A stretch of 63,894 nucleotides of DNA, filler included, from an uncultured Methanosarcinales archaeon (GTDB taxonomy: Archaea > Nanobdellota > Nanobdellia > Woesearchaeales > JAGLXL01): the NCBI GenBank assembly GCA_964472345.1. It is 5 parts of 5 records of this genome, joined end to end, with 100 filler letters (N's around TTAATTAATTAA, not from the genome) between each part and the next. Parts side by side here need not be neighbours in the genome. Positions count along the whole stretch, not along the records: positions 1 to 16,033 come from CAYYLB010000026.1; 4 more parts are not named here. One strand, written 5' to 3'. A program made the translations under genes and the position numbers. Numbering within the stretch: the first letter of the stretch is position 1; each line of letters opens with the position of its first letter. This document shows positions 1-63,894 of the stretch, in pieces. The notes beneath the pieces were generated by a model that was given only the letters and a program-made list of their open reading frames with translations, did no database searches and was not told the origin of the DNA.

Positions 1-1315
1 TATGCCCATTCTCGGAAAAGTCGCCATAAGAAACGAGAATGTCGCCAAGGTAAAGGATTTCTGCCACCTCCGGGAGCGGAGCAAGCTCGGCGTGCGGGAG
101 CCGTGCGACAGATCCATCCGCAAACCGGACAATGGGTCCGCTGATCGAGTCACAGGGTGTGATGGCAGCTGCTTTCCCGGGGCGCTCGACTTTTAATTGG
201 GTTCCTGTGGCGATATAGCGGTCGAGTAGGTGCAGCGTGGCGGGATGCAGCGCGGCAGCGGAAAATCCGGAGGTGCGCGTCCGCCCATAGCGAAGGCGGA
301 AGCCGCCATGCTGCAGGGGGTAGCAGAGGATGGGGCGACCGGCGACGAGATCCGCAAGGTAGGTATAATTAGGCGCCAGCGAGGAGCGTTGATCGGCAGC
401 CTCCGTGCGCTGCGAATGTGATTTGATCCGTTTCTGGAGTGCCAGGAACTCGTCAAGGAACTCCCATTGGAGCTGGAACGACTGCCCCCAGCTACTCAGG
501 CGCTTCCGGAGCTTCGGCGCTTTTTGTGCGATTCCTTCTGCGAGGACAAGGCAGATGCCGCCGCGGATGCGGTTTGTCTCGACGCGGGGGAGGTCTTTGT
601 GGGTGGCCACCTCAAGCTGCTCGGTAGGGTCCCCATTGATCTCAACAGGCATGTGGCGCACAAGGAAGATGATTTCCTCGTCGGTGGGGTGGTACTGCAG
701 GTTGGTGACGCGCTCGTGGTAATCATGGATTTCCGTGACATAGCGGGCGACTTCCTCATCGCTGGGATCATAGGTGTCAAGACCGAACATTACGCGGATA
801 TAATCTGCCAGGACGACTGATGTTGCTGCTGCAGTTCCGCCGGCGCCGCGCACGGGCCCCGCATAGTAAACGGCAAGATACTTGCGACCATCCCTTCTCT
901 GCTTGATCTTCGCGTCGATCAGCCCTTCGAGAGGTGCTGCCACAATGCCAAGGGTGAGATAAGCGAACCCGATGCGGATGCCGGCGAGAATCGCCTCTTC
1001 CTGGCTCGAAAACGGGCAGAAGTGCTGCTGCGCAACCTCCAGCGCGAGCCGCAGTCCGACACGCCAGTCAAGGAATGCGTACTCGCGCTCGAGTTCGGCG
1101 ATCCGCTGGGCGACGGACGACTGGGCGAGCTGCGGCGTCACGAGCGAGATGAGCTTCACGACGCGCTCAGCCATATTCTTCGTCAGGGGGATGTCGACGT
1201 GATCTTCAGGGTCATGTCCTTGGGCGCGTGCGAGCTCTGCGACGGCATATGCTCCCTTCGTTTCCCGTTCAAGTTTCTCAAAGTACGCCTCCATCGCGGC
1301 GCTTGCAGTACCCAT
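1..1315 (-). CDS. polC: DNA polymerase D large subunit DP2, N-terminal part (runs off the window start)
   Basis: Not in the ORF track (no stop in window). My translation from ATG 1315 gives MGTASAAMEAYFEKLE...LTLGIVAAPLEG...YYAGPVRGAGGTAAA...NRIRGGICLVLAEG...GFRLRYGRTRTSG...ATGTQLKVERPGKAA...YLGDILVSYGDFSEN, all DP2 motifs; lies directly downstream of DP1. Confidence 0.96.
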   Translation of the reverse strand, partial: MGTASAAMEAYFEKLERETKGAYAVAELARAQGHDPEDHVDIPLTKNMAERVVKLISLVTPQLAQSSVAQRIAELEREYAFLDWRVGLRLALEVAQQHFCPFSSQEEAILAGIRIGFAYLTLGIVAAPLEGLIDAKIKQRRDGRKYLAVYYAGPVRGAGGTAAATSVVLADYIRVMFGLDTYDPSDEEVARYVTEIHDYHERVTNLQYHPTDEEIIFLVRHMPVEINGDPTEQLEVATHKDLPRVETNRIRGGICLVLAEGIAQKAPKLRKRLSSWGQSFQLQWEFLDEFLALQKRIKSHSQRTEAADQRSSLAPNYTYLADLVAGRPILCYPLQHGGFRLRYGRTRTSGFSAAALHPATLHLLDRYIATGTQLKVERPGKAAAITPCDSISGPIVRFADGSVARLPHAELAPLPEVAEILYLGDILVSYGDFSENGH

Positions 1316-1316
1316 C

Positions 1317-2861
1317 TTAACCAAACCTCAGTATTTTCGCTGCGCGTGTCTTGAGGTTGATCGCAGGCACACGCGCCGGCTCGGGGTCGTGCCCCATTTT
1401 CTCCTGGAAGCTGGTCATGCTCTGCCAGCAGGAGCCGCTGATGAGGGTGACATGGCGGTACTGCGCCACCAGCGAATAATGAATATGGCCCGTCGCAAAA
1501 ATGTCTGGCACGCGGGAAATCACCAAAGGGTCTGTCTCGTGGTCGGGGATATAAAGCGTCGAGGTATGTGATGGTGCAAGGTGCCTGCGCTTCAGGAGAA
1601 ATCGCATGATCAGGTCAGCGCGGTGGTAGCCCCCGCTGTTGCGGAGCGAATCGGCAGTTGCGACGTAGTAATCAAATGAGTAGCCATGGTATAACAGGAT
1701 GTCAAGCCCAGGGAAGTGCTCCGATGCGTGGATGCGTAGGAGTGCGGGGTTGCTCACGAGGGTAACGTTCGGGAGCTGGTGCAGCGGAGCGGCAAAATCC
1801 TGGTCGAGGGGGGGCTGCGGCTCAGAGAGGCGGAGCGCATCATGATTGCCCGGGCAGAGGACGATATGGATATGGGGCGGGATCTGCGCAAGGAGCCGCG
1901 CAAACTCGCGATACTGTTCATAGATGTCCTGGATGATGAGCTCCTTGTCCTGGTTCGGATAGATGCCGATGCCGTCGACAAGGTCGCCCACAATAAAAAC
2001 ATACCGGACCTTCTGGGCCAGCTCGCGTTGCTCTTCCGTGCCCGACATGCCGCGGATCCAGCGCAGGAAATGCTGGAACGCGTCCGACAAAAAATACCGC
2101 GAGCCCACATGGATATCCGAAAGAAAAAGAGCATAGACCTCATCGGGTGCTTTCTTGAGCTCTTGGTTGTAGGGGATATCGGGCCAAAGGATGGTCTGGG
2201 CAAAGATGATGCGGTCCCCTGCAACGCCCACGATGCCGATGACTTCATCGAGCATGACATCCTGGGCGGCTGCGAACAGATCAGGCTTGTTCTTGCTGAT
2301 GAGCACGCGAATCTGCCCTGTGGGATCCTCAATGGTGAGAAAGAGGTGGCCACGGGGGGAAACGGCCTTTTCAGTGACAATGCCGATGGTGCTGGCGTGC
2401 TCCCGCGCCCGTTTCTTGAGGATGTGGTTGATGGAGAGCGCACCGGCAAGCTCGGGGCGCACGTGCAGCATCGGCCGGATAAGGCGATACCTCTGGTTGA
2501 AATAGCTGACAAAATCGTCAACGGTATGCGGCCGCGACGGCTTATCGTAGGAAAAAAGCACCTGAACAGGATTGAATGAACGAGAAATGGCTGCGGGAGA
2601 GGGAGAACCGCCAGCTCCGACCGACGCAAGATAGTCGTCGTAGCCCCGGTGGTGGCCCCGCTCCTGAAAGGCGCGAAGCTGATCGAGCTGCAGCCAGCTC
2701 ACGGTGGGGGAGTGTGCAAGGCGGGCGCTGTCGTGGGTTGCAATAACGAGGGAATTGGGGATATGGGGGATGATAATGGGTTGTTTGAGAACGTCGACGC
2801 CAGGGAGTGCGCGCTGGGCGAGCAGTTGGTTGATGGTGGGAAGGGGGTCATACGATGCCAT
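1317..2861 (-). CDS. polB: DNA polymerase D small (proofreading) subunit DP1
   Basis: OB fold (LTIEDPTGQI) plus calcineurin-like motifs SDIHVGS, GDLVDGIGIYPNQ, PGNHD, YHG, HLAP, TGHIH; start placed at ATG 2861, overlapping the cdc6 3' end. Confidence 0.95.
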   Translation of the reverse strand: MASYDPLPTINQLLAQRALPGVDVLKQPIIIPHIPNSLVIATHDSARLAHSPTVSWLQLDQLRAFQERGHHRGYDDYLASVGAGGSPSPAAISRSFNPVQVLFSYDKPSRPHTVDDFVSYFNQRYRLIRPMLHVRPELAGALSINHILKKRAREHASTIGIVTEKAVSPRGHLFLTIEDPTGQIRVLISKNKPDLFAAAQDVMLDEVIGIVGVAGDRIIFAQTILWPDIPYNQELKKAPDEVYALFLSDIHVGSRYFLSDAFQHFLRWIRGMSGTEEQRELAQKVRYVFIVGDLVDGIGIYPNQDKELIIQDIYEQYREFARLLAQIPPHIHIVLCPGNHDALRLSEPQPPLDQDFAAPLHQLPNVTLVSNPALLRIHASEHFPGLDILLYHGYSFDYYVATADSLRNSGGYHRADLIMRFLLKRRHLAPSHTSTLYIPDHETDPLVISRVPDIFATGHIHYSLVAQYRHVTLISGSCWQSMTSFQEKMGHDPEPARVPAINLKTRAAKILRFG

Positions 2862-4065
2862 GGGAGATGTCAAGTGACTTGCTGAGAAGCTCCTTGATGT
2901 GGGGGATTTCATGATGGGGGATTGCAAGGGTGACATCGCGCGTGCGGCCGTAGCGTCCTTTGGAGATCACGCGGGCGCGAACGATCCCAAGGGCATCAAG
3001 CTCCGCGATGATGTCAGAGACGCGCCGTTGCGTCAGTGGACGGAGCTTCACGCGGCGGCAGAGGCGCTCGTAGACATCATAGATCTCGCCGGTGAATGGT
3101 GAAGAGTGCCGTGCGCCAAAACTCAGCAAAGCATAGAGGACAAGCTGGAATTGTTTCGGCTGGTTGAGGGTGACATCAAGCAGCCGGTCGCGATCGATCT
3201 TTCCCTCAGCCTCATCGAGATGTTTAATTTCGACGTACTGGCAGCCTTTCCGCTCAGCGAGCTCACCCGCAACACGCAGGAGCTCAAGTGCGCGGCGCGC
3301 GTCCCCATGCTCCCGTGCGGCATAGGCAGCACATTTCTCAATCACGCCGCTGGTGAGTACCCCCTCACGAAAAGCCCGCTTCGCCCGGTCACGGAGGATG
3401 TCCTGCAGTTGGAGCGCGTTGTAGGGGGGGAAGAGTATTTCCTCCTCTGAGAGGCTGCTTCGGACGCGGGCATCGAGGTGGTCAGCGAACACAAGGTCGT
3501 TCGAGATGCCGATGAGAGAAAGCTGGGCGCGTTTCAATTCACCATTGATGCGGGTGAGGTTGTACATGATGTTGTCCCCGGCGCGTTTCACGAGCTGATC
3601 AATCTCATCAAGGATGAGGATGAAGAGCTGCTCCCGTTCATCGAGCAGCTCGTAGAAGAATGTGTATACCTGGTCGGTGGGAAGGCCGGTGGAGGGGACA
3701 GCTCTCCCGCATTCGCGCGCGAGCTGCGCGATGAGGCGGTACTCGGTGTCAGCGACTTTCCTGAGCTTACAGTTTACATAAAGTACGCGCAGGGGGACGC
3801 CGTTTTTCTGCGCAACGCTTTCCATGCTCTGGAGAACGTGACGCGTTGCGAGCGTCTTTCCCGTGCCGGTGTTGCCATAGACGAAGAGGTTTGATGGCCG
3901 ATCCCGCTTGAGTGAGGGGGCGAGCACCGCGGCAAGTTCACGCAACTCTGCATCGCGGTGGGGGATGGTTCTGGGGACGTAGCTGGACTGAAGGGCTCTT
4001 TTATCTGCAAAAAGGTGTTTATGTTTCAGGAAGCTCTCAAAGAAATGCTCAACTGACTGGACCAC
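2848..4065 (-). CDS. cdc6: Orc1/Cdc6 replication initiator
   Basis: Walker A GNTGTGKT, Walker B ILDEID, GDARRAL, C-terminal winged helix ending SKGRYGRT. Confidence 0.97.
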   Translation of the reverse strand: MVQSVEHFFESFLKHKHLFADKRALQSSYVPRTIPHRDAELRELAAVLAPSLKRDRPSNLFVYGNTGTGKTLATRHVLQSMESVAQKNGVPLRVLYVNCKLRKVADTEYRLIAQLARECGRAVPSTGLPTDQVYTFFYELLDEREQLFILILDEIDQLVKRAGDNIMYNLTRINGELKRAQLSLIGISNDLVFADHLDARVRSSLSEEEILFPPYNALQLQDILRDRAKRAFREGVLTSGVIEKCAAYAAREHGDARRALELLRVAGELAERKGCQYVEIKHLDEAEGKIDRDRLLDVTLNQPKQFQLVLYALLSFGARHSSPFTGEIYDVYERLCRRVKLRPLTQRRVSDIIAELDALGIVRARVISKGRYGRTRDVTLAIPHHEIPHIKELLSKSLDISHGIV

Positions 4066-4069
4066 CCGA

Positions 4070-4455
4070 CCCCCCCGTTTCCTGTGGAAACCAATTACGC
4101 AGCAGGATAACCAACTTATAAAGAAAGCGGAACGAAGGAAGGTAGTTTACAATAGATATACCAATAAAGATATTTAACAGAATATATATTAAAAAATATA
4201 AGTCAGAGAGAATAATAGTATGAAATGGATAAACAGAACAGCAGCACGACAACCGAAAACACCAATAAAGCACCCATAAAATGATGAACAGAAGCAGTAC
4301 TAATAATATTTCCATATAGAAACAAAAAGCAGCAAGCAGTGAGACAAAAGCAGAAGTCAAACCGATACAAAACCAAATGGGAAACCGGCGCCCACAGCGA
4401 ATACGCCAGCCACCACTTAAAGCTCCATCCAAAGCTCCACACGAAATAAAGGGGT
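4070..4455. promoter_or_regulatory. putative replication origin oriC with ORB boxes flanking an AT-rich unwinding element
   Basis: ORB-like GGTTTCCACAGGAAACGGGGGG (minus, 4071-4092), GCTCCACACGAAATAAAGGGGT (plus, 4434-4455) and mini-ORB-like TTTCCATATAGAAAC (~4309-4323), around very AT-rich DNA directly upstream of cdc6. Confidence 0.8.
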
Positions 4456-4617
4456 CTCCCAGCCATTAACTACCAATCCCGAACCAAAACCAGACAACTT
4501 CTTCACACATTCCACAAAAAGCGATAATAACCTTGCTTCACCACCCCACGACAAACGGCAAAACATTTAAATAACTGCGAACACTCAACAATAATCCAAA
4601 GAAAAGAGGTGACCTAA

Positions 4618-4812
4618 ATGACCGAACTTACGCTAACGGGGTTCATCCTTGCCATAATCATTGGAACACTGCTCGCAATCGTATATTCTCTTCGTATTCT
4701 GGTGATGCTCGAGCGCCGCATTGCAAACATCGAGGAGCACCTCGAGCGGATGACAAGGCACATCCTCCGTGACGAATCCGACATAAAAAAAGCGCTGAAG
4801 AGCAGGCGCTGA
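4618..4812 (+). CDS. small single-pass membrane protein with coiled coil
   Basis: SD GAGGTGA upstream; N-terminal TM helix; TATA-like TTTAAATA at ~4566. Confidence 0.75.
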   Translation: MTELTLTGFILAIIIGTLLAIVYSLRILVMLERRIANIEEHLERMTRHILRDESDIKKALKSRR

Positions 4813-4815
4813 TTA

Positions 4816-5325
4816 CTAATACCCCTCCTGCTCAAGCTGTGCAAGCTCCCTTTTCATCTGTTGGAGCCGGGAACGCACATCCTCAACCTTTAGTATTTCT
4901 CCGCACTCGGGGCAACGATACTCGAAGCCGACTGCCTGATCAAAATCCATACGCACGCAGCGGTTCGCGCAGCCAAAAAACTGCTCCCCCCCCTCTCGGG
5001 AGATCCGCTCTCGCAGCCGGCGCGCGCGGCTCTGTCGGATGCGGTCATAGAGGAACCGCACCTGCTCAGGCTTAAACGTCCAGTAATAGATATACCATCC
5101 TTTCTTCTTGTCCTTCTTTCGGGTAAAATCGACTAGGTTCTCTCCGTGGAGCCGGTAAAGGGCATTCCTCACTTTTCGGATGTCCTCTTTTAGCTGCTCA
5201 GCAAGCTTAAACTCAGAGATGTTTTCTTTGCCCCCAAGCTTTCGCACGAGCGGAAGGACGTCGTCCCCGCAGACGTCGCGGACGACCTCTTCAATCTTTG
5301 TGGGGGTTAAGCGGACTTTTACCAT
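4816..5325 (-). CDS. tfe: transcription factor E (TFIIE alpha)
   Basis: Winged helix VRNALYRL...GWYIYYW, Zn ribbon C-x3-C...CPECG; start placed at ATG 5325. Confidence 0.9.
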   Translation of the reverse strand: MVKVRLTPTKIEEVVRDVCGDDVLPLVRKLGGKENISEFKLAEQLKEDIRKVRNALYRLHGENLVDFTRKKDKKKGWYIYYWTFKPEQVRFLYDRIRQSRARRLRERISREGGEQFFGCANRCVRMDFDQAVGFEYRCPECGEILKVEDVRSRLQQMKRELAQLEQEGY

Positions 5326-5395
5326 CGCCGAAAATGACACTCTCCCTCCCGTGGCGCCATCTTTTAAACTTTTCGTGACTCCGCTTCAAAATAAA

Positions 5396-5507
5396 GGCGG
5401 CCGCCGAGAATTGAACTCCCGTGCTCCCGGCAACAGCAACTCGGTCCACGCGGGTTCCGCACAAAGCGTCCACAGCCGCGAATTCTCACCGTTAAACTAC
5501 GGCCGCC
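5396..5507 (-). tRNA. tRNA-His(GUG) with two introns (37/38, 15 nt, 5455-5469; 53/54, 24 nt, 5416-5439)
   Basis: Encoded G-1; acceptor GCGGCCG/CGGCCGC; anticodon stem CGCGG/CCGCG around CT-GTG-G; T-arm CCGAG-TTCAATT-CTCGG restored after removing a BHB-bounded insert; TATA at ~5531-5539. Confidence 0.88.
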
Positions 5508-5570
5508 GCGGAGAAAACCGAACAGCAGCAATTTATAAATCTTCTTCAACGGAATGGCTCAGTTCCCCCT

Positions 5571-6035
5571 TCACTCCTGGGGGACGCCCGTCACCTCTTC
5601 AACAAACGCAAGAAACTCCTTTGCAACCCGGTCAAAGTCATCTTCAAGCACGTCGATGTCAATCTCCGCGGTTCGGTTGCCGAGCTCGGCGACCATCGTC
5701 ACATGCCGCCGATACTCATTGCGTCGTGTATAGGGCGCTTTGTCCAACTCACGGAGAAACTGGTAAAACACAAGGTAGTTCCGCAAGATCGTGTCATCCG
5801 CCCGCATCTGGCGCAGCATCTTCACCTTCGCCCGCGGGCTTTTGGGAATTGCCTCGGCCGCACCCTGCTGCTGGAGATGCCCGATCAGCCCGTCGATGAT
5901 ATACTCAAATGCACTCACCAGGCGATGCAGTGCATTCCGGATCACGTCCACCGTGCGCGTGTACTTCAGGCTCACAAAGATGATATGGTCGACCCGTTTC
6001 AGCTCTTCCTTCGCCTCTTCAAGATACTCATTCAT
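5571..6035 (-). CDS. hypothetical protein (helical, possibly HEPN-like)
   Basis: Clean ORF from ATG 6035 (MNEYLEEAKEELKRVDHIIFVSLKYTRTVDV), co-oriented with neighbours. Confidence 0.75.
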   Translation of the reverse strand: MNEYLEEAKEELKRVDHIIFVSLKYTRTVDVIRNALHRLVSAFEYIIDGLIGHLQQQGAAEAIPKSPRAKVKMLRQMRADDTILRNYLVFYQFLRELDKAPYTRRNEYRRHVTMVAELGNRTAEIDIDVLEDDFDRVAKEFLAFVEEVTGVPQE

Positions 6036-6161
6036 CCCTATCACGCGCAGCGCGCAAGAACGACGCCATCCGCTCAGTTCGGACCCGTCCAAGAATGCAC
6101 ACAACTCCGCCCGCAGCGGGCTTTCCCATGGGAGTAGTGAACGTAGTCGACTATAAAAACC

Positions 6162-6491
6162 CTACGCTTTTAACTGCAGGATTGTCCGGGCGATGTCACC
6201 CTCATTCGCTTCGAGTGCCGCCGCCGCGCGGGCCTCGTCGATACCGGCCTGCTCTGCCACGGTCTTGACATCTTCGTGGGAAATCGCCGCCCGCTCACGC
6301 GGCTCGCCCGTGATCTGCCAGGTCTGCTGTCCCATCATATTCACCTTGTGCACGGCAGGTCGCTCAAAAACAAGCTCCCGGGTGGGCGTTCTGATCACAA
6401 CCTCAACCGCATCAATCTCCTGCTGTTGCACGCCAAGCCGTTGCATCATCCGGTCCATCTGTCGCGGGTTCACGGACTGCCCCCGATCCAC
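6162..6491 (-). CDS. nac: nascent polypeptide-associated complex protein
   Basis: NPRQMDRMMQRLG...VEVVIRT...MMGQQTWQITG plus C-terminal UBA-like DVKTVAEQAG...GDIARTIL. Confidence 0.92.
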   Translation of the reverse strand: MDRGQSVNPRQMDRMMQRLGVQQQEIDAVEVVIRTPTRELVFERPAVHKVNMMGQQTWQITGEPRERAAISHEDVKTVAEQAGIDEARAAAALEANEGDIARTILQLKA

Positions 6492-6652
6492 GAGCTCCCG
6501 ACATAATGCAGCAGCACGATGAGCAGTCCAAGAATCAGCGCAAGCACGATGACATGCCCCGGAGCGATTTGGAACCTGCTCTGGTACTCATCAAAATAGC
6601 GGGTCAGCCCCCCCATGCCCGAAGGCAGCCGGATCTTGTCTTGTCGTCCCAT
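6470..6652 (-). CDS. secG: preprotein translocase subunit Sec61beta
   Basis: LPSGMGGLTRYFDEY...IAPGHVI plus TM helix, the Sec61beta signature. Confidence 0.9.
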   Translation of the reverse strand: MGRQDKIRLPSGMGGLTRYFDEYQSRFQIAPGHVIVLALILGLLIVLLHYVGSSWIGGSP

Positions 6653-6661
6653 GGGAAAAGA

Positions 6662-7000
6662 GTTGGATGGAGTAAGCCACCTTTTGTTGCGCTTCCCCCA
6701 ACAGGAGGAACAGCGCTTCAGGACATTCTACTCTGCGTCATTGAAGACTTACACCGGCCAGATTCGCCGTTTCATCGTATCCTGGGTGCGAAGTCAGGTG
6801 GTTATCTGACCTTCCTCACGGAAAGCGTCGCAACCATCATCCCATCACGCAGGCCGTGCCGTTGCTGAGCCAGAGCCCCCATTGCTGAGGCTTCCTCTCG
6901 GAAGTGGCCGTTTTCCGCCGAAAGACATCATCATCTCATATCCTCGGCGGGGTGGGTGGACTTTCCTCAGGCACCTGCCCGAAGTCCTGCACCATCCAAC
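6662..7000 (-). ncRNA. rnpB: RNase P RNA
   Basis: P1 GTTGGATGG/CCATCCAAC; CR-I GAGGAAAGTCCACCC; CR-V AACAAAAGGTGGCTTACT (P4 pairing CCACC/GGTGG); TATA at ~7023-7030. Confidence 0.92.
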
Positions 7001-7133
7001 AGGGAACCAGCCACCCTACCCGTTTATAAACCTTTCTTACTCTGGCCAGTCTCTTCCCGCGTTCATGCCTCAGAGGCACCTTATGCTGCGGAGGAGCAAG
7101 AACAAACGGCAAGGCCCTGCAGGCAGGAAAACC

Positions 7134-8153
7134 ATGGCCCAAAACCCGCCCCCAAAAAGGCTCACCGGCCTCGGCAGCGAACTCGCGCTTCTCAGGAAAC
7201 TCACCGCACTTGTCAAGCCTGTCGCATCGAGATCAGTCCCCATCGGTGATGACTGCGCCATCATTCCCGACGGGAAAAACTTCCTTCTGCTCACGACAGA
7301 CATTCTCGTCGAGGGCAACCATTTCACCACAGAGTATATGAGCCCCGCCCAGCTCGGCAAGAAAGCGATTGAAGTGAACGTCAGTGACATTGCAGCCTGC
7401 GGCGGCCTTCCGCGGTATGCGGCGGTTTCCCTTGTCCTTCCAAGGCATACCACCCCAAAATTTCTCAAGGATCTCTACACAGGCATCGCTCACGCCTGCC
7501 GTCGCTACGGGATTAAGATCATCGGAGGCGATACGACGAGGGGCCGTTTCATCGTCATCAACGTTGCACTTCTCGGGCGCGTCGAGCGCACACACCTGTG
7601 CAGGCGCTCCGGCGCCAGGATAGGTGACCATATCCTCGTGACCGGGCCTCTTGGCGAAAGCGCAGCAGCGCTCGCGCTCCTTCGTGCCCGCCGCGCGCAA
7701 TTGCACAGCACCTCAGCCTACACCGAGCCCTGCGCTCAGCTCGCACGGGCGCGTGCCATCGCCCCCCACTGCAATGCGATGATTGATATAAGCGACGGGA
7801 TTGCGTCGGAAATACGCCATATCTGCCTCCAGAGCGGCACCGGCGCCCGCATCGAGCAAGAAAAGATTCCCATGAGCCGTGCGACGAAACGCATCGCGGC
7901 GCTGCTCGTGCGTAATCCCTATCTATGGGCGCTGCGCGGCGGCGAGGACTTCCAGCTCGTCGCAGCAGTTTCCCCCCGCGTCTACCGCCGCCACAGGCGC
8001 CTCTTCCGCGGCTGCACCATTATCGGAGAAATCCGTCCGAAAAACGAGGGTATCCGGCTCATCGAGCGTCGGAACGGCAGAGAGCATCGCCGTGCGCTCG
8101 GCTTCGGCTACACACATTTCCCTGCTGCCGAACTAATCACCCCTAAAAAATAG
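7134..8153 (+). CDS. thiL: thiamine-monophosphate kinase
   Basis: IGDDCA, TTDILVEGNHF, NVSDIAACGG, IIGGDTT, MIDISDG, GGEDFQL motifs; start placed at ATG 7134. Confidence 0.95.
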   Translation: MAQNPPPKRLTGLGSELALLRKLTALVKPVASRSVPIGDDCAIIPDGKNFLLLTTDILVEGNHFTTEYMSPAQLGKKAIEVNVSDIAACGGLPRYAAVSLVLPRHTTPKFLKDLYTGIAHACRRYGIKIIGGDTTRGRFIVINVALLGRVERTHLCRRSGARIGDHILVTGPLGESAAALALLRARRAQLHSTSAYTEPCAQLARARAIAPHCNAMIDISDGIASEIRHICLQSGTGARIEQEKIPMSRATKRIAALLVRNPYLWALRGGEDFQLVAAVSPRVYRRHRRLFRGCTIIGEIRPKNEGIRLIERRNGREHRRALGFGYTHFPAAELITPKK

Positions 8154-8162
8154 TAAAAACAC

Positions 8163-8177
8163 CGAAAGATTTATATA
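8163..8177 (+). promoter_or_regulatory. archaeal BRE-TATA promoter with no obvious downstream CDS
   Basis: CGAAAGATTTATATA matches the BRE+TATA consensus. Confidence 0.6.
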
Positions 8178-8299
8178 CTAGTTCTACTAAATGGTAGTGA
8201 AATAGTGGAGGCGTTCTTCTGAGCGCTTTCATTATCCAAACACCTCCGACAGTGCCAGAAATGACCTTTCTGGCACGTCATACTCAATCACCTCTTTTT

Positions 8300-8351
8300 C
8301 CCTCGCGGGCTGCGAGCAATCGCGGTCCGCGGGGGTTTGTTTTTCTTTTCT
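8300..8351 (+). terminator. 16-bp GC hairpin with GCAA tetraloop followed by a U-tract
   Basis: CCCTCGCGGGCTGCGA-GCAA-TCGCGGTCCGCGGGGG then TTTGTTTTTCTTTTCT; G-U pairs form only on the plus strand. Confidence 0.6.
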
Positions 8352-8497
8352 ATAGAGGGAATACCTCTGAATACCTCTATGAGTGCAGTTATATTTTTCC
8401 AGCAGAGCGGCTCTAATTGCCCCATTCACGGAAAAGAGCGGGGTGCTGCACAGCTTAACGCCTATACGAAGCAACAGGCAAATTCATCTAAATCAAG

Positions 8498-8512
8498 CGA
8501 AATTTTTATATA
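8498..8512 (+). promoter_or_regulatory. BRE-TATA promoter for the structured RNA/dnaG transcript
   Basis: CGAAATTTTTATATA, about 25 nt upstream of the start of the structured region. Confidence 0.7.
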
Positions 8513-8535
8513 GTTCCGCTGCTTTGGGCCTTCTT

Positions 8536-8790
8536 GCCCGTCACGAGAGTACCCAAGGGAGTGGACGCATCCCTGCGAGCCGTGAGCTTGGGGGTTAGTG
8601 GCCCGGGCATCATATTCAACGGAAGAAGAACCGGCTTGCGCTCAAGCGGCAGAAGGCCAGATTCACATGCTCATACCTGACACCAACAAGGTATCTCTTT
8701 GCCAGGAAGCAGTAGGGAGCAGGTAGCATCGCGAAGCTGATGCGGGCGTTCTGTCTTTCGTAACAGCGCTGCTAACCGCAGCAAATGTGA
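8536..8790 (+). ncRNA. structured ~250-nt RNA upstream of dnaG (family unassigned)
   Basis: Nested helices found by hand: TCACG/CGTGA, GGTTAGTGGC/GCTGCTAACC, GGGCAT/ATGCTC, ATACCT/AGGTAT, GCATC/GATGC, CTGT/ACAG; own promoter; no credible ORF. Confidence 0.7.
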
Positions 8791-8800
8791 GGGGATTCCC

Positions 8801-10063
8801 ATGGGAAAGATAGCTCCTGTTTCGTCAAAATATATCATCCATACCGCCATCCAGATTGATGGCGTTGTCGATCGTCCTGATGTCATTGGTGCGATTTTCG
8901 GCCAGACGGAGGGGCTGCTCGGTGCCGACCTTGAGCTCCGCGAATTGCAGCGCTCAGGCCGCATTGGTCGCATCGAAGTGAATGTTAACACAAGTTCGAG
9001 CCGCACCATCGGGGAGATCGCTATCCCCAGTTCGCTCGACAAGGCTGAAACCTGCATTGTCGCTGCCGCACTCGAGGTTATCCAGCGCATAGGGCCATGC
9101 AACGCCAAGATTGAAGTGCGCCAGATTGAGGATGTGCGTGTTTCGAAGCGGACGTTCGTCATTGACCGGGCAAAGGCGCTTCTGCGTCAGCTCACCGACA
9201 CCGTGATGCCTGATTCGCAGGAGCTCGCCGACGAAGTTTCGCAGTCTGTCCGCGTTATGGAAGTTGTGGAATACGGAAGGGAGCGCCTTCCCGCCGGTCC
9301 CACCGTTGACGAAAGCGATGAGATCATCATTGTTGAGGGCAGGGCTGATGTGCTCAACCTCCTCAAGTATGGGATCAAGAATTGCATTGCCATCAATGGC
9401 ACATTCGTTCCCCAGACGGTGAAGGAGCTGAGCGGAAAGAAGACCATTACTGCCTTCGTTGATGGAGACCGTGGTGGCGATCTCATCATCAGGGAGCTGC
9501 TCAGCGTCGCCGAGATAGACTTCGTATGCAGAGCACCGGATGGCAAGGAAGTCGAGGAGCTCACGCAGAAGGAGATTCACAAGGCACTGCGGGGCAAGGT
9601 CACTGCCGAGCAGGTGAAGCTCGACATCTCCCAGAAGCTCGCCGCCGGCGACGACAGCCGCCAGCGTCCCCTCATGCAAAGGAAACCGCTGCTCCCGAAG
9701 CCGGCGCCCCCAAGACCACTGCCGCCATCAAGGCTGATGCCCCCGCGAAGACAGGAGCAGAACGAGCTCACCGCGGCGGAAAAGGGGAAGCTCAAGAGCG
9801 CGCTTGAGGACGTTTTCGGGACGCGCGGAGCGTACCTTTTCGACAGCAGCCTGAATGTGCTCGGGAAAGTTCCCGTCACGGAGCTCGCAACAACGATACG
9901 AAGCGTGGGAAATGTCTACGCAGTCGTCATGGACGGCACGGTGGATCGGGAATTGCTCAAGATCATCGATCAGGCGAACGTCCGCTGCGTCGTTTCTATG
10001 GATGCTCCTGCGAAAGGCACGGAAGCCCGGACACTCGTCCTGACGGACGCAGAGCTCGTCTGA
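8801..10063 (+). CDS. dnaG: archaeal DnaG (DnaG-type primase / exosome-associated RNA-binding protein)
   Basis: [37 protein letters not shown]-terminus; [15 protein letters not shown]...FVDGDRGG. Confidence 0.97.
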
Positions 10064-10177
10064 GCGTTGGAGCAGGCCTGCGCGGGCAACGGTGGAAACG
10101 CAGGCCTTCAATCCTTTTTTTGCTTTCGTGCAGGCTCCGTCGAAAAGATTTAAAAACAGCGCAGCGAACCATCACTC

Positions 10178-11542
10178 ATGCCTTTCGACATTGTGGTTGG
10201 CCGCAGCAGGCAGGACTCCGAAAAATACGGCACCCAAGGCGCCATCCTCATCGGCAAGCAGTACGTGCAGATGGGTGCGGCAACCTCGCTTTCGAATGGT
10301 ATTTTTATCGATGTGATGCGCTCCCATGCTGTCTTCGTCTGCGGGAAGCGCGGCTCCGGAAAAAGCTACTCGATGGGTGTCCTTGCCGAGGGGGTCGCGC
10401 AGATGCCCGAAACCGTGAAACAGAATCTCAGCGTTATTCTCCTGGACACGATGGGCGTCTACTGGACCATGAAGTATGCCAATCACCAGGATGCCGCCTT
10501 GCTGCGCACCTGGGGCCTCGAACCGCAAGGGCTCGGCGTCAAGATTTTCACCCCCGCCGGTGTCTACGACCTCTACAAGGAGAAAGGCATCCCAAGCGAC
10601 GCCCCGTTCGCAATCAAGCCCGCTGACCTGAACGCGGAGGACTGGTGCCTGACATTTGGGCTCGACCCCAACGCGCCTGCAGGCGTTCTCATCGCCCGCA
10701 TTACCGGTGAGCTGCGTGAGCAGAAAAAGGGTTTTAGCCTGCAGGATCTCATGCGGGCTGCTGAGAACGATGGGAAAGGCGATGAGCACACCAAAAACAT
10801 TGTCATCAGCCACTTCCAGCGTGTCGGCGCATGGGGCATCTTCTCGAAGAAAGGCACCTCCATCAAGGAGCTTGCGGTTGCAGGCCAGGTCACCGTCCTG
10901 GATATGAGCCACTATGCGACGCTGCCCAACGGCTGGCTGATCAAGTCACTGGTCATCGGCTTGGTCGCAAAGAAGCTCTTTACCGAGCGTATGCTCGCGC
11001 GGCGCAACGAAGAGCTCGCCCAGGTGACATCTGCCATGCATTACATTGCCCAGGACCTGCCGGAAAAGCTCGAAGAACCGCTCGTCTGGCTCGTCATCGA
11101 CGAAGCGCATGAAATACTCCCCAACGACGGCAGGACGGCCGCGACCGATGCGCTGGTCACCGTCCTCCGTGAAGGCCGCCAGCCCGGCATCAGCCTCGTG
11201 CTCGCCTCACAGCAGCCGGGAAGAATTCATACCGATGTCATCACGCAGAGCGACATTGTCATCGCCCACCGGCTGACCGCGCAGATCGATGTTGACGCCC
11301 TTGGCCAGCTCACGCAGACCTACATGCGCGAGGGGCTTGTGCAGAAGCTTGATACCCTCCCGCGCGTGAACGGCGCTGCCGTCATCTTCGACGACCTTAA
11401 TGAGCGCATCCTTGCGGTTCAGGTCCGCCCCCGCATCACCTGGCACGGCGGCAATGCACCTACCGCGCTTCTGGAATCAGCCAATGTGCCGTTCTCACAA
11501 GCCAAGGCCTTGCAGGGCGAACTCAAGGAAGAACTAGGCTAG
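10178..11542 (+). CDS. HerA/FtsK-like (DUF87) ATPase
   Basis: Walker A GKRGSGKS, Walker B VIDEAH, LREGRQPG, ASQQP. Confidence 0.88.
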   Translation: MPFDIVVGRSRQDSEKYGTQGAILIGKQYVQMGAATSLSNGIFIDVMRSHAVFVCGKRGSGKSYSMGVLAEGVAQMPETVKQNLSVILLDTMGVYWTMKYANHQDAALLRTWGLEPQGLGVKIFTPAGVYDLYKEKGIPSDAPFAIKPADLNAEDWCLTFGLDPNAPAGVLIARITGELREQKKGFSLQDLMRAAENDGKGDEHTKNIVISHFQRVGAWGIFSKKGTSIKELAVAGQVTVLDMSHYATLPNGWLIKSLVIGLVAKKLFTERMLARRNEELAQVTSAMHYIAQDLPEKLEEPLVWLVIDEAHEILPNDGRTAATDALVTVLREGRQPGISLVLASQQPGRIHTDVITQSDIVIAHRLTAQIDVDALGQLTQTYMREGLVQKLDTLPRVNGAAVIFDDLNERILAVQVRPRITWHGGNAPTALLESANVPFSQAKALQGELKEELG

Positions 11543-11603
11543 GCCGCGGCGGCAAGGCACCTGCATCGAAAGGAAAACGGACTTGACAGCGATCGCACCG
11601 CTG

Positions 11604-11810
11604 TCATACCCCGCGCCGCTTCATCGGAATCGGTGCGTAGGTCATGCTCACCAGCGCAGCGACAAACGTTACAGTGAAGAAAACGAGGAACGCAACACCC
11701 CAGTCGCTGCTTCGGGGCAGCACCCAAACGCCCGACACGGCAAGCCCCAGCAGCGCCGTCAGCATGAACGACGCCGGCAACGGTGCGGCCTTCCAGCCTT
11801 TCCATATCAT
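11604..11810 (-). CDS. small two-TM membrane protein
   Basis: SD GAGGTGA upstream; two hydrophobic segments. Confidence 0.75.
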   Translation of the reverse strand: MIWKGWKAAPLPASFMLTALLGLAVSGVWVLPRSSDWGVAFLVFFTVTFVAALVSMTYAPIPMKRRGV

Positions 11811-11984
11811 TCAGATCACCTCATTCCGAAGGGAAGCAAACTCATTTATAAATGCTTTGAGCAAGCACACGTTGGTAGGTAATTCGCTCACGCGGCACTG
11901 CGGCGGCAAGCCAGCACACCCTCAGTGTTTCAATAATGCCAGAGCGCAACAACCTTTAAAAACAGCCGTCCCCTTTCTCGGCGC

Positions 11985-12734
11985 ATGGTTGGGCTGTATG
12001 AGATGCGCTCGCGGCTGGGGCATTATTTCGCCTTCAGCACAAAAGAGATATGGGAATTGCTTGCGGTCACTGCAATCCTCGGCTTCGTGTTCTCGTTCCG
12101 TGATTGGGGGAGCGGCGGACAGGTTGATGCTGCCGCAGGAATCTGGCACCTGCTGCTGATGATGGCCATCGCTGCGACTGCGTTGTTCGCACATGAGTCA
12201 GCACATCGCGTGCTGGCGCTCTATCAGGGACTAAAGACGGAGTTCAAGATCTGGTGGGGCGGGCTGGTGACAGGCCTCATCCTGGTGTTTGCTTCGAACG
12301 GATTGGTCCAGGTCGCGCTGCCGGGCGGGATGGTAACTTCATTGCTGGTGAGGACGCGCGTGGGGGAGTTCCGCTACGGGCTGAAGGAGTTCGAGCACGG
12401 CGTCATTGCGCTCGCCGGCCCGCTGGCGAACCTTGCGCTTGCGTTCGCCGCGAAACTGCTGCTTTCCGCGGTACCGGACAGCTGGTTCCTGCAGAAGATG
12501 CTGTTCTTCAACGTGGTGCTCGCGGTCTGCACGATGCTGCCGATACCGCCGCTGGACGGCATCACCACGTTCTGGGGCGGACGGGTGCTGTACGCGCTGT
12601 CGTTCTTCGGCATCCTCGGCGCGGCGGTTTTCCTGTACTTCACGAGCATCGCACTTGCGGTGATCGGCGGCATCATCGTGATGCTCCTTGCGACACTCCT
12701 CTATTATTTCATCGTGGAGGCGCGCCCTGAATGA
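11985..12734 (+). CDS. M50/site-2-type membrane metalloprotease
   Basis: HESAH, AGPLAN, LPIPPLDG motifs; multiple TMs. Confidence 0.88.
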   Translation: MVGLYEMRSRLGHYFAFSTKEIWELLAVTAILGFVFSFRDWGSGGQVDAAAGIWHLLLMMAIAATALFAHESAHRVLALYQGLKTEFKIWWGGLVTGLILVFASNGLVQVALPGGMVTSLLVRTRVGEFRYGLKEFEHGVIALAGPLANLALAFAAKLLLSAVPDSWFLQKMLFFNVVLAVCTMLPIPPLDGITTFWGGRVLYALSFFGILGAAVFLYFTSIALAVIGGIIVMLLATLLYYFIVEARPE

Positions 12735-13081
12735 AACCGGGCGAGTTCCTCATTGATTATTGGGTGGAAGTGCTGGCGGCAGCGCTGCTGCTGATCGGCT
12801 TCCTCATCGCTTTGGTGCTGCGGAGCGCGGCGATGCATTATGTTATTATTTTTGTCGCCGGCCTGCTGTGCGGGCGCGTCGTGTATGAGAAGTACCGCCA
12901 CCAGCCGATCCTGCCGTTCATCCTCATCATCATCGGGTTCCTGCTCGGATTCATGCTCGGAGCGATCATCGCGAACAAGAAGGTTATTTTCGCCCTTTTC
13001 CTGCTCGGCGCAGGGGTGTCCTACTGGGCGCACCGGAAAGGGTACATCGGGTTCTTCAAGGAGGAAGGGTTCATCAAGTGA
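12731..13081 (+). CDS. four-TM membrane protein
   Basis: ATGA overlap with the M50 gene; hydrophobic. Confidence 0.8.
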   Translation: MKPGEFLIDYWVEVLAAALLLIGFLIALVLRSAAMHYVIIFVAGLLCGRVVYEKYRHQPILPFILIIIGFLLGFMLGAIIANKKVIFALFLLGAGVSYWAHRKGYIGFFKEEGFIK

Positions 13082-13230
13082 TTGGATCGCGCCGGCATGA
13101 TTCGCTGACGCACCTGCTGCGTACCACTGAAAAAAAGGTGAATGACCTGCTGCTCATTCTCACAGCGAACAGATAACCGAGAGCGCGCTGCCCACATAAC
13201 TATTTAAAGAACGGGGGCTCTCCGAGCGTC

Positions 13231-13419
13231 ATGGTCACGCAAGAGGAGTTCGGATCGCTCGTGGCTGAGTACGAGGGTTTCCGCGACACGATGCTCGATG
13301 AAATTACCGGGCTGCGGGAAGAGCTCGAGAACCTCAAGGAAGAGCTTAAGGAGCTGAAGCAGATGCTGGCATCGGAGTTCGATCTTGATCGGGCGCAACG
13401 GCGGCTGGTGTTGCGATAA
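13231..13419 (+). CDS. small acidic coiled-coil protein
   Basis: TATA TTTAAA at ~13203; heptad pattern. Confidence 0.65.
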   Translation: MVTQEEFGSLVAEYEGFRDTMLDEITGLREELENLKEELKELKQMLASEFDLDRAQRRLVLR

Positions 13420-13450
13420 TCTTTTAAAGCTCTTTTTCTGCAGCAGGCGG

Positions 13451-15640
13451 ATGCTCCGTGATTTCACGCCGCGGCTGTACCAGCAGACGATTCTCGGGAC
13501 CGCTGCGCTGAAGAACACGCTTGTCGTGCTGCCGACGGGGCTGGGGAAGACGGCTATCGCAGTGATGCTCGCTTCCCAGCGGCTGATGCAGTATCCGGGC
13601 TCGAAAGTGCTGTTCCTCACGCCGACCAAGCCGCTGGCGGAGCAGCACCTTGCAACACTTGAGCAGCATCTTGGGCTGCCGAAGGAAGCGTACGCGTTGT
13701 TCACGGGAGCGGTAAGCCCCGCGGAGCGAGCAGCCCTGTGGCAAAAAGCGCAGATCATCGTCGGGACTCCGCAAGGCGTGGAGAATGACGTGCTCGGCAA
13801 CAAGATCGAGCTTGCGCACGTGAGCCTGCTTGTGCTGGATGAAGCACATCACGCGACGGGCGACTACAGCTATTGTTTCCTGGCGAAGCAGTATGCCGCC
13901 CGAGCCCGTTTTCCGCGCATCCTCGGGCTGACCGCCTCGCCCGGCTCAGATCTGGAGAAGATCCGCGAGGTGTGCATGAACCTGTTCGTTGAAGCGGTGG
14001 AAGTGCGGACGCTGCAGGATGCGGACGTCGCGCCCCACGTGCGGGATATCACCACTGAGTGGATTGGGGTGGAGCTGCCGGAGCCGCTGGCGGAGGTGCA
14101 GAAGCTGCTCGCGGACTGCCTGCGGGTGAAAATGGCGGCGGTGCAGCGGCTCGGCTATGCGCAGCAGCTGCAGATGTCACGGAAAGAGCTGCTGCAGCTG
14201 CAGGCGCAGCTCCATGGGGAGATTGCACAAGGCGCGTATGATGAAGCACTGCTGCGCGCGGTTTCGCTGGTCGCGGAAGCGCTGAAGGTATATCATGCAC
14301 TTGAGCTGCTGGAGACGCAGGGGATTACGGCGCTGTCCAACTACCTGCAGAAGCTTGAGGCTGAGGCACGACAGGGAAAGAGCAAGGCTGCACGGAACCT
14401 TGCGGCTGACGCGCTGTTCAAATCCGCATGTGTTCGGACGGCGCGGCTTGTTGAGGCGAATGTGGAGCATCCGAAGCTGGCGAAGGCGGCGGCGATCGTG
14501 CAGGAAGAGCTTGCACGGGATCCGCAGGGAAAAATTATCATATTCACCCAGTACCGCGATTCGGGGGTTGGGGTTGTGAAGGCGCTGCAGCAGCTGCCGG
14601 CGGTGCGGGCTGCGCTCTTCGTCGGCCAGGCGAAGCGCGGAGAGACGGGGCTGAGCCAGAAGGAGCAGAAAGCGATGCTCGATGAGTTCCGCACGGGAAA
14701 GGCGAATGCCCTCGTGTGCACATCAGTCGGCGAAGAAGGGCTTGACATCCCTGCGGTCGATCTGGTGCTGTTCTATGAGCCGATCCCCAGCGCGATACGG
14801 CACATCCAGCGGCGCGGCAGAACCGGCAGGCAGCAGGCGGGAAGGGTGCTCGTGCTCGTTACGAAAGGGACACGGGATGAGGCGTACCGCTGGGCAGCGC
14901 ACCACAAGGAAAAACGGATGCATCATGTGCTCAGGCAGCTCAAGCGCGGGCTTGCGGTCACCCCGGTGAAGATGCCGGTGCAGCAGGCTGCCGGGCAGCA
15001 GGTGCAGGTCATTGCTGATTATCGTGAGAAAGGCTCCGAGGTCATGAAGCAGCTCATCGAGCTTGGACTGGTGCTCCGGCTCGAGAAGCTACAGGCTGCG
15101 GATTACCTGTGCTCGGCGCAGTGCGCGATCGAGTTCAAGACCGTCGAGGATTTTGTGAGCTCTCTCATCGACGGAAGGCTGCTTGAGCAGCTGAAGGAGC
15201 TGAAGCGGAACTTCGCGAAGCCGCTTGTCATTGTGCAGGGAACGCAGGACATCTACGCGGTGCGGAAAGTGCACCCCAATGCCATCCGCGGTATGCTCGC
15301 GACCATCGCGGTGAGCTTCGGCATCCCGATCCTGCAGACGAAGAGCGCGCTTGAGACGGCTGGCCTGCTTGCGGTCATCGCGCGGAGGGAGCAGGACACA
15401 AGCCGCGATGTGAGTTTGCACGCGAAGAAGCCGCTGACGCTGGCGGAGCAGCAGGAGTACCTGGTGTCTGCGCTGCCGGGCGTCGGGCTGAAGATGGCGC
15501 AGGCGCTGCTGAAGCATTTCGGGACGGTGGAGAAGCTGGCGGCGGCAACAGCCGAAGAGCTGAAGAATGTGGAAGGGATCGGCGAAGTGATGGCGCAAAG
15601 GATACGGGAGGTGCTGGAGAAGGATTACAGGAAGGGTTGA
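13451..15640 (+). CDS. hef: Hef helicase/nuclease (SF2 helicase + ERCC4 nuclease + HhH)
   Basis: LPTGLGKT, DEAHH, GLTASP, QRRGRTGR, ERCC4-type ADYLC..IEFKT, C-terminal HhH LPGVG/VEGIG. Confidence 0.95.
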   Translation: MLRDFTPRLYQQTILGTAALKNTLVVLPTGLGKTAIAVMLASQRLMQYPGSKVLFLTPTKPLAEQHLATLEQHLGLPKEAYALFTGAVSPAERAALWQKAQIIVGTPQGVENDVLGNKIELAHVSLLVLDEAHHATGDYSYCFLAKQYAARARFPRILGLTASPGSDLEKIREVCMNLFVEAVEVRTLQDADVAPHVRDITTEWIGVELPEPLAEVQKLLADCLRVKMAAVQRLGYAQQLQMSRKELLQLQAQLHGEIAQGAYDEALLRAVSLVAEALKVYHALELLETQGITALSNYLQKLEAEARQGKSKAARNLAADALFKSACVRTARLVEANVEHPKLAKAAAIVQEELARDPQGKIIIFTQYRDSGVGVVKALQQLPAVRAALFVGQAKRGETGLSQKEQKAMLDEFRTGKANALVCTSVGEEGLDIPAVDLVLFYEPIPSAIRHIQRRGRTGRQQAGRVLVLVTKGTRDEAYRWAAHHKEKRMHHVLRQLKRGLAVTPVKMPVQQAAGQQVQVIADYREKGSEVMKQLIELGLVLRLEKLQAADYLCSAQCAIEFKTVEDFVSSLIDGRLLEQLKELKRNFAKPLVIVQGTQDIYAVRKVHPNAIRGMLATIAVSFGIPILQTKSALETAGLLAVIARREQDTSRDVSLHAKKPLTLAEQQEYLVSALPGVGLKMAQALLKHFGTVEKLAAATAEELKNVEGIGEVMAQRIREVLEKDYRKG

Positions 15641-15690
15641 GTTATGTGCATAACAGAAGTATTTTATCAGTTCTTCTGTTTTATAAAAAA

Positions 15691-15927
15691 CTAAAACACA
15701 TCGCTCGCAATCAGCGTCTCCGTCCCCGTGATGCCTTCGACCTTCCGCACCTTCTCGACGAAGTCGCGCAGGTCCGCCATCGTCTTCGCCCTGATCTTGA
15801 TGATGATGTCCCACTGGCCGTAGAGCTGGTGCATGTTCTCCACTTCCTTGAGTTTCATAAGCCGCTGGCTCACGGCGTCGATCCTGCCGCGGGCGACGGT
15901 GGCAAGCATATAGGCAAGGGCGGGCAT
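15691..15927 (-). CDS. Lrp/AsnC ligand-binding (RAM) domain protein
   Basis: LYGQWDIIIKI...IRKV-like EKVRKVEGITGTETLI; start ATG 15927. Confidence 0.88.
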   Translation of the reverse strand: MPALAYMLATVARGRIDAVSQRLMKLKEVENMHQLYGQWDIIIKIRAKTMADLRDFVEKVRKVEGITGTETLIASDVF

Positions 15928-16033
15928 AGGCAAGAGTGGGGCGCTCGGGCTTTTAAAGATTTCCTTGAAAATCACACATTGTTTAGTATCGTAATTGCGT
16001 AACATTCTTATGTGTTTATAAACAATGAAATCA

Positions 16034-16133
16034 NNNNNNNNNNNNNNNNNNNNNNNNNNNNNNNNNNNNNNNNNNNNTTAATTAATTAANNNNNNNNNNN
16101 NNNNNNNNNNNNNNNNNNNNNNNNNNNNNNNNN
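16034..16133. other. artificial contig linker
   Basis: N-run TTAATTAATTAA N-run (six-frame stop linker). Confidence 0.99.
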
Positions 16134-16629
16134 TCGTTCCCGCGCTGGTCTTGCCGTGGAAGACGCGCGAGCGCTGCTTCTGCGCGCAAATCCAGTTGAT
16201 GCGCGCGTCCGCCTTGATCACGGGATGCTCGGGATCGACAAGGATCACCTCATGCCATATCTGCTTGCCGTCCTTCGCGAGCATGTAGCTGTTCAGCACG
16301 ACAAGGTTGGGATATTTGCGCTGCACGCGCTCTTCTGCAATCAGGCGGTAGTTCTTCCGCAGGGCAAGCGAGTGGTAGAAATGTGATGGCTTGCGCCCTG
16401 CGCGGATCATTGGGCGCTCATGCCCGCCGCGCGGCACGCGCTGCCGCACCATGACGAACCCCTGCTTTGCGCGATACCCCAGCGAGCGTGCGCGGTCGAT
16501 CCGTGTTGGGCGCTCGATGCGTGTCGTCGCGTTCTCGCGCCGCCACTGCATCAGGCGCTGCTTCCACAGCTCGCCAAGGTGCTCCCGCGGCCTGGTCCAC
16601 GCCTCCCGAACATGCTGGTATAGTCCCAT
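16134..16629 (-). CDS. rpl15e: 50S ribosomal protein L15e (3' truncated by contig end)
   Basis: RIERPTRIDRARSLGYRAKQG...VLNSY...HEVILVDP. Confidence 0.96.
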
Positions 16630-16808
16630 AGGGCCTCCATTGCTTCTTCACGGCGGGAATTCTCGCAAGCCACGCGAACATCTTCCCGCGGGCAGCAGTT
16701 GCGCAGGGTTGTTTAAAAAGGTTGCGGGTACTTTGGCTTTGCCCTAAAAGTCTCCAATAACTCCGACTTCTTGGGCAGGCAGTAAGAAAGGATATTCTTG
16801 CCAGTTTT

Positions 16809-16970
16809 TCACATACCCGATGATAAAAATAAAAGCAAAACGGAGAATAATACCTGAATTGTCGCAAATATCCATACCGCTCTTTTTTTCCTTAAAAAAA
16901 CAACGGTCGAGAACGGGATTATATTAACAACAAACAATACAAAAACGATTACCATCAGTGCTTCGGTCAT
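16809..16970 (-). CDS. 53-aa membrane protein
   Basis: MTEALMVIVFVLFVVNIIPFSTVVFLRKKRAVWIFATIQVLFSVLLLFLSSGM; ATGA overlap with the upstream ORF. Confidence 0.55.
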   Translation of the reverse strand: MTEALMVIVFVLFVVNIIPFSTVVFLRKKRAVWIFATIQVLFSVLLLFLSSGM

Positions 16971-17161
16971 TTTAACAGCCTCTCAAGTACCGCAATCACT
17001 ATTGAAATGAGCCCAAATAAGGTGCCCCCCATAAATATGAAATTTTTGTTATTTAATACGAACCCCATAAATGCTATTATTGAACTGAAGATGCCAAATA
17101 CAAATAATGTTAGCCCTATAAAGACACCTACGTCTATTTTTCCTTTTTTTTCTGCGGTCAT
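16967..17161 (-). CDS. small two-TM membrane protein
   Basis: 64-aa ORF, two hydrophobic helices, AT-rich. Confidence 0.7.
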   Translation of the reverse strand: MTAEKKGKIDVGVFIGLTLFVFGIFSSIIAFMGFVLNNKNFIFMGGTLFGLISIVIAVLERLLK

Positions 17162-17299
17162 ATCCCATTACTATACCCCCACCTATTTAATATTTTCCCC
17201 ATTATCAGGCAGAACTCGGACTTCTTGGGCAGAGGCTACTTATTGGGCAAAGCCTCCTCTTCCGCCATCTTTTTAAACCTCGCACCTCTTGCATGCCGC

Positions 17300-17821
17300 A
17301 TGGCGTTTCTCCGCGTCAAGAGGATTAAAGGCAGGGAGTACTGCTACCTCGTCGAGAACCGCTGGTCGCGGCGCAAAGGGGTGCGGCAGCGCGTGAAGGC
17401 GTACCTCGGGCCGGTGGTGCGCCTCCCGGGCGCAGGGCCTGGTTTCCGGGAATTTCATCGCACGCAGCCGGAAACGCTCCTCAGCGGCAAGGATCCTGCA
17501 GCGATTGTGCGCGACGTCATCCGCGGGGAGCTCGAGCGCGCCGGGTTCGTGCAGGACAGGACGGTCTGCCGCAAGGCGGCAGGGAGCGACACCCTGTTTT
17601 TCAACCTGCAGACGCACAAGGCCCTCCGCAACGGGCAGGAGATCGTCCTCGCGCTCAACGACGGCTACCTCTGCCGGTTTACCGTCAGGCGGATCCTTGC
17701 ATTTGACGCGAGCGGCGACGCGGCAGTCGACAGCATGCCGTTCGCGCGGCTGCTTGTTGACGCCGGACTCTCGCCGCCGCCGGCGATTGCTGCTGCGCTT
17801 TACCAGATGCTCGGGAAGTGA
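17300..17821 (+). CDS. hypothetical protein
   Basis: MAFLRVKRIKGREYCYLVENRW...VRQRVKAYLG N-terminal motif; TATA at ~17271. Confidence 0.75.
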   Translation: MAFLRVKRIKGREYCYLVENRWSRRKGVRQRVKAYLGPVVRLPGAGPGFREFHRTQPETLLSGKDPAAIVRDVIRGELERAGFVQDRTVCRKAAGSDTLFFNLQTHKALRNGQEIVLALNDGYLCRFTVRRILAFDASGDAAVDSMPFARLLVDAGLSPPPAIAAALYQMLGK

Positions 17822-17897
17822 GATGAGGCAAAACGGCAAAGCAGGCCACCAATATTTAAATACCACAGGTGTTTCTCCCCTGCGCGAGGTGGTCATA

Positions 17898-18389
17898 GTG
17901 AAACAAACTCCCTTCGTGAAACGCAATCTCCTGCTTGGATGCTTGTTGGTTATCAGTTTATTGCTGCTCAGCGCCTGCGGAACGACGCAGCCCGCGGCCC
18001 CAGCCGCTCCTGCTGCTCCTGTGCAGCCTGCTGCCCCTGTCGCAGAGCCCGCTCCGGCAGCGCCGCCTCCATCTGCCCCAGCCGCTCCTGCGGCGCCAGC
18101 TCAGCAGCAGCCTGCTGCACCTTCAGCGGTGCCGGCAACGCATGAGGTGACCATCAGGGGCTTTGCCATGAACCCCCGCGAGCTCACCATAAGGGCCGGC
18201 GATACGGTGCGATGGACGAATGAAGACTCCACTGCCCATACCTCGACCGCGGATGACGGCACGTGGGACTCCGACCGGCTCGGGAAGGGAGAGTCTTTCA
18301 GCTTCACCTTCACGGGCAAGGGCACGTACACGTACCACTGCACGCCCCATCGCGGCAGCATGAACGGCTACAGGATCATCGTCGAGTGA
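17898..18389 (+). CDS. plastocyanin/amicyanin-like blue copper lipoprotein
   Basis: SD GAGGTGG, lipobox LLSAC, Pro/Ala linker, cupredoxin domain with HTST and YHCTPH...M ligands. Confidence 0.9.
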   Translation: MKQTPFVKRNLLLGCLLVISLLLLSACGTTQPAAPAAPAAPVQPAAPVAEPAPAAPPPSAPAAPAAPAQQQPAAPSAVPATHEVTIRGFAMNPRELTIRAGDTVRWTNEDSTAHTSTADDGTWDSDRLGKGESFSFTFTGKGTYTYHCTPHRGSMNGYRIIVE

Positions 18390-18394
18390 GCGCC

Positions 18395-19117
18395 ATGAAC
18401 ACGTTTGCGCGCGCTCTTCTTTTTTCTTTTCTTGCTGCGGTCGGGATGGTCATGCTCGATGCGCTCTACCATCTCGCCACCGAGACTGCGGTCCATATCA
18501 ACTACGTTGCGGTCAAGTTCGCCCTGATATTCCTCACAGTGTTTCTCACGTCCTGGTGGACCGGCATCGGCCTTAACCAAGGCATCTTCGCGACCATCAT
18601 GGGGCCCGTCATCTTCTACATCTATTACCGCGTCGCCGACTCTACCTTGAACCGCGAGCTTTTCACCATCGACGAGGGATTCGGCTACATCTTCCTGCAC
18701 ATCGCTGTTTTCATGCTTTCCTATGCGCTGGTCTTCCGCCTCCTGCAGCGCTCTGGCACGCCGCTGGCAAGAAACGCAGGCCTCGCAGCGCTCTTCGCGC
18801 TTGCCGCGGCGGGACTTGACGCTGCCTACCAGCTCGAGAAGGTCCAGCTCATCACCAAAAACGAGGAGATGGTCGCGCGCGTGCTCCACTTCGACACGAC
18901 GCTGTACCTGGTGCTCGCGCTGCTCCTTGCAGCATTCCTGTGCTATCACTTCATCCGCAACGTAAAGCTGCAGGCTGCTGCGCTCGTCATCGGCTCCGCC
19001 CTGCTTCTCATGCTCATCGGCAAAGACATCCCGCGTGCGCTTGCCGGCATCCTCACTGCGGGAATCCCGGTGCTGCTCCTGCATATGGCCTGCACGCGAG
19101 CGGCGGCTCCCCCATGA
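18395..19117 (+). CDS. multi-pass membrane protein
   Basis: About 8 hydrophobic segments; internal repeat LDALYHL / LDAAYQL. Confidence 0.8.
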   Translation: MNTFARALLFSFLAAVGMVMLDALYHLATETAVHINYVAVKFALIFLTVFLTSWWTGIGLNQGIFATIMGPVIFYIYYRVADSTLNRELFTIDEGFGYIFLHIAVFMLSYALVFRLLQRSGTPLARNAGLAALFALAAAGLDAAYQLEKVQLITKNEEMVARVLHFDTTLYLVLALLLAAFLCYHFIRNVKLQAAALVIGSALLLMLIGKDIPRALAGILTAGIPVLLLHMACTRAAAPP

Positions 19118-19317
19118 ACACACGCCTGAAGTTCATCGTTGCAGCAGCCGTTTTTGGCATCATCGGCGTGTTCTACACCTTCGGAGAGTACCGCTTCGTC
19201 AAATACACGCTCCATCTCGGCTTCGGGCTCCGCCATAACGACCATGTGATGCTCGGCTCGGTTGCGCTGATTGTTGCGGCGGTTTCGTTCTACGCGATTT
19301 TTAGGAGGAACGGTTGA
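19114..19317 (+). CDS. small two-TM membrane protein
   Basis: ATGA overlap; His-containing loop HLGFGLRHNDH. Confidence 0.7.
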   Translation: MNTRLKFIVAAAVFGIIGVFYTFGEYRFVKYTLHLGFGLRHNDHVMLGSVALIVAAVSFYAIFRRNG

Positions 19318-19444
19318 TGAACTCGGAACGGAAAAATGCAGGAAGGGGATGATAAGGTACGGAACGGGTAGGTGGACCCCGGTGCCCGTTCTTACCAATA
19401 AAGAATGGATAACCATATAAAGGATGGTGAGTGGTACCACAAGC

Positions 19445-20407
19445 ATGGCTTTAGAGCAGTTAGAACATGCATTAGACTTTCTAACTTATTACGAAACAAA
19501 GGTAGCTGAAGCTGCTGCATATGTCAGAGGGCAGTTAGGGGAGAGGAAGCCGCAATTCGGCGTCGTGCTCGGCTCCGGTCTTGGCGATTTGGCTGAAACG
19601 ATCAAGAATGTAGTATCTATTCCCTACGCATCAATTCCCCATTTTCCCACCACAACAATTCCTGGGCATGAAGGGACACTGCTGATGGGAGATCTCGAAG
19701 GCGTTCCCGTGATAGCGCTGAAAGGGAGAAAGCATTATTATGAAGTTGCTGATGCGCTACTCGGGACCGGAATCCTGCAGGTGGTGTTTCCCGTCCATGT
19801 TCTTGCAGAGTTGGGCGTGCCAAACTATTTCGCGACAAACGCCGCAGGAGGGCTGAATGCAGACTATGCTGTCGGCGATATTATGGTTATCCGGTCGCAT
19901 ATCAACTTCATCCCGAATGCGCTTCTCGGGAGGAATAAAAATTTCAAGCCGGTTGATAGCGATAGTCACGTTGAGAGATTCCAGCCGATGAATGGTGCAT
20001 ATGACCCCGCTTTCAGGAAACTCCTTCTTGAAGCGGGATCGGCTCATACCGGCCATGTCCACGAAGGTGTTTATATCGCAGTCACTGGCCCATCGTACGA
20101 GACTGAGGGCGAATGTATTGCGTTCCGCGACGGTTGGAAAGCGGACGCCGTAGGGATGTCAACAACGCCTGAGGTGCTTGTCGCACGTAACCGGGGGATG
20201 CGCGTGGTCGGGATGTCGTGCATCACAAACAAAATTGCGCCGGACGGAACCAATGCCACCAACCATGAGGAAGTAAAGGCCATCCTTGAATCACCAGCCG
20301 TATGTAATAGGTTATCATTAACGGTAATGGAGTTCTTCAGATTGTATAGGGAATCCGCCGATAGTGGTTCCGCGCCCACTCGCCAGCCGTCCGCGCAACC
20401 TATTTAA
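19445..20407 (+). CDS. punA: purine nucleoside phosphorylase (trimeric, inosine/guanosine type)
   Basis: VLGSGLG, GRKHYYE, TNAAGGLN, GPSYET, DAVGMSTTPE, SCITN, HEEV. Confidence 0.92.
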   Translation: MALEQLEHALDFLTYYETKVAEAAAYVRGQLGERKPQFGVVLGSGLGDLAETIKNVVSIPYASIPHFPTTTIPGHEGTLLMGDLEGVPVIALKGRKHYYEVADALLGTGILQVVFPVHVLAELGVPNYFATNAAGGLNADYAVGDIMVIRSHINFIPNALLGRNKNFKPVDSDSHVERFQPMNGAYDPAFRKLLLEAGSAHTGHVHEGVYIAVTGPSYETEGECIAFRDGWKADAVGMSTTPEVLVARNRGMRVVGMSCITNKIAPDGTNATNHEEVKAILESPAVCNRLSLTVMEFFRLYRESADSGSAPTRQPSAQPI

Positions 20408-20430
20408 ACCACCGGCGCCCGGGAAGAGGC

Positions 20431-21123
20431 ATGCCCTACTCTCTCTCGCCATCGACGCTCTCGCTGCTCAAGGAGTGCCCGCGCTGCTTCTGGCTCCACT
20501 TCAACAGAGGCATCAAGCGCCCCGACACCATCTTCCCCACGCTTCCGAACGGCATGGACCGCGTGCTGAAGGCGCACTTCGACAGCTGCCGTGACAATGG
20601 CACACTTCCTGCGGAGCTGCAGCAGCTTGAGGGCATCACGCTCTTCCGTGACAAGGCGCTGCTCGACACCTGGCGCAACTACCGCCAAGGGCTGCGCTGG
20701 ACCGACAGCTCAGGAAACACCATACGAGGCGCGGTGGACAACCTCCTGCAGAAAGGCAGCCGCCTCATCGTGCTCGACTACAAGACGCGCGGCTTTCCGT
20801 TAAAAGACGATACCCACACCTACTCCCAGAACCAGCTCAACATCTACAACTTCCTGCTGCGCAAGAACGGCTACGACACGGAAGATTACTCCTACCTCAT
20901 CTTTTACCACCCCAAAGGTGTCAGCGAGGCAGGAGACGTCGTCTTCCACCGCGACCTGGTCAAGGTGCCGGTATCCATCGGCGACGCGGCGCGCCTCATC
21001 ACCCGTGCGCTCGACACGCTCGCGTCGCCCATGCCGGAAAGCGATCCGGCGTGCGGATTCTGCAGGTGGGTGAAGGCGGCTGCCGGTGCGGAAGATACGG
21101 AGAGCGGCGAACATCAGGCGTAA
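20431..21123 (+). CDS. PD-(D/E)XK nuclease family protein (Cas4/AddB-like, solo)
   Basis: LSPS...CPRCFW, GAVD..., LDYKTRG, QLNIY, C-terminal CGFC. Confidence 0.85.
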   Translation: MPYSLSPSTLSLLKECPRCFWLHFNRGIKRPDTIFPTLPNGMDRVLKAHFDSCRDNGTLPAELQQLEGITLFRDKALLDTWRNYRQGLRWTDSSGNTIRGAVDNLLQKGSRLIVLDYKTRGFPLKDDTHTYSQNQLNIYNFLLRKNGYDTEDYSYLIFYHPKGVSEAGDVVFHRDLVKVPVSIGDAARLITRALDTLASPMPESDPACGFCRWVKAAAGAEDTESGEHQA

Positions 21124-21145
21124 CCGGCAATGGCGCCGCGAATGC

Positions 21146-21826
21146 TCACTCCGCCCGTGCAACGATGCTGAGCAGCTCCCCGATCCCATCAATCTCGTGG
21201 TCCGCATCGGTCGCCGGCACGGGCCTGGGCAGCCAGCCGTAGCGCGCAAAGCAGGTCTTCATGCCGAGCCTTTTCGCCCCCGCGATGTCCTTGTCCGGGC
21301 GGTCGCCCACCATCATCACGTCAGCAGCGGCAAGCTGCAGCGCATCAAGCGCGCGCTGGAAGGGCATCACGCTCGGCTTCAGCTCATCGACATCGCCGTG
21401 CGCGACAACAACGTCAAAGAAATCCTGCAGGTGGAGCTCCGTCAGCCGCATCCAGGCCTTCAGCCGGGGTGCATCAGTCACAATGCCGATCCTGATGCCC
21501 TTTTGCTTCAATCCGAGCAGCGTCGGCACGACCTGCGGATACGGCTCGAGGAAGCCCTGCTGCACCTTCCGGTAGGCGATGATGCCTCCTGCAAGGATCC
21601 TGTAGTCGATCGTCTTCTGGATGCTCTCCAAAAAACGCTGGAAAATCAGGTTGTACTCGTAGCCGTACTGGTCATAGAGCTGGAAGAGCAGCCGCACCGC
21701 CTCGTCCTTGTCGATTGCCACCCCTGCGCTGATCATGGCGCTGACCGCCGCCTCGCAGCTCGCCCTCTTCATCGTCATGAAATCGATTAGCGTGTTGTCA
21801 AGGTCGAAGAGGATGGCGCGGAGCAT
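21146..21826 (-). CDS. HAD-superfamily hydrolase
   Basis: FDLDNTL, KPS, MVGDRPDKDIAGA. Confidence 0.92.
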   Translation of the reverse strand: MLRAILFDLDNTLIDFMTMKRASCEAAVSAMISAGVAIDKDEAVRLLFQLYDQYGYEYNLIFQRFLESIQKTIDYRILAGGIIAYRKVQQGFLEPYPQVVPTLLGLKQKGIRIGIVTDAPRLKAWMRLTELHLQDFFDVVVAHGDVDELKPSVMPFQRALDALQLAAADVMMVGDRPDKDIAGAKRLGMKTCFARYGWLPRPVPATDADHEIDGIGELLSIVARAE

Positions 21827-21931
21827 GGGCGCGCGAGCGCAGCGTAACTTATAAATATTACGAGAGAGAAGCCATGTGCCGGGCAGGTATTTGGTAGGTG
21901 TAGGAAAACGATGAGAATGCAGTGATGACCG

Positions 21932-22564
21932 ATGGAGCTTTCAGAAGAGAGGGGCATCCTCATTCATGCAGCACGACAGCTGGAAGCGCTCGTCAGGAAA
22001 TACTTTACATGGAGCGGATCCGGCATTTATGAGCGCGACATCAGCAAGTCGGTTCTCGACGCACTTCCCATTTCCATTCTCTGGGTACGGAAAAAATCAG
22101 GCGAAACCCGCCCGTTTGACGGGACTGCCTCCGAAGGGAGCGTCTACGTCGCGGTCGCAAACGTTGCCTACCCTAATCTGGGCTATGATAAGAACATATT
22201 CCGTGTTGATCTCGATGAAGAGGTGCCGATCTTCGATCCAGGCGATATCATTCCTGTCCTCTACCGCCATCCGGCAGCACCCTATGAGCAATGGCCCGGC
22301 GTCGCCCAATATATCACAGGCAACTTTTTCAGGATGCAGGGGAACGAGCCTTTGTACGACATGGGCGCACCCGTCTTTGACTGTGAAGCTTTTTTCCGTA
22401 ATCAATCCATTCAGTTAGCCTTGGCGCTTGACCAAGATCGCCTCTGGCGGCTACCGCCGCGGATTGCAGAGATCGGGGAAATATGCAGAATACAGCGCGG
22501 TTACCATAAGAAGACGTACCCCGGACCACGGGATGTTGCAAGGGAACTCCAGAAATGCCCCTGA
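21932..22564 (+). CDS. hypothetical protein
   Basis: 210-aa ORF filling the gap between convergent neighbours; no recognisable motif. Confidence 0.6.
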   Translation: MELSEERGILIHAARQLEALVRKYFTWSGSGIYERDISKSVLDALPISILWVRKKSGETRPFDGTASEGSVYVAVANVAYPNLGYDKNIFRVDLDEEVPIFDPGDIIPVLYRHPAAPYEQWPGVAQYITGNFFRMQGNEPLYDMGAPVFDCEAFFRNQSIQLALALDQDRLWRLPPRIAEIGEICRIQRGYHKKTYPGPRDVARELQKCP

Positions 22565-23161
22565 CTACTTCGCGCTCGCTGCCTGGCGCTCAAGATCGCG
22601 CTTCTTGCTCACCGCGCTCGACTTGCTTGAGTTCTGGTACGCGCCCATGATCTCCTCGGCAAGCGCCTGCTCGACCGGGAGCCTGCTGCGGAACGAGCGT
22701 GCATAGGAGCCCTGCACCATCATACGAAGTGCGATATCAATCCTGCGCTGCGGCGCGACTTCGACTGCCTTGGGATAGCGCGCGCCGCCGTACTCAATCG
22801 TCACAATCTCCTCTCGCGCGCAGGCGTTCTCCAGCCCGACGATGAACACCTCAAGGGGATTCTTGTGCAGCTTGTGCTCGACAATCTCGAACGCGCGCTC
22901 GACGGTCCGCATCGCGTGCTCCTTCTTTCCGGTGATGTGCCCTGAGCTGCGCCAGTGCTTCTTCCCCTTATGGCCGGGCACCATCAGCTTGTTGATCAGC
23001 CGCTCGACGATGAATATCTTGGACTTGTGGAACTTCATGCCGGCATACCGCGCACCCGTCTTCGGCACAATCTTCGGCTCAATGACCATATAGTCGCGGA
23101 TGCCCAGGTCGCGGACCGTGACGCCTTCAACACCCCACCTGTTGAACAGAAGGATGCTCAT
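22565..23161 (-). CDS. rps7: 30S ribosomal protein S7
   Basis: IVERLINKLM...NPLEV...EYGGARYPKAVEVAPQRRID...ERQAASAK. Confidence 0.96.
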   Translation of the reverse strand: MSILLFNRWGVEGVTVRDLGIRDYMVIEPKIVPKTGARYAGMKFHKSKIFIVERLINKLMVPGHKGKKHWRSSGHITGKKEHAMRTVERAFEIVEHKLHKNPLEVFIVGLENACAREEIVTIEYGGARYPKAVEVAPQRRIDIALRMMVQGSYARSFRSRLPVEQALAEEIMGAYQNSSKSSAVSKKRDLERQAASAK

Positions 23162-23273
23162 CGGAAAACACCTGGATGGCGGAATGCCGCACGCTCCCGG
23201 CGCCGGTGAACAGCAAGCGGGCCTGCAAAGCAAGCTGCGGGTGCCGCTGGTGCAAAAAACCGTTTGGTGGTGG

Positions 23274-23693
23274 TCATCGCCGTGCCTTCTCGATCTTGCC
23301 GTGGAGCAGCGCATCGAGGCTCTGGTCGTTCACCTTGATGACTTTCCAGCGGATGCCTGACAGGTCGCCCATGGAGCCGCCCTTGCGTCCGCCGATGCCC
23401 TCCACGACGATCTCATCGTGCTCATCGATAAACTTGATCGCTCCGGTGCCTGGGGCAAACGCAGAGATCTGCTTGCCATTTTTCGACAGCTGGATGCGCA
23501 CGCATTTCCGCATCGCAGAGTTGGGCTGCTTTGCCTCAAGCTCAAACTTCTCAAGGACGATGCCCGTGGCCTGCGACGCTCCTTCCAGGGGGTCCGACAG
23601 GAGCTTGCGCTCGAAACGGCGGGTGCGCTTGAACCGCATCCGGCGTGCGCGAAGCCGCTTTGCCACGTTCAACCCCTGTGATTTCTTGCTCAT
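23274..23693 (-). CDS. rps12: 30S ribosomal protein S12
   Basis: [27 protein letters not shown]. Confidence 0.97.
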
Positions 23694-23703
23694 TGGGAAC
23701 ACC

Positions 23704-24111
23704 TTACACAATCTGGATATCGACGGGAAAGTACCGCTGCACCACGCTGCGCAGGGTATTTAAATTTTTCGCATTGCGCCCGATCAGCAGCCCTTTCGAT
23801 GCGCGGTCACCGCTGCGGATCGTGATGACATCGCCTTCCCGCGCGCAGGAAGCCGCAATGGGCTGAATCAGGTTCCTGACGAACTGCGCAGCATCCTCGT
23901 CAAACGCGATGATCTTGATGGTGCGCCGCAACGCCTGCTGCAGCCGCTTCACCGCAGCGCCCTGCCTGCCGATTGCCCGCCCGATATCCTGCGCTTCAAC
24001 GATGAAATACAGGACGCCATTCGCCCCGAAGATGTCTTTTGCCTCGACGCCGCTCAGGCGCGTGAACAGGCGCAGCTGATCAAGGAGCTCTTTCGTATAC
24101 GTGCCTTTCAT
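23704..24111 (-). CDS. nusA: archaeal NusA (tandem KH domains)
   Basis: GRAIGRQG and [12 protein letters not shown] motifs; conserved operon position. Confidence 0.93.
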
Positions 24112-24374
24112 GCCGAACGCACACCAATTACAGAAATGGGAAATGGCTTCTTGCACAGCGTGCCGAGCTCCTCATTCTTCACGGGAAGCGTCACCACCGG
24201 CACGCGCGCGACTGCGCCATGCTGCGCAACATCGCCCTGCACCTGCCGGGGCGCGTTGCTCGCAAGGAACACTTTCTGCAGCTTGCCCTGCCGGAGCATC
24301 TTCAGCGTCCGATCGCTTCCGAGCACTGCCTTTCCGCTTTCAAGGACGGCGCGCACTTCATCAAGCTCTGCCAT
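24108..24374 (-). CDS. rpl30e: 50S ribosomal protein L30e
   Basis: GKAVLG...LASNAP...ELGTLCKKPFPISVIGV. Confidence 0.95.
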   Translation of the reverse strand: MAELDEVRAVLESGKAVLGSDRTLKMLRQGKLQKVFLASNAPRQVQGDVAQHGAVARVPVVTLPVKNEELGTLCKKPFPISVIGVRSA

Positions 24375-25514
24375 TCACTTCACCTTTGTCACGAGCCCGG
24401 GCAGGCCCGTCCCGAGAGGAACCGGCTGATTGATCATCACATTCTCCACCACGCTGTTGAGGTAGTCGACCTCGCCGACGAGCGCGGCATTGATGAGATG
24501 CTTGATCGGCGTCTCGAAGCTCGCGCGCGCAAGCACGCTGGTCTTCTCCCGCACCACTCCATAGCGGGTAATGCCCTGCATCGTCCCCCCGACGCACATC
24601 GTGTCTGCGACCAGCATCACGTGGCGCAAGTCGATGTTCAGCCCCTGCGCCTCAATCACCTTCATGACCTCGTCGATGATGGCCTGCCGTCCCGCTTCGA
24701 TTCCGAGCACGCCAAAAATCTCCTGGATGTCATTGGTGGTCGTCCGTGCCGCGTCGACGTCCTTGAGCGCAAGCACCTCCCGCAGGTTGCTTCCCGCGGT
24801 CAGGATGATATACTCATCGCCGCGCTTCACCGGAAGGACCTGGGTGATGCCCTTCACGCCTTTGATGATGATGCCCTGGACCTTCTCCTTCATCGCATAC
24901 ACCTTGCTGATCGCGCCATCCTGCTCCTTGACTGCAATCTCAATCGAGCCCTCTTCGCTCTTCAGCGAGATGTTCTTCACCTTGCCGCGGATGAGCGCGC
25001 TCACATCGGACGCTTTCAGCCTGAGCTCTTCCAGCCGCTTCATGTTCAGCTGCAGCGTGAGCTTCTGTTCGAGCAGGTCGGTCACAAACTCCTTCACCAC
25101 GTCACGGATTGCCGTCTGCCGGATCTCAAACGCCATCTCCTTGATCCGGTCGGCCTGCTGGTACGGCGCCTTGAAGAAGATCTCCATCATCGGCGTCTTG
25201 ATCTCCTTGCGCGCATCGAAGATCTCGATAATGCGCGGCAGCCCCACTGTGACGTTCATCTCCGAAACGCCGGCAAAGTGGAAGGTATTCAGCGTCATCT
25301 GCGTCCCCGGCTCGCCGATGCTTTCTGCCCCCACAATCCCAACCGACTCGCCCGCGTGCACCTGCGCCTCCTTGTAGCGGCGGTGAACCTCATGCAGGAC
25401 GCGCTCCAGCCGTTCCGCTGCGATGCGTTCGGGCAGGTGTTTTTTCACTTCTCTCATCATCCCGGGCGGAAGCAGCTTCCGGTACTTTCGCAGCACTGCA
25501 GCATTCTTATCCAT
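24375..25514 (-). CDS. rpoA2: RNA polymerase subunit A''
   Basis: [26 protein letters not shown]. Confidence 0.97.
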
Positions 25515-28083
25515 GGGACAGGGCCTCCAGGACAATGCGCTTCACGTCGATCGTGCCATTCTCGCTGCGCGACACGTCGAGGCCGTCCTCTCCGTACCGG
25601 AACTGGATGATGCGCTTGCTCACGTCACGCACGGTGCGGTCATACTCGACTTTCAGGTCCTGCATCGCATTGCTCAGGCGGCGGTAGAGATAGCCGCTTT
25701 TCGGCGTGCGCAACGCAGTGTCCATCAGGCTGTCGCGCCCGGTCATGCTTCCGAAGAAAAACTCCGCGGGGTTCATCCCCCCCTTGAATGAAGTTGCGAT
25801 AAAGCCGCGCGCCGCAGGGCTCAGGTCCCCTTCCTTAAAGTAGGGGAGGGTGCGATTGCGGTAGCCGCGCTCAATCCGCTTCCCGCGCAGCGCCTGCTGC
25901 CCCACGACCGCACTCATCTGCGCGATGTTGATGACGTTGCCGCGCGCTCCGCTGCGCGCCATGATCGCCGCCGCTGTTTCCTTGCTGTATTCCATGGCAA
26001 TCTGCCCGCATTGGTTTCTCGCCTTGTTGAGCGCTTCGAGGATGCGCAGCTCGAGCGTCTCCGCGACCGTCCTGCCGGGGAACGCATCCAGCTGCCCCTC
26101 GTTGAATGAGGCAATAAGGGCATTCACTTCCTCGTCTGCGCGCCGCAGCACATCGGAAAGCTTCGTCATGCCCGCCGCAGGAAGGTCGGTGTCCGCGATG
26201 CCGATGGTGAACCCATGCCGGAGCAGTACCTTGATGCCGAGCCGGAAGATCTTCCCGATAAGGTCGAGCGTGAAAACGTCCCCATAGCGCTCGTTCATCG
26301 CGCGCAGCAGCCAGCCGCTCTCCTCACCGAGCGACGCGCTGTCCATCACACCATCCGTGAGCTGCCCGTTCCTGATTATGACCTCCTCCCCGCCCTTGCT
26401 GCGCCCGACGAAGTTGAAATCCTCGGGCAGCAGCGCGCTGAACACCTGCTTGCCGGAAACAGTCTTTCCTCGCCCGGCGAGCGTGCGGAAATCGCTCAAC
26501 CCGATCTCGCTCAGGATCTCCAGCGCCTGCGCGCGCGTCAGCTCCATCTTCAGCGTCAGCAGGTAGTTCCCCGTGATGGAGTCCTGGATGCAGCCCATGA
26601 TCGGCAGCCCGTAGCGCGGCGATATCAGCTGCCGCTCCACGAGCATCAGCGTTTCCGCCTCCGCCCGCGCCTCTTCCGTCTGGGGGATGTGCAGGTTCAT
26701 CTCGTCACCATCAAAGTCCGCGTTATACGGATGGCACACCGCGGGGTTGAGGCGCAGCGTGCGCCCGGGCAGCACGCGGATCCGGTGCGCCATCATGCTC
26801 ATTCGGTGCAGGCTCGGCTGCCGGTTGAAAATCGCGATATCGCCATCCATCAGGTGCCGCTCGACGATGTAGCCGGGGGCAAGCTCCTCGAGAATCTCCT
26901 CCTTGGTCTCATTGGTGATGCGCTTCCTGCGCCCGTCCGGCCGGATGATGTAATTCGCCCCGGGGTACGATGCGGGTCCGCGCTCCACGAACGGGCGCAG
27001 CCATGCCTGGCTCCAGGCGGTCATCCGCTCCGGCACGGTGAGCTTCTGCGCAATCTCCTGAGGGACGCCGACTTCGTTCAGCTTCAGCATCGGATCGGGC
27101 GAGATCACCGTTCGTGCCGAGAAGTTCGTCCGCTTGCCCGCAAGGTTGTAGCGGATCCTCCCTTCCTTGCTCTTGATGCGCGCCGTGATCGTCTTGAGCG
27201 GCTGCCCCCCGCGGTGCCGCGCCGGCGGAACCTGCGCGACTTCATTGTCAAAAAATGTCGTCACGTGGTACTGCAGCAGATCCCAGAGGTCTTCGATGAT
27301 GACTTCCGGCGCGCCTGCGTTGATGTTCTCGAACAGGCGCTGGTTGATGCGCACCACGTCGCCGAGCTTGTGGGTCAGGTCATCTTCGCTGCGCTCGCCG
27401 CTTTCGAGCGTGATGCTCGGCCGGATCGTCACGGGCGGGATGGGCATCACTGTGAGCACCATCCACTCAGGCCGTGCGTACGCAGGATTCATCCCGAACA
27501 GCTCCAGATGCTCGTCGGGAATGCGCTCAAGGCGCGCCCGGACCTCGATGGGGCTGAGCTTTGTCTCGTCCTCGGAAAATGTGGTGGGCTTCTCGAGGAT
27601 GATCTTGTTCTGGCCGGTTTTGCACGCAAGGCATTTCTTCCGGCTCTTGAGCTTCCTGATGATGGCCTGGATCCTGTCGCGGCGCGCCTCGAGCCCTTCC
27701 TCGCGTTCCGCCTGGTCCAGCACCGCCTTGTAGCGCGCGATGTTCTTCTCGGGGATCAGGATATGGCCGCAGCTCTTGCAGGTGGAGCGCAGCAGGTCAA
27801 GGATGATCTTGACAAATTTATAGTGGATGACAGGACGTGCAAGCTCGATGTAGCCGAAATGGCCCGTGCATTCCTTGATCCTGCCGCCGCATGTCTTGCA
27901 CCGCAGTCCCGGATCGATCACGCCCAGCCGCACGTCCATCAGGCCGCCGTCAACGGGGTAGCCTTCCTTGTCATACAGCTCCGGCGTCACGATCTTCACC
28001 GCAGCCATCTTCTGGATATGCTGTGGGCCCAGCAGCCCAAAGACGAGCTGCCCGACCTGCTTGTAGACCAGTTCTTCTGCCAT
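25507..28083 (-). CDS. rpoA1: RNA polymerase subunit A'
   Basis: NADFDGD catalytic motif, bridge helix [11 protein letters not shown]. Confidence 0.98.
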
Positions 28084-28085
28084 TG

Positions 28086-29894
28086 TCACTCCTCAAACTT
28101 GTTCCGGAGCCTGAGCTTCGGGTACAGCGCGAGGCTCTTGAGCTCATCGAGCAGCAGCTTGAACGCATAGCTCATCTCAACGTAGCTCACGTCCGTGTCC
28201 TCGCCGCACATGCTGCACGAGACCTTGTTCCTGAACTCATCGCGCACCGCAATAAGGCCGCACTGCTCGCACACCGGAACCACCGTCCTGTCGGCATCGA
28301 AGCGCTCCTTCAGCAGCAGCGCGGCGCCGTGCGCGACAAAGGTGTCCTTCTCCATCTCCCCAAGGCGCAGGCCGCCTTCTTTCGCGCGCCCTTCCGTCGG
28401 CTGCCTTGTGAGCAGCTGGATCGGGCCTCGCGCACGCGAGTGGATCTTGTTCGCGACCATATGCTTCAGCTTCAGGTAATACATGTCGCCGACAAAGATG
28501 CGCGCCTGCATCTTCTCGCCCGTATGCGCATGGTAAAATGTCTCCGTGCCGTCGTCGCGGAACCCCAGCGCAAGCAGCTCCGCACGCAGCTTTGCCTCCG
28601 GCTCCGCGGCGAATGTCGTGCCATCCACATAGCGGCCTGCGAGCGCGCCGGCCTTGCCGGCAACGAGCTCTATCAGGTGGCTCACGGTCATGCGGCTGGG
28701 GATGCCATGGGGCGAGAAGATCAGATCCGGGATAATGCCGGTCGCGCTGAAAGGGATGTCGGACTGCGGAACGATCAGCCCGACCACGCCCTTCTGCCCA
28801 TGCCGGCTCGTGAACTTGTCCCCGATTTCCGGGATGCGCTGGTCGCGCAGCTTGACCTGCACGAGCTTGTTGCCCTCCTCATTTTCCGTTACCAGCACGA
28901 AATCAACAACCCCCTGCTCCCCATGCTTGAGCGCGATGGAGCTTTCCCTCCGTGTCGATGAGGAGAGGTTGTACTCGTCCAGCGCGCTCAGGAACCGCGG
29001 CGGGCTTGTCCTGCCGATCACGACGTCTCCTTCTCCCATCACCGCTTCCGGGAAGATGATCCCATCAGGCTCAAGCAGCCGGTACTCCTGCTCGGTGCGG
29101 TAGCCCTTCACGTCCTTGTCCGGCACGATGATCTCGTCCACGAGGCCGCCGCTGTAGCGCAGCTCTTCCGCGATCGCCGGGCGGTAATACGTGCTCCGCG
29201 CCATGCCCCGCTCAACGCTCGCCTTGTTCAGGATCACCGCATCTTCCATGTTGTAGCCTTCGTAGCTCATGATCGCGACGACCATATTCTGCCCCGCAGG
29301 ATGCTTTTCGTAGCCTGCGATGTCATTCACCATCGTCCTGACGACCGGCTTCTGCGGATAATGGAGAAGGTTGACGTCCATATCCATGCGGACGTGGAAA
29401 TTCGCCGCGTAGATGCCGAGAGCGTGCTTCTGGTTCTTGCTGCCGGCATTCAGGCGCGTACTTTGGTTGAAATTTCCGTAGGGGACGAGCGCCGTCGTGA
29501 TGCCGAGCAGCGCATACGGCACCACTTCGAGGTGGGTATGCTCAGGGGTGAGCTGCGTGTCGTCCCAGGCGATGAGCGAATTCTCCTCTTCCGACGCATC
29601 AAGGTATTCGATGATGCCCTGCTCGACGAGATCCGACCAGGTCAATGCATTCTGCTCGAGCTGCCTGAGATGCTGCTCAGTGAGGAGCGGCTTGCCTTCC
29701 TTCACGACAACCAACGGCCGCCGCGCCCGCCCGCGGCTGCAATCCACCCGCACGGCATCCGCTTCCCGGTGGTAGGAGAGGTTGACATTGTGCGCGGAGT
29801 GCCTCTTCCGGAACTCATCGCGGATGTGCTCGACGAATCCCTGCCCGTTTTCGACGAACCCGACGAACTTGTTGTTGACGTAGACTTCGCTCAT
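28086..29894 (-). CDS. rpoB1: RNA polymerase subunit B'
   Basis: GYNMEDA, GDKFTSRHGQKG, GGLRLGEME; true start MSEVYVNNK at 29894. Confidence 0.97.
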   Translation of the reverse strand: MSEVYVNNKFVGFVENGQGFVEHIRDEFRKRHSAHNVNLSYHREADAVRVDCSRGRARRPLVVVKEGKPLLTEQHLRQLEQNALTWSDLVEQGIIEYLDASEEENSLIAWDDTQLTPEHTHLEVVPYALLGITTALVPYGNFNQSTRLNAGSKNQKHALGIYAANFHVRMDMDVNLLHYPQKPVVRTMVNDIAGYEKHPAGQNMVVAIMSYEGYNMEDAVILNKASVERGMARSTYYRPAIAEELRYSGGLVDEIIVPDKDVKGYRTEQEYRLLEPDGIIFPEAVMGEGDVVIGRTSPPRFLSALDEYNLSSSTRRESSIALKHGEQGVVDFVLVTENEEGNKLVQVKLRDQRIPEIGDKFTSRHGQKGVVGLIVPQSDIPFSATGIIPDLIFSPHGIPSRMTVSHLIELVAGKAGALAGRYVDGTTFAAEPEAKLRAELLALGFRDDGTETFYHAHTGEKMQARIFVGDMYYLKLKHMVANKIHSRARGPIQLLTRQPTEGRAKEGGLRLGEMEKDTFVAHGAALLLKERFDADRTVVPVCEQCGLIAVRDEFRNKVSCSMCGEDTDVSYVEMSYAFKLLLDELKSLALYPKLRLRNKFEE

Positions 29895-31366
29895 GGGACC
29901 GTCTCCAGCCCGTATTTTTTCAGCAGCGACAGCACTTCCTGCTCGCTTGATTCGTGGGAAATCGTGCACAGCAGCGCAAGGTTCTTGCGCAATCCGATGT
30001 TCGTCCCTTCCGGCGTCTCGATCGGGCACAGGCGCCCGAGGTGGGTGCTGTGCAATGCGCGCGCATCGAAGTTCTCCTGGCTCGCGCTCAGGGGCGAGAC
30101 GATGCGCTGCAGGTGCGACAGCGCCTCGAGATAATTGAGGCGCTGCATGCGCTGGCTGATGCCCTTGCGGCCGCCGACCCAGCTTCCCGTCGCCATGGAC
30201 GAATAGATGCGCGACGTGAGCAGTTTCTCGCGGATGATCACCCGGATGCTCGGAAGCTTGCCGCGCTTGATGATGCGCTGGAAATTGTAGAGCAGGTCGC
30301 CGACAAGCACCTTGAAGTTCACCGCAAACAGGTCCATCAGCAGGTCGCCGGACTGCTTCAGCTTCTTGTTCCCGTAGTGGTCCTTGTCGTCGGGAGCCAG
30401 CACGCCGCGCTCCACTTCGAGGTACCTCTTCCACATCTTGCAGAGGTTGTGCGCCTTGCCGAGCAGGTCGTCATCGCTCACGCCAAGGTGGGGCAGCAGG
30501 TACTTCTGGAGGATCTCCCGCACCCGCTCCAGCCGGACATCGCGCGCCTGCGTGATCCCGATCTGCTTCGCGACCTCATCGAGCGCGTCTTCCCTGCTCT
30601 TGACTTCGACAAACTCGTACAGGTTCACGAGCACCCCGGGATACTGCTCGTCGCGCGAAACGGCCTTGACGATGTCCTCATCCTTCACGAGGCCGAGCGC
30701 CTTGAGGATCAGCACGAGGGAGACTTTTTTCACCCGCGTAAACGTGAGATACATGATGCCATCTTTCTTCCGCTCGAGCGTATGCGGAATCTTGTACGAC
30801 CCACGCTCCGAGAAGATCTTCCCGGTCAGCGTGCCATTCGCCTCCCGGTCGACGGTGAAGGTGTTCGGCGCAAGGTCCTCGACGGTAATCAGCACCTTTT
30901 CCGTGCCATTGATGATGAAAGAGCCGCCGGGCTCGTCGGGGTCCTCGCCGTGCTTCACGAGCTCGTCGCGGCCAAGCCCCGCAAGATGGCAGTATTTGCT
31001 CTTCAGCATGATGGGCATCTTCCCGATCTGCGCGGTGAAGCTCTCGCGCTGGACATCATTCACATACGCGGAAATCTCGAGGAAGATGGGCGCCGAGTAG
31101 GAGATCTTGCGCAGGCGCGCCTCGACCGGATAGATGTTGCGCTTGCTGCCGTCCGCTTCCGTGATCTCAGGCTTGCCTACCCATATCTTGCCGAACTTGA
31201 TGACGAACCGCTCGATGTTGTGGGGGATGATTGCGGGCTCTGCCTCCTTGTTCTCGTCGACCACTTCCTGCATTCCCCGCTCGATGAACGTGTTGAAGGA
31301 CTGGATGCTGCTCTCGACAAACTTGTGCTCTTCAAAGTACTTCCTGACGAGAATGCTCCTATCCAC
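29891..31366 (-). CDS. rpoB2: RNA polymerase subunit B''
   Basis: PGGSFIINGTEKV, DKDHYGNK, CPIETPEG; start GTG 31366. Confidence 0.96.
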   Translation of the reverse strand: MDRSILVRKYFEEHKFVESSIQSFNTFIERGMQEVVDENKEAEPAIIPHNIERFVIKFGKIWVGKPEITEADGSKRNIYPVEARLRKISYSAPIFLEISAYVNDVQRESFTAQIGKMPIMLKSKYCHLAGLGRDELVKHGEDPDEPGGSFIINGTEKVLITVEDLAPNTFTVDREANGTLTGKIFSERGSYKIPHTLERKKDGIMYLTFTRVKKVSLVLILKALGLVKDEDIVKAVSRDEQYPGVLVNLYEFVEVKSREDALDEVAKQIGITQARDVRLERVREILQKYLLPHLGVSDDDLLGKAHNLCKMWKRYLEVERGVLAPDDKDHYGNKKLKQSGDLLMDLFAVNFKVLVGDLLYNFQRIIKRGKLPSIRVIIREKLLTSRIYSSMATGSWVGGRKGISQRMQRLNYLEALSHLQRIVSPLSASQENFDARALHSTHLGRLCPIETPEGTNIGLRKNLALLCTISHESSEQEVLSLLKKYGLETVP

Positions 31367-31595
31367 GGATGACCACCCGGTAATACACTGCCTTGCCGGC
31401 AGTCGCGCTCTTCCTGATGATCTTGACCACATCGCCCGCTTCGACGTTCATGGGGCGGACGGCGGGATCGCTTTTCAGGATTTTTGGCAGTTCTTTGTCG
31501 GTGATGCAGTATTTTGCGAGGAGCGCAGCCTTCTCTTCCCTGCTGAGCTTGCGCTGTTCAGGCACCAGCATGTGTTCCGTTACTTTAAATCCCAT
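31359..31595 (-). CDS. rpoH: RNA polymerase subunit H (Rpo5)
   Basis: HMLVP...LPKILKSDP...GDVVKIIRKS.TAG..YYRVV. Confidence 0.96.
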   Translation of the reverse strand: MGFKVTEHMLVPEQRKLSREEKAALLAKYCITDKELPKILKSDPAVRPMNVEAGDVVKIIRKSATAGKAVYYRVVIRG

Positions 31596-31639
31596 ACCTG
31601 CGCGAAACCCCCTTGACGGTGCTCATCCGATGAGTATGA

Positions 31640-31747
31640 CGGGCCGGACGGGACATTCGCCGGCAGACCGTTTCGAACCCGCGACACCTGGATCGCTTTG
31701 CACTGGGCGTAAAAGTCCAGTACTCTACCAAGCTGAGCTACCGGCCC
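31640..31747 (-). tRNA. tRNA-Lys(UUU) with two introns (37/38, 16 nt, 31694-31709; 59/60, 18 nt, 31654-31671)
   Basis: GGGCCGG/CCGGCCC acceptor; CTGGA-CTTTTA..A-TCCAG anticodon arm; T-loop intron has BHB central helix UUCG/CGAA. Confidence 0.92.
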
Positions 31748-31761
31748 GTGAGCGTGGAAAG

Positions 31762-31895
31762 CGCCCTGGCCGGGATTTTCAGTGAAATGCCGACGGTCGA
31801 TGCACAACCGCCGCGCATCCGATGTTGAACCCGGGTCGAAGCCTTGCTGTGCGTGCACGACAGGGCTTCATGATAGGCCACTACACTACCAGGGC
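31762..31895 (-). tRNA. tRNA-Asp(GUC) with two introns (37/38, 13 nt, 31845-31857; T-loop ~59/60, 48 nt, 31776-31823)
   Basis: GCCCTGG/CCAGGGC acceptor; AAGCC-CTGTCG..A-GGCTT; T-stem CCGGG/CCCGG with central helix UUCA/UGAA and a long intronic hairpin. Confidence 0.9.
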
Positions 31896-31994
31896 AAAGC
31901 TCCTTCTACGTCGTTTTGCGATCGTAGAAAGACACGTGAGCGGCATAGAGCCACCATCATACAGCACCCCCTTTATAAAGCTTACTATCTCGCG

Positions 31995-32003
31995 GGGGCT
32001 GTG
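31995..32003 (+). tRNA. possible 5' end of a tRNA truncated by the contig end
   Basis: GGGGCTGTG lies ~20 nt after a TTTATAAA box; too short to assign. Confidence 0.2.
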
Positions 32004-32103
32004 NNNNNNNNNNNNNNNNNNNNNNNNNNNNNNNNNNNNNNNNNNNNTTAATTAATTAANNNNNNNNNNNNNNNNNNNNNNNNNNNNNNNNNNNNNNNNN
32101 NNN
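32004..32103. other. artificial contig linker
   Basis: N-run TTAATTAATTAA N-run. Confidence 0.99.
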
Positions 32104-32648
32104 ATCCTGTCCTGCTTGCCTGCGTTCTCGTGGATGTGGCCGCTGATCGCCAGACGCGGCTTGATGCGCTCAATCTCCCTGCGGATGTCGGCGTTGCCCA
32201 CAAAACCTCCGTTGAGCGCGTCGAGCTTCGTCTTGTACGGCGGGGCGTGGGTGACAAGGATAATGGTATCATCTTCATTGGTGAGGTGCCTTCGCCAGCT
32301 GCGCGCGACGCTGCGGAATGCGTCGGAATGCCTGGAGAAGCCGTCGGTGCCCCAGCCGAGGAACGTGATGCCGTTCCAGCGCACGAGCCGCTCGTGCAGG
32401 CAGACCATGTTCTTATGTTCCTTCAGCTCCCGCAGGAGCCTTGCCGGCTCCTCGTGGTTGCCTGGGATCAGCATGACCGGCTTGCCGATCGCATCGAACT
32501 TGCCGAGCATTTCGGCCATGAAGCTGCCGAAAACCGTGAAGTCGCCGGCGCAGGCGAGCAGGGTGATGTCAGGCTGCTGCGCGCGGCTGACGAGCTTCTT
32601 CACGACGGTGAAGTCGGCGTGAACATCTGAAAAGGCGAGGAGTTTCAT
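32104..32648 (-). CDS. Icc-like metallophosphoesterase (3' truncated)
   Basis: SDVH, AGDF, PGNHE, THAPP, SGHIHE. Confidence 0.92.
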
Positions 32649-32694
32649 ATGGTGCAGAATTTTCCCCCCCTATAAAAACGTTTTTGGTTTCTCG

Positions 32695-32875
32695 GCTCTG
32701 CTGAAACCCTCCCGCTCACGCCCGGCACTGCCAACTCACTCGGCCGATTTCTCGCAGCCATTTCCGATGCACCTTTGCGGCTTCTGCCGAAGGAAATCGG
32801 TTCCCGTGAGCGATGCAAGCAAAGGCGCATGCCTCGTTCGCACCGAGCAGGCAGTGCATAGGGTTTCAGCAGAGC
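32695..32875. mobile_element. MITE-like element, 181 bp
   Basis: Perfect 16-bp TIR GCTCTGCTGAAACCCT / AGGGTTTCAGCAGAGC; intergenic; no CDS. Confidence 0.65.
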
Positions 32876-32915
32876 ATGTTTTCTCTTCGTGCCACGCTGG
32901 ACCTGTCGAACACCC

Positions 32916-34079
32916 TCAGAGCGCCCCATAATCCTCCAGCACCACCTTGTCGAGCTCCCTGAGGTTCTTCACGAGGTAAAACCTGCCGTTCCCTATCTCT
33001 GCGAGCTTCTGCGCGAGCCTGGCTGCCTTTGCGGTCAGATCGATTCCGGCGACGCTGATGGTGATATGATGGGCGCGCGCTTTTGCGGCTGCCTCGAGCG
33101 TCTCTTCCTCCGGCTGCTTCCCGACCGTGGGCATGGCATCGGTCAGGATGATCAGGTGGTTGGTGCTGCCGCTGCGGGGGAACAGCTCGACGGCCTTCTC
33201 GAGCAGCGCCGTGATGTCGGTCTCGCGCGCGGCACGGATGCGGATGATGGAGCGGAGCAGCAATCCAACATCAGCGGTCGGGGGGATGCCCTCCTTGACC
33301 TCCTTGGAGAAGACCACCAGACCAACCTTGTCCCTGCGCCCAATGGCCTTGAAGGCGAGCGCGATGCCTGCTTTCTTGGCCAGATCGATCTTCTCACCTT
33401 TCATGCTGCCGCTGGCATCAATGCCGTAGATGATGTTGATGTTCCCATGGCTCACGCGCTCGTGCGCCTCGAGGTCCCCCATGAGCAGCTGCCGGTGCGC
33501 CCTTTTCACCGCCCTCTTGACGCTGCGGCGGATCGCGATGTCGCGGTAGCGGCTCTGGCGGGTAAACGGGCGGGTCTCGCCTTTGCTTCCGTAGACGGCG
33601 CGCCTCTCGCTGCGCTGCTCCCCGAAGAGGCCGCGCGACTCGATGAGATCAAGCTCCTCGATGCAGGTCACGAGCGCGGCGAGCTGCAGGCCTTTCTCGG
33701 TGATGAGGTGGTTTTCATCCAGCATGCCGGTTTCGCGCAGCTCCCTGAGCTTCCCTGCGATGCGCTGCTGAAGCTCGCGCCGGAATTCAGGGATGCGGAT
33801 GTTCCTGCCGACGTAGTCCGCGTCGTAGCCGGAGAGGAGGCTGACGAATGTCCTGCCGTAAAGCTGCTCGGCGCTGCGGTAATTCGTTATGAGGTTCCTG
33901 TAGATATCATCCGGAACAAACCCGCCGAAGCCCTGGTTGAGGGCCTCCTTGAGCAGCCTGCCATTGTTGGTCTGCCTGCCTTCGATGACCGAGTGCATCA
34001 GCCCCCGGCCGATTTCCGTAAGGCCGAGCCTGCCCGTCAGTTCGACCGCTTCACCCGCTGCAGAAGAGTCAAAGGCCAT
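32916..34079 (-). CDS. VWA-domain protein (chelatase D / MoxR partner-like)
   Basis: MIDAS DASGSM, ETD, ILTDAMPT. Confidence 0.88.
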   Translation of the reverse strand: MAFDSSAAGEAVELTGRLGLTEIGRGLMHSVIEGRQTNNGRLLKEALNQGFGGFVPDDIYRNLITNYRSAEQLYGRTFVSLLSGYDADYVGRNIRIPEFRRELQQRIAGKLRELRETGMLDENHLITEKGLQLAALVTCIEELDLIESRGLFGEQRSERRAVYGSKGETRPFTRQSRYRDIAIRRSVKRAVKRAHRQLLMGDLEAHERVSHGNINIIYGIDASGSMKGEKIDLAKKAGIALAFKAIGRRDKVGLVVFSKEVKEGIPPTADVGLLLRSIIRIRAARETDITALLEKAVELFPRSGSTNHLIILTDAMPTVGKQPEEETLEAAAKARAHHITISVAGIDLTAKAARLAQKLAEIGNGRFYLVKNLRELDKVVLEDYGAL

Positions 34080-35094
34080 CACCACCGGATGGTGCGGCTG
34101 CGCGCGTGAAGTCCTTTGCGAGCGCTTTCCACTGCTCCTGAAGGAGCTCTTCAGGCGAGCGGAGGTAGCGCAGGCTCGGCTTGAGCTCGATGCGGTGGGC
34201 GAGGACGGAAACAACCGTATCGTGCAGGTCGCTGATCGTGACATTGCCGCGGCCGGCGAGGAGCGCTGCGGTCTGGGCGCGCTCGTACCACGCGATTGAC
34301 GCGCGCACGCCAGGAACCTTCTCGAGGTCCTTGTTCGCACGCAAGGAGCGGATGAAGAGCACGAGGAATGCGAGAAGAGCTTCCGGGAATGGGAGAAGCT
34401 GCCTGCCCTTGGCGAGGACGATCTGCCTCTCGACGGCATCGGTTTCGGGGTAGCCCATGGGGATGGCATCAAACCTGTCGAGGAGGACGTCGCTGAGCTT
34501 CTCGGTGCTCGTGTCTTTGGGGTTCAATGTCGCAATCAGAAGGAAATTGGCCTGGAGGTCGACATCGTAGCTGCCGATGGTTGCGCGACCTTCCTCAAGG
34601 ACCTGCAGCAGGGCATTCTGCAGCTTTTCCGGCGCGCGGTTGAGCTCATCGAAGAAGAGGATGCCGTTGTTGGCCCTGAAGAGCTTGCCGGGGGTGAAGG
34701 CTTCCTGGCTTGACGGGCCGAACTTCAGCGCCTTGATGGGGTCGATGTCGCCGAGGAGGTCTTCGGCCGTGAGATCGGGGGAGCCCTGGACGCGGACGAA
34801 GCGCTGGGCGCCGCTGATCTTCCTCGTCTTCGGCTTCTTTTCCCTGCAGGATGGGCATTGCGGCTGCGCAGGGGAGCAGTGCCAGGGGCAGTCGTTGAGC
34901 TCCACCGGCGGGAGAATCTTCGCGACGTTCTTTGCGAGGGTCGTCTTGCCGACGCCCGGGGGCCCGGTTATAATCACATGGTGGCCAGCAAGGAGCGCGG
35001 ACTGGAGCTGCCGCTTGACGTGCTCCTGGCCGAGGATGTCGCTGAGCCCGTGCTTGCGGAATGCTTCTGCCAGCTGCCGGGTGAGCTGCTGCAT
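34069..35094 (-). CDS. MoxR/ChlI-like AAA+ ATPase
   Basis: GPPGVGKT, Cys cluster CPWHC..CPSC, FFDELNRA, NALLQVLEE, ATLNP, LLDRF. Confidence 0.9.
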   Translation of the reverse strand: MQQLTRQLAEAFRKHGLSDILGQEHVKRQLQSALLAGHHVIITGPPGVGKTTLAKNVAKILPPVELNDCPWHCSPAQPQCPSCREKKPKTRKISGAQRFVRVQGSPDLTAEDLLGDIDPIKALKFGPSSQEAFTPGKLFRANNGILFFDELNRAPEKLQNALLQVLEEGRATIGSYDVDLQANFLLIATLNPKDTSTEKLSDVLLDRFDAIPMGYPETDAVERQIVLAKGRQLLPFPEALLAFLVLFIRSLRANKDLEKVPGVRASIAWYERAQTAALLAGRGNVTISDLHDTVVSVLAHRIELKPSLRYLRSPEELLQEQWKALAKDFTRAAAPSGGDGL

Positions 35095-35139
35095 GGGGCG
35101 GGGGTGGTGAGGGCGGTTTTTAAACGTTCTGTCGGCCGA

Positions 35140-35361
35140 GCGTTATTGGAAAGTTCGCCAAGGCGGCCAGTGTGCGTGTCGGGCTCGGCACGACACCCAG
35201 GAGGACGCTGCACGTTCTCCGTGCCGGCGTAAGCAGGATGCCTGCCAGGCTCCAGCTCGACTCGAGTCCGAAGGACGATTAACTCGAGCGCCTCGGACTC
35301 GGTACGAGGCTCAGGAAAAGCGCACTTTTCCGCGTAGCGAACGGGAACTTTCCAATAACGC
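35140..35361. mobile_element. MITE-like element, 222 bp
   Basis: Perfect 17-bp TIR GCGTTATTGGAAAGTTC / GAACTTTCCAATAACGC with internal hairpins. Confidence 0.65.
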
Positions 35362-35454
35362 CGTCGCCCTGCCACGCAAAAATTCTTTTAAGAATATATA
35401 TTTCAATAATTTATTTATATAAGAATCACTTTTCCCTGCCCGGAGGTGGTCGTC

Positions 35455-35790
35455 ATGGCCTACAAGATACGGTCGAAGTACCTGAAAGGAAGGGTGAAGA
35501 AGCTGAAGTGGACGCAGGACAACCGGAGCTACGTGCGGGATCTGGTATTCCTGGAGAATGCCATTGCGGACGGCGTCACCGGATGGGCGCATGCGATGCA
35601 GGTCCATACGCTGCGCTCAAGCTATCCGAAAGAGTATGCGGCGATGCTGAAGGAGCTCGACCGCGAAGGGCATAAAGAGCATCTCAAAGAGCAGGCGAAG
35701 GACGCGAAGGAAAGCAGAAAAGCGGAGCGGTGGTGCGAGGAAGAGGACCGCAGGGAAGAACGGGAGGAGAGGGGGTGGTGGAGGAGGTGA
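35455..35790 (+). CDS. hypothetical protein, charged C-terminus
   Basis: SD GGAGGTGG, ATG 35455, TATA at ~35413. Confidence 0.75.
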   Translation: MAYKIRSKYLKGRVKKLKWTQDNRSYVRDLVFLENAIADGVTGWAHAMQVHTLRSSYPKEYAAMLKELDREGHKEHLKEQAKDAKESRKAERWCEEEDRREEREERGWWRR

Positions 35791-35847
35791 AGCGTTTTCC
35801 ACTATTTTTGCAGGACGGGACCGTGCCGAACCAGATGACACAATCTG

Positions 35848-35957
35848 TCAAAAACCGCCGGTCAGTAGACCGGCGGCATGCCGTTTGCGGACGGCATGCG
35901 GAGTTTTTGAGCACACTGGTTTTCCACCGGTGAAAACACCGGTGGAAAACGCAGTGT
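35848..35957. repeat. cluster of palindromes/REP-like hairpins upstream of hppA
   Basis: CCGCCGGTC-AGTA-GACCGGCGG; GCATGCCGT-N6-ACGGCATGC; GTTTTCCACCGGTG-AAAA-CACCGGTGGAAAAC. Confidence 0.6.
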
Positions 35958-36018
35958 TTATAAAGGCGCTGCCGCTTTCCCGCGGAGCCAGTGAAGGCAG
36001 TGAAGGGGGTCGGTGTCC

Positions 36019-38094
36019 ATGGCACTTGAGGCATTCGCGTTGCCGTTCGTCTTTGTGGTCAGCATCCTCGGCCTGCTCTTCTCGTTCTGGCTCGCGCGCT
36101 GGGTGCTGAAGGAGGACGCAGGCTCTGCGCAGATGCAGTCCATCGCCGCAGCGATCAAGGAAGGGGCCGAGGCGTTCCTCAGGCGCCAGTACAAGACGAT
36201 TGCGCTGCTTGCCATCGCCGCGGCTGCGCTCATCGCAGGAGTCTATCTGCTTGCGAACAACCTTCCGCTTGCGGTCAACACGGCCATCGCATTCCTGGTC
36301 GGGGCGGTCCTCTCCGCCGTCGCCGGCGTCGTGGGGATGATCATCTCAGTCCGCGCCAACGTGCGCACGGCTGCTGCCGCAGCCTCAAGCATCGGGAAAG
36401 CGATCACGATCGCACTGCGCGGCGGCGCTGTTTCCGGCTTTCTTGTCGTGGCATTGTCGCTGCTCGGCGTCGCCGGCCTGTATTATCTCTACGGCGCCAA
36501 CCCGCAGGAGACGCCGTTCATGATCGTCGGCTTCGGTTTTGGGGCCTCGTTTGTTGCGCTGTTCGCCCAGCTCGGCGGCGGGATCTACACCAAGGCGGCG
36601 GACGTCGGCGCTGATCTGGTCGGCAAGGTTGAAGCGGGAATCCCCGAAGATGACCCGAGAAATCCGGCAGTGATCGCTGATCTCGTCGGCGATAACGTGG
36701 GCGATTGCGCCGGCAGAGGGGCAGACCTGTTCGAGTCCACCGCAGCGGAGAACATCGGCGCGATGATCCTCGGCGTTGCGCTCTTTCCTGTCTTTGGCGT
36801 CGCCGGCGTCCTGTTCCCGCTGGTCGCGCGCTCCCTGGGGATGATCGCAAGCGCTATCGGCATCTTTGCTGTCCGCCCGAAGGAAGACGAGGATCCCATG
36901 AAAGCGCTGAACCGGGGCTATCTTGTCGCCGTGATTCTTGCGACGCTCGGCTGTTTCATCGCGACAAAAGTGATGCTCAACAACCTCTGGTTCTTTGCTG
37001 CGGGGGCGGTCGGCATCATCCTCAGCATTGCATTTGTGTACATCACCCAGTATTACACTGAGCACAAGTACCGCCCGGTGAAGGAGATCGCGGAAGCGAG
37101 CAAGACGGGGCCTGCGACCAACATCATCGCGGGCCTCTCGGTCGCGTTTGAGAACACGGGCCTGGTCGCCATCGCGGTGAGCGCTGCGCTGTTCCTCTCC
37201 TATTATTTCGGCGTGCAGAGCGGCATCCCGCACGGCGGCCTGTACGGCACGGCAATCGCAACGATGGGGATGCTTGCCACTGCCGCCTATATCCTTGCCA
37301 TGGACACGTTCGGGCCCATCACGGACAATGCGGGCGGGATCGTGGAGATGTCCAAGGCGCCGGCGGACGTGCGCAAGCGCACCGACCGGCTCGATGCCGT
37401 CGGGAACACGACGAAGGCATTGACCAAGGGATATGCGATCGGATCTGCTGCGCTGGCGGCATTCCTGCTGTTCTCTGCGTACCTTGATGAGGTCGCGAAG
37501 CTGACCGGCAGGGCGTTTGACATCGTCGACATCGCGAAGGTGCCGGTGTTCATCGGCGGGCTCCTGGGAGCGATGCTGGTATTTGTCTTCAGCGCGTTTG
37601 CCATCCGCGCCGTGGGGAAGACGGCGGGCTATGTCATCACCGAGGTCCGGAGGCAGTTCAGGAACAAAGGGATCATGAAAGGCACTGTCAAGCCGGATTA
37701 TGCGCGCTGCGTTGACATCACCACGAAAGGCGCGCTGAAGAACATGGTGCTGCCCGGGGTGCTTGCCGTGGCGTTTCCCATCGCCGTCGGGTTCGTGCTG
37801 CGGGCAGAGGCGATGGCTGCGTTCCTGATGGTCGGCACGATCGCGGGCATCCTGCTTGCGACGGTGCTCAACAACGGCGGAGGCGCGTGGGACAACGCGA
37901 AGAAGTTCATCGAAGCGGGTGGCCTGAAGGATGCGAAAGGCAAGGTGCTGGGAAAAGGAAGCGAGGCGCACAAGGCTGCGGTTGTCGGGGATACGGTGGG
38001 GGATCCCTACAAAGACACTGCGGGGCCATCATTGCATGTGCTGATCAAGCTGCTCTCGACGATTACGCTGGTGCTGGCGCCGCTGTTCCTGTGA
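36019..38094 (+). CDS. hppA: membrane-bound H+-translocating pyrophosphatase, K+-independent type
   Basis: GGGIYTKAADVGADLVGKVE, DNVGD, GNTTK (Lys at the K+-dependence position), GGAWDNAKK, GDTVGDPYKD. Confidence 0.97.
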   Translation: MALEAFALPFVFVVSILGLLFSFWLARWVLKEDAGSAQMQSIAAAIKEGAEAFLRRQYKTIALLAIAAAALIAGVYLLANNLPLAVNTAIAFLVGAVLSAVAGVVGMIISVRANVRTAAAAASSIGKAITIALRGGAVSGFLVVALSLLGVAGLYYLYGANPQETPFMIVGFGFGASFVALFAQLGGGIYTKAADVGADLVGKVEAGIPEDDPRNPAVIADLVGDNVGDCAGRGADLFESTAAENIGAMILGVALFPVFGVAGVLFPLVARSLGMIASAIGIFAVRPKEDEDPMKALNRGYLVAVILATLGCFIATKVMLNNLWFFAAGAVGIILSIAFVYITQYYTEHKYRPVKEIAEASKTGPATNIIAGLSVAFENTGLVAIAVSAALFLSYYFGVQSGIPHGGLYGTAIATMGMLATAAYILAMDTFGPITDNAGGIVEMSKAPADVRKRTDRLDAVGNTTKALTKGYAIGSAALAAFLLFSAYLDEVAKLTGRAFDIVDIAKVPVFIGGLLGAMLVFVFSAFAIRAVGKTAGYVITEVRRQFRNKGIMKGTVKPDYARCVDITTKGALKNMVLPGVLAVAFPIAVGFVLRAEAMAAFLMVGTIAGILLATVLNNGGGAWDNAKKFIEAGGLKDAKGKVLGKGSEAHKAAVVGDTVGDPYKDTAGPSLHVLIKLLSTITLVLAPLFL

Positions 38095-38146
38095 AAGCGG
38101 ATCCGCTATCGCAGTTTTTGGTGTAGCGGTTTGGTTTGGTGGGGAT

Positions 38147-38620
38147 ATGGTGAAGAAAAACGAGAAGATCTTAGGAGGTAATGAAACAATCATCTTTAAT
38201 GTCTACTATTTAGGCCACTGTGGCAGTGGTTTTACAAGGAATGTTACCATAAAGATCGAAATGAAGGGAGCGCAAACATTGGACGATTTGCATGAAGCAA
38301 TAATCTATAAGGCGTTTGGATGGGATGATCCCCATATGTATTCATTCCATTTTGACAATATCCCTTATTCAAAAAATAGAGAGATGGAGTATTCGTGCGA
38401 CCCCGAGCCTGACACTTTTGACGACGCAAAGCCAAAGTCTACAAAGACAAAACTGAGTGAGTTACAGCTCAAGAAAAATCAGAAGTTCTTATTCGTCTTT
38501 GATTTTGGGGATGACCACCAATTTGGCATAAGCGTTGGAGGATTTGGAAACGTTGAGAAAAGCAAGAAATACCCTTTGATTTTAGAAGAGAAAGGAAAAC
38601 CCCCAAAGCAATATCCGTAG
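38147..38620 (+). CDS. plasmid pRiA4b ORF-3 family protein
   Basis: TLDDLHEAI..AFGWDDPHMYSF...FVFDFGDDHQF...PKQYP; low GC. Confidence 0.85.
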   Translation: MVKKNEKILGGNETIIFNVYYLGHCGSGFTRNVTIKIEMKGAQTLDDLHEAIIYKAFGWDDPHMYSFHFDNIPYSKNREMEYSCDPEPDTFDDAKPKSTKTKLSELQLKKNQKFLFVFDFGDDHQFGISVGGFGNVEKSKKYPLILEEKGKPPKQYP

Positions 38621-38679
38621 GACCATTCCATCACGGCAAGTTTCCTATGGCGCCGCTGTTCCTGTAAATGCTTCTTTTT

Positions 38680-39084
38680 TCATCTTTTAACTGCTTTGAG
38701 AAACTCCCTTGAATCGCCCCCTAACTCCTCACCGATTGCATGAAAGACGATTTCGTCATCGATAGTTCCGTATTCGTGGGCTAATATATTTCTCATGCGC
38801 TTGGCGTCTTGGAGGCGCGCAGCAAGTTTGCCCGATAGTACTTTGTTCTGCGAAAGAATGTCAAATGCCTGCAAATCTGTTTCTGGAAGCGGCAGCCCCT
38901 TGTCCTTAATGATAAGCAATGCAAGATCAATAATCGCCTCGATAATCCTTTCTGCGTAGCGTTCGCATGCAGCTTTCGCCTTAAAGTCACTCCTATACTC
39001 ACCAAGACTCTCCGGCACTATCTGGTGAAGCTCATCGAGGTACTTCTCGATCTCCCTCATTTTATCTTTTATCCGTTCGTTCAT
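38680..39084 (-). CDS. HEPN/DUF86 RNase toxin (HepT-like)
   Basis: RNILAHEY (R-x4-H-x-Y) motif; partner of the upstream MNT. Confidence 0.9.
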   Translation of the reverse strand: MNERIKDKMREIEKYLDELHQIVPESLGEYRSDFKAKAACERYAERIIEAIIDLALLIIKDKGLPLPETDLQAFDILSQNKVLSGKLAARLQDAKRMRNILAHEYGTIDDEIVFHAIGEELGGDSREFLKAVKR

Positions 39085-39565
39085 AGAGCAGCTTCCCCTG
39101 CACATCAATCTCTTTTTTAATCTTTTCGGGAAGAAGGTTATACACTTGTACATCGACTCCTTCTGTTACTCTTTTGAGCATATCAAGCCTGAACCGGAAT
39201 GCCTCTTTTTTGGTGACCGATGTGAATTCGACGGCGATGTCGATGTCGGAGCGCAGCGTCAGCTGCCGCGTCGCAGCGGAGCCGAAAAGCACGATGCGCC
39301 TGATGCGGGGCTTGTACCTGCCCGAAACGATGGCTTCCTTGGCCTCGGCAATGCGCTCTTTGACCGCAGCCCCGTGCCTGAGCCTGAACTCCTGCGCGAA
39401 CGGAGCGAGCGCTGCGACTGCTTCGAGCTTCTTGCGGATGTCACGCGAGAGCCGCGTTTTTTCCGATGGCGACAGCGTCACGCCAAGCAGCTGCTTTTCG
39501 ATGATGACCAGTTCGCGCTTCCCGAAGATCCGCCGCAGGTTCTTATCCGCCTTGAGTGCTTCAAG
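39062..39565 (-). CDS. minimal nucleotidyltransferase antitoxin (MntA-like), 5' end lost in the N gap
   Basis: LFGS-x9-SDIDIAV...VDVQ. Confidence 0.88.
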   Translation of the reverse strand, partial: LEALKADKNLRRIFGKRELVIIEKQLLGVTLSPSEKTRLSRDIRKKLEAVAALAPFAQEFRLRHGAAVKERIAEAKEAIVSGRYKPRIRRIVLFGSAATRQLTLRSDIDIAVEFTSVTKKEAFRFRLDMLKRVTEGVDVQVYNLLPEKIKKEIDVQGKLLYERTDKR

Positions 39566-39575
39566 NNNNNNNNNN

Positions 39576-39755
39576 GCCGGCGGGCTGAAGGACGCGAAAG
39601 GCAAGGTGCTCGGAAAGGGAAGCGAGGCGCATAAGGCTGCGGTTGTCGGGGATACGGTGGGGGATCCTTGCAAAGACACCGCAGGGCCCTCATTGCACGT
39701 GCTGATCAAGCTGCTCTCGACAATCACACTGGTGCTGGCGCCGCTGTTCTTGTGA
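39576..39755 (+). repeat. second, diverged copy of the hppA 3' end
   Basis: Aligns without gaps to 37915-38094 with 17 differences in 180 nt, 16 of them synonymous (counted by hand). Confidence 0.9.
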
Positions 39756-39826
39756 TGCGGTGCGTTGAGTTGAACGTCACGGCAGAAAATGCTGTTCAGG
39801 GCGAAGATGGATGGTGCGGTATGCGG

Positions 39827-39914
39827 ACTTAGAGCCTATCCCGATGGCAGACGCGCCGTTGGCGCTCCGCGTGGCCTGCGGTGCTGGAAACGCCTCGTGG
39901 GATAGGCTCTAAGT
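39827..39914. mobile_element. MITE-like element, 88 bp, IS5-like ends
   Basis: Perfect 16-bp IR ACTTAGAGCCTATCCC / GGGATAGGCTCTAAGT. Confidence 0.65.
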
Positions 39915-39952
39915 ATCTCGGTTCTGCAAATGAGGTACGTGCTCAAGGGCCG

Positions 39953-40687
39953 CTAAAAGAAACACCTGCTCCCGTTCTCCCGCAGCCACCGCTTCTTTTC
40001 TTTGTAGTCCGGCATCGCCCGCGCGACCAGCGCCCAGAATTGCCCTGAATGATTCTTCTCAAGCAGGTGCGCCAGCTCGTGGGTGCAGACATAATCGATG
40101 ACATCCTCGGGAGCGAAGAGGAGCCTTGTCGAGATGTTGATGTTCCTTCCTTTGCGCGAGCAGCTTCCCCAGTTCGAGCTGCTGTTCTTGAGGAAGACCT
40201 TGCTGAACTGCTGCCGGAAGTGCTTCTGGTTGAGCTCATGGACGCGCCGCGTGATCTCCGGCAGCCGCCGTGCGCCGATGCAGCGGCTGACCAGGGTTGC
40301 GATGTGCTTCTGCCTCTTTTCTTCCGGGAGACGTGAGGAAATCCTCAAGGAGATGGTGTTTCCGGTGATTCCGGCAGAGCTGCTTTCCTTCTCCTTGAAT
40401 GCGATGTTAAGGAGGTACGCTTCATTCCCGACCTGCAGGGTATCGCCATGCGCGTAGGCCCTCTTCGGCTGCTGAAAGGCTGCGGGATGCCGCTCGAGCT
40501 TCTGCCGCACCAGCTGCCTGAACTCCATCAGCTTGCGGAACCGCTCATCACGGTTCATCCACTGGGGAAGCCTGATGATAATCGCGTGCTTTCCGACCGA
40601 GGCCGTCGCGTCATGCCGGTGCTCAATGAAGATGTTGATGGGGTAGGTGCGACCGTTGACGTCGATGGTTTCGGTTTTCATGGTCAT
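39953..40687 (-). CDS. YgjP/DUF45 zinc metallopeptidase-like protein
   Basis: NWGSCS, IDYVCTHELAHL.EKNHS..FW. Confidence 0.9.
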   Translation of the reverse strand: MTMKTETIDVNGRTYPINIFIEHRHDATASVGKHAIIIRLPQWMNRDERFRKLMEFRQLVRQKLERHPAAFQQPKRAYAHGDTLQVGNEAYLLNIAFKEKESSSAGITGNTISLRISSRLPEEKRQKHIATLVSRCIGARRLPEITRRVHELNQKHFRQQFSKVFLKNSSSNWGSCSRKGRNINISTRLLFAPEDVIDYVCTHELAHLLEKNHSGQFWALVARAMPDYKEKKRWLRENGSRCFF

Positions 40688-40723
40688 TCTTCCTTTGCGC
40701 TGCCCAACCACCCCGATTTGCCA

Positions 40724-41314
40724 TTACAGGAGCTGGCGCACGACGAGCATCGCTGCGCCGGCCACCAGGGGTATCAGCAGGTTATCATCGATCTTCCAGC
40801 TGCCAAGCTTCAGGTCAAGCCCCTCGAGGAGCATGGCGACGGCTGCCGCTGAGAACGCCTGGACGAAAGGGACGGCAAATGAGGCTGTGAGCGTGCCGGC
40901 GGCGATTCCCGCGAGAATGCCTTCCCATGTCTTCCTGGGGTTGATGTAGGGGGTTTTTCCATAGGGGCCCACGAGACCTGAAATGCCGTCGCCCCACGCA
41001 AGGATGAGGATGGCGGCTGCTGCGATTGCGGTTGGGAAAAGCCAGGCGGCAAGCGTCATGCCCAGCACGAAGAACGAGGCACCGATGCCGGCGAATGTGC
41101 GCATGTTCTCCTCACGCTCCATCTGGACAAGCAGCTCATGGATGATGGGGAGCCTGAAGCGGGTGTAGACAAGGAATATCGTGAGAAGCGCGAAAAAGAG
41201 GAGCGTGAGATGGAATGCGGTCAGCCAGCCAGTGAGCAGGAGGACTGCGATGATCGTTCCCGCGGTGATGTGGAAGAGCTTCCGCCTGACTTCCAATCCT
41301 GTCAATCGGCCCAT
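40724..41314 (-). CDS. dolichol/phytol kinase-like CTP-dependent kinase
   Basis: RRKLFH, LAWGDG, KTWEG, IDDNLLIP. Confidence 0.88.
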   Translation of the reverse strand: MGRLTGLEVRRKLFHITAGTIIAVLLLTGWLTAFHLTLLFFALLTIFLVYTRFRLPIIHELLVQMEREENMRTFAGIGASFFVLGMTLAAWLFPTAIAAAAILILAWGDGISGLVGPYGKTPYINPRKTWEGILAGIAAGTLTASFAVPFVQAFSAAAVAMLLEGLDLKLGSWKIDDNLLIPLVAGAAMLVVRQLL

Positions 41315-41865
41315 TTTCTCCAGACAAGCCAGCTGATGGCAAGGCCAAGCGCTGCGCCTGCGACGATATCAGAAAGGTAATGCACGCTGAGGTAGACGCG
41401 GCTGAGCGCGATGAGCACCGCAAGCTCAAACCAGAGCGCGGGAAAGCGCAGCTTTGCGAGGATGAATGCGGCGGCAAAGGCAATGGCGGCGTGCAGGCTC
41501 GGGAATGCGTAGGGGATAAGGAAAGCCGCGCCTGCAGGGCGTGAGCGCTGGACGAGGAGCTTAAGGAGGAGCACGAGCAGGGTGGTGAAGATGATGCTGA
41601 CCCAGAGCAGGGCAATGTGCCTCTTGTGCTGCGCGTAGCTGAAGGCGGAGAAGAGGACGAGGAGGATGATGATCAGCGCGAGGTCGAAAACGACGAGGAG
41701 GAGCTGGGCGAGGGCGGGGCTGTAGAGCAGGGGTATCGTGTCCGCCACTGCCTGGTCGAAGAAGACGGCTGCGGCGAGGAGGACTGCGACTAACAGAGCG
41801 ATGAGTCCGGGGTTGACGCGGTTTTTTTTCTTTTTCATCTTTCTTACTGGATGAACCATACCCAC
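41302..41865 (-). CDS. PAP2-family membrane phosphatase
   Basis: K-x6-RP, FPSLHAA, SRVYLSVHYLSD. Confidence 0.9.
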   Translation of the reverse strand: MGMVHPVRKMKKKKNRVNPGLIALLVAVLLAAAVFFDQAVADTIPLLYSPALAQLLLVVFDLALIIILLVLFSAFSYAQHKRHIALLWVSIIFTTLLVLLLKLLVQRSRPAGAAFLIPYAFPSLHAAIAFAAAFILAKLRFPALWFELAVLIALSRVYLSVHYLSDIVAGAALGLAISWLVWRKWAD

Positions 41866-42317
41866 ACCCCCTTTCCGAAGAGGCTGATGAGCGTGACGGC
41901 TGCTGCCGCGATGAGGACGCCGATGATGCTGGCGATGAGGAAGTCCCGGAACTCAAAGCCGAGGACGTAGGCTGCGATGGCTGCGGTGTAGACGCCGCTT
42001 CCGGGCAGCGGGATTCCGATGAAAAACGCGAGGCCGAGGACGCCGTATTTTTCGACGTAGGGGTGGATCTTCGTTTGGGAGCGGACGACGAGGCGCTGCC
42101 AAAGGCTGCTGATGGGCCTGATGCGAAGGAAGAGATGGATGAGATGCCTGTAAAAGAGGTAGAGAATGGGTGCGAGGGCGATGTTCGCCGCGATGGCGAT
42201 GGCAAGGATGACGGGAAGGCTGAGGCTGGTCTGGAAGATGCCATAGGGGATGCTGGCGCGGAGCTCGAGGAAGGGGGCGAGCGTGAGCGCGATGAGTGTG
42301 AGGGCCTCGTTGAGCAT
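41844..42317 (-). CDS. COG2426 putative small multidrug export protein
   Basis: PFLELRASIPYG and FIGIPLPGSGVYT motifs. Confidence 0.85.
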   Translation of the reverse strand: MLNEALTLIALTLAPFLELRASIPYGIFQTSLSLPVILAIAIAANIALAPILYLFYRHLIHLFLRIRPISSLWQRLVVRSQTKIHPYVEKYGVLGLAFFIGIPLPGSGVYTAAIAAYVLGFEFRDFLIASIIGVLIAAAAVTLISLFGKGVWVWFIQ

Positions 42318-42659
42318 AAGGGCAGTTATTCTCTCTGGGTTTTTAAATGTGGGGGTGGACTGCAAGCGGATTTCGGGTTCGGGCAAGTCTCGTCTTGATC
42401 CCCCTGTGCACTTTATATAAAGTTATCGAGGCGGGCGGAGGCGGATTGTACATAAGGAATGTTAGGCTCCCCGAGCGATAGCGAAAGTGCAACGGGGTGC
42501 GAAGCAAGTTTTTTCCTCACTGGAAGTTTGGCTGGCACTGTAGTTTTTGGCAGTGAGTAAGCATAAAGTAACTTGCTAATGGCAGAGTAAAATTGCGGGG
42601 AATCTGGGAGTAATGTTTTTAAGGGAGTGGTGTGTTTGGAGGTTAAGAAGGTGTTACCT

Positions 42660-43706
42660 ATGCTTTTAGCCAAAAATAAAGAGTATCTTCAACTGTTGCA
42701 CAAAATTAAAGTGAGAGTTCGGTCTGCTCAGATAAAGGCAGCGATTTCTGTCAATAAAGAGCTTATTGGCTTGTATTGGGATGTCGGTAAAATGATTGCT
42801 GAAAGACAAGCAAAAGGGAGGTGGGGGGATTCCGTTGTAGATATGCTTGCTGGCGATTTGAGGCGAGAATTTCCAGATATGAAAGGGTTCTCCAGAGCCA
42901 ATATCTTCAATATTCGCCAATGGTATCTCTACTATTTGACTATGGATGAAAAAGTCCAACAACTTGTTAGACAATTGCCCTGGGGGCATAATATGGTCAT
43001 CGTTAACAAAATAAAAGACCCAACAGAAGCGGTTTTCTATCTTACAGAGACAGCCAGGAATAACTGGTCGAGGAATGTCTTAATTCATCAAATTGAAAGC
43101 GGGCTTTATTTGAGAAAAGGTAAGGTTCTGCATAATTTTGAGGCTACACTACCCGCACCTCAATCAGATTTAGCACGGCAGACGCTGAAAGACCCCTACA
43201 TTTTTGATTTTCTTTCCCTGAGTGAAGAGGCACAGGAACGGGAAATTGAGAAAGAACTGACAAAGCATATTACGAAATTTTTGCTGGAATTAGGAGCTGG
43301 TTTTTCATTTGTGGGAAGTCAGTATCCTCTTGAAATATCAGGAAAGGATTATTACATTGACTTACTTTTTTACCATCTCAAATTACGCTGTTTTGTGATT
43401 ATTGAACTGAAAGCCGGAGAATTCAAACCAGAATATGCTGGAAAATTGAATTTTTATCTTTCTGCCATTGATAAAACGTTGAAACGAGAGGGTGATAAGT
43501 CATCCATCGGGATTATTTTGTGTAAAAGCAAAGATAAAGTTATTGCCGAATATGCTCTTAAAGATATGAGCAAGCCAATGGGCGTTTCAGAGTACAAAAT
43601 AGTTCGTGCCATTCCAGAAAAATTAAAGACAAGCTTGCCGACGATTGATGAATTAGAGAAAGAATTGTCGGAAACTAGAAAAGATAAGAAAGGGAACATT
43701 ACATGA
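42660..43706 (+). CDS. YhcG/DUF1016 PD-(D/E)XK domain protein
   Basis: LPWGHN, LKDPYIFDFL, FLLELGAGF, IDLLFYH..LRCFVIIELK, GIILCK. Confidence 0.92.
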   Translation: MLLAKNKEYLQLLHKIKVRVRSAQIKAAISVNKELIGLYWDVGKMIAERQAKGRWGDSVVDMLAGDLRREFPDMKGFSRANIFNIRQWYLYYLTMDEKVQQLVRQLPWGHNMVIVNKIKDPTEAVFYLTETARNNWSRNVLIHQIESGLYLRKGKVLHNFEATLPAPQSDLARQTLKDPYIFDFLSLSEEAQEREIEKELTKHITKFLLELGAGFSFVGSQYPLEISGKDYYIDLLFYHLKLRCFVIIELKAGEFKPEYAGKLNFYLSAIDKTLKREGDKSSIGIILCKSKDKVIAEYALKDMSKPMGVSEYKIVRAIPEKLKTSLPTIDELEKELSETRKDKKGNIT

Positions 43707-43811
43707 AGACGAAGTACGGCGGGCAAGTCAAAATGAGTTCAAAAATAGTAAAAACTAAAATACCCTCCTCGAAAGGAAAGCTTTCGGCAGTAATCCATTA
43801 TCGTGAACTAC

Positions 43812-43841
43812 TGCGGGTTTCGCTGAGGCTCAACCCGCAGG
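43812..43841. repeat. REP-like hairpin
   Basis: CTGCGGGTT-N12-AACCCGCAG, GC-rich inside AT-rich DNA. Confidence 0.45.
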
Positions 43842-43952
43842 GTTCTTGCGCAGCCGCGCACTAAAGATATTCCTTACGGAAAGTACCTGAGAAAGCACAG
43901 TAACCGCCTGATTCGTTATAGATTCGTATAACAAGGCTGACATTAAACGAAG

Positions 43953-44270
43953 ATGGACAAAAAAGAGAAGAAGTTTCAAAAGATGGCCGCAGAAGCTACA
44001 GTAGACTGCTATAATGAGTATGAACAAAGTAGTGGCTGGGCTTGTACACTGGCGGAAGAGCTGCCGCTCCCTTTGAAGTGCTTGATTTTCGGTGAAGAAG
44101 CTATGTTAGTTGATGTCGATACTGATGAATCTGGAACATCAGTTTTGGGAGTCATAACCAAGAATAAGAAAAAGATAAGAATTCCCATGCAGGATGTCGA
44201 GGTAGTAAACAAAAAATATAAAGGCTTAGATTGGCTTGGAGCCTACTGCTACTGGATTAAGAACGGTTGA
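43953..44270 (+). CDS. CcbP-like (calcium-binding family) protein
   Basis: ATVDCYNEYEQ..GW...LPLP...AYCYW pattern. Confidence 0.7.
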   Translation: MDKKEKKFQKMAAEATVDCYNEYEQSSGWACTLAEELPLPLKCLIFGEEAMLVDVDTDESGTSVLGVITKNKKKIRIPMQDVEVVNKKYKGLDWLGAYCYWIKNG

Positions 44271-44272
44271 AA

Positions 44273-45856
44273 ATGATAAAAACCATAAAAGAGATTAGTG
44301 TAGAAGACATCCAAGATTTATTTGACAGTGTTATTTACTTACGCGGTGAAGAGTACTTTGAAGAAGGATTAGTAACTTCAATAGAACCACTGAACACCAC
44401 CACCATTACCGGTACAGTGCGTGGCAATCAAAGTTATACCGTTTCTGTTTCTATAGATGATGATGGAAGTTTGGTATGTGATTGTAGCTGTCCCTGTGAT
44501 TTTGACTGCAAGCATGCTGCCGCTTTACTTCTTAAATGGCTGTCGATAAAGAATAAGCAAAATGTCTCATTAAAAGAAGGTATTCCAAAGGCAAAAGAAT
44601 CATTACAGCAATCTTTAGCGGCAAAGAATAAAGAAGAACTTATCGATTTACTCCAAGCAGCAATAGCTAAACATCCGGAACTTAAGTCATTGGTGCAGAT
44701 TGAACGCAAAGCTATCCTCTCTCAAATAAAGAAATTATTTTCAGAATATTGGGAATGGAATGAGATCCACGATTTAATTTCACAGCTAGAAACAATTCTG
44801 GAAGGGATACGAAGGAATACAGCTTCTTGGGATAGAAACCTCTGGGAAGAAATGAAAATCTGCTCTGATATTATGGTCAAAAATATTGAAAATGTGCATG
44901 ATGAGGGCGATTTAGGAATCTTCTGGGGAGATTGGTTTGAAACATACGGAGAAGTCTTTGCCGCAACAAAACCAAACAAAAGCAAAAAAGTTGGATTCAT
45001 TCAGACTGTTCTCGATTGGATAGAAAAAGATGATTATGGCAATGAGGGAAGTTTCGAAAAGGCGCTGGTTGGTCTTTGCAGCACTCCAGAAGACGTTGAA
45101 TTAATCAAAGAAATGCTGGCTAAAGTTAAAAAGAAAGAGTATGATGATGAAACTCGTTATGAAGAATTATTCTTGAAACTATACGAAAAAGCAGGCATGG
45201 AAGAAAAATACTTGGAAGAAGCAATGCGTTCTGGCTTTACAGCTGAACTTGTGGACAAGCTTGTTTCCCTCAATAGACTTGAAGAGGCTCTCGAAGTGTG
45301 TAACAAAAATAGAACAAAAGAACTTTCTTCTGATATTGAGACAAGACGGCTTCAGCTTTTACGAAAATTAGGCCAGGTTCCTGAACTCAAGAAAAGCCTG
45401 CTTACCTTGACAAAAAAATTAGGGAATATAACCTATGCACTTCAGTTAAAACAGGAAGCTTCTGCCGAAGAATGGAGAAAGTATAGTAAGGAGATTATTA
45501 ATCATTCTAAGAATAATAACCAGCACAGTTTTCTCTCTCGTTTTTATTACGAAGAGAGGGATTTCAAGAATGCCTATGAATATTCCAAAAATCTTCGTGA
45601 TGCGGCATACTTAGAACTTCTCGCTAAAAAGCTTAGCAATGAACACTCCGAATTATCTTGTGCTATCTTCAAGAAATTATGTTTCTATTTCATAGAACAA
45701 GGATCGGGTTGGCCGTATCAAAAAGCAGGGAAGATGCTGGAAGCACTCAAGAAAATAGATGAAAGGGGCAGTATTTTCAGAAAAACAAAAAATGAAATTA
45801 TCAAGCTGCATGGGAGGAAGTATTCGTTAATGGCAATTGTGGAGAGAGTAAAATGA
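44273..45856 (+). CDS. SWIM zinc-finger protein with helical repeats
   Basis: RGEEYF...GTVRG..Y.V...CDCSCP...CKHAAALL. Confidence 0.88.
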   Translation: MIKTIKEISVEDIQDLFDSVIYLRGEEYFEEGLVTSIEPLNTTTITGTVRGNQSYTVSVSIDDDGSLVCDCSCPCDFDCKHAAALLLKWLSIKNKQNVSLKEGIPKAKESLQQSLAAKNKEELIDLLQAAIAKHPELKSLVQIERKAILSQIKKLFSEYWEWNEIHDLISQLETILEGIRRNTASWDRNLWEEMKICSDIMVKNIENVHDEGDLGIFWGDWFETYGEVFAATKPNKSKKVGFIQTVLDWIEKDDYGNEGSFEKALVGLCSTPEDVELIKEMLAKVKKKEYDDETRYEELFLKLYEKAGMEEKYLEEAMRSGFTAELVDKLVSLNRLEEALEVCNKNRTKELSSDIETRRLQLLRKLGQVPELKKSLLTLTKKLGNITYALQLKQEASAEEWRKYSKEIINHSKNNNQHSFLSRFYYEERDFKNAYEYSKNLRDAAYLELLAKKLSNEHSELSCAIFKKLCFYFIEQGSGWPYQKAGKMLEALKKIDERGSIFRKTKNEIIKLHGRKYSLMAIVERVK

Positions 45857-46287
45857 CACTAAAAGAGGAAAAATTTCCGTGTAGAAAGTGTAACATCTCT
45901 ATTGGAGGACATAACCAGTACCTCCATGATGGGATGTGCGATGATTGCTTTTTTGAGGTGTATTTTCCGGAGGAAGCACAGATTGTTGAGACTGACTTAG
46001 AACAAATAGGACGACATTGTAGAAGTAAGCCTGTTCAAAGAGAGAATAGCAATTTCAAGAAGTTTGTTCTGGAAAGTGAATTTGATCAAGAACGATTTGC
46101 AAAGATTACAAAAGAGATAAGGAATAAATTGTCTTGCCCAAATGGTGGAGCTTGTTGTAACCGGTTAAATGACAAATTAACCAGAGATAATATTGATACT
46201 TTTCTAGAGAATGCAGTGAAGTGTGCGATAGTATTCAATGTATTAGAAAATGCAAAAGAAGATTTCTTGGAAGAGATTTTTGCTTAA
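45853..46287 (+). CDS. Cys/His-rich hypothetical protein
   Basis: CRKC..HNQYLHDGMCDDC; ATGA overlap with the SWIM gene. Confidence 0.7.
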   Translation: MTLKEEKFPCRKCNISIGGHNQYLHDGMCDDCFFEVYFPEEAQIVETDLEQIGRHCRSKPVQRENSNFKKFVLESEFDQERFAKITKEIRNKLSCPNGGACCNRLNDKLTRDNIDTFLENAVKCAIVFNVLENAKEDFLEEIFA

Positions 46288-46651
46288 GGGGTTGCCGGGA
46301 ACAAAAATTGAGATGAATTTGGTGAGCATCGCACATAATTTAGGAAAAATTTGGAGGTTGAGGGGAGGGATTACCGTTTAAAGCGGGGGTTTTATTTTTT
46401 TCTTGGCGGTTGGGTGTTACAGAAAATAATTGTGGGACGGCGTCCAATGTTATATTCTCCAAAGGACTAAAATTTAGTGCAACGATGCAGAAGGCAAAAT
46501 TTTTGAGTTGTCGGCACTATATAGAAAGATGGGGGTCTGCTGAGATATAAAGATAAATTTTATTAAGTTCCTCTATTTATTTAAATCAGTATCAAGATTT
46601 GTGGTCAAAATGTCAAAACAATCTCTACGAGAAAAGGCAAACAGAGCTTCA

Positions 46652-46751
46652 NNNNNNNNNNNNNNNNNNNNNNNNNNNNNNNNNNNNNNNNNNNNTTAAT
46701 TAATTAANNNNNNNNNNNNNNNNNNNNNNNNNNNNNNNNNNNNNNNNNNNN
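46652..46751. other. artificial contig linker
   Basis: N-run TTAATTAATTAA N-run. Confidence 0.99.
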
Positions 46752-46934
46752 CAAAAACCATTCATCCACCTCGTCGACCAAATCATCTCCATCACCAAAG
46801 ACGACGATTACGTAGACAATCCCGACAAGCAAGCCAAAGTAAAGCGCTTGGAGAAAGAGATTGACCAGTTGGTTTACAAATTATACGAACTGACGCCGGA
46901 AGAGATTAAGATTGTTGAGGAGTTTGGAAAATGA
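46752..46934 (+). CDS. C-terminus of a type IIG R-M / N6-adenine methyltransferase (5' truncated)
   Basis: My translation QKPFIHLVDQII...LEKEIDQLVYKLYELTPEEIKIVE matches the typical Eco57I/TaqI-like tail. Confidence 0.75.
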   Translation, partial: QKPFIHLVDQIISITKDDDYVDNPDKQAKVKRLEKEIDQLVYKLYELTPEEIKIVEEFGK

Positions 46935-47797
46935 CCCCAGAAAACTCTTTAGTCGTCTTCGATGGAAAGAATATCCGCAGGATTTGGTTCAACGATGAAT
47001 GGTGGTTTGTGGCAGTGGACATTGTGGCGGCTTTGACAGACTCAGCCGACCCGTCTGGCTACTTAAAGGACATGCGAAGAAGAGACGAAGGATTCGCCCA
47101 AGGGTGGGGGCAAATTGCCACCCCCCTTCCCATCGAAACCGCCGGAGGGGCACAGAAAATCAACTGTGTCTCCACAAAGGGGGCGTTGAGGCTCATCCAA
47201 TCTATTCCTTCCAAAAAAGCTGAGCCATTTAAGCGCTGGCTGGCTCAAGTTGGCTATGAGCGGATTCGAGAGATTGAAAATCCTGAACTAGCGCAAGATC
47301 GGGCCAAGGAATATTATGAACTCAAAGGTTACCCTAAGGAGTGGGTTGATAAAAGGTTGAGGGGTATTGCGATCCGGCAAGAATTAACCGATGAATGGAA
47401 AAAAAGAGGAATCGAGGAACAAATAGAGTATGCTATCTTGACCAACGAGATTTCAAAAGCGACGTTTGGAGTGCCGATTAAAGTGCATAAAAAGGTAAAA
47501 GGGCTTGATCCCCGGTTCAAGAATCAGAATTTGAGGGACCACATAACTGATTTAGAGCTCATTTTTTCGATGTTGGGGGAAAGGCTCACCACTGAAGCGA
47601 CTCGCAAAAAAGATGCCCGTGGTTTTACAGAAGGACGAGACGCAGCCAAAGAAGGCGGTGCGGTTGCGGGACGAGCTCGCCAAGACACAGAAAAAACATT
47701 TGGAATCAAGGTTGTTTCTCCAGAAAATTACTTAGATATAACTAAGAAGAAGAGAATAGAGAAAGAAATGAAAGATGAGAGTAAGAAGCTGAAGTAA
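46931..47797 (+). CDS. Bro-N domain protein (antirepressor-like)
   Basis: IRRIW..EWWFVAVDIV, RLIQSIPSKKAEPFKRWLA, NLRDH. Confidence 0.9.
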   Translation: MTPENSLVVFDGKNIRRIWFNDEWWFVAVDIVAALTDSADPSGYLKDMRRRDEGFAQGWGQIATPLPIETAGGAQKINCVSTKGALRLIQSIPSKKAEPFKRWLAQVGYERIREIENPELAQDRAKEYYELKGYPKEWVDKRLRGIAIRQELTDEWKKRGIEEQIEYAILTNEISKATFGVPIKVHKKVKGLDPRFKNQNLRDHITDLELIFSMLGERLTTEATRKKDARGFTEGRDAAKEGGAVAGRARQDTEKTFGIKVVSPENYLDITKKKRIEKEMKDESKKLK

Positions 47798-47848
47798 AAT
47801 GTCCAAGACGCACCAACGGAAAACAATTCTGTAGTAGGGTCATCACCA

Positions 47849-49087
47849 TTATAAAAGCCGAAATTCCCCCCTCACAACCCCCTCCTCCACCGCCTTCTTC
47901 CTCACTGCTTCCGCGACGCGCAGCGCGACATCCTTGTCCAGCGCGCTCGGGACGATGCGCTCTGCCGTCGGCTTCTCAACGCACGCCGCAAGCGCACGCG
48001 CCGCCGCGAGCTTCATCCCTGCGGTGATCCGTGTCGCCTTCACCTCCAGCGCTCCGCGGAACACGCCGGGAAAGGCAAGCACATTGTTGATCTGGTTGGG
48101 GAAGTCGCTCCTGCCGGTTCCTACAACCGCCGCGCCGGCGCGCTTCGCCGCGGCAGGCATGACCTCCGGGACCGGATTGGCCATGGCAAAGACGATCGCA
48201 TTCCTGCCCATTGAGCGTACCATCGCCTCGCTGATGATGCCGGGAGCAGAGACGCCGATGAGCACATCAGCGCCTTCCATCGCATCGGCAAGCGTCCCCT
48301 GCCGCCTTTCTTTGTTGGTGAGGCGCGCAAGCTGCCGCTTTGCAGCATTCAGGCTGTCCCGCGCAGGATGAAGGATTCCTTTGCGGTCAACCACAATCAC
48401 GTCACGGACACGCTCCTGCCCCGATGTCGTTGCGCTGGCAGCACTCGCAGTCCCATCAGCGCCATGGCCACCAGCGCCTATCAGCATCTTTGCAACAGCT
48501 GTCCCCGCAGCGCCTGCACCGCTGATCGCAACGACAGCATCCTGCATCCGTTTCCCCACAACTTTCAGGGCGTTCATCATCGCCGCAAGCACCACAATCG
48601 CAGTCCCGTGCTGGTCATCGTGGAATACAGGAATACCGAGATCCTGCAGCTGCTCTTCGATCTCAAAGCAGCGGGGCGCTGAGATATCCTCGAGGTTGAT
48701 GCCGCCGAACGCCGGCGCGATGTTCTTCACCACCGAAACGATTTCTGCCGCGTCCTGCGTCCTGATGCAGAGCGGGAACGCATTGACATCCGCGAACTCC
48801 TTGAACAGCACGCACTTCCCCTCCATCACCGGCAGCGCGGCCTCCGCCCCGATGTTGCCCAGTCCGAGCACCGCAGAGCCGTCGCTCACGACCGCGACCG
48901 TGTTCTGCTTAATCGTGTAGGTGTATACTGCTCTATGGTCTTTTGCAATCACGCGGCATGGCTCCGCGACGCCCGGCGTGTATGCGAGGCTCAGCGCCTC
49001 ACGCGTCTGGATACGCATCTTCGGCACTGTTTCAAGCTTGCCTTTCCACCGCTCATGCGCGCGCAGCGCGTCCCCGCTGATGCCCAT
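47849..49087 (-). CDS. NAD(P)-dependent malic enzyme
   Basis: YTPGVA, GLGNIG..PVMEGK, INLEDI, FHDDQHGT, GAGAAG, NQINN. Confidence 0.95.
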   Translation of the reverse strand: MGISGDALRAHERWKGKLETVPKMRIQTREALSLAYTPGVAEPCRVIAKDHRAVYTYTIKQNTVAVVSDGSAVLGLGNIGAEAALPVMEGKCVLFKEFADVNAFPLCIRTQDAAEIVSVVKNIAPAFGGINLEDISAPRCFEIEEQLQDLGIPVFHDDQHGTAIVVLAAMMNALKVVGKRMQDAVVAISGAGAAGTAVAKMLIGAGGHGADGTASAASATTSGQERVRDVIVVDRKGILHPARDSLNAAKRQLARLTNKERRQGTLADAMEGADVLIGVSAPGIISEAMVRSMGRNAIVFAMANPVPEVMPAAAKRAGAAVVGTGRSDFPNQINNVLAFPGVFRGALEVKATRITAGMKLAAARALAACVEKPTAERIVPSALDKDVALRVAEAVRKKAVEEGVVRGEFRLL

Positions 49088-49189
49088 GGCCGAGGTCAGC
49101 ATGCAGCGCTTTTTAAATATGGTGGCGGAAGCAAACAAGTGAGCAGCGGAACCGCCCGCAGCCACCGAAGCGCACCAGTGGATAATGCG

Positions 49190-49606
49190 ATGAGCAGCGA
49201 AAGGTTTTTAGCGAAGGAAAGCCCCGAACAGGCTATGGGAGCTGCGCCGGCTGAAACCAGGGAAATAACCGACGTCGTCAACGGCCAGCAGGCCCCTGCA
49301 CACGCACGCGAAACGCTGTCCGGACAGTTCACGCGCGTCACACTCGAGGTGCTGGCATTTGCAACAGCGACGGGCACTCTCTTCCACGCGGTACGCTGCT
49401 TTGAGCAAGGCGAGTACCTGAAGGGGGGAGGATTTGCGGTGCTGAGCACGCTCCTCTATGTCGCAGGGGCGCGCACCACCCGGCCATCGTCAGCAGCGGA
49501 AAGGGAGCGGAACAGCGAAACGGGTGCAACAAGCAATGAAAGACGAAAGGAAGCGCCATACGGAGCACCGCCTCACAACGAGTACGCCCCGCGGTGCCCG
49601 GGATGA
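49190..49606 (+). CDS. hypothetical membrane protein
   Basis: Two hydrophobic segments; start uncertain. Confidence 0.5.
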   Translation: MSSERFLAKESPEQAMGAAPAETREITDVVNGQQAPAHARETLSGQFTRVTLEVLAFATATGTLFHAVRCFEQGEYLKGGGFAVLSTLLYVAGARTTRPSSAAERERNSETGATSNERRKEAPYGAPPHNEYAPRCPG

Positions 49607-49702
49607 CGTTCCGCAGCAGGAGCACGATGCGCGTGAGCAAAGGCGCGGAGATGCTGGGGCGGCAACAATCTTTAAAAACCACCATCGGCTGCACGCCCTC
49701 AC

Positions 49703-49862
49703 GGGCCTGTAGCGCAGCTTGGACAGCGCGTCTGCCTCCTAACGCCGATGACGAACCCATGGAGTAGTCGCGTCATGCGATGAACCTGAGAGTTAGCTGA
49801 GGTGAAAGCAGAAGGTCGGGAGTTCAAAGCTCGAAACGAGAGGGAAAGTCTCCCCAGGCCCG
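49703..49862 (+). tRNA. tRNA-Arg(CCU) with two introns (37/38, 65 nt, 49742-49806; 59/60, 20 nt, 49829-49848)
   Basis: GGGCCTG/CAGGCCC acceptor; TCTGC-CTCCTA..A-GCAGA anticodon arm; T-stem GGGAG/CTCCC with BHB; TATA at ~49671; U-tract after. Confidence 0.92.
49742..49806 (+). ncRNA. box C/D-like guide sRNA encoded in the tRNA-Arg intron
   Basis: Terminal stem CGCC/GGTG; C box ATGACGA (49748-49754); C' GCGATGA; D box CTGA (49797-49800); 12-13 nt spacers; D' box not canonical. Confidence 0.65.
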
Positions 49863-49869
49863 TTTTTTC

Positions 49870-50958
49870 ATGACATCGCACTGGAGCTACCTCACCGAAG
49901 GCCTGCACATCCTCCGCAGCAGCCTCAGGCTCAAGGCGAATGGCTTCACAGAGTATGACGGCAATGCCAAGGCGATTTGCGGGCAGATTGTGGAAGACTG
50001 CTGGAACGGCCGCTTCTTCCAGACAAGCACGGCAAACTTCCCGCAGTTCTGGACGCGCGACTTCGGCTGGTGCACCGCTTCCCTGCTCAGGCTCGGCTAC
50101 ACAAAAGAGGTCGAGAAGACGCTGCGGTACGCGCTGGACATCTTTTCGCAGCACGGCAGGGTCGCCACCACGATCTCGCTGCAGCACAGGCCCTTTGATT
50201 TCCCCACGTACGCGGTCGACTCATTGCCGTGGCTGCTCCACAGCCTTGCGCTCGCGAAAAACAGGGAGCTTGTCGAGCCCTTCCGGCCATTCCTTGAGAG
50301 GGAAACGGAAAAGCTTTTCGTCATTGCCGTTGAGCAGGACACCGGGCTCGTGAAGCCGAAGCACTTCTCCTCCATCAAGGACTTCGCCATCCGGAAAAGC
50401 TCCTGCTACGACACCTGCATGCTCGCGCTGCTTTCGCAGAGCCTTGAGAAGCTGCGGCTTGCAAACCCGCTGCATGACTTTGACTACGGAAAGCTCCTCA
50501 AAGAGCACTACTGGAACGGCCGCTTCCTCTACGACGATCTGGCGAAGCAGGATTACGTCGCGGCTGACGCGAACATCTTCCCATTTGCGCTCGGTATCGT
50601 CAACGACAAAAGCATGCTGCGCTCTGCCCTCGGGCAGGTCCATCGTGCCGGGCTCGACCACCCATTTCCAATAAAATACACTGCAAAAACCGCTCCCGTC
50701 CGCTTCATCTGGCAGGAACGGCTCATGCGCGGCTACGAGCGCGACGCGGTGTGGACGCATCTGGGGCCGCTGTACATCGCGCTGGTCAGCCAGATCGACA
50801 GGCAACGGGCGCAGCAGCACCTCGGGCGCTCCACGCAGATTATCGAAAGGTATAAAACCTATCCGGAGGTGCTCACGCCTGCAGGAAAGCCGTTCACGTC
50901 GCCATTGTACCACTGCGACCAAGGCATGCTGTGGGCGGCGAACTACCTTACCTTATGA
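49870..50958 (+). CDS. (alpha/alpha)6-barrel glycoside hydrolase-like protein
   Basis: FWTRDFGW motif, YE...VW.HLG, Y..YPEV pattern of six-hairpin glycosidases; next to a GT2. Confidence 0.6.
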   Translation: MTSHWSYLTEGLHILRSSLRLKANGFTEYDGNAKAICGQIVEDCWNGRFFQTSTANFPQFWTRDFGWCTASLLRLGYTKEVEKTLRYALDIFSQHGRVATTISLQHRPFDFPTYAVDSLPWLLHSLALAKNRELVEPFRPFLERETEKLFVIAVEQDTGLVKPKHFSSIKDFAIRKSSCYDTCMLALLSQSLEKLRLANPLHDFDYGKLLKEHYWNGRFLYDDLAKQDYVAADANIFPFALGIVNDKSMLRSALGQVHRAGLDHPFPIKYTAKTAPVRFIWQERLMRGYERDAVWTHLGPLYIALVSQIDRQRAQQHLGRSTQIIERYKTYPEVLTPAGKPFTSPLYHCDQGMLWAANYLTL

Positions 50959-51620
50959 TCTCCGTCATCGTTCCCGCATACAACGAGGAAAAATACCTTG
51001 CCAAGACGCTCCGGAGCATCAGGGAGCAGACGGTCCCTGCGCATGAGATCGTCGTCGTGGCTAACGGCTGCACAGACCGCACCGTTGCCATTGCACGGCG
51101 TTTCGCCGATCGCATCTTCGCCATCGACAAGCCGAACGTGGCGCTTGCGCGGAACATCGGCGCGCAGCACGCGTCCGGCGAGCTGCTCGTCTTTCTCGAT
51201 GCCGACACCCGCCTGGCCCCAAACGCCCTTGCTGAAATAAGACAGCAGTTCTCAGCATACGACGCGGTTGCGACGCTCGACGCCTATCCGAATGCCCCGA
51301 AGCTGCGCTATCATCTGCTGCTTGCCTTCAAGAACCTGCTGCACCGTGCCAGGCTGTACGCAGGCAGTTCGGGCGTGATCGCGACTCCTGCTTTCCTCTT
51401 CCATCAGGTGCATGGCTTCAACCCGAGGATGCCGATCCGCGAGAACCATGCGCTGATCCGGCGCCTGAAGAAGCTCGGAACCTACAAGGTCGTCCGCGAC
51501 ACCTATGCGGTCACCTCCATGCGCCGCTATGAGCGCTGGGGGCTCCTCCGCGCGATGTTCTTCTGGCTCATCCACCGCTGGTTCGTGAGGCCAAGGACTC
51601 GGTACGAGGCGGTGCGCTGA
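50955..51620 (+). CDS. glycosyltransferase family 2
   Basis: ISVIVPAYNEE, ARNIGA, FLDAD, TSMRR. Confidence 0.92.
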   Translation: MISVIVPAYNEEKYLAKTLRSIREQTVPAHEIVVVANGCTDRTVAIARRFADRIFAIDKPNVALARNIGAQHASGELLVFLDADTRLAPNALAEIRQQFSAYDAVATLDAYPNAPKLRYHLLLAFKNLLHRARLYAGSSGVIATPAFLFHQVHGFNPRMPIRENHALIRRLKKLGTYKVVRDTYAVTSMRRYERWGLLRAMFFWLIHRWFVRPRTRYEAVR

Positions 51621-53469
51621 GCCGCACCTTCTCCGCTCCCTTCCCCACGAGCCTCTTCAGCGCTTCAGAAATCTCCTTCCCGCCGGCTTTGCCGCTGAGC
51701 TGCTTGACCGCGATGCCCATCAGCGCGCCGAACGGGGCGTGCTCGTTCTCGTCGAGAATCTTCTTCAGCTGCCGCTGCAGCTCGCTGGCGGAGATGCCGC
51801 GGAATGTGTCAAGCTCCAGCTTTCCGGCAGCCGCATCACGCAGCGCCTCGGGAACGCGCTCCTTCGCGAGCTTGCCTTCATTCACCGCCGCAATGATGCT
51901 TGCAAGATGCTCATCGGTGATGGCTGCAGGATCAACGTCGTGATCGCGCTTCAGCTCAAGCAGCTTCGCGGTCAGCACCTCGGCGATGAACGCCGGCTTC
52001 ACCTGGTGAGTTGCTGTTGCCAGCTCCTCGAACAGCGCAGCACGCCCGGACTTCGCGACAAACGCTGCAAGATCGCCGCTGAGGCCAAACTGCTTCACGA
52101 ATCTTGCAATCTTCTGCTCGACCAGCTCCGGGAGGGTGATGCCCTTCGTTTCAGGCCTGATAAATGGGATGTCTGTTTCAGGATACATGCGCGCCGCACC
52201 TGGCATGGGGCGCAGATAGCTTGTCGTGCCGTCGGGATTTGCCTTCCGCACCTCGCTCGGCACGCCGGCACAGGCAGCAAGCGCCCGCTCATGAACAGCA
52301 GCAAGCGCTTTTTCCGCTATTTCTGCATCAGCAGCCACAAACACAAACCCGTCCGCCTTCCCGCAGGCAAGCCGCTTCCTGACACGCATGACATCCTCCT
52401 CAGTGATGCCGTACTTCGGCAGCTCATCGGAGTGGAAGATGCCGCCGACTCCCGCGCGCACCTTTGCATGATCAGAGAGTTCCGTGCCCAGTCGGCGTCC
52501 CGGCTGGAGCTCCTTTCCAAGAAGCCCTGCAAAGCCGCTCAGCTTCATCCCAAGCACGGCACCTCTTTTTTTCAGCGTGTTCTGGATGATGGTGGATGAA
52601 GTGTGCTCAAAGAGCCCGGAAAGGTCAACAGCTTTTTTCTGCAGCTTCGCTTTCCTCCGTGCGAGCTCGTCCTTAATCTCCAAAAGCGCCCGCTGCCGTC
52701 CTGCTTCGTGCGCGACGAGCGCCGGCAGCAGCTTGAGCTCCTGCGCCCCTTTGATCTCAACGCGCGCTCCCCCCGCGATGCTGACGTTGACATCCTGCCG
52801 GATGGTTCCGATGCCCCGTTTCACGCGGCCGGTGCTGCGCAGGATCATGCCTATCTTTTCAGCCGATTCCCTGCACTGCTCCGGCGTGCGGATGTCAGCG
52901 CCTGTCGCAATCTCGATCAGCGGAATGCCGAGGCGGTCGAGCCGGTACGTGACAAGATCAGACGTCTCCTGCAGGGGGCGCGCAGAATCCTCTTCGAGGC
53001 AGACCGTCGTGATGGAAACCCTGCCTGAGGATGTATCCAGTACCCCGTCATAGGCGACCAGTGCCGTCCGCTGAAAGCCGGCGGTGTTGCTCCCGTCGAC
53101 CACCGTCTTGCGCATCACCTGCACGACATCCGCGATGCGTGCCTTGAGCAGCAAGGCGGCTTGCAGCGTAATGCGCAGCGCTTCCTGGCTGATCGGATGC
53201 GGAGGCTCTTCGTCAAGCTCGACAAGGCAGGTCGTGTCATGGTACGCTTCATACCTGAACTGCCTGCCTTTCAGCTGCTCGTGCAGCGCAGCGACATCGA
53301 CCTCGCCGCCCTCACCTGCGACGGCACGCAGCTTCCGCCGCACGCTCAGATTGGGCGCATCGTCCCGCAGGACGCCCGGGCAGGAGCAGAAGAGCTTTGT
53401 AGTGTCGAGCTGCTGGTGGATCTCAAGGCCGCAGCGCAGCCCGAGCTTTTGGTAATCCTGCAACACCAT
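51568..53469 (-). CDS. gatE: Glu-tRNA(Gln) amidotransferase subunit E
   Basis: GLEIHQQLDT.KLFC, DEEPPH, VVDGSNTAGFQRT, GIFHSDELP, RPMPGAARMYPETD. Confidence 0.97.
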   Translation of the reverse strand: MVLQDYQKLGLRCGLEIHQQLDTTKLFCSCPGVLRDDAPNLSVRRKLRAVAGEGGEVDVAALHEQLKGRQFRYEAYHDTTCLVELDEEPPHPISQEALRITLQAALLLKARIADVVQVMRKTVVDGSNTAGFQRTALVAYDGVLDTSSGRVSITTVCLEEDSARPLQETSDLVTYRLDRLGIPLIEIATGADIRTPEQCRESAEKIGMILRSTGRVKRGIGTIRQDVNVSIAGGARVEIKGAQELKLLPALVAHEAGRQRALLEIKDELARRKAKLQKKAVDLSGLFEHTSSTIIQNTLKKRGAVLGMKLSGFAGLLGKELQPGRRLGTELSDHAKVRAGVGGIFHSDELPKYGITEEDVMRVRKRLACGKADGFVFVAADAEIAEKALAAVHERALAACAGVPSEVRKANPDGTTSYLRPMPGAARMYPETDIPFIRPETKGITLPELVEQKIARFVKQFGLSGDLAAFVAKSGRAALFEELATATHQVKPAFIAEVLTAKLLELKRDHDVDPAAITDEHLASIIAAVNEGKLAKERVPEALRDAAAGKLELDTFRGISASELQRQLKKILDENEHAPFGALMGIAVKQLSGKAGGKEISEALKRLVGKGAEKVRLSAPPRTESLASRTSGG

Positions 53470-53524
53470 AAGGAAAAGGCTCGCTGGCGTGTTTAAATAG
53501 GTTACGATGGCAATTCATAAAAAA

Positions 53525-53586
53525 TGGAGCGGAGAGGTGCAATCCCGTTCGTACATCAATGACATCAGGTAAGAGAGAATGCTCCG
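53525..53586 (-). ncRNA. candidate small RNA with K-loop-like motif
   Basis: Closing stem GGAGC/GCTCC; internal CTGA-N5-TTGATG; TATA at ~53601-53608; 3' U-tract. Confidence 0.3.
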
Positions 53587-53634
53587 ACCTCCTCGAAAAA
53601 CTTATAAACGCCGCACACGACGAACCGCGCACGC

Positions 53635-53707
53635 AGCCCCGTCGTCTAGCGGACAAGGATAACAGGCTCTGGCCCTGTCGACGGCGGTTCGAATCCGCCC
53701 GGGGCTA
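53635..53707 (+). tRNA. tRNA-Gln(CUG), intronless
   Basis: A1-U72 acceptor AGCCCCG/CGGGGCT; ACAGG-CTCTGGC-CCTGT; GGTTCGAATCC; next to gatE. Confidence 0.96.
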
Positions 53708-53887
53708 CTTTTTTCTTCGACGGCAAAAGGCCGCAGCAAAAACGTCATACCCTTTAAGGTGTTTCGGGAACTGGTTGCTCAGCTTCGCACCCGTCCTGAG
53801 ATCCTGCCCCTGCTCACGGCAATGTTGAACGGGGCGCCGAGCAACGGCCACGCAACGTTTATAAGTCAGCGTCTCCTCATCAGGGGC

Positions 53888-54103
53888 ATGAGCAGCACCG
53901 TCACCATCAGCACCCTGTACCGCGAGATCAAGAAGATTGAGCAGCGTATGGTCACCAAGGACCAGCTTGAGAACTGGATGGAGACGCTCGACATCATGAG
54001 CAATCCGAACACGATGCGACAGCTTCGTCAAAGTGAGGAGGACATCAAGCACGGGCGGGTGAAGCGGATATCCTCAGTCAAGGATCTTTTGCGGGAATGC
54101 TGA
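53888..54103 (+). CDS. antitoxin (Phd/YefM-like C-terminus)
   Basis: WMETLDIMSNP..MRQLRQSEEDIKHGRV; directly upstream of a RelE-like gene. Confidence 0.8.
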   Translation: MSSTVTISTLYREIKKIEQRMVTKDQLENWMETLDIMSNPNTMRQLRQSEEDIKHGRVKRISSVKDLLREC

Positions 54104-54373
54104 ATGTCATCTTGGTGCATCGAGCGCACCGAGACATTTGTACGCGAGCTGCGGAAATTTCGCAAGTATCCTCCCCTCCTTATCGCTTTGGACAAAAAGC
54201 TCCTGCGTCTGCACGATGATCCGCACAACGTCGGTGGGCTGCTGGGCGGTGACCTTCACGGGAAACGATCGACGCGATTGCTGCGGCGTTTGCGGCTGAT
54301 TTTCCGAATAGACGAGCAGGAGCACACAGTCTACCTGGAAGCGCTTGATCACCATGGCTCGGTTTATGACTGA
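54104..54373 (+). CDS. RelE/ParE-family toxin
   Basis: TETFVRELRK...LLGGDLHGKRSTR...RLIFRI...LDHH..VY. Confidence 0.85.
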   Translation: MSSWCIERTETFVRELRKFRKYPPLLIALDKKLLRLHDDPHNVGGLLGGDLHGKRSTRLLRRLRLIFRIDEQEHTVYLEALDHHGSVYD

Positions 54374-54624
54374 ATGTAGCACCCGCTTTTCGATCGACGC
54401 TTCTGTAGTGTTGATGGGCACCGCAGGGCAGCGGCGGCAAGCGGAGGGAATGACCCCTGGGCTGAGGATAGGCACATCCCCTTGCCAACTTGGATGGTGC
54501 CCTCGATTGCGCCTGCTGCCGACGGCAGGGACTGCCCCGTGCCCGCGTTGATGAAGGCTCCGTTCCGCATTGGTGCCTGTTCCTCCTAAAGATTTATAAA
54601 GAAATCTCCGTAAGAAAAAGCCAC

Positions 54625-54711
54625 AGCGGGGTAGGGCAGCTAGGAGTGCCCGTTGGGCTCATATCTCGGGAAGAAACCCAAAGGTCGGAGGTTCAAATCC
54701 TCTCCCCGCTA
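54625..54711 (+). tRNA. initiator tRNA-Met(CAU) with a 12-nt intron at 37/38 (54664-54675)
   Basis: A1-U72; three G-C pairs in the anticodon stem (TTGGG/CCCAA); TATA at ~54593; U-tract after. Confidence 0.93.
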
Positions 54712-54755
54712 TTTTTTCCTGCCACGATGCTTCTTCTCTCCTCCGCACAAAGCAG

Positions 54756-56321
54756 CTATTCGCCGGGTGATCGCAGCCGCCGGCCGATGAAAATGAGCGC
54801 CAGGATCACGGCAAGCAGGCTCGCGACGGCAACAAGTGCTCTGCTTCGCGGCTGCTGCACGGCCGGAACCTCAACGAACTGCACATCATCAGCTGCAGGA
54901 GAAACATTCATGGAAACATTTACTCTTTCTGCTCCGGGTTCCCCAGCCACCGAAACCGCAGGCGGCACGGCCGCAGGCATGTGGTACACAAAACGGTCGG
55001 AGAGCACCTGTCCTGCCGGGCTGACCGATCGGATTGTAGCTAGTATGGATGATGGCGCTTCGCGCAGCGGGACGGGAATGTCAAAAAGCCGGTGCGCCGC
55101 GCCGGGAGCAAGCTCGGCAAACGACTCTTCGATAGTTCCCAGCGGCAGCCCGCTCTCCACAGCCACATCGATGCGGTGATAGGTGCGCTTCACGCTTGGA
55201 TTCACCACATCGAGCCTCAGCCGCCGCTGTCCTGCGCTTTCATAGAGATAATACCTTGCCACGGGGCGCGCTCCCTCCACCCGGAGCAGCGCGCTGCGCT
55301 CGAGCTGCGTCGCCTCGCCGGCGATGACGACACGGGCCTGGGCGAGCAGTGTGTGGTTCCCAAACTGCTGCGCCTCGAGCTCAATCATGAGCAGCTCTGC
55401 TGCCAGAGGATCGACCTGGATCGTTTTACGGATTGCTCCGCCCGCCTGCGTGAAGCCGGGGGAGAGGCGCACCACACGCAGGCCCTCGGGAACCGCCACG
55501 GCCAGCGGCGCGATATGCACCTGCTGTTTCCCTGTGTTGTTGAGCAGGAGCGTGGCGTTGGCTCTGCTGCCGACATCAATGATCGCCGGCAGGCGAAGTT
55601 CCATCACCAGCGGAAAAGCAATGAAACGAAAGGCGGTCTTTGCGGAAATCTCCCGCACCAGCTCAACGCTGTTGTTATAGCTCACTTCAGTCTTGAGGCT
55701 GTGCTTCAGCGCCACGCGCCCCTCGATGCGGTAGCGGCAGACCGCAGATTGCCGAGGCAGAAGCTCGCCCTTCCACACGACGCTGCTTCCGTCGCGCCAG
55801 CAGCTTGGTGTTTCGATCAGGATTCCAAGGCCGGCAGGCAGCACGTCCCGGGAGGAAACCGCCGTCGCTTTCCAGTCGCCGACGTTGGTGAGCGTGGTGT
55901 TGACCGCTGTCTGCTCCCCCACCCGCAGCTCGGTGCGATCGACGCGCTGCACCGCCACGACCCGAGCAACGAGCTGTTCGGCCCGCACCGAAAGATCATA
56001 CCGCCGCTGCACATCATGATGCTCCGTTCCGTAGGTGCTGCCGTCGTAGCAGATGGCAAAACGCTCAAGCTCCCCCCGGAGCTGCTCGCACTCTCCTGCA
56101 TCGAGGAAAAACTGCTGCCCGCTCACCGCAACAACAATGGTAGGAGGCCCTTGAATGGCGGTCGCGCCGATGGCGCGGATGGTGAGATTCATTCCGGCCA
56201 CAGCGACCGAATCGCCGGAACGCACCGTCCCGCTGAACAGCGTTGCCGTTTCCAGCCCTTCAGCAAACGGAACGAGGCTGGCAGAGATGAGCGCAAGGAA
56301 CAGGAGCCGGTGTGCACGCAT
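54756..56321 (-). CDS. secreted, C-terminally anchored Ig-like (DUF11/CARDB-like) surface protein
   Basis: Signal peptide; TLTNVG..AT.V..RD.LP.GL and LLLNNTG repeats; C-terminal TM with basic tail. Confidence 0.75.
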   Translation of the reverse strand: MRAHRLLFLALISASLVPFAEGLETATLFSGTVRSGDSVAVAGMNLTIRAIGATAIQGPPTIVVAVSGQQFFLDAGECEQLRGELERFAICYDGSTYGTEHHDVQRRYDLSVRAEQLVARVVAVQRVDRTELRVGEQTAVNTTLTNVGDWKATAVSSRDVLPAGLGILIETPSCWRDGSSVVWKGELLPRQSAVCRYRIEGRVALKHSLKTEVSYNNSVELVREISAKTAFRFIAFPLVMELRLPAIIDVGSRANATLLLNNTGKQQVHIAPLAVAVPEGLRVVRLSPGFTQAGGAIRKTIQVDPLAAELLMIELEAQQFGNHTLLAQARVVIAGEATQLERSALLRVEGARPVARYYLYESAGQRRLRLDVVNPSVKRTYHRIDVAVESGLPLGTIEESFAELAPGAAHRLFDIPVPLREAPSSILATIRSVSPAGQVLSDRFVYHMPAAVPPAVSVAGEPGAERVNVSMNVSPAADDVQFVEVPAVQQPRSRALVAVASLLAVILALIFIGRRLRSPGE

Positions 56322-56374
56322 AGCCCTACCTCCGGGAAGACTCAAAAAGAAAGAAAAAGAAACAAACCAAGTGC

Positions 56375-56848
56375 CTAGCTCGCACAGCGCCCTTCTAAGC
56401 GGTTTCCGTCGCCGGTGAACGTGTACGCAGCCCCCGTTGCAGTGTCAGTGTAGGAAATGCTCACCGCATAGCTGAACGCGTCTCCTTCGCTCGCGCAGCT
56501 GGCTGCCCCATCATCATCCGTGCAACTCGTTGCCTGCCCGGGCGCAAGGCTCGTTTCGTCACAGGTCTGCGCCCCGCCGCCGATGGTCACGCTCGTAAGG
56601 GTGACGCGGTTGCGCAGGTTGTTCCGCAGCGCGACATCGAGGTCATCCGAGCCGGCGAATGCTGCGTACTGCGAAATCGCGATATCCGCGGTCTGCCAAT
56701 ACGATGCCGAGGCCCTGCTCCGCGCCCCTGTTCCGACGCCGGGGATGCCGCCGAGCACTCCAATCACAATCAATGCGATGATGATGACGACGGCCAGGAT
56801 AATCAGGTACTCCGTCGCCGCCTGTGCCCTGGTCGCAAACCTGCTCAT
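56375..56848 (-). CDS. type IV pilin with class III signal peptide
   Basis: RA/QAATEYLIILAVVIII (Q+1, E+5); Cys pairs in the globular domain. Confidence 0.9.
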   Translation of the reverse strand: MSRFATRAQAATEYLIILAVVIIIALIVIGVLGGIPGVGTGARSRASASYWQTADIAISQYAAFAGSDDLDVALRNNLRNRVTLTSVTIGGGAQTCDETSLAPGQATSCTDDDGAASCASEGDAFSYAVSISYTDTATGAAYTFTGDGNRLEGRCAS

Positions 56849-56853
56849 GCCGA

Positions 56854-57255
56854 TTACCTCCGCCGCTTCTTTCCTGACAGGACGCTCATACCTTCGACCT
56901 GCGCCAATGACAGCACGCCCTTCAGCGCAACAACAATCGTCGCGGGCACGACAAACGCAAGCAGCTGCACGAAGATGCTGCTGAACACTGCGCCGATCAC
57001 GCCGACGCTCGCAAGCGTATCGCGCGCCGAGCCCATCCCTGCTGCAATAACCAGGACCGTGGCGAGCAGCGCAAACTCGGTGCTCTCTGCTTTTGACACG
57101 TTCAGGAGGCCGACAATCAGGCCGAGCACCACAAGAACTGAGGTGAGCCAGTCAATCGCCGTTTCCCCTAAAAATCCCCAGACTGCCGCAGCGCCAAGAA
57201 TCAGCGCAAGAACAACGCCTACCACAAACGAGTAATGACCTATGTGTCGTTCCAT
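56854..57255 (-). CDS. four-TM membrane protein
   Basis: GLIVGLLNV...FVVPATIVVALK; SD GAGG upstream. Confidence 0.8.
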   Translation of the reverse strand: MERHIGHYSFVVGVVLALILGAAAVWGFLGETAIDWLTSVLVVLGLIVGLLNVSKAESTEFALLATVLVIAAGMGSARDTLASVGVIGAVFSSIFVQLLAFVVPATIVVALKGVLSLAQVEGMSVLSGKKRRR

Positions 57256-57355
57256 GCTATCAACCTCTTTTTTTTGATAACCTGCAAGGGAGCTGATTCT
57301 TGGTGCCTATTTAAATGTTTGCGTCGACGTGAGCTTAAGTTCCTGAGAGGCCCCG

Positions 57356-58336
57356 CTAGCCCCCCAACAGCCCCTGCAGCACCGCCCGCAGCGCCACAAA
57401 TGCGATCAGGCTGCCTGCAATCACGGCAGGTGCGTACCGGAAACCCACCGCAGGCTTGCCTTCCGCGATCACGCCGAGCAGCGCGCATGCCAGCAGCGAC
57501 GTCACGAGCAGCATCACGACCGCGGCGCGCAGCATGAAGTCCGCAGTGATGGCGATCTCGCCGGCGAGGAACCCGAGGCCGAAGTCGCTCCGCAGCCCCG
57601 CGAGCGCCTGCAGGCCGGTGATGACCTCAATGAAATGGAGAGAGATCGCAAGCAGCAGCGGCATGCCGATGATGATAGTGAACAGCACGAAGATGGTATA
57701 GGTTTTTGTGCTTGTGACAAGCTCCTTCTTCAGCGCCCGCATCGCAACCATATCGCGGGCAAGCTCCTCAAGCAGTGTCGCGAGGTGCCCGCCCGAGCGC
57801 ATCGCGGTGGTAAAGAGCTTCATCGCGCGCGAGAGCATCTCCGACCTGACGCGCCGGGACATGCTCAGCAGCGCGTCGGAGAACGATTCGGTCCCCAGCG
57901 CGCGCGCGGTCGCGAAACGGATCTCCTCCTCCAGCGGCCCGAACTCCTTGCGCGCCGCGAGCCGGAGCGCCTGGAACGGCGTCATGCCTGCGCGGATGTT
58001 CGATCCGATGAGCTGCAGCGCGTCAGGCAGCACCTGCTCCACCCGCCGCGTGCGATCCTGCACTTTCAGGTACAGCACGAAATAGGCGGCAAGCTCAATG
58101 AGCAGCGCAGCGGCAACTGCACCGAGGAGGGTCGCAATGCCAAACGCCGTCCCGCGCGCAAACGGAACGAGCATCGCCCCGGCGGCGGCGAGCAGCGCGA
58201 GCACCGTCGCCGCACCGAGATACTGCACCGCGTCGATCCGCTCCCCGGCATAGACAATCTGCCGCGCAGTATGCCGGTGATACGCACGCGGCAGAAGCAA
58301 CGCGGCGCCCTGATAGAGCCGCTCGCGGAAGCTCAT
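57356..58336 (-). CDS. type IV pilus/T2SS F-family platform protein
   Basis: LPDALQLIGSNIRAGMT, SGG.LA.LLE. Confidence 0.9.
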   Translation of the reverse strand: MSFRERLYQGAALLLPRAYHRHTARQIVYAGERIDAVQYLGAATVLALLAAAGAMLVPFARGTAFGIATLLGAVAAALLIELAAYFVLYLKVQDRTRRVEQVLPDALQLIGSNIRAGMTPFQALRLAARKEFGPLEEEIRFATARALGTESFSDALLSMSRRVRSEMLSRAMKLFTTAMRSGGHLATLLEELARDMVAMRALKKELVTSTKTYTIFVLFTIIIGMPLLLAISLHFIEVITGLQALAGLRSDFGLGFLAGEIAITADFMLRAAVVMLLVTSLLACALLGVIAEGKPAVGFRYAPAVIAGSLIAFVALRAVLQGLLGG

Positions 58337-59226
58337 GAGACCACCACCAGCGGCCGGCGCGTTTTCACGAACCCTATGAGGATGAGCTGCACGGCGAACG
58401 ACAGCGCGAGGAACAGGATGAAAACGCCCTTCGTCACCCCGACTCCGGCAAAGCTTGACAGGATCACGAGCAGGGTTGCGCCGATCGTTGGCACAGCGAC
58501 AGCAAAAAGCAGGTACAGCAGGCTCCACAGGTTCAGCTCCCGTGCATAGGCCTGGATCCGGTCGCGCTGGTCAAGCGTCAGGTCATCGATCAGCGAGCGC
58601 AGTGCGCCCTGCAGCGAAGCCCCTGCCTTGAGCGTCGCAATCAGCTGCCAGGTTGTCCGGCGCAGGAACTCGGAGGTTGATGCAAGTGCCATGCGCTCCA
58701 GCGCCTTGTCGATGGGGGTTCCGGTGCTCACCGCACGGGCGACCTTCTCAAACTCCCGTGACGCCGCCCCGTATCCTGCGTTCGCGACATTCACCAGTGC
58801 AGCATACAGCGTCACCCCGGCGCCAATCTGCAGCAGCAGGTCTTTCAGCGCGAAAATCAGGTGCTTGTCGATCAGCTCGGCTTTCTTCCCTGCCAGGACG
58901 CGGGGATAGCGGAGCAGCGCCGCGAGCACAAGAAAAAAAATGAGCAGCGCGTACCACGAGCCCTGCAGCGCCGCAGCGGGCTGCTTGCCCTGCACGATGC
59001 CGAGCACGATGAACAGCGCTCCGGAGAGGAGGAAGAACACCATACTGTTCAGCAATGCGATGGCGGCATGCTCTTCAGCTGAAACAGTGAGGTCGCTTTC
59101 CTGCAGATCATAGCGCAGCCCGGGAAGCAGCCGCGCGAGAAGCGCTCCGGCGCCGCGCAGCGGCCTGCTCAGCACCGATGCAAGATGCGGGGGAACGACC
59201 AGCAGGGGGATCCGTTGCATGCTCAT
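58333..59226 (-). CDS. type IV pilus/T2SS F-family platform protein (TadB/C-like)
   Basis: LIFALKDL...GV.LY.AL..VA..GYG..S.EF. Confidence 0.88.
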   Translation of the reverse strand: MSMQRIPLLVVPPHLASVLSRPLRGAGALLARLLPGLRYDLQESDLTVSAEEHAAIALLNSMVFFLLSGALFIVLGIVQGKQPAAALQGSWYALLIFFLVLAALLRYPRVLAGKKAELIDKHLIFALKDLLLQIGAGVTLYAALVNVANAGYGAASREFEKVARAVSTGTPIDKALERMALASTSEFLRRTTWQLIATLKAGASLQGALRSLIDDLTLDQRDRIQAYARELNLWSLLYLLFAVAVPTIGATLLVILSSFAGVGVTKGVFILFLALSFAVQLILIGFVKTRRPLVVVS

Positions 59227-60749
59227 AACACCAGCTCAGGAGCGCGGTTGTGCTTCACCGCAGAAAGCAATTCCTCAGGATCCCGGTAATACAGGCGCAT
59301 CACCGCGCCCATGTCATTGATCTCCCTGAGTTTGTGCCGAAGCATCCAATCGAGGACGGCAATGCGCTCCCGCAGGTCAGCGGCGATCTCCTTGGGAGTC
59401 ATGCCCGTGCGCAGGTTGATCTCCTCAGCCACGCGGATGCTCGCAGCGGCCTGCTCGAACGTGTCGGTGCGGGGCCGCCAGCGATAGAGATAGTTGATCT
59501 CGAGCGCACCCTTGCCGCCGGTCAGGATTTCCGCAAGCTCCGACGTTCTGCGGATCCCCTTTCTCCGGTCGCGGAATTGCACGAGGACGAGCTGCAGGGC
59601 CTCAACCTCTGTTTGGGGGATGGCAATCGGCGGCTCGACCAGTCGCCGCTTGACCTGCTCGACCGTATCCGCGTGCAGCGTCGTCGCGACCGAATGGCCG
59701 GTGTGCATCGCTTCAAACATCGTTTCCGCCTGCGCTTTGCGGCGCACCTCTCCGACGATGATCCGGTCGGGGCGCATGCGCAGTGCGCTCACCATAAGAT
59801 CCAGCATGGTGACTTCGCCTTGCCCTTCGGGATTCGGATTCCGAGTGGTGAGGGGGATCCAGTTCCAGTGGAGCGCCTCGGGCAGCGCGATCTCCCGCGT
59901 ATCTTCGATGCTGATGATGCGCTGCGTCGGCGGGACCAGCGCGGCGAGCGCGCTCAAGAGCGATGTCTTTCCCGAGGCGGTGCCGCCCGCAACGAGGACG
60001 TTCAGCTCATAGTGGATCGCCTGCCAGAGCATCGCGGCCATCTCGATGGACATGGTAAACCCCTCGACCAGATGGATGACTGTCCATGGGTTGCGCGCGA
60101 AGCGGCGGATCGTGATGGTGTTGCCGGCGGTCGAAATGGGGAATAGTGTCGCAGCGACCCGGTCTCCCGTCAGGAGGTGCGCGTCCATGATCGGATGCAG
60201 GCTCGTGATCTCACGCCCGACTTTCCGCCCTATCTGGCTGGCGAGGTTGAAGATCTCTTCCTCGCCCGCGAGCTTCTGCCGGACCTTGCACCAGCCGTGC
60301 TTCTTGTGGTAGACGGCAAGCGGCTGGTCGGCGCCATTGATTGCAAGCTCCTCGAGCCAGTTGTCCGCAAGCAGCAGCTCAAGAAATCCAAGCCCATACA
60401 TCCGGTGAAGCAGCATTCCCGCGACAACATCAATCTTGGAGGAGTCCTGCGGCGCCATGTGCTTCCGCACCACTGCCCGGATATCATCCAGGAAGCGCTG
60501 TTTCATCGCCTCAAACTTTTTCGGATCCGTGACGCCTTCAATGTCGATCGGGACTTTCGCCGCGATCTCGTCTCTCAGGCTTTCGAGGAGCGCCTCCGTC
60601 GCGGGCCCAAGCTCGGGGAGTCCGACATCATAGAGCGGCACGCTCTCCTCCGGCAGGTGCACGATGCGCACGTTCGCGGGCACCGCATCTGCGAGAACGA
60701 GGTACTCGTCAATGACCGCCGTGTCTCCGGGGGGTTTGCCTTTTGCCAT
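59223..60749 (-). CDS. VirB11/CpaF-type pilus assembly ATPase
   Basis: GGTASGKT, SIEDTRE, LRMRPDRIIVGEVR, MHTGH..TTLHA. Confidence 0.95.
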   Translation of the reverse strand: MAKGKPPGDTAVIDEYLVLADAVPANVRIVHLPEESVPLYDVGLPELGPATEALLESLRDEIAAKVPIDIEGVTDPKKFEAMKQRFLDDIRAVVRKHMAPQDSSKIDVVAGMLLHRMYGLGFLELLLADNWLEELAINGADQPLAVYHKKHGWCKVRQKLAGEEEIFNLASQIGRKVGREITSLHPIMDAHLLTGDRVAATLFPISTAGNTITIRRFARNPWTVIHLVEGFTMSIEMAAMLWQAIHYELNVLVAGGTASGKTSLLSALAALVPPTQRIISIEDTREIALPEALHWNWIPLTTRNPNPEGQGEVTMLDLMVSALRMRPDRIIVGEVRRKAQAETMFEAMHTGHSVATTLHADTVEQVKRRLVEPPIAIPQTEVEALQLVLVQFRDRRKGIRRTSELAEILTGGKGALEINYLYRWRPRTDTFEQAAASIRVAEEINLRTGMTPKEIAADLRERIAVLDWMLRHKLREINDMGAVMRLYYRDPEELLSAVKHNRAPELVL

Positions 60750-60751
60750 GG

Positions 60752-61207
60752 TCAAAGGAAGCGGAGGAGCATAATCACTGCAAGGAGCCCGAGGAGGCCT
60801 GCGCCGGCAATCAGCAGCAGGAGGCGCGGGGACAGCAGGGACGCGGGGCGGGTTGCGCGCACACGCAAGACGGGCGTTTTCAGCGCAGAGGAGAGCTCAA
60901 GCATCCCCCGCTGATCAAGCACCCGGGCCCACTGCTCCGTCTGCGCAAGAGGGACGTGAAAGGTGTCCGCCACCTCGCGAAGGCTCATCTGTCCCTTCTT
61001 CTTGACTGCTTCGTAGATCTGGTCAAGCAGCGTTGTGAGCTGCCGCGAGCCGGGCGAAACGGGGTGGCCGGGCTCGGCATCGGCACGAAGTGCCCTGTGC
61101 TGCTCGCGCTGCTGCGGCTCCTGGGTGTGTGAGCGCCTGTGGGCCTGTGCATCGCGGACCTGTGAACCACGCTTCCGAACCATTTCTGCACGTTCAAGGA
61201 GCCCCAT
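60752..61207 (-). CDS. hypothetical protein with HTH-like region and C-terminal TM (start at the contig edge)
   Basis: LDQIYEAVKKKG..SLREVA..F.V..EQWARVL; C-terminal TM. Confidence 0.7.
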   Translation of the reverse strand: MGLLERAEMVRKRGSQVRDAQAHRRSHTQEPQQREQHRALRADAEPGHPVSPGSRQLTTLLDQIYEAVKKKGQMSLREVADTFHVPLAQTEQWARVLDQRGMLELSSALKTPVLRVRATRPASLLSPRLLLLIAGAGLLGLLAVIMLLRFL

Positions 61208-61307
61208 NNNNNNNNNNNNNNNNNNNNNNNNNNNNNNNNNNNNNNNNNNNNTTAATTAATTAANNNNNNNNNNNNNNNNNNNNNNNNNNNNNNNNNNNNN
61301 NNNNNNN
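61208..61307. other. artificial contig linker
   Basis: N-run TTAATTAATTAA N-run. Confidence 0.99.
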
Positions 61308-62507
61308 CGAGTTACCTTCCTCGAAACTGTTGACTATGCGGTTCAGGCACGGCACCGGTGGGGATGGGCGAGCAGCGTGCCCCTGGAGCAGTTCCTTGAG
61401 TATGTGCTTCCTGCGCGGACAAGCGATGAGCCGCTGCAGCCCTGGCGGCGCCACGTGTTTGAGGCGCTCGCTCCGGCACTTGACCGGCTCGCTGCGCAAG
61501 GCGCTGGCACCGAAGAGGTGATATCATTCATCAACGAGGTCGGCGCTGCGCTCTTCCGGCCGAAGATCCTCGGGTGGACGGCATTTTCACCAGCGCTCCG
61601 CTACGCAGCTCACGTCGGGAAGTGCCAGGATGAGAACGGGCTGGTTTCTGACATGCTTCGGGCCGCCGGCATCGCTGTCGCGCGGGCCTACGCTCCGGCG
61701 TGGTCCGGCAGCGGCAATCATGTCTGGTTTGTTTATTTCCGCGAGGATGGCACGCTCGGCTCGCGGATGGGCTGTGAGCCCTCGCCGAAGGATCCCCGCA
61801 GGTATATGGATGGGGAGGTTATCCACACGAAGGTGCATGCTCTCCCTCCCGGAACGCCGAGCGGAGGAGTTGATCTGGATCTCACCCGCCATTTCACCGG
61901 GGTAACGGAGCTCTCCTTTTCCGTGCCGGCGTTTTCACAACCACCCAAAACGTACCACCTGAATGCCTTGAGTGGCGGGAACTTTGTCACCGTCGCCAGC
62001 GCCCCTGCGGATGGTGACGCATTCGTGTTTCCTGATGTCGGCTGTGGCGCACCCATTGTTTATTCCGTATCTTCGGGGAAATCCCGCCGTATGGCCTGGT
62101 CGGAGCTGCCTGTTGAAGGCGAGGTTGTCCCGCCATTCCTGCTTTTGCCGCGCGACGGCTTGGCACCGGAACGCAGGGAACTCAACACCGGGCCGCTGTA
62201 CGGTGGCGCTTTCCGTGCCATGGTGACATGCGATCTTCTCGGCGCTCCCGTCAGGCAGGGGAGGTACCTCCTTCAGACATGGCTCAATGGGGGGTGGTAT
62301 CCTGTCACTGAGTGGATCCTGCCTTCTGCCGTTGCCGGCGGCGCCGCTCCGCGCGAACTCGAGGCAGACATCTATCCCGACCGGCTTTACCAGCTCGTTG
62401 AAGTGCGGCAGGCGCGGGGAGGTCAGCATGAGTTCACGCCCTGCGGGTTTCCATTCGCAACGCTCGGCAGCGGGCTGCAGAAGCTCCGCGGCGAGGTCGC
62501 CCGATAA
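61308..62507 (+). CDS. transglutaminase-like domain protein (5' truncated)
   Basis: Frame open from the contig start; FLEYVLP.R..EPL..WR, GKC.D..., LRAAGIA, GNHVW. Confidence 0.75.
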   Translation, partial: RVTFLETVDYAVQARHRWGWASSVPLEQFLEYVLPARTSDEPLQPWRRHVFEALAPALDRLAAQGAGTEEVISFINEVGAALFRPKILGWTAFSPALRYAAHVGKCQDENGLVSDMLRAAGIAVARAYAPAWSGSGNHVWFVYFREDGTLGSRMGCEPSPKDPRRYMDGEVIHTKVHALPPGTPSGGVDLDLTRHFTGVTELSFSVPAFSQPPKTYHLNALSGGNFVTVASAPADGDAFVFPDVGCGAPIVYSVSSGKSRRMAWSELPVEGEVVPPFLLLPRDGLAPERRELNTGPLYGGAFRAMVTCDLLGAPVRQGRYLLQTWLNGGWYPVTEWILPSAVAGGAAPRELEADIYPDRLYQLVEVRQARGGQHEFTPCGFPFATLGSGLQKLRGEVAR

Positions 62508-62549
62508 GCTTTATAAAGCCCCGCGCGTTCTAATGGTCGTTTCAAACAG

Positions 62550-63894
62550 ATGGTTGCGCAGCGGCGATTGGTTGAGGTTCTGCAGCTCTTGCTCCTTTTC
62601 TTTGCTGCTGCGCTCGTGCTTGGCATCGCGGCGCTGCTCGTTCCGGGGCTGCATCCGCTGACGGGGCTGGTGGCTGATGGGGAAATCGGAACTGCGGCGT
62701 TATCCCCCACTCAAAGCATCGTTGATGCTGCAGCAGATACGATAGGTGCTACCTCCATCGCGCGCGTCGGCACCGCGACGTTGCTCATCAGCTACTACAA
62801 CGATTCCGGCGATGTCAAGCTCGCAAAGTCAACAGACAGCGGAAAGAGCTGGACGCTCCTGAAGATAGACTCTGTCGAAACCGCCGGAACCGCCAGCACC
62901 CGGACATCGCTGGCTGCGCTCAACGCCAACCAGCTGTATGTTGCATACTATAATGGCACGTCCGCCAATCTCATCTTTGCGAACTCGTCCAACGGTGGCA
63001 CGAGCTGGACAACGAGTACAGTTGATGTTACGGGTGATGTGGGGACGTTTGCCTCGCTCGCGGTCGTCAACGAGAACGTCAGTTTCATCAGCTACGATGA
63101 CGCAACAACCTTCCTGAACGACGACCTCAAGTTTGCCAACAGCTCAAATGGAGGAGCGAGCTGGACGACCCAGACGATTGAGTCAACGGGCATCATCGGG
63201 CAGCACACCGCAATCGCTGCACCCAATGCAAATACCATCTTTATCACATATCTTAATGCTTCGGGTGATGACCTTAAGTTTGCGAACAGCTCCAATGGCG
63301 GGACGAGCTGGAGCATCCAGACGATTGATGGTACCGGTGATAACGTCGGCAAGTTCACCGCGATTGCCGCGCTGGATACAAGCACGCTCTTCATCGCGTA
63401 CGAGAATTACACCAATAAAGAGCTCAAGTTTGCGAACAGCTCCAATGGCGGCACGAACTGGAGCATAGTCACCGTTGATGCGAATGGCGCCGGCGATTAT
63501 AACTCCATCTCGGCAGTCGATGCCAACACCATCTTCATCAGTTCCTATGCGGCTCCATTTCAGTATACACGGCTCCGGTTTGCCAACTCGAGCAACGGAG
63601 GCACGAGCTGGAGCAACATCACCACGACAAGCGGGGGAAATGTTGTTGGAGATTACAATTCCATAACTGCCGTCGATGCCTACACTGCATATATTGCTCA
63701 CCTTGATTCAACGGCAAACGACCTCGTGCTCACCAAGGTCATCGAAACCACCCTCACCGGCTGCCGTGCGATCCAGGCTGGCGGGAACTACAGCCTCAGC
63801 CAGAATGTCACCAATGCAAGCACCTGCTTCTGGCTCAACGCGGATGACATCGACATTGACTGCGACGGCTATCAGATTACCTATGCACAACAGG
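62550..63894 (+). CDS. large secreted surface protein with Asp-box/BNR repeats followed by a probable beta-helix (runs off the window end)
   Basis: Not in the ORF track; my translation shows an N-terminal TM/signal, STDSGKSW plus five FANSSNGG-x-[SN]W repeats, then GCRAI..GNYSLSQNV..TCF.LNADDIDIDCDGYQI. Confidence 0.88.
   Translation, partial: MVAQRRLVEVLQLLLLFFAAALVLGIAALLVPGLHPLTGLVADGEIGTAALSPTQSIVDAAADTIGATSIARVGTATLLISYYNDSGDVKLAKSTDSGKSWTLLKIDSVETAGTASTRTSLAALNANQLYVAYYNGTSANLIFANSSNGGTSWTTSTVDVTGDVGTFASLAVVNENVSFISYDDATTFLNDDLKFANSSNGGASWTTQTIESTGIIGQHTAIAAPNANTIFITYLNASGDDLKFANSSNGGTSWSIQTIDGTGDNVGKFTAIAALDTSTLFIAYENYTNKELKFANSSNGGTNWSIVTVDANGAGDYNSISAVDANTIFISSYAAPFQYTRLRFANSSNGGTSWSNITTTSGGNVVGDYNSITAVDAYTAYIAHLDSTANDLVLTKVIETTLTGCRAIQAGGNYSLSQNVTNASTCFWLNADDIDIDCDGYQITYAQQ

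Follow-up and report, generated by a model that had tools for sequence, protein, structure and literature searches.

An RNA without annotation lies on the plus strand directly ahead of dnaG in the genome of an uncultured archaeon of the Woesearchaeales, and the question was what this RNA is and how far it belongs to the gene behind it. The locus was analyzed as part of a window of 63,894 nucleotides, by which we mean the whole stretch of DNA under study; all positions refer to it. An earlier note, made from the sequence alone, had described a promoter followed by about 250 nt of RNA that folds almost completely, and had proposed a new family of large RNA associated with DnaG. The sequence and the coordinates given there were correct, and the RNA itself proved to be real, structured, unannotated, and provided with its own promoter. 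It did not prove to be a single new family of about 250 nt; its conserved core is a hairpin of 73 nt (Table 1). We propose, with a probability of roughly 0.8, that this hairpin and its tail are a single-hairpin guide of the box H/ACA type for helix 69 of 23S rRNA, placed ahead of a separable dnaG leader.

Table 1. Features of the dnaG locus in the window
Feature	Position	Strand	Description
Promoter	8497..8512	+	BRE-like GCGAAA (8497-8502) and TATA box TTTTTATATA (8503-8512); the hairpin starts 24 nt further
Putative H/ACA-type guide hairpin, 73 nt	8536..8608	+	Lower stem, predicted pseudouridylation pocket, upper stem with K-turn, apical hairpin; 84.8 bits with covariance model R1
Lower stem, 5' strand	8536..8544	+	GCCCG (8536-40), U8541, CAC (8542-44)
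Pocket, 5' strand, GAGAGUA	8545..8551	+	Same sequence in 63/90 copies
Upper stem, 5' strand, CCCAAG, then G-GA-GU	8552..8562	+	G-GA-GU is the unbulged K-turn strand; upper stem co-varies
Apical part: GGA, CGCA-UCCC-UGCG hairpin, A	8563..8578	+	Site of insertions in relatives
Bulged K-turn strand GC-CGU-GA-G, then upper stem, 3' strand, CUUGGG	8579..8592	+	Consensus NAUGAR before the stem; AAUGAGC in 35/90 copies
Pocket, 3' strand, GGUUA, then GUG, 3-nt bulge GCC, CGGGC	8593..8608	+	AGUUA in 67/90 copies, GGUUA in 17/90
Tail and linker AUCAUAUUCA	8609..8618	+	UCAUA-type linker motif; no ACA at the usual ACA place; AUA at 8612-14
Structured dnaG leader (3' domain), ~140 nt	8619..8761	+	Fold of the window sequence; base helix 8619-8631/8748-8761
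UCAY-rich tract in the leader	about 8662-8677	+	From sequence
Small hairpin GCUGC-UAACC-GCAGC	8768-82	+	From sequence and single-sequence fold only
GAGGGG, Shine-Dalgarno-like	8789-94	+	Start codon 6 nt further; from sequence only
dnaG	8801..10063	+	420 aa; Pfam Toprim_2, Toprim_4, Toprim

Conservation of the hairpin and its linkage to dnaG

The hairpin is a single-copy element, present in 134 of 151 genomes from the order and in 141 of 151 genomes of a class-wide draw. Across an alignment of 90 copies, 97% of the cells paired, and 12 of the 18 pairs changed on both sides, in 131 cells; this alignment was fitted to the covariance model, which favors structure. None of 500 shuffles equaled the co-variation of the hairpin, and slid controls paired in 22-45% of the cells. 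When 18 copies were aligned independently with MAFFT, pairing was 96% and six pairs changed on both sides. The Rfam check that had been suggested for this stretch was run on positions 8150-8900 and gave no match at E ≤ 10; the stretch is not SRP RNA. Other known RNAs were found at other places, with SRP RNA (RF01857) matched at G000:C25 (118 bits), 5S rRNA (RF00001) at G000:C10 (66 bits), and RNase P RNA (RF00373) at window positions 6662-7000 on the minus strand. A small protein gene was also rejected. The ORFs of 48 and 71 aa had no Pfam match, and the insertions and deletions among relatives do not come in multiples of three, with hairpin lengths of 70-108 nt in 17 relatives, in agreement with the earlier statement that the stretch holds no credible ORF.

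For 81 distinct hairpins, dnaG was found on the same strand 107-572 nt downstream, so that the occurrence of similar motifs upstream of dnaG in other archaea, as the note had it, holds within the class. The dnaG genes downstream of the hairpin in relatives were 50-77% identical by tblastn. The minimum distance from the hairpin to the dnaG start codon is 107 nt, and the short loci have no room for a second promoter. A guide function gives no reason for this near-constant linkage. The BRE-TATA promoter recognized earlier is present, and among 55 related loci without an extra upstream hairpin, 32 have a TATA-like hexamer starting at -36 to -26 from the hairpin, a count that is partly due to chance in these AT-rich genomes. 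The extra upstream hairpin (SL1) occurs in 26 of the 81 loci, and the guide hairpin is there the 3' hairpin of a two-hairpin RNA. A target search with SL1 gave no site common to three genomes. Named records with the hairpin in a collection scan were mostly titled Candidatus Woesearchaeota; the scan used a gap of 40-70 nt and missed the standard 73-nt hairpins (gap 38), and its seven matches are insertion-bearing copies only. In a search of sequencing runs, no RNA run contained the stretch, which was present only in DNA contigs of groundwater and soil metagenomes.

Anatomy of the hairpin and H/ACA protein genes

In the part of PMC7075261 available to us, an archaeal H/ACA RNA is defined by a lower stem, a pocket, an upper stem, and an apical loop, with the distal G:A pair at upper-stem position 9-10 and a spacing rule of 15 ± 1. 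The hairpin has the anatomy of such an archaeal box H/ACA guide and includes tandem GA/GA motifs. In the lower stem, GCCCG pairs with CGGGC (8604-08) and CAC with GUG (8598-8600); the latter pairing is replaced by CAU/AUG in other orders, and 75 of the 90 copies carry the 3-nt bulge. The 5' strand of the upper stem is followed by NGGA in most of the 90 copies (UGGA in 39, GGGA in 12, CGGA in 11, and AGGA in 9). The K-turn was recognized by its sequence pattern, in which GGA faces AUGA(G/A) on the opposite strand in nearly all 90 copies. Counted along CCCAAG-G-GA of the window, the distal G:A pair falls on upper-stem position 9. For the consensus, 11 nt of the lower-stem 3' strand (3-nt bulge included) and 4 paired pocket nucleotides give a spacing of 15, and a single linker base then precedes the ACA. 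The apical stem (3 bp) co-varies, with one pair being GC in 34, AU in 30, and CG in 22 copies, and apical insertions in relatives reach about 35 nt. This stem is the CGCA/UGCG hairpin (8566-69/8574-77) that had been drawn before. The assignment to the plus strand was likewise confirmed, since alignment pair 29-167 is U-G in 52 of the 90 copies.

The tail was compared among the same 90 copies. ACA is present at +2 to +4 in 55 of them, an ANA starts within +1 to +3 in 69, and A is found at +4 in 88. The window tail, AUCAUA, has no ANA at +1 to +3 and has AUA at +4 to +6; the AUCAU type was seen in three copies. By our own count, this nearest ANA of the window lies about 18 nt from the U1915 position. 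Stem-loop 2 of sR-h45 requires its ACA box, according to the available text of PMC7075261. The window tail without a canonical ACA counts against the reading as a guide.

The genome of the window encodes Cbf5 (393 bits), Nop10 (60.7 bits), and L7Ae (100.7 bits), all above the cut-offs. Gar1 was not found in this genome with a model that also missed one of four archaeal controls. In three genomes Cbf5 lacks the PUA part, and these genomes may lack the guide as well.

Predicted pairing with helix 69 of 23S rRNA

The assembly of the window's genome contains no 16S or 23S rRNA, which is a point against the guide reading; the target pairing was read in the rRNA of other genomes. GUUA of the pocket pairs with UAAC of 23S rRNA (1911-1914, E. 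coli numbering) and GAGAGU with ACUCUC (1919-1924). These 4 + 6 Watson-Crick pairs to helix 69 leave U1915-A1916-U1917-A1918 (UAUA) unpaired, and the site is the same in five genomes. A search under the classical rules (two unpaired target bases, pocket offset 0-2), covering the window's own genome and five rRNA sets, gave no shared site. The helix 69 site surfaced only after single-arm complements had been listed and the limit had been raised to four unpaired bases, a number that is atypical for a target.

The rRNA searches used the pocket of the window and those of five genomes. Helix 69 was the sole 16S/23S rRNA site in G093, G033, and G185, and it was again the sole site for the window pocket in the rRNA of G024; with the genomes' own pockets, two weaker sites were added in G024 and one in G227. 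Under the same permissive rules, shuffled pockets found some site in 15-53 of 100 cases, and complementarity alone is therefore weak evidence. The guide also co-varies with its target. An A stands opposite U1920 in 8 of 8 genomes and a G opposite C1920 in 9 of 10 (17 of 18 overall), a co-variation that tracks the tree (other orders versus the order of the window) and may amount to one or two events. The pairing points to a pocket that would direct pseudouridine formation at U1915 and/or U1917. In the literature, no mapped pseudouridine was found for any member of the class.

Detached hairpins and the dnaG leader

The roughly 180 nt beyond the hairpin are a separate dnaG leader, which is less conserved than the hairpin. 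Its base helix in the window holds AGAAC/GUUCU, the local form of a conserved AGAACAAG/CUUGUUCU helix; a loose pattern detected this helix in 62 of 81 loci and a strict pattern in 42. The interior varies in sequence and length and spans 62-146 nt among well-matched helices. The pattern AGAACAAG-N50-80-CTTGTTCT was present in 18 of 121 genomes, with 12 matches adjoining the hairpin; matches away from the hairpin occurred at the rate of a reversed-pattern control (8/121), and the leader was rejected as a repeated regulon element. It was also rejected as a second H/ACA hairpin, since by eye it has no K-turn motif and no constant ANA follows its stem.

In two genomes, G185 and G084, the hairpin lies away from dnaG and ends in ACA and a U-run (INDEPENDENCE from dnaG). 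The G185 hairpin scored 63.5 bits with model R1. In G084, dnaG retains the leader with only a decayed remnant of the hairpin, and this split indicates that guide and leader are separable in evolution. Compared by eye, the G185 stretch resembles stem 2 of the H/ACA sRNA of Nanoarchaeum equitans (PMC3491384), with a GCCCG...CGGGC stem, the loop strands GAGAGU and GUUAGUG, a K-turn, and ACA, and the two are taken as members of one family. The same text gives the N. equitans RNA as 159 nt long with 10,900 reads, its own promoter, and a T-stretch. It differs from the window in that the hairpin is the second one of a free-standing two-hairpin sRNA, situated between the genes for tyrosyl-tRNA synthetase and a hypothetical protein instead of ahead of dnaG, and without the 3' domain.

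The detached copies bear on another explanation, according to which the whole stretch of about 290 nt is a cis-regulatory leader of dnaG, where, for example, L7Ae or DnaG bound to the K-turn would control translation or mRNA stability. Binding of L7Ae to K-turns of archaeal mRNA leaders has been reported (PMC5539422, in the portion available), and the strict linkage of 81 hairpins to dnaG, at a gap never below 107 nt and in short loci with no space for a second promoter, would fit such a leader. However, the hairpins of G185 and G084 keep their sequence, ACA, and U-run away from dnaG, and the dnaG of G084 keeps its leader. Furthermore, co-variation of the internal loop with 23S rRNA is unexpected of a protein-binding leader, and in N. 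equitans the counterpart occurs as a discrete sRNA of high abundance in the text cited above. We regard a purely cis-acting stretch as quite unlikely. An autoregulatory role, as had been considered for the whole RNA, is possible only for the downstream domain of about 140 nt.

Comparison with known guides

For stem-loop 2 of sR-h45 from Haloferax volcanii, formation of Ψ1940 and Ψ1942 (E. coli 1915 and 1917) was shown experimentally, according to the passages of PMC7075261 at hand. The likeness to this RNA is one of pairing arrangement. Both are K-turn hairpins whose pocket pairs on either side of the loop of helix 69, with four bases left free; stem-loop 2 needs these to be 'UVUN', which is UAUG in Haloferax and UAUA here. 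In many relatives of the window copy the hairpin is, as in sR-h45, the 3' hairpin of two. The window copy differs from sR-h45 stem-loop 2 in being a single hairpin with no canonical ACA, a 3-nt bulge in the lower stem, and the dnaG leader behind it, and in that we infer the modification. The H/ACA sRNAs Pf7, Pab40, and Afu-4 of Pyrococcus and Archaeoglobus guide the 1915-equivalent pseudouridine in vitro (cited in PMC2584109, as seen in part). These RNAs differ in that the 1917 equivalent is reportedly not made, and they have multiple hairpins and belong to other phyla. From sequence likeness and analogy, the guide would correspond to stem 2 of the N. equitans sRNA and would act like stem-loop 2 of sR-h45.

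An H/ACA-type hairpin could also serve some other target, such as a tRNA, 16S rRNA, or another 23S site, or could be a non-modifying 'orphan' acting in rRNA folding. Sites are readily found by shuffled pockets, the four unpaired bases are not typical, and for N. equitans stem 2 the targets named by RNAsnoop were 23S U614 and 16S U796, not helix 69, in the available text of PMC3491384. Against these points stand, from searches of 16S and 23S rRNA, the identity of the helix 69 site in five genomes and its co-variation with the guide in 17 of 18, and helix 69 is the kind of target shown for stem-loop 2 of sR-h45 (PMC7075261, same passages). We regard another target as very improbable.

Folding of the whole stretch

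The minimum free energy of the stretch was -108.7 kcal/mol, compared with -103.4 ± 5.6 kcal/mol for shuffles (z = -0.95), and folding was as good in 32 of the 200 shuffled sequences, so that the nearly complete folding described earlier does not distinguish it. The minus strand gave z = -0.40. Most of the helices that had been drawn are not conserved. The closing stem UCACG/CGUGA (8541-45/8581-85) pairs in 58.7% of the cells in 90 relatives, a value reached by 240 of 500 shuffled columns, and its bases belong to the lower stem and the K-turn. The pseudoknot or kissing loop that had been suggested for AGGGA (8556-60) was not supported, as AGGGA is part of the upper stem and the K-turn; its partner columns are in a variable loop. 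The 10-bp stem GGUUAGUGGC/GCUGCUAACC is present in the window, but it has no counterpart in four relatives of the same family, where the best complements are 6-8 nt long and have other partners. GUUAGUG is conserved for a reason other than this stem.

A single large noncoding RNA of about 250 nt and of a new family, serving as RNP partner, template, or scaffold of DnaG, would agree with a conserved RNA ahead of dnaG that has no Rfam match and with a downstream domain whose conserved closing helix is specific to the dnaG locus, yet we regard it as very unlikely, as the two parts separate in evolution, the helix joining them is not conserved in close relatives, the fold is no better than that of shuffles, the 3' part is variable inside in both sequence and length, and an H/ACA guide accounts for the 5' part. 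The analysis gave no indication of a DnaG partner, template, or scaffold.

Proposed function and implications

For the H/ACA-type guide that we favor, transcription would start from the TATA box. By analogy with archaeal H/ACA particles that have been solved and tested, L7Ae would bind the K-turn of the upper stem, and Cbf5 and Nop10 (and Gar1 if present) would hold the lower stem and the 3' tail. Both strands of the internal loop would then pair with helix 69 and place UAUA at the active site, where U1915 and/or U1917 would be converted to pseudouridine. A single transcript probably carries the guide, the leader, and dnaG; the guide would be cut out of it, or transcription might terminate partially on the guide. 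The guide appears to be of the ordinary H/ACA kind and unusual mainly in its fusion to a conserved dnaG leader.

The conserved leader is the part that the guide reading leaves unexplained. One speculative possibility, which we consider rather doubtful, is that the fixed order of promoter, guide, leader, and dnaG, maintained throughout a class of archaea with small genomes, reflects a functional coupling beyond the shared promoter. The leader, with its invariant AGAACAAG/CUUGUUCU helix and tandem UCAY repeats, would then be a new cis-element at which a nuclease or a protein that binds RNA, either DnaG together with the exosome or a factor with a KH domain, frees the 3' end of the guide and simultaneously sets dnaG expression. 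If this were true, ribosome modification would be tied to RNA-decay or primase capacity.

The present assignment names an RNA found in about nine of ten sampled genomes of a very large and mostly uncultured archaeal class, and it proposes for this RNA a target that can be tested. Rfam is without a matching model, and the covariance model of this analysis could be used to annotate the hairpin in metagenomes. The results further suggest that the sole H/ACA sRNA known in N. equitans serves helix 69 and not the sites predicted in 2012. They also suggest that these reduced genomes share the minimal H/ACA repertoire of archaea known from Haloferax, with helix 69 first.

Folding of the region ahead of dnaG and known RNA families

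The stretch read as the earlier note had written it: a BRE-like GCGAAA and a TATA box, about 290 nt with no credible ORF, and then dnaG. The claim that this region folds almost completely was not upheld. The plus strand had a minimum free energy of -108.7 kcal/mol versus -103.4 ± 5.6 kcal/mol for the shuffles (z = -0.95), 32 of 200 dinucleotide shuffles matched its folding, and the minus strand gave z = -0.40. Because the single-sequence fold was no better than chance, the argument needed comparison with relatives. Only positions 1-16033 of the window belong to the contig of the finding (G000:C26, from the window's genome); positions 16034-63894 are N or other contigs, so context past 16 kb is not readable as synteny.

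Rfam at gathering thresholds returned RNase P RNA and three tRNAs from the window, with no match at 8498-8800. A permissive scan of 8150-8900 gave no match among 4227 families at E <= 10. SRP RNA, the known family that the earlier note had named as a competing identity, was rejected, as it sits on another contig of the genome (118 bits); 5S rRNA was rejected likewise (other contig, 66 bits). About 120 nt at the start of an AIR-synthase-related ORF coincide with the RNase P RNA match (101.8 bits); the true start of that ORF is therefore probably further downstream. Two tRNA matches, judged by their lengths of 111 and 87 nt, are probably both intron-containing; the longer is barely over the Rfam threshold (31.7 versus 29 bits).

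Features of the locus and of the conserved hairpin
Feature	Position (strand)	Description
tRNA match	5396-5506 (-)	111 nt
RNase P RNA	6662-7000 (-)	Rfam match
AIR-synthase-related ORF	6882-8153 (+)	
Upstream ORF	8232-8474 (-)	80 aa
Conserved upstream element	8240-8345 (+)	(A/U)CACCUCU-U-run-CCC, G+C-rich hairpin, GGGGUUU
Promoter	8497-8512	BRE-like GCGAAA + TATA box TTTTTATATA (sequence)
Guide hairpin	8536-8608 (+)	73 nt
Lower stem		GCCCG/CGGGC + CAC/GUG past a 3-nt bulge
Internal loop		5' side GAGAGUA, 3' side (A/G)GUUA
Upper stem		5-6 bp
K-turn pattern		GGA / AUGA(G/A) with 3-nt bulge
Apical part		2-bp stem, small conserved loop, 3-bp apical stem (insertion site)
Leader helix equivalent	8619-8631/8748-8761	
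dnaG	8801-10063	Toprim domains
tRNA match	54625-54711 (+)	87 nt

A conserved hairpin, probably an H/ACA guide

In a blastn comparison of 8480-8800 with 40 relatives, about 80 nt (8536-8616) proved conserved across many of the order's families, at 73-77% identity, and tblastn placed dnaG directly downstream. In an alignment of 90 hairpin copies, which was fitted to the hairpin model, 97.0% of cells pair, and both sides change at 12 of the 18 pairs (131 cells). None of 500 shuffles matched this co-variation, and in slid controls 22-45% of cells paired. An independent MAFFT alignment of 18 copies was 96% paired, with six pairs changing on both sides. Frequent U-G pairs assign the hairpin to the plus strand. 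Among the helices drawn in the earlier note, CGCA/UGCG alone is consistent with the comparative structure. UCACG/CGUGA was 58.7% paired, the same as shuffles; the bases of the proposed AGGGA/UCCCU contact belong to the upper stem and K-turn, and the 10-bp stem linking the two halves is peculiar to the window.

In its anatomy the hairpin matches the definition of an archaeal box H/ACA guide in PMC7075261. Its distal G:A pair occupies upper-stem position 9, within the 9-10 of the rule given there. The 11 nt of the lower-stem 3' strand plus the four target-pairing pocket bases make 15, against a spacing rule of 15 ± 1 in the same paper. Of 90 copies, 55 have ACA at tail positions +2 to +4 and 88 have A at +4. 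The window's tail, AUCAUA, is a minority form (AUCAU in 3/90) with ANA only from +4. No RNA sequencing run was found to contain this stretch.

Distribution and linkage to dnaG

Of 151 genomes of the order searched with the hairpin's covariance model, 134 have exactly one copy each, as do 108 of the 116 high-quality ones. In a phylum-level draw of 151 genomes, which contained this class alone, the hairpin was present in 141, among them 27 of the 34 that belong to other orders. A weak second match turned up in one genome. Linkage was resolved for 83 of the hairpins (the alignment totals 90): for 81 distinct hairpins in the fetched loci, a dnaG start follows on the same strand after 107-572 nt, and in genomes G185 and G084 the hairpin is away from dnaG. 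Insertion-bearing copies occur in seven public records, titled Candidatus Woesearchaeota (5) or "uncultured Methanosarcinales" (2). Three genomes are unpublished: G139 (locus L044) enters the 134/151, dnaG-linkage, 90-copy and upstream-hairpin counts, G120 the 134/151 count and the dispersed-element scan of the leader, and G008 the 40 relatives of the blastn comparison. No claim depends on any one of them.

Papers on H/ACA RNAs from Woesearchaeota, or from other members of the class that are uncultured, did not turn up in full-text literature searches. No guide RNA linked to dnaG appeared among the titles and abstracts retrieved, and the word dnaG does not occur in the Nanoarchaeum equitans paper (PMC3491384).

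The window's genome carries Cbf5, Nop10 and L7Ae-family genes; Gar1 was not found in it. Three genomes of family f141 (G168, G201 and G222) gave no hairpin match, and their Cbf5 ends at model positions 236-282 of 322 (214-226 bits, below the cut-off), as if without the RNA-binding PUA part. Full-length Cbf5 is present in seven other genomes with no hairpin match.

Predicted target in helix 69

When the rRNAs of five complete relatives were searched for complements of single pocket arms, one site recurred: TAACTCT, within helix 69 of the 23S rRNA. In the predicted pairing, guide GUUA faces UAAC and GAGAGU faces ACUCUC, leaving UAUA unpaired; from the E. coli helix 69 sequence we take these bases to be U1915 to A1918. 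The universal pseudouridines of helix 69 are 1915 and 1917, according to Grosjean 2008 (PMC2584109). The predicted layout corresponds to the "UVUN" arrangement of Haloferax sR-h45 stem-loop 2, which makes both of them, as described in PMC7075261.

Neither 16S nor 23S rRNA is assembled in the window's genome, and the pairing was read from rRNAs of relatives. Against the 16S and 23S rRNAs of G024, G093 and G033, helix 69 was the only site for the window's pocket. It was again the sole site for the own pockets of G093, G033 and G185; the pockets of G024 and G227 gave additional, weaker sites, two and one respectively. Under the same rules 15-53 of 100 shuffled pockets found some site, so pairing by itself is not strong evidence. 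The weight of the predicted targeting is borne by guide-target co-variation: where 1920 is C, the facing guide position is G in nine of ten genomes, the exception being a genome whose hairpin is degenerate; where it is U, the guide has A in all eight. This split tracks the tree and thus possibly reflects just one or two events.

In six genomes (G166, G097, G220, G067, G221 and G005; 23S rRNA loci L115-L120 and L124-L129), the 23S match is interrupted just past helix 69, where ~300-800 nt are inserted. The insertion is probably an rRNA intron and lies a few bases away from where modification is predicted.

Detached copies and upstream elements

In G185 the hairpin is the second of a promoter-to-U-run unit of ~159 nt, with an ACA hinge before it and AACA-CUUUUU after it, and its neighbour is a gene for a class I Trp/Tyr tRNA synthetase. 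Randau 2012 (PMC3491384) describes an RNA of exactly this kind as the only H/ACA sRNA of N. equitans; by eye, the sequence in the supplement of that paper resembles the G185 locus. An extra H/ACA-like upstream hairpin, SL1 (GCAAAUGGGUCCU...GAUGA...GACACUCUUGC-AAUACA), ending in ACA right before GCCCG, occurs in 26 of 81 loci of the order; the window is without it. It lies ~95 nt upstream of the guide hairpin at L011, L012, L014, L015, L022 and other loci; no rRNA target common to three genomes was found for it. Just ahead of the hairpin in locus L090 (G084:C50) is a ~34-nt tandem repeat of the SL1 end, ACA and the guide's first 22 nt, which could be genuine or could stem from the assembly.

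The conserved element upstream of the guide's promoter, commonly as two tandem units, also occurs at L003, L005, L007, L010, L016, L023, L024, L028, L031, L036, L044, L060 and L132. Its pattern gave 20 matches in the fetched loci and three in the window's whole genome (contigs C26, C55 and C63). The element had no Rfam match; its 5' part resembles the 3' end of 16S rRNA. It overlaps the 80-aa ORF on the minus strand, for which Pfam gave no match and which is unlikely to be a gene.

The dnaG leader

At least 107 nt separate the hairpin from dnaG in every locus. Behind the hairpin, a helix AGAACAAG/CUUGUUCU was found in 62 of 81 loci with a loose pattern and in 42 with a strict one. The sequence of its outer 8 bp does not vary, and the pair that follows co-varies (C-G 16, U-A 11, A-U 4). 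At the four inner positions 58% of cells pair versus 45% with shuffled partners (maximum 56% in 500), a figure favoured by picking the best partner per locus. The 5' part of the interior is rich in UCAU/UCAC repeats, and the remainder is variable.

After ACA, linkers of ~31-33 nt (e.g. L022, L023, L029, L033, L039 and L044) contain AAC(C/A)CUUUAAU...UCAUAAAA, which resembles a BRE/TATA box ~19 nt ahead of AGAACAAG and may be a second promoter for the dnaG leader in some lineages. Linkers of 13-17 nt at other loci are too short for one.

A dispersed element was rejected as an explanation of the leader by a pattern scan of 121 genomes. In G084 the guide has relocated together with ACA and a U-run but without the leader domain; dnaG there keeps that domain along with a promoter, the linker and what is left of a decayed hairpin. 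In G185 dnaG is without a leader. The leader domain goes with dnaG, not with the guide, and the favoured candidate role is processing or control of the guide-dnaG transcript.
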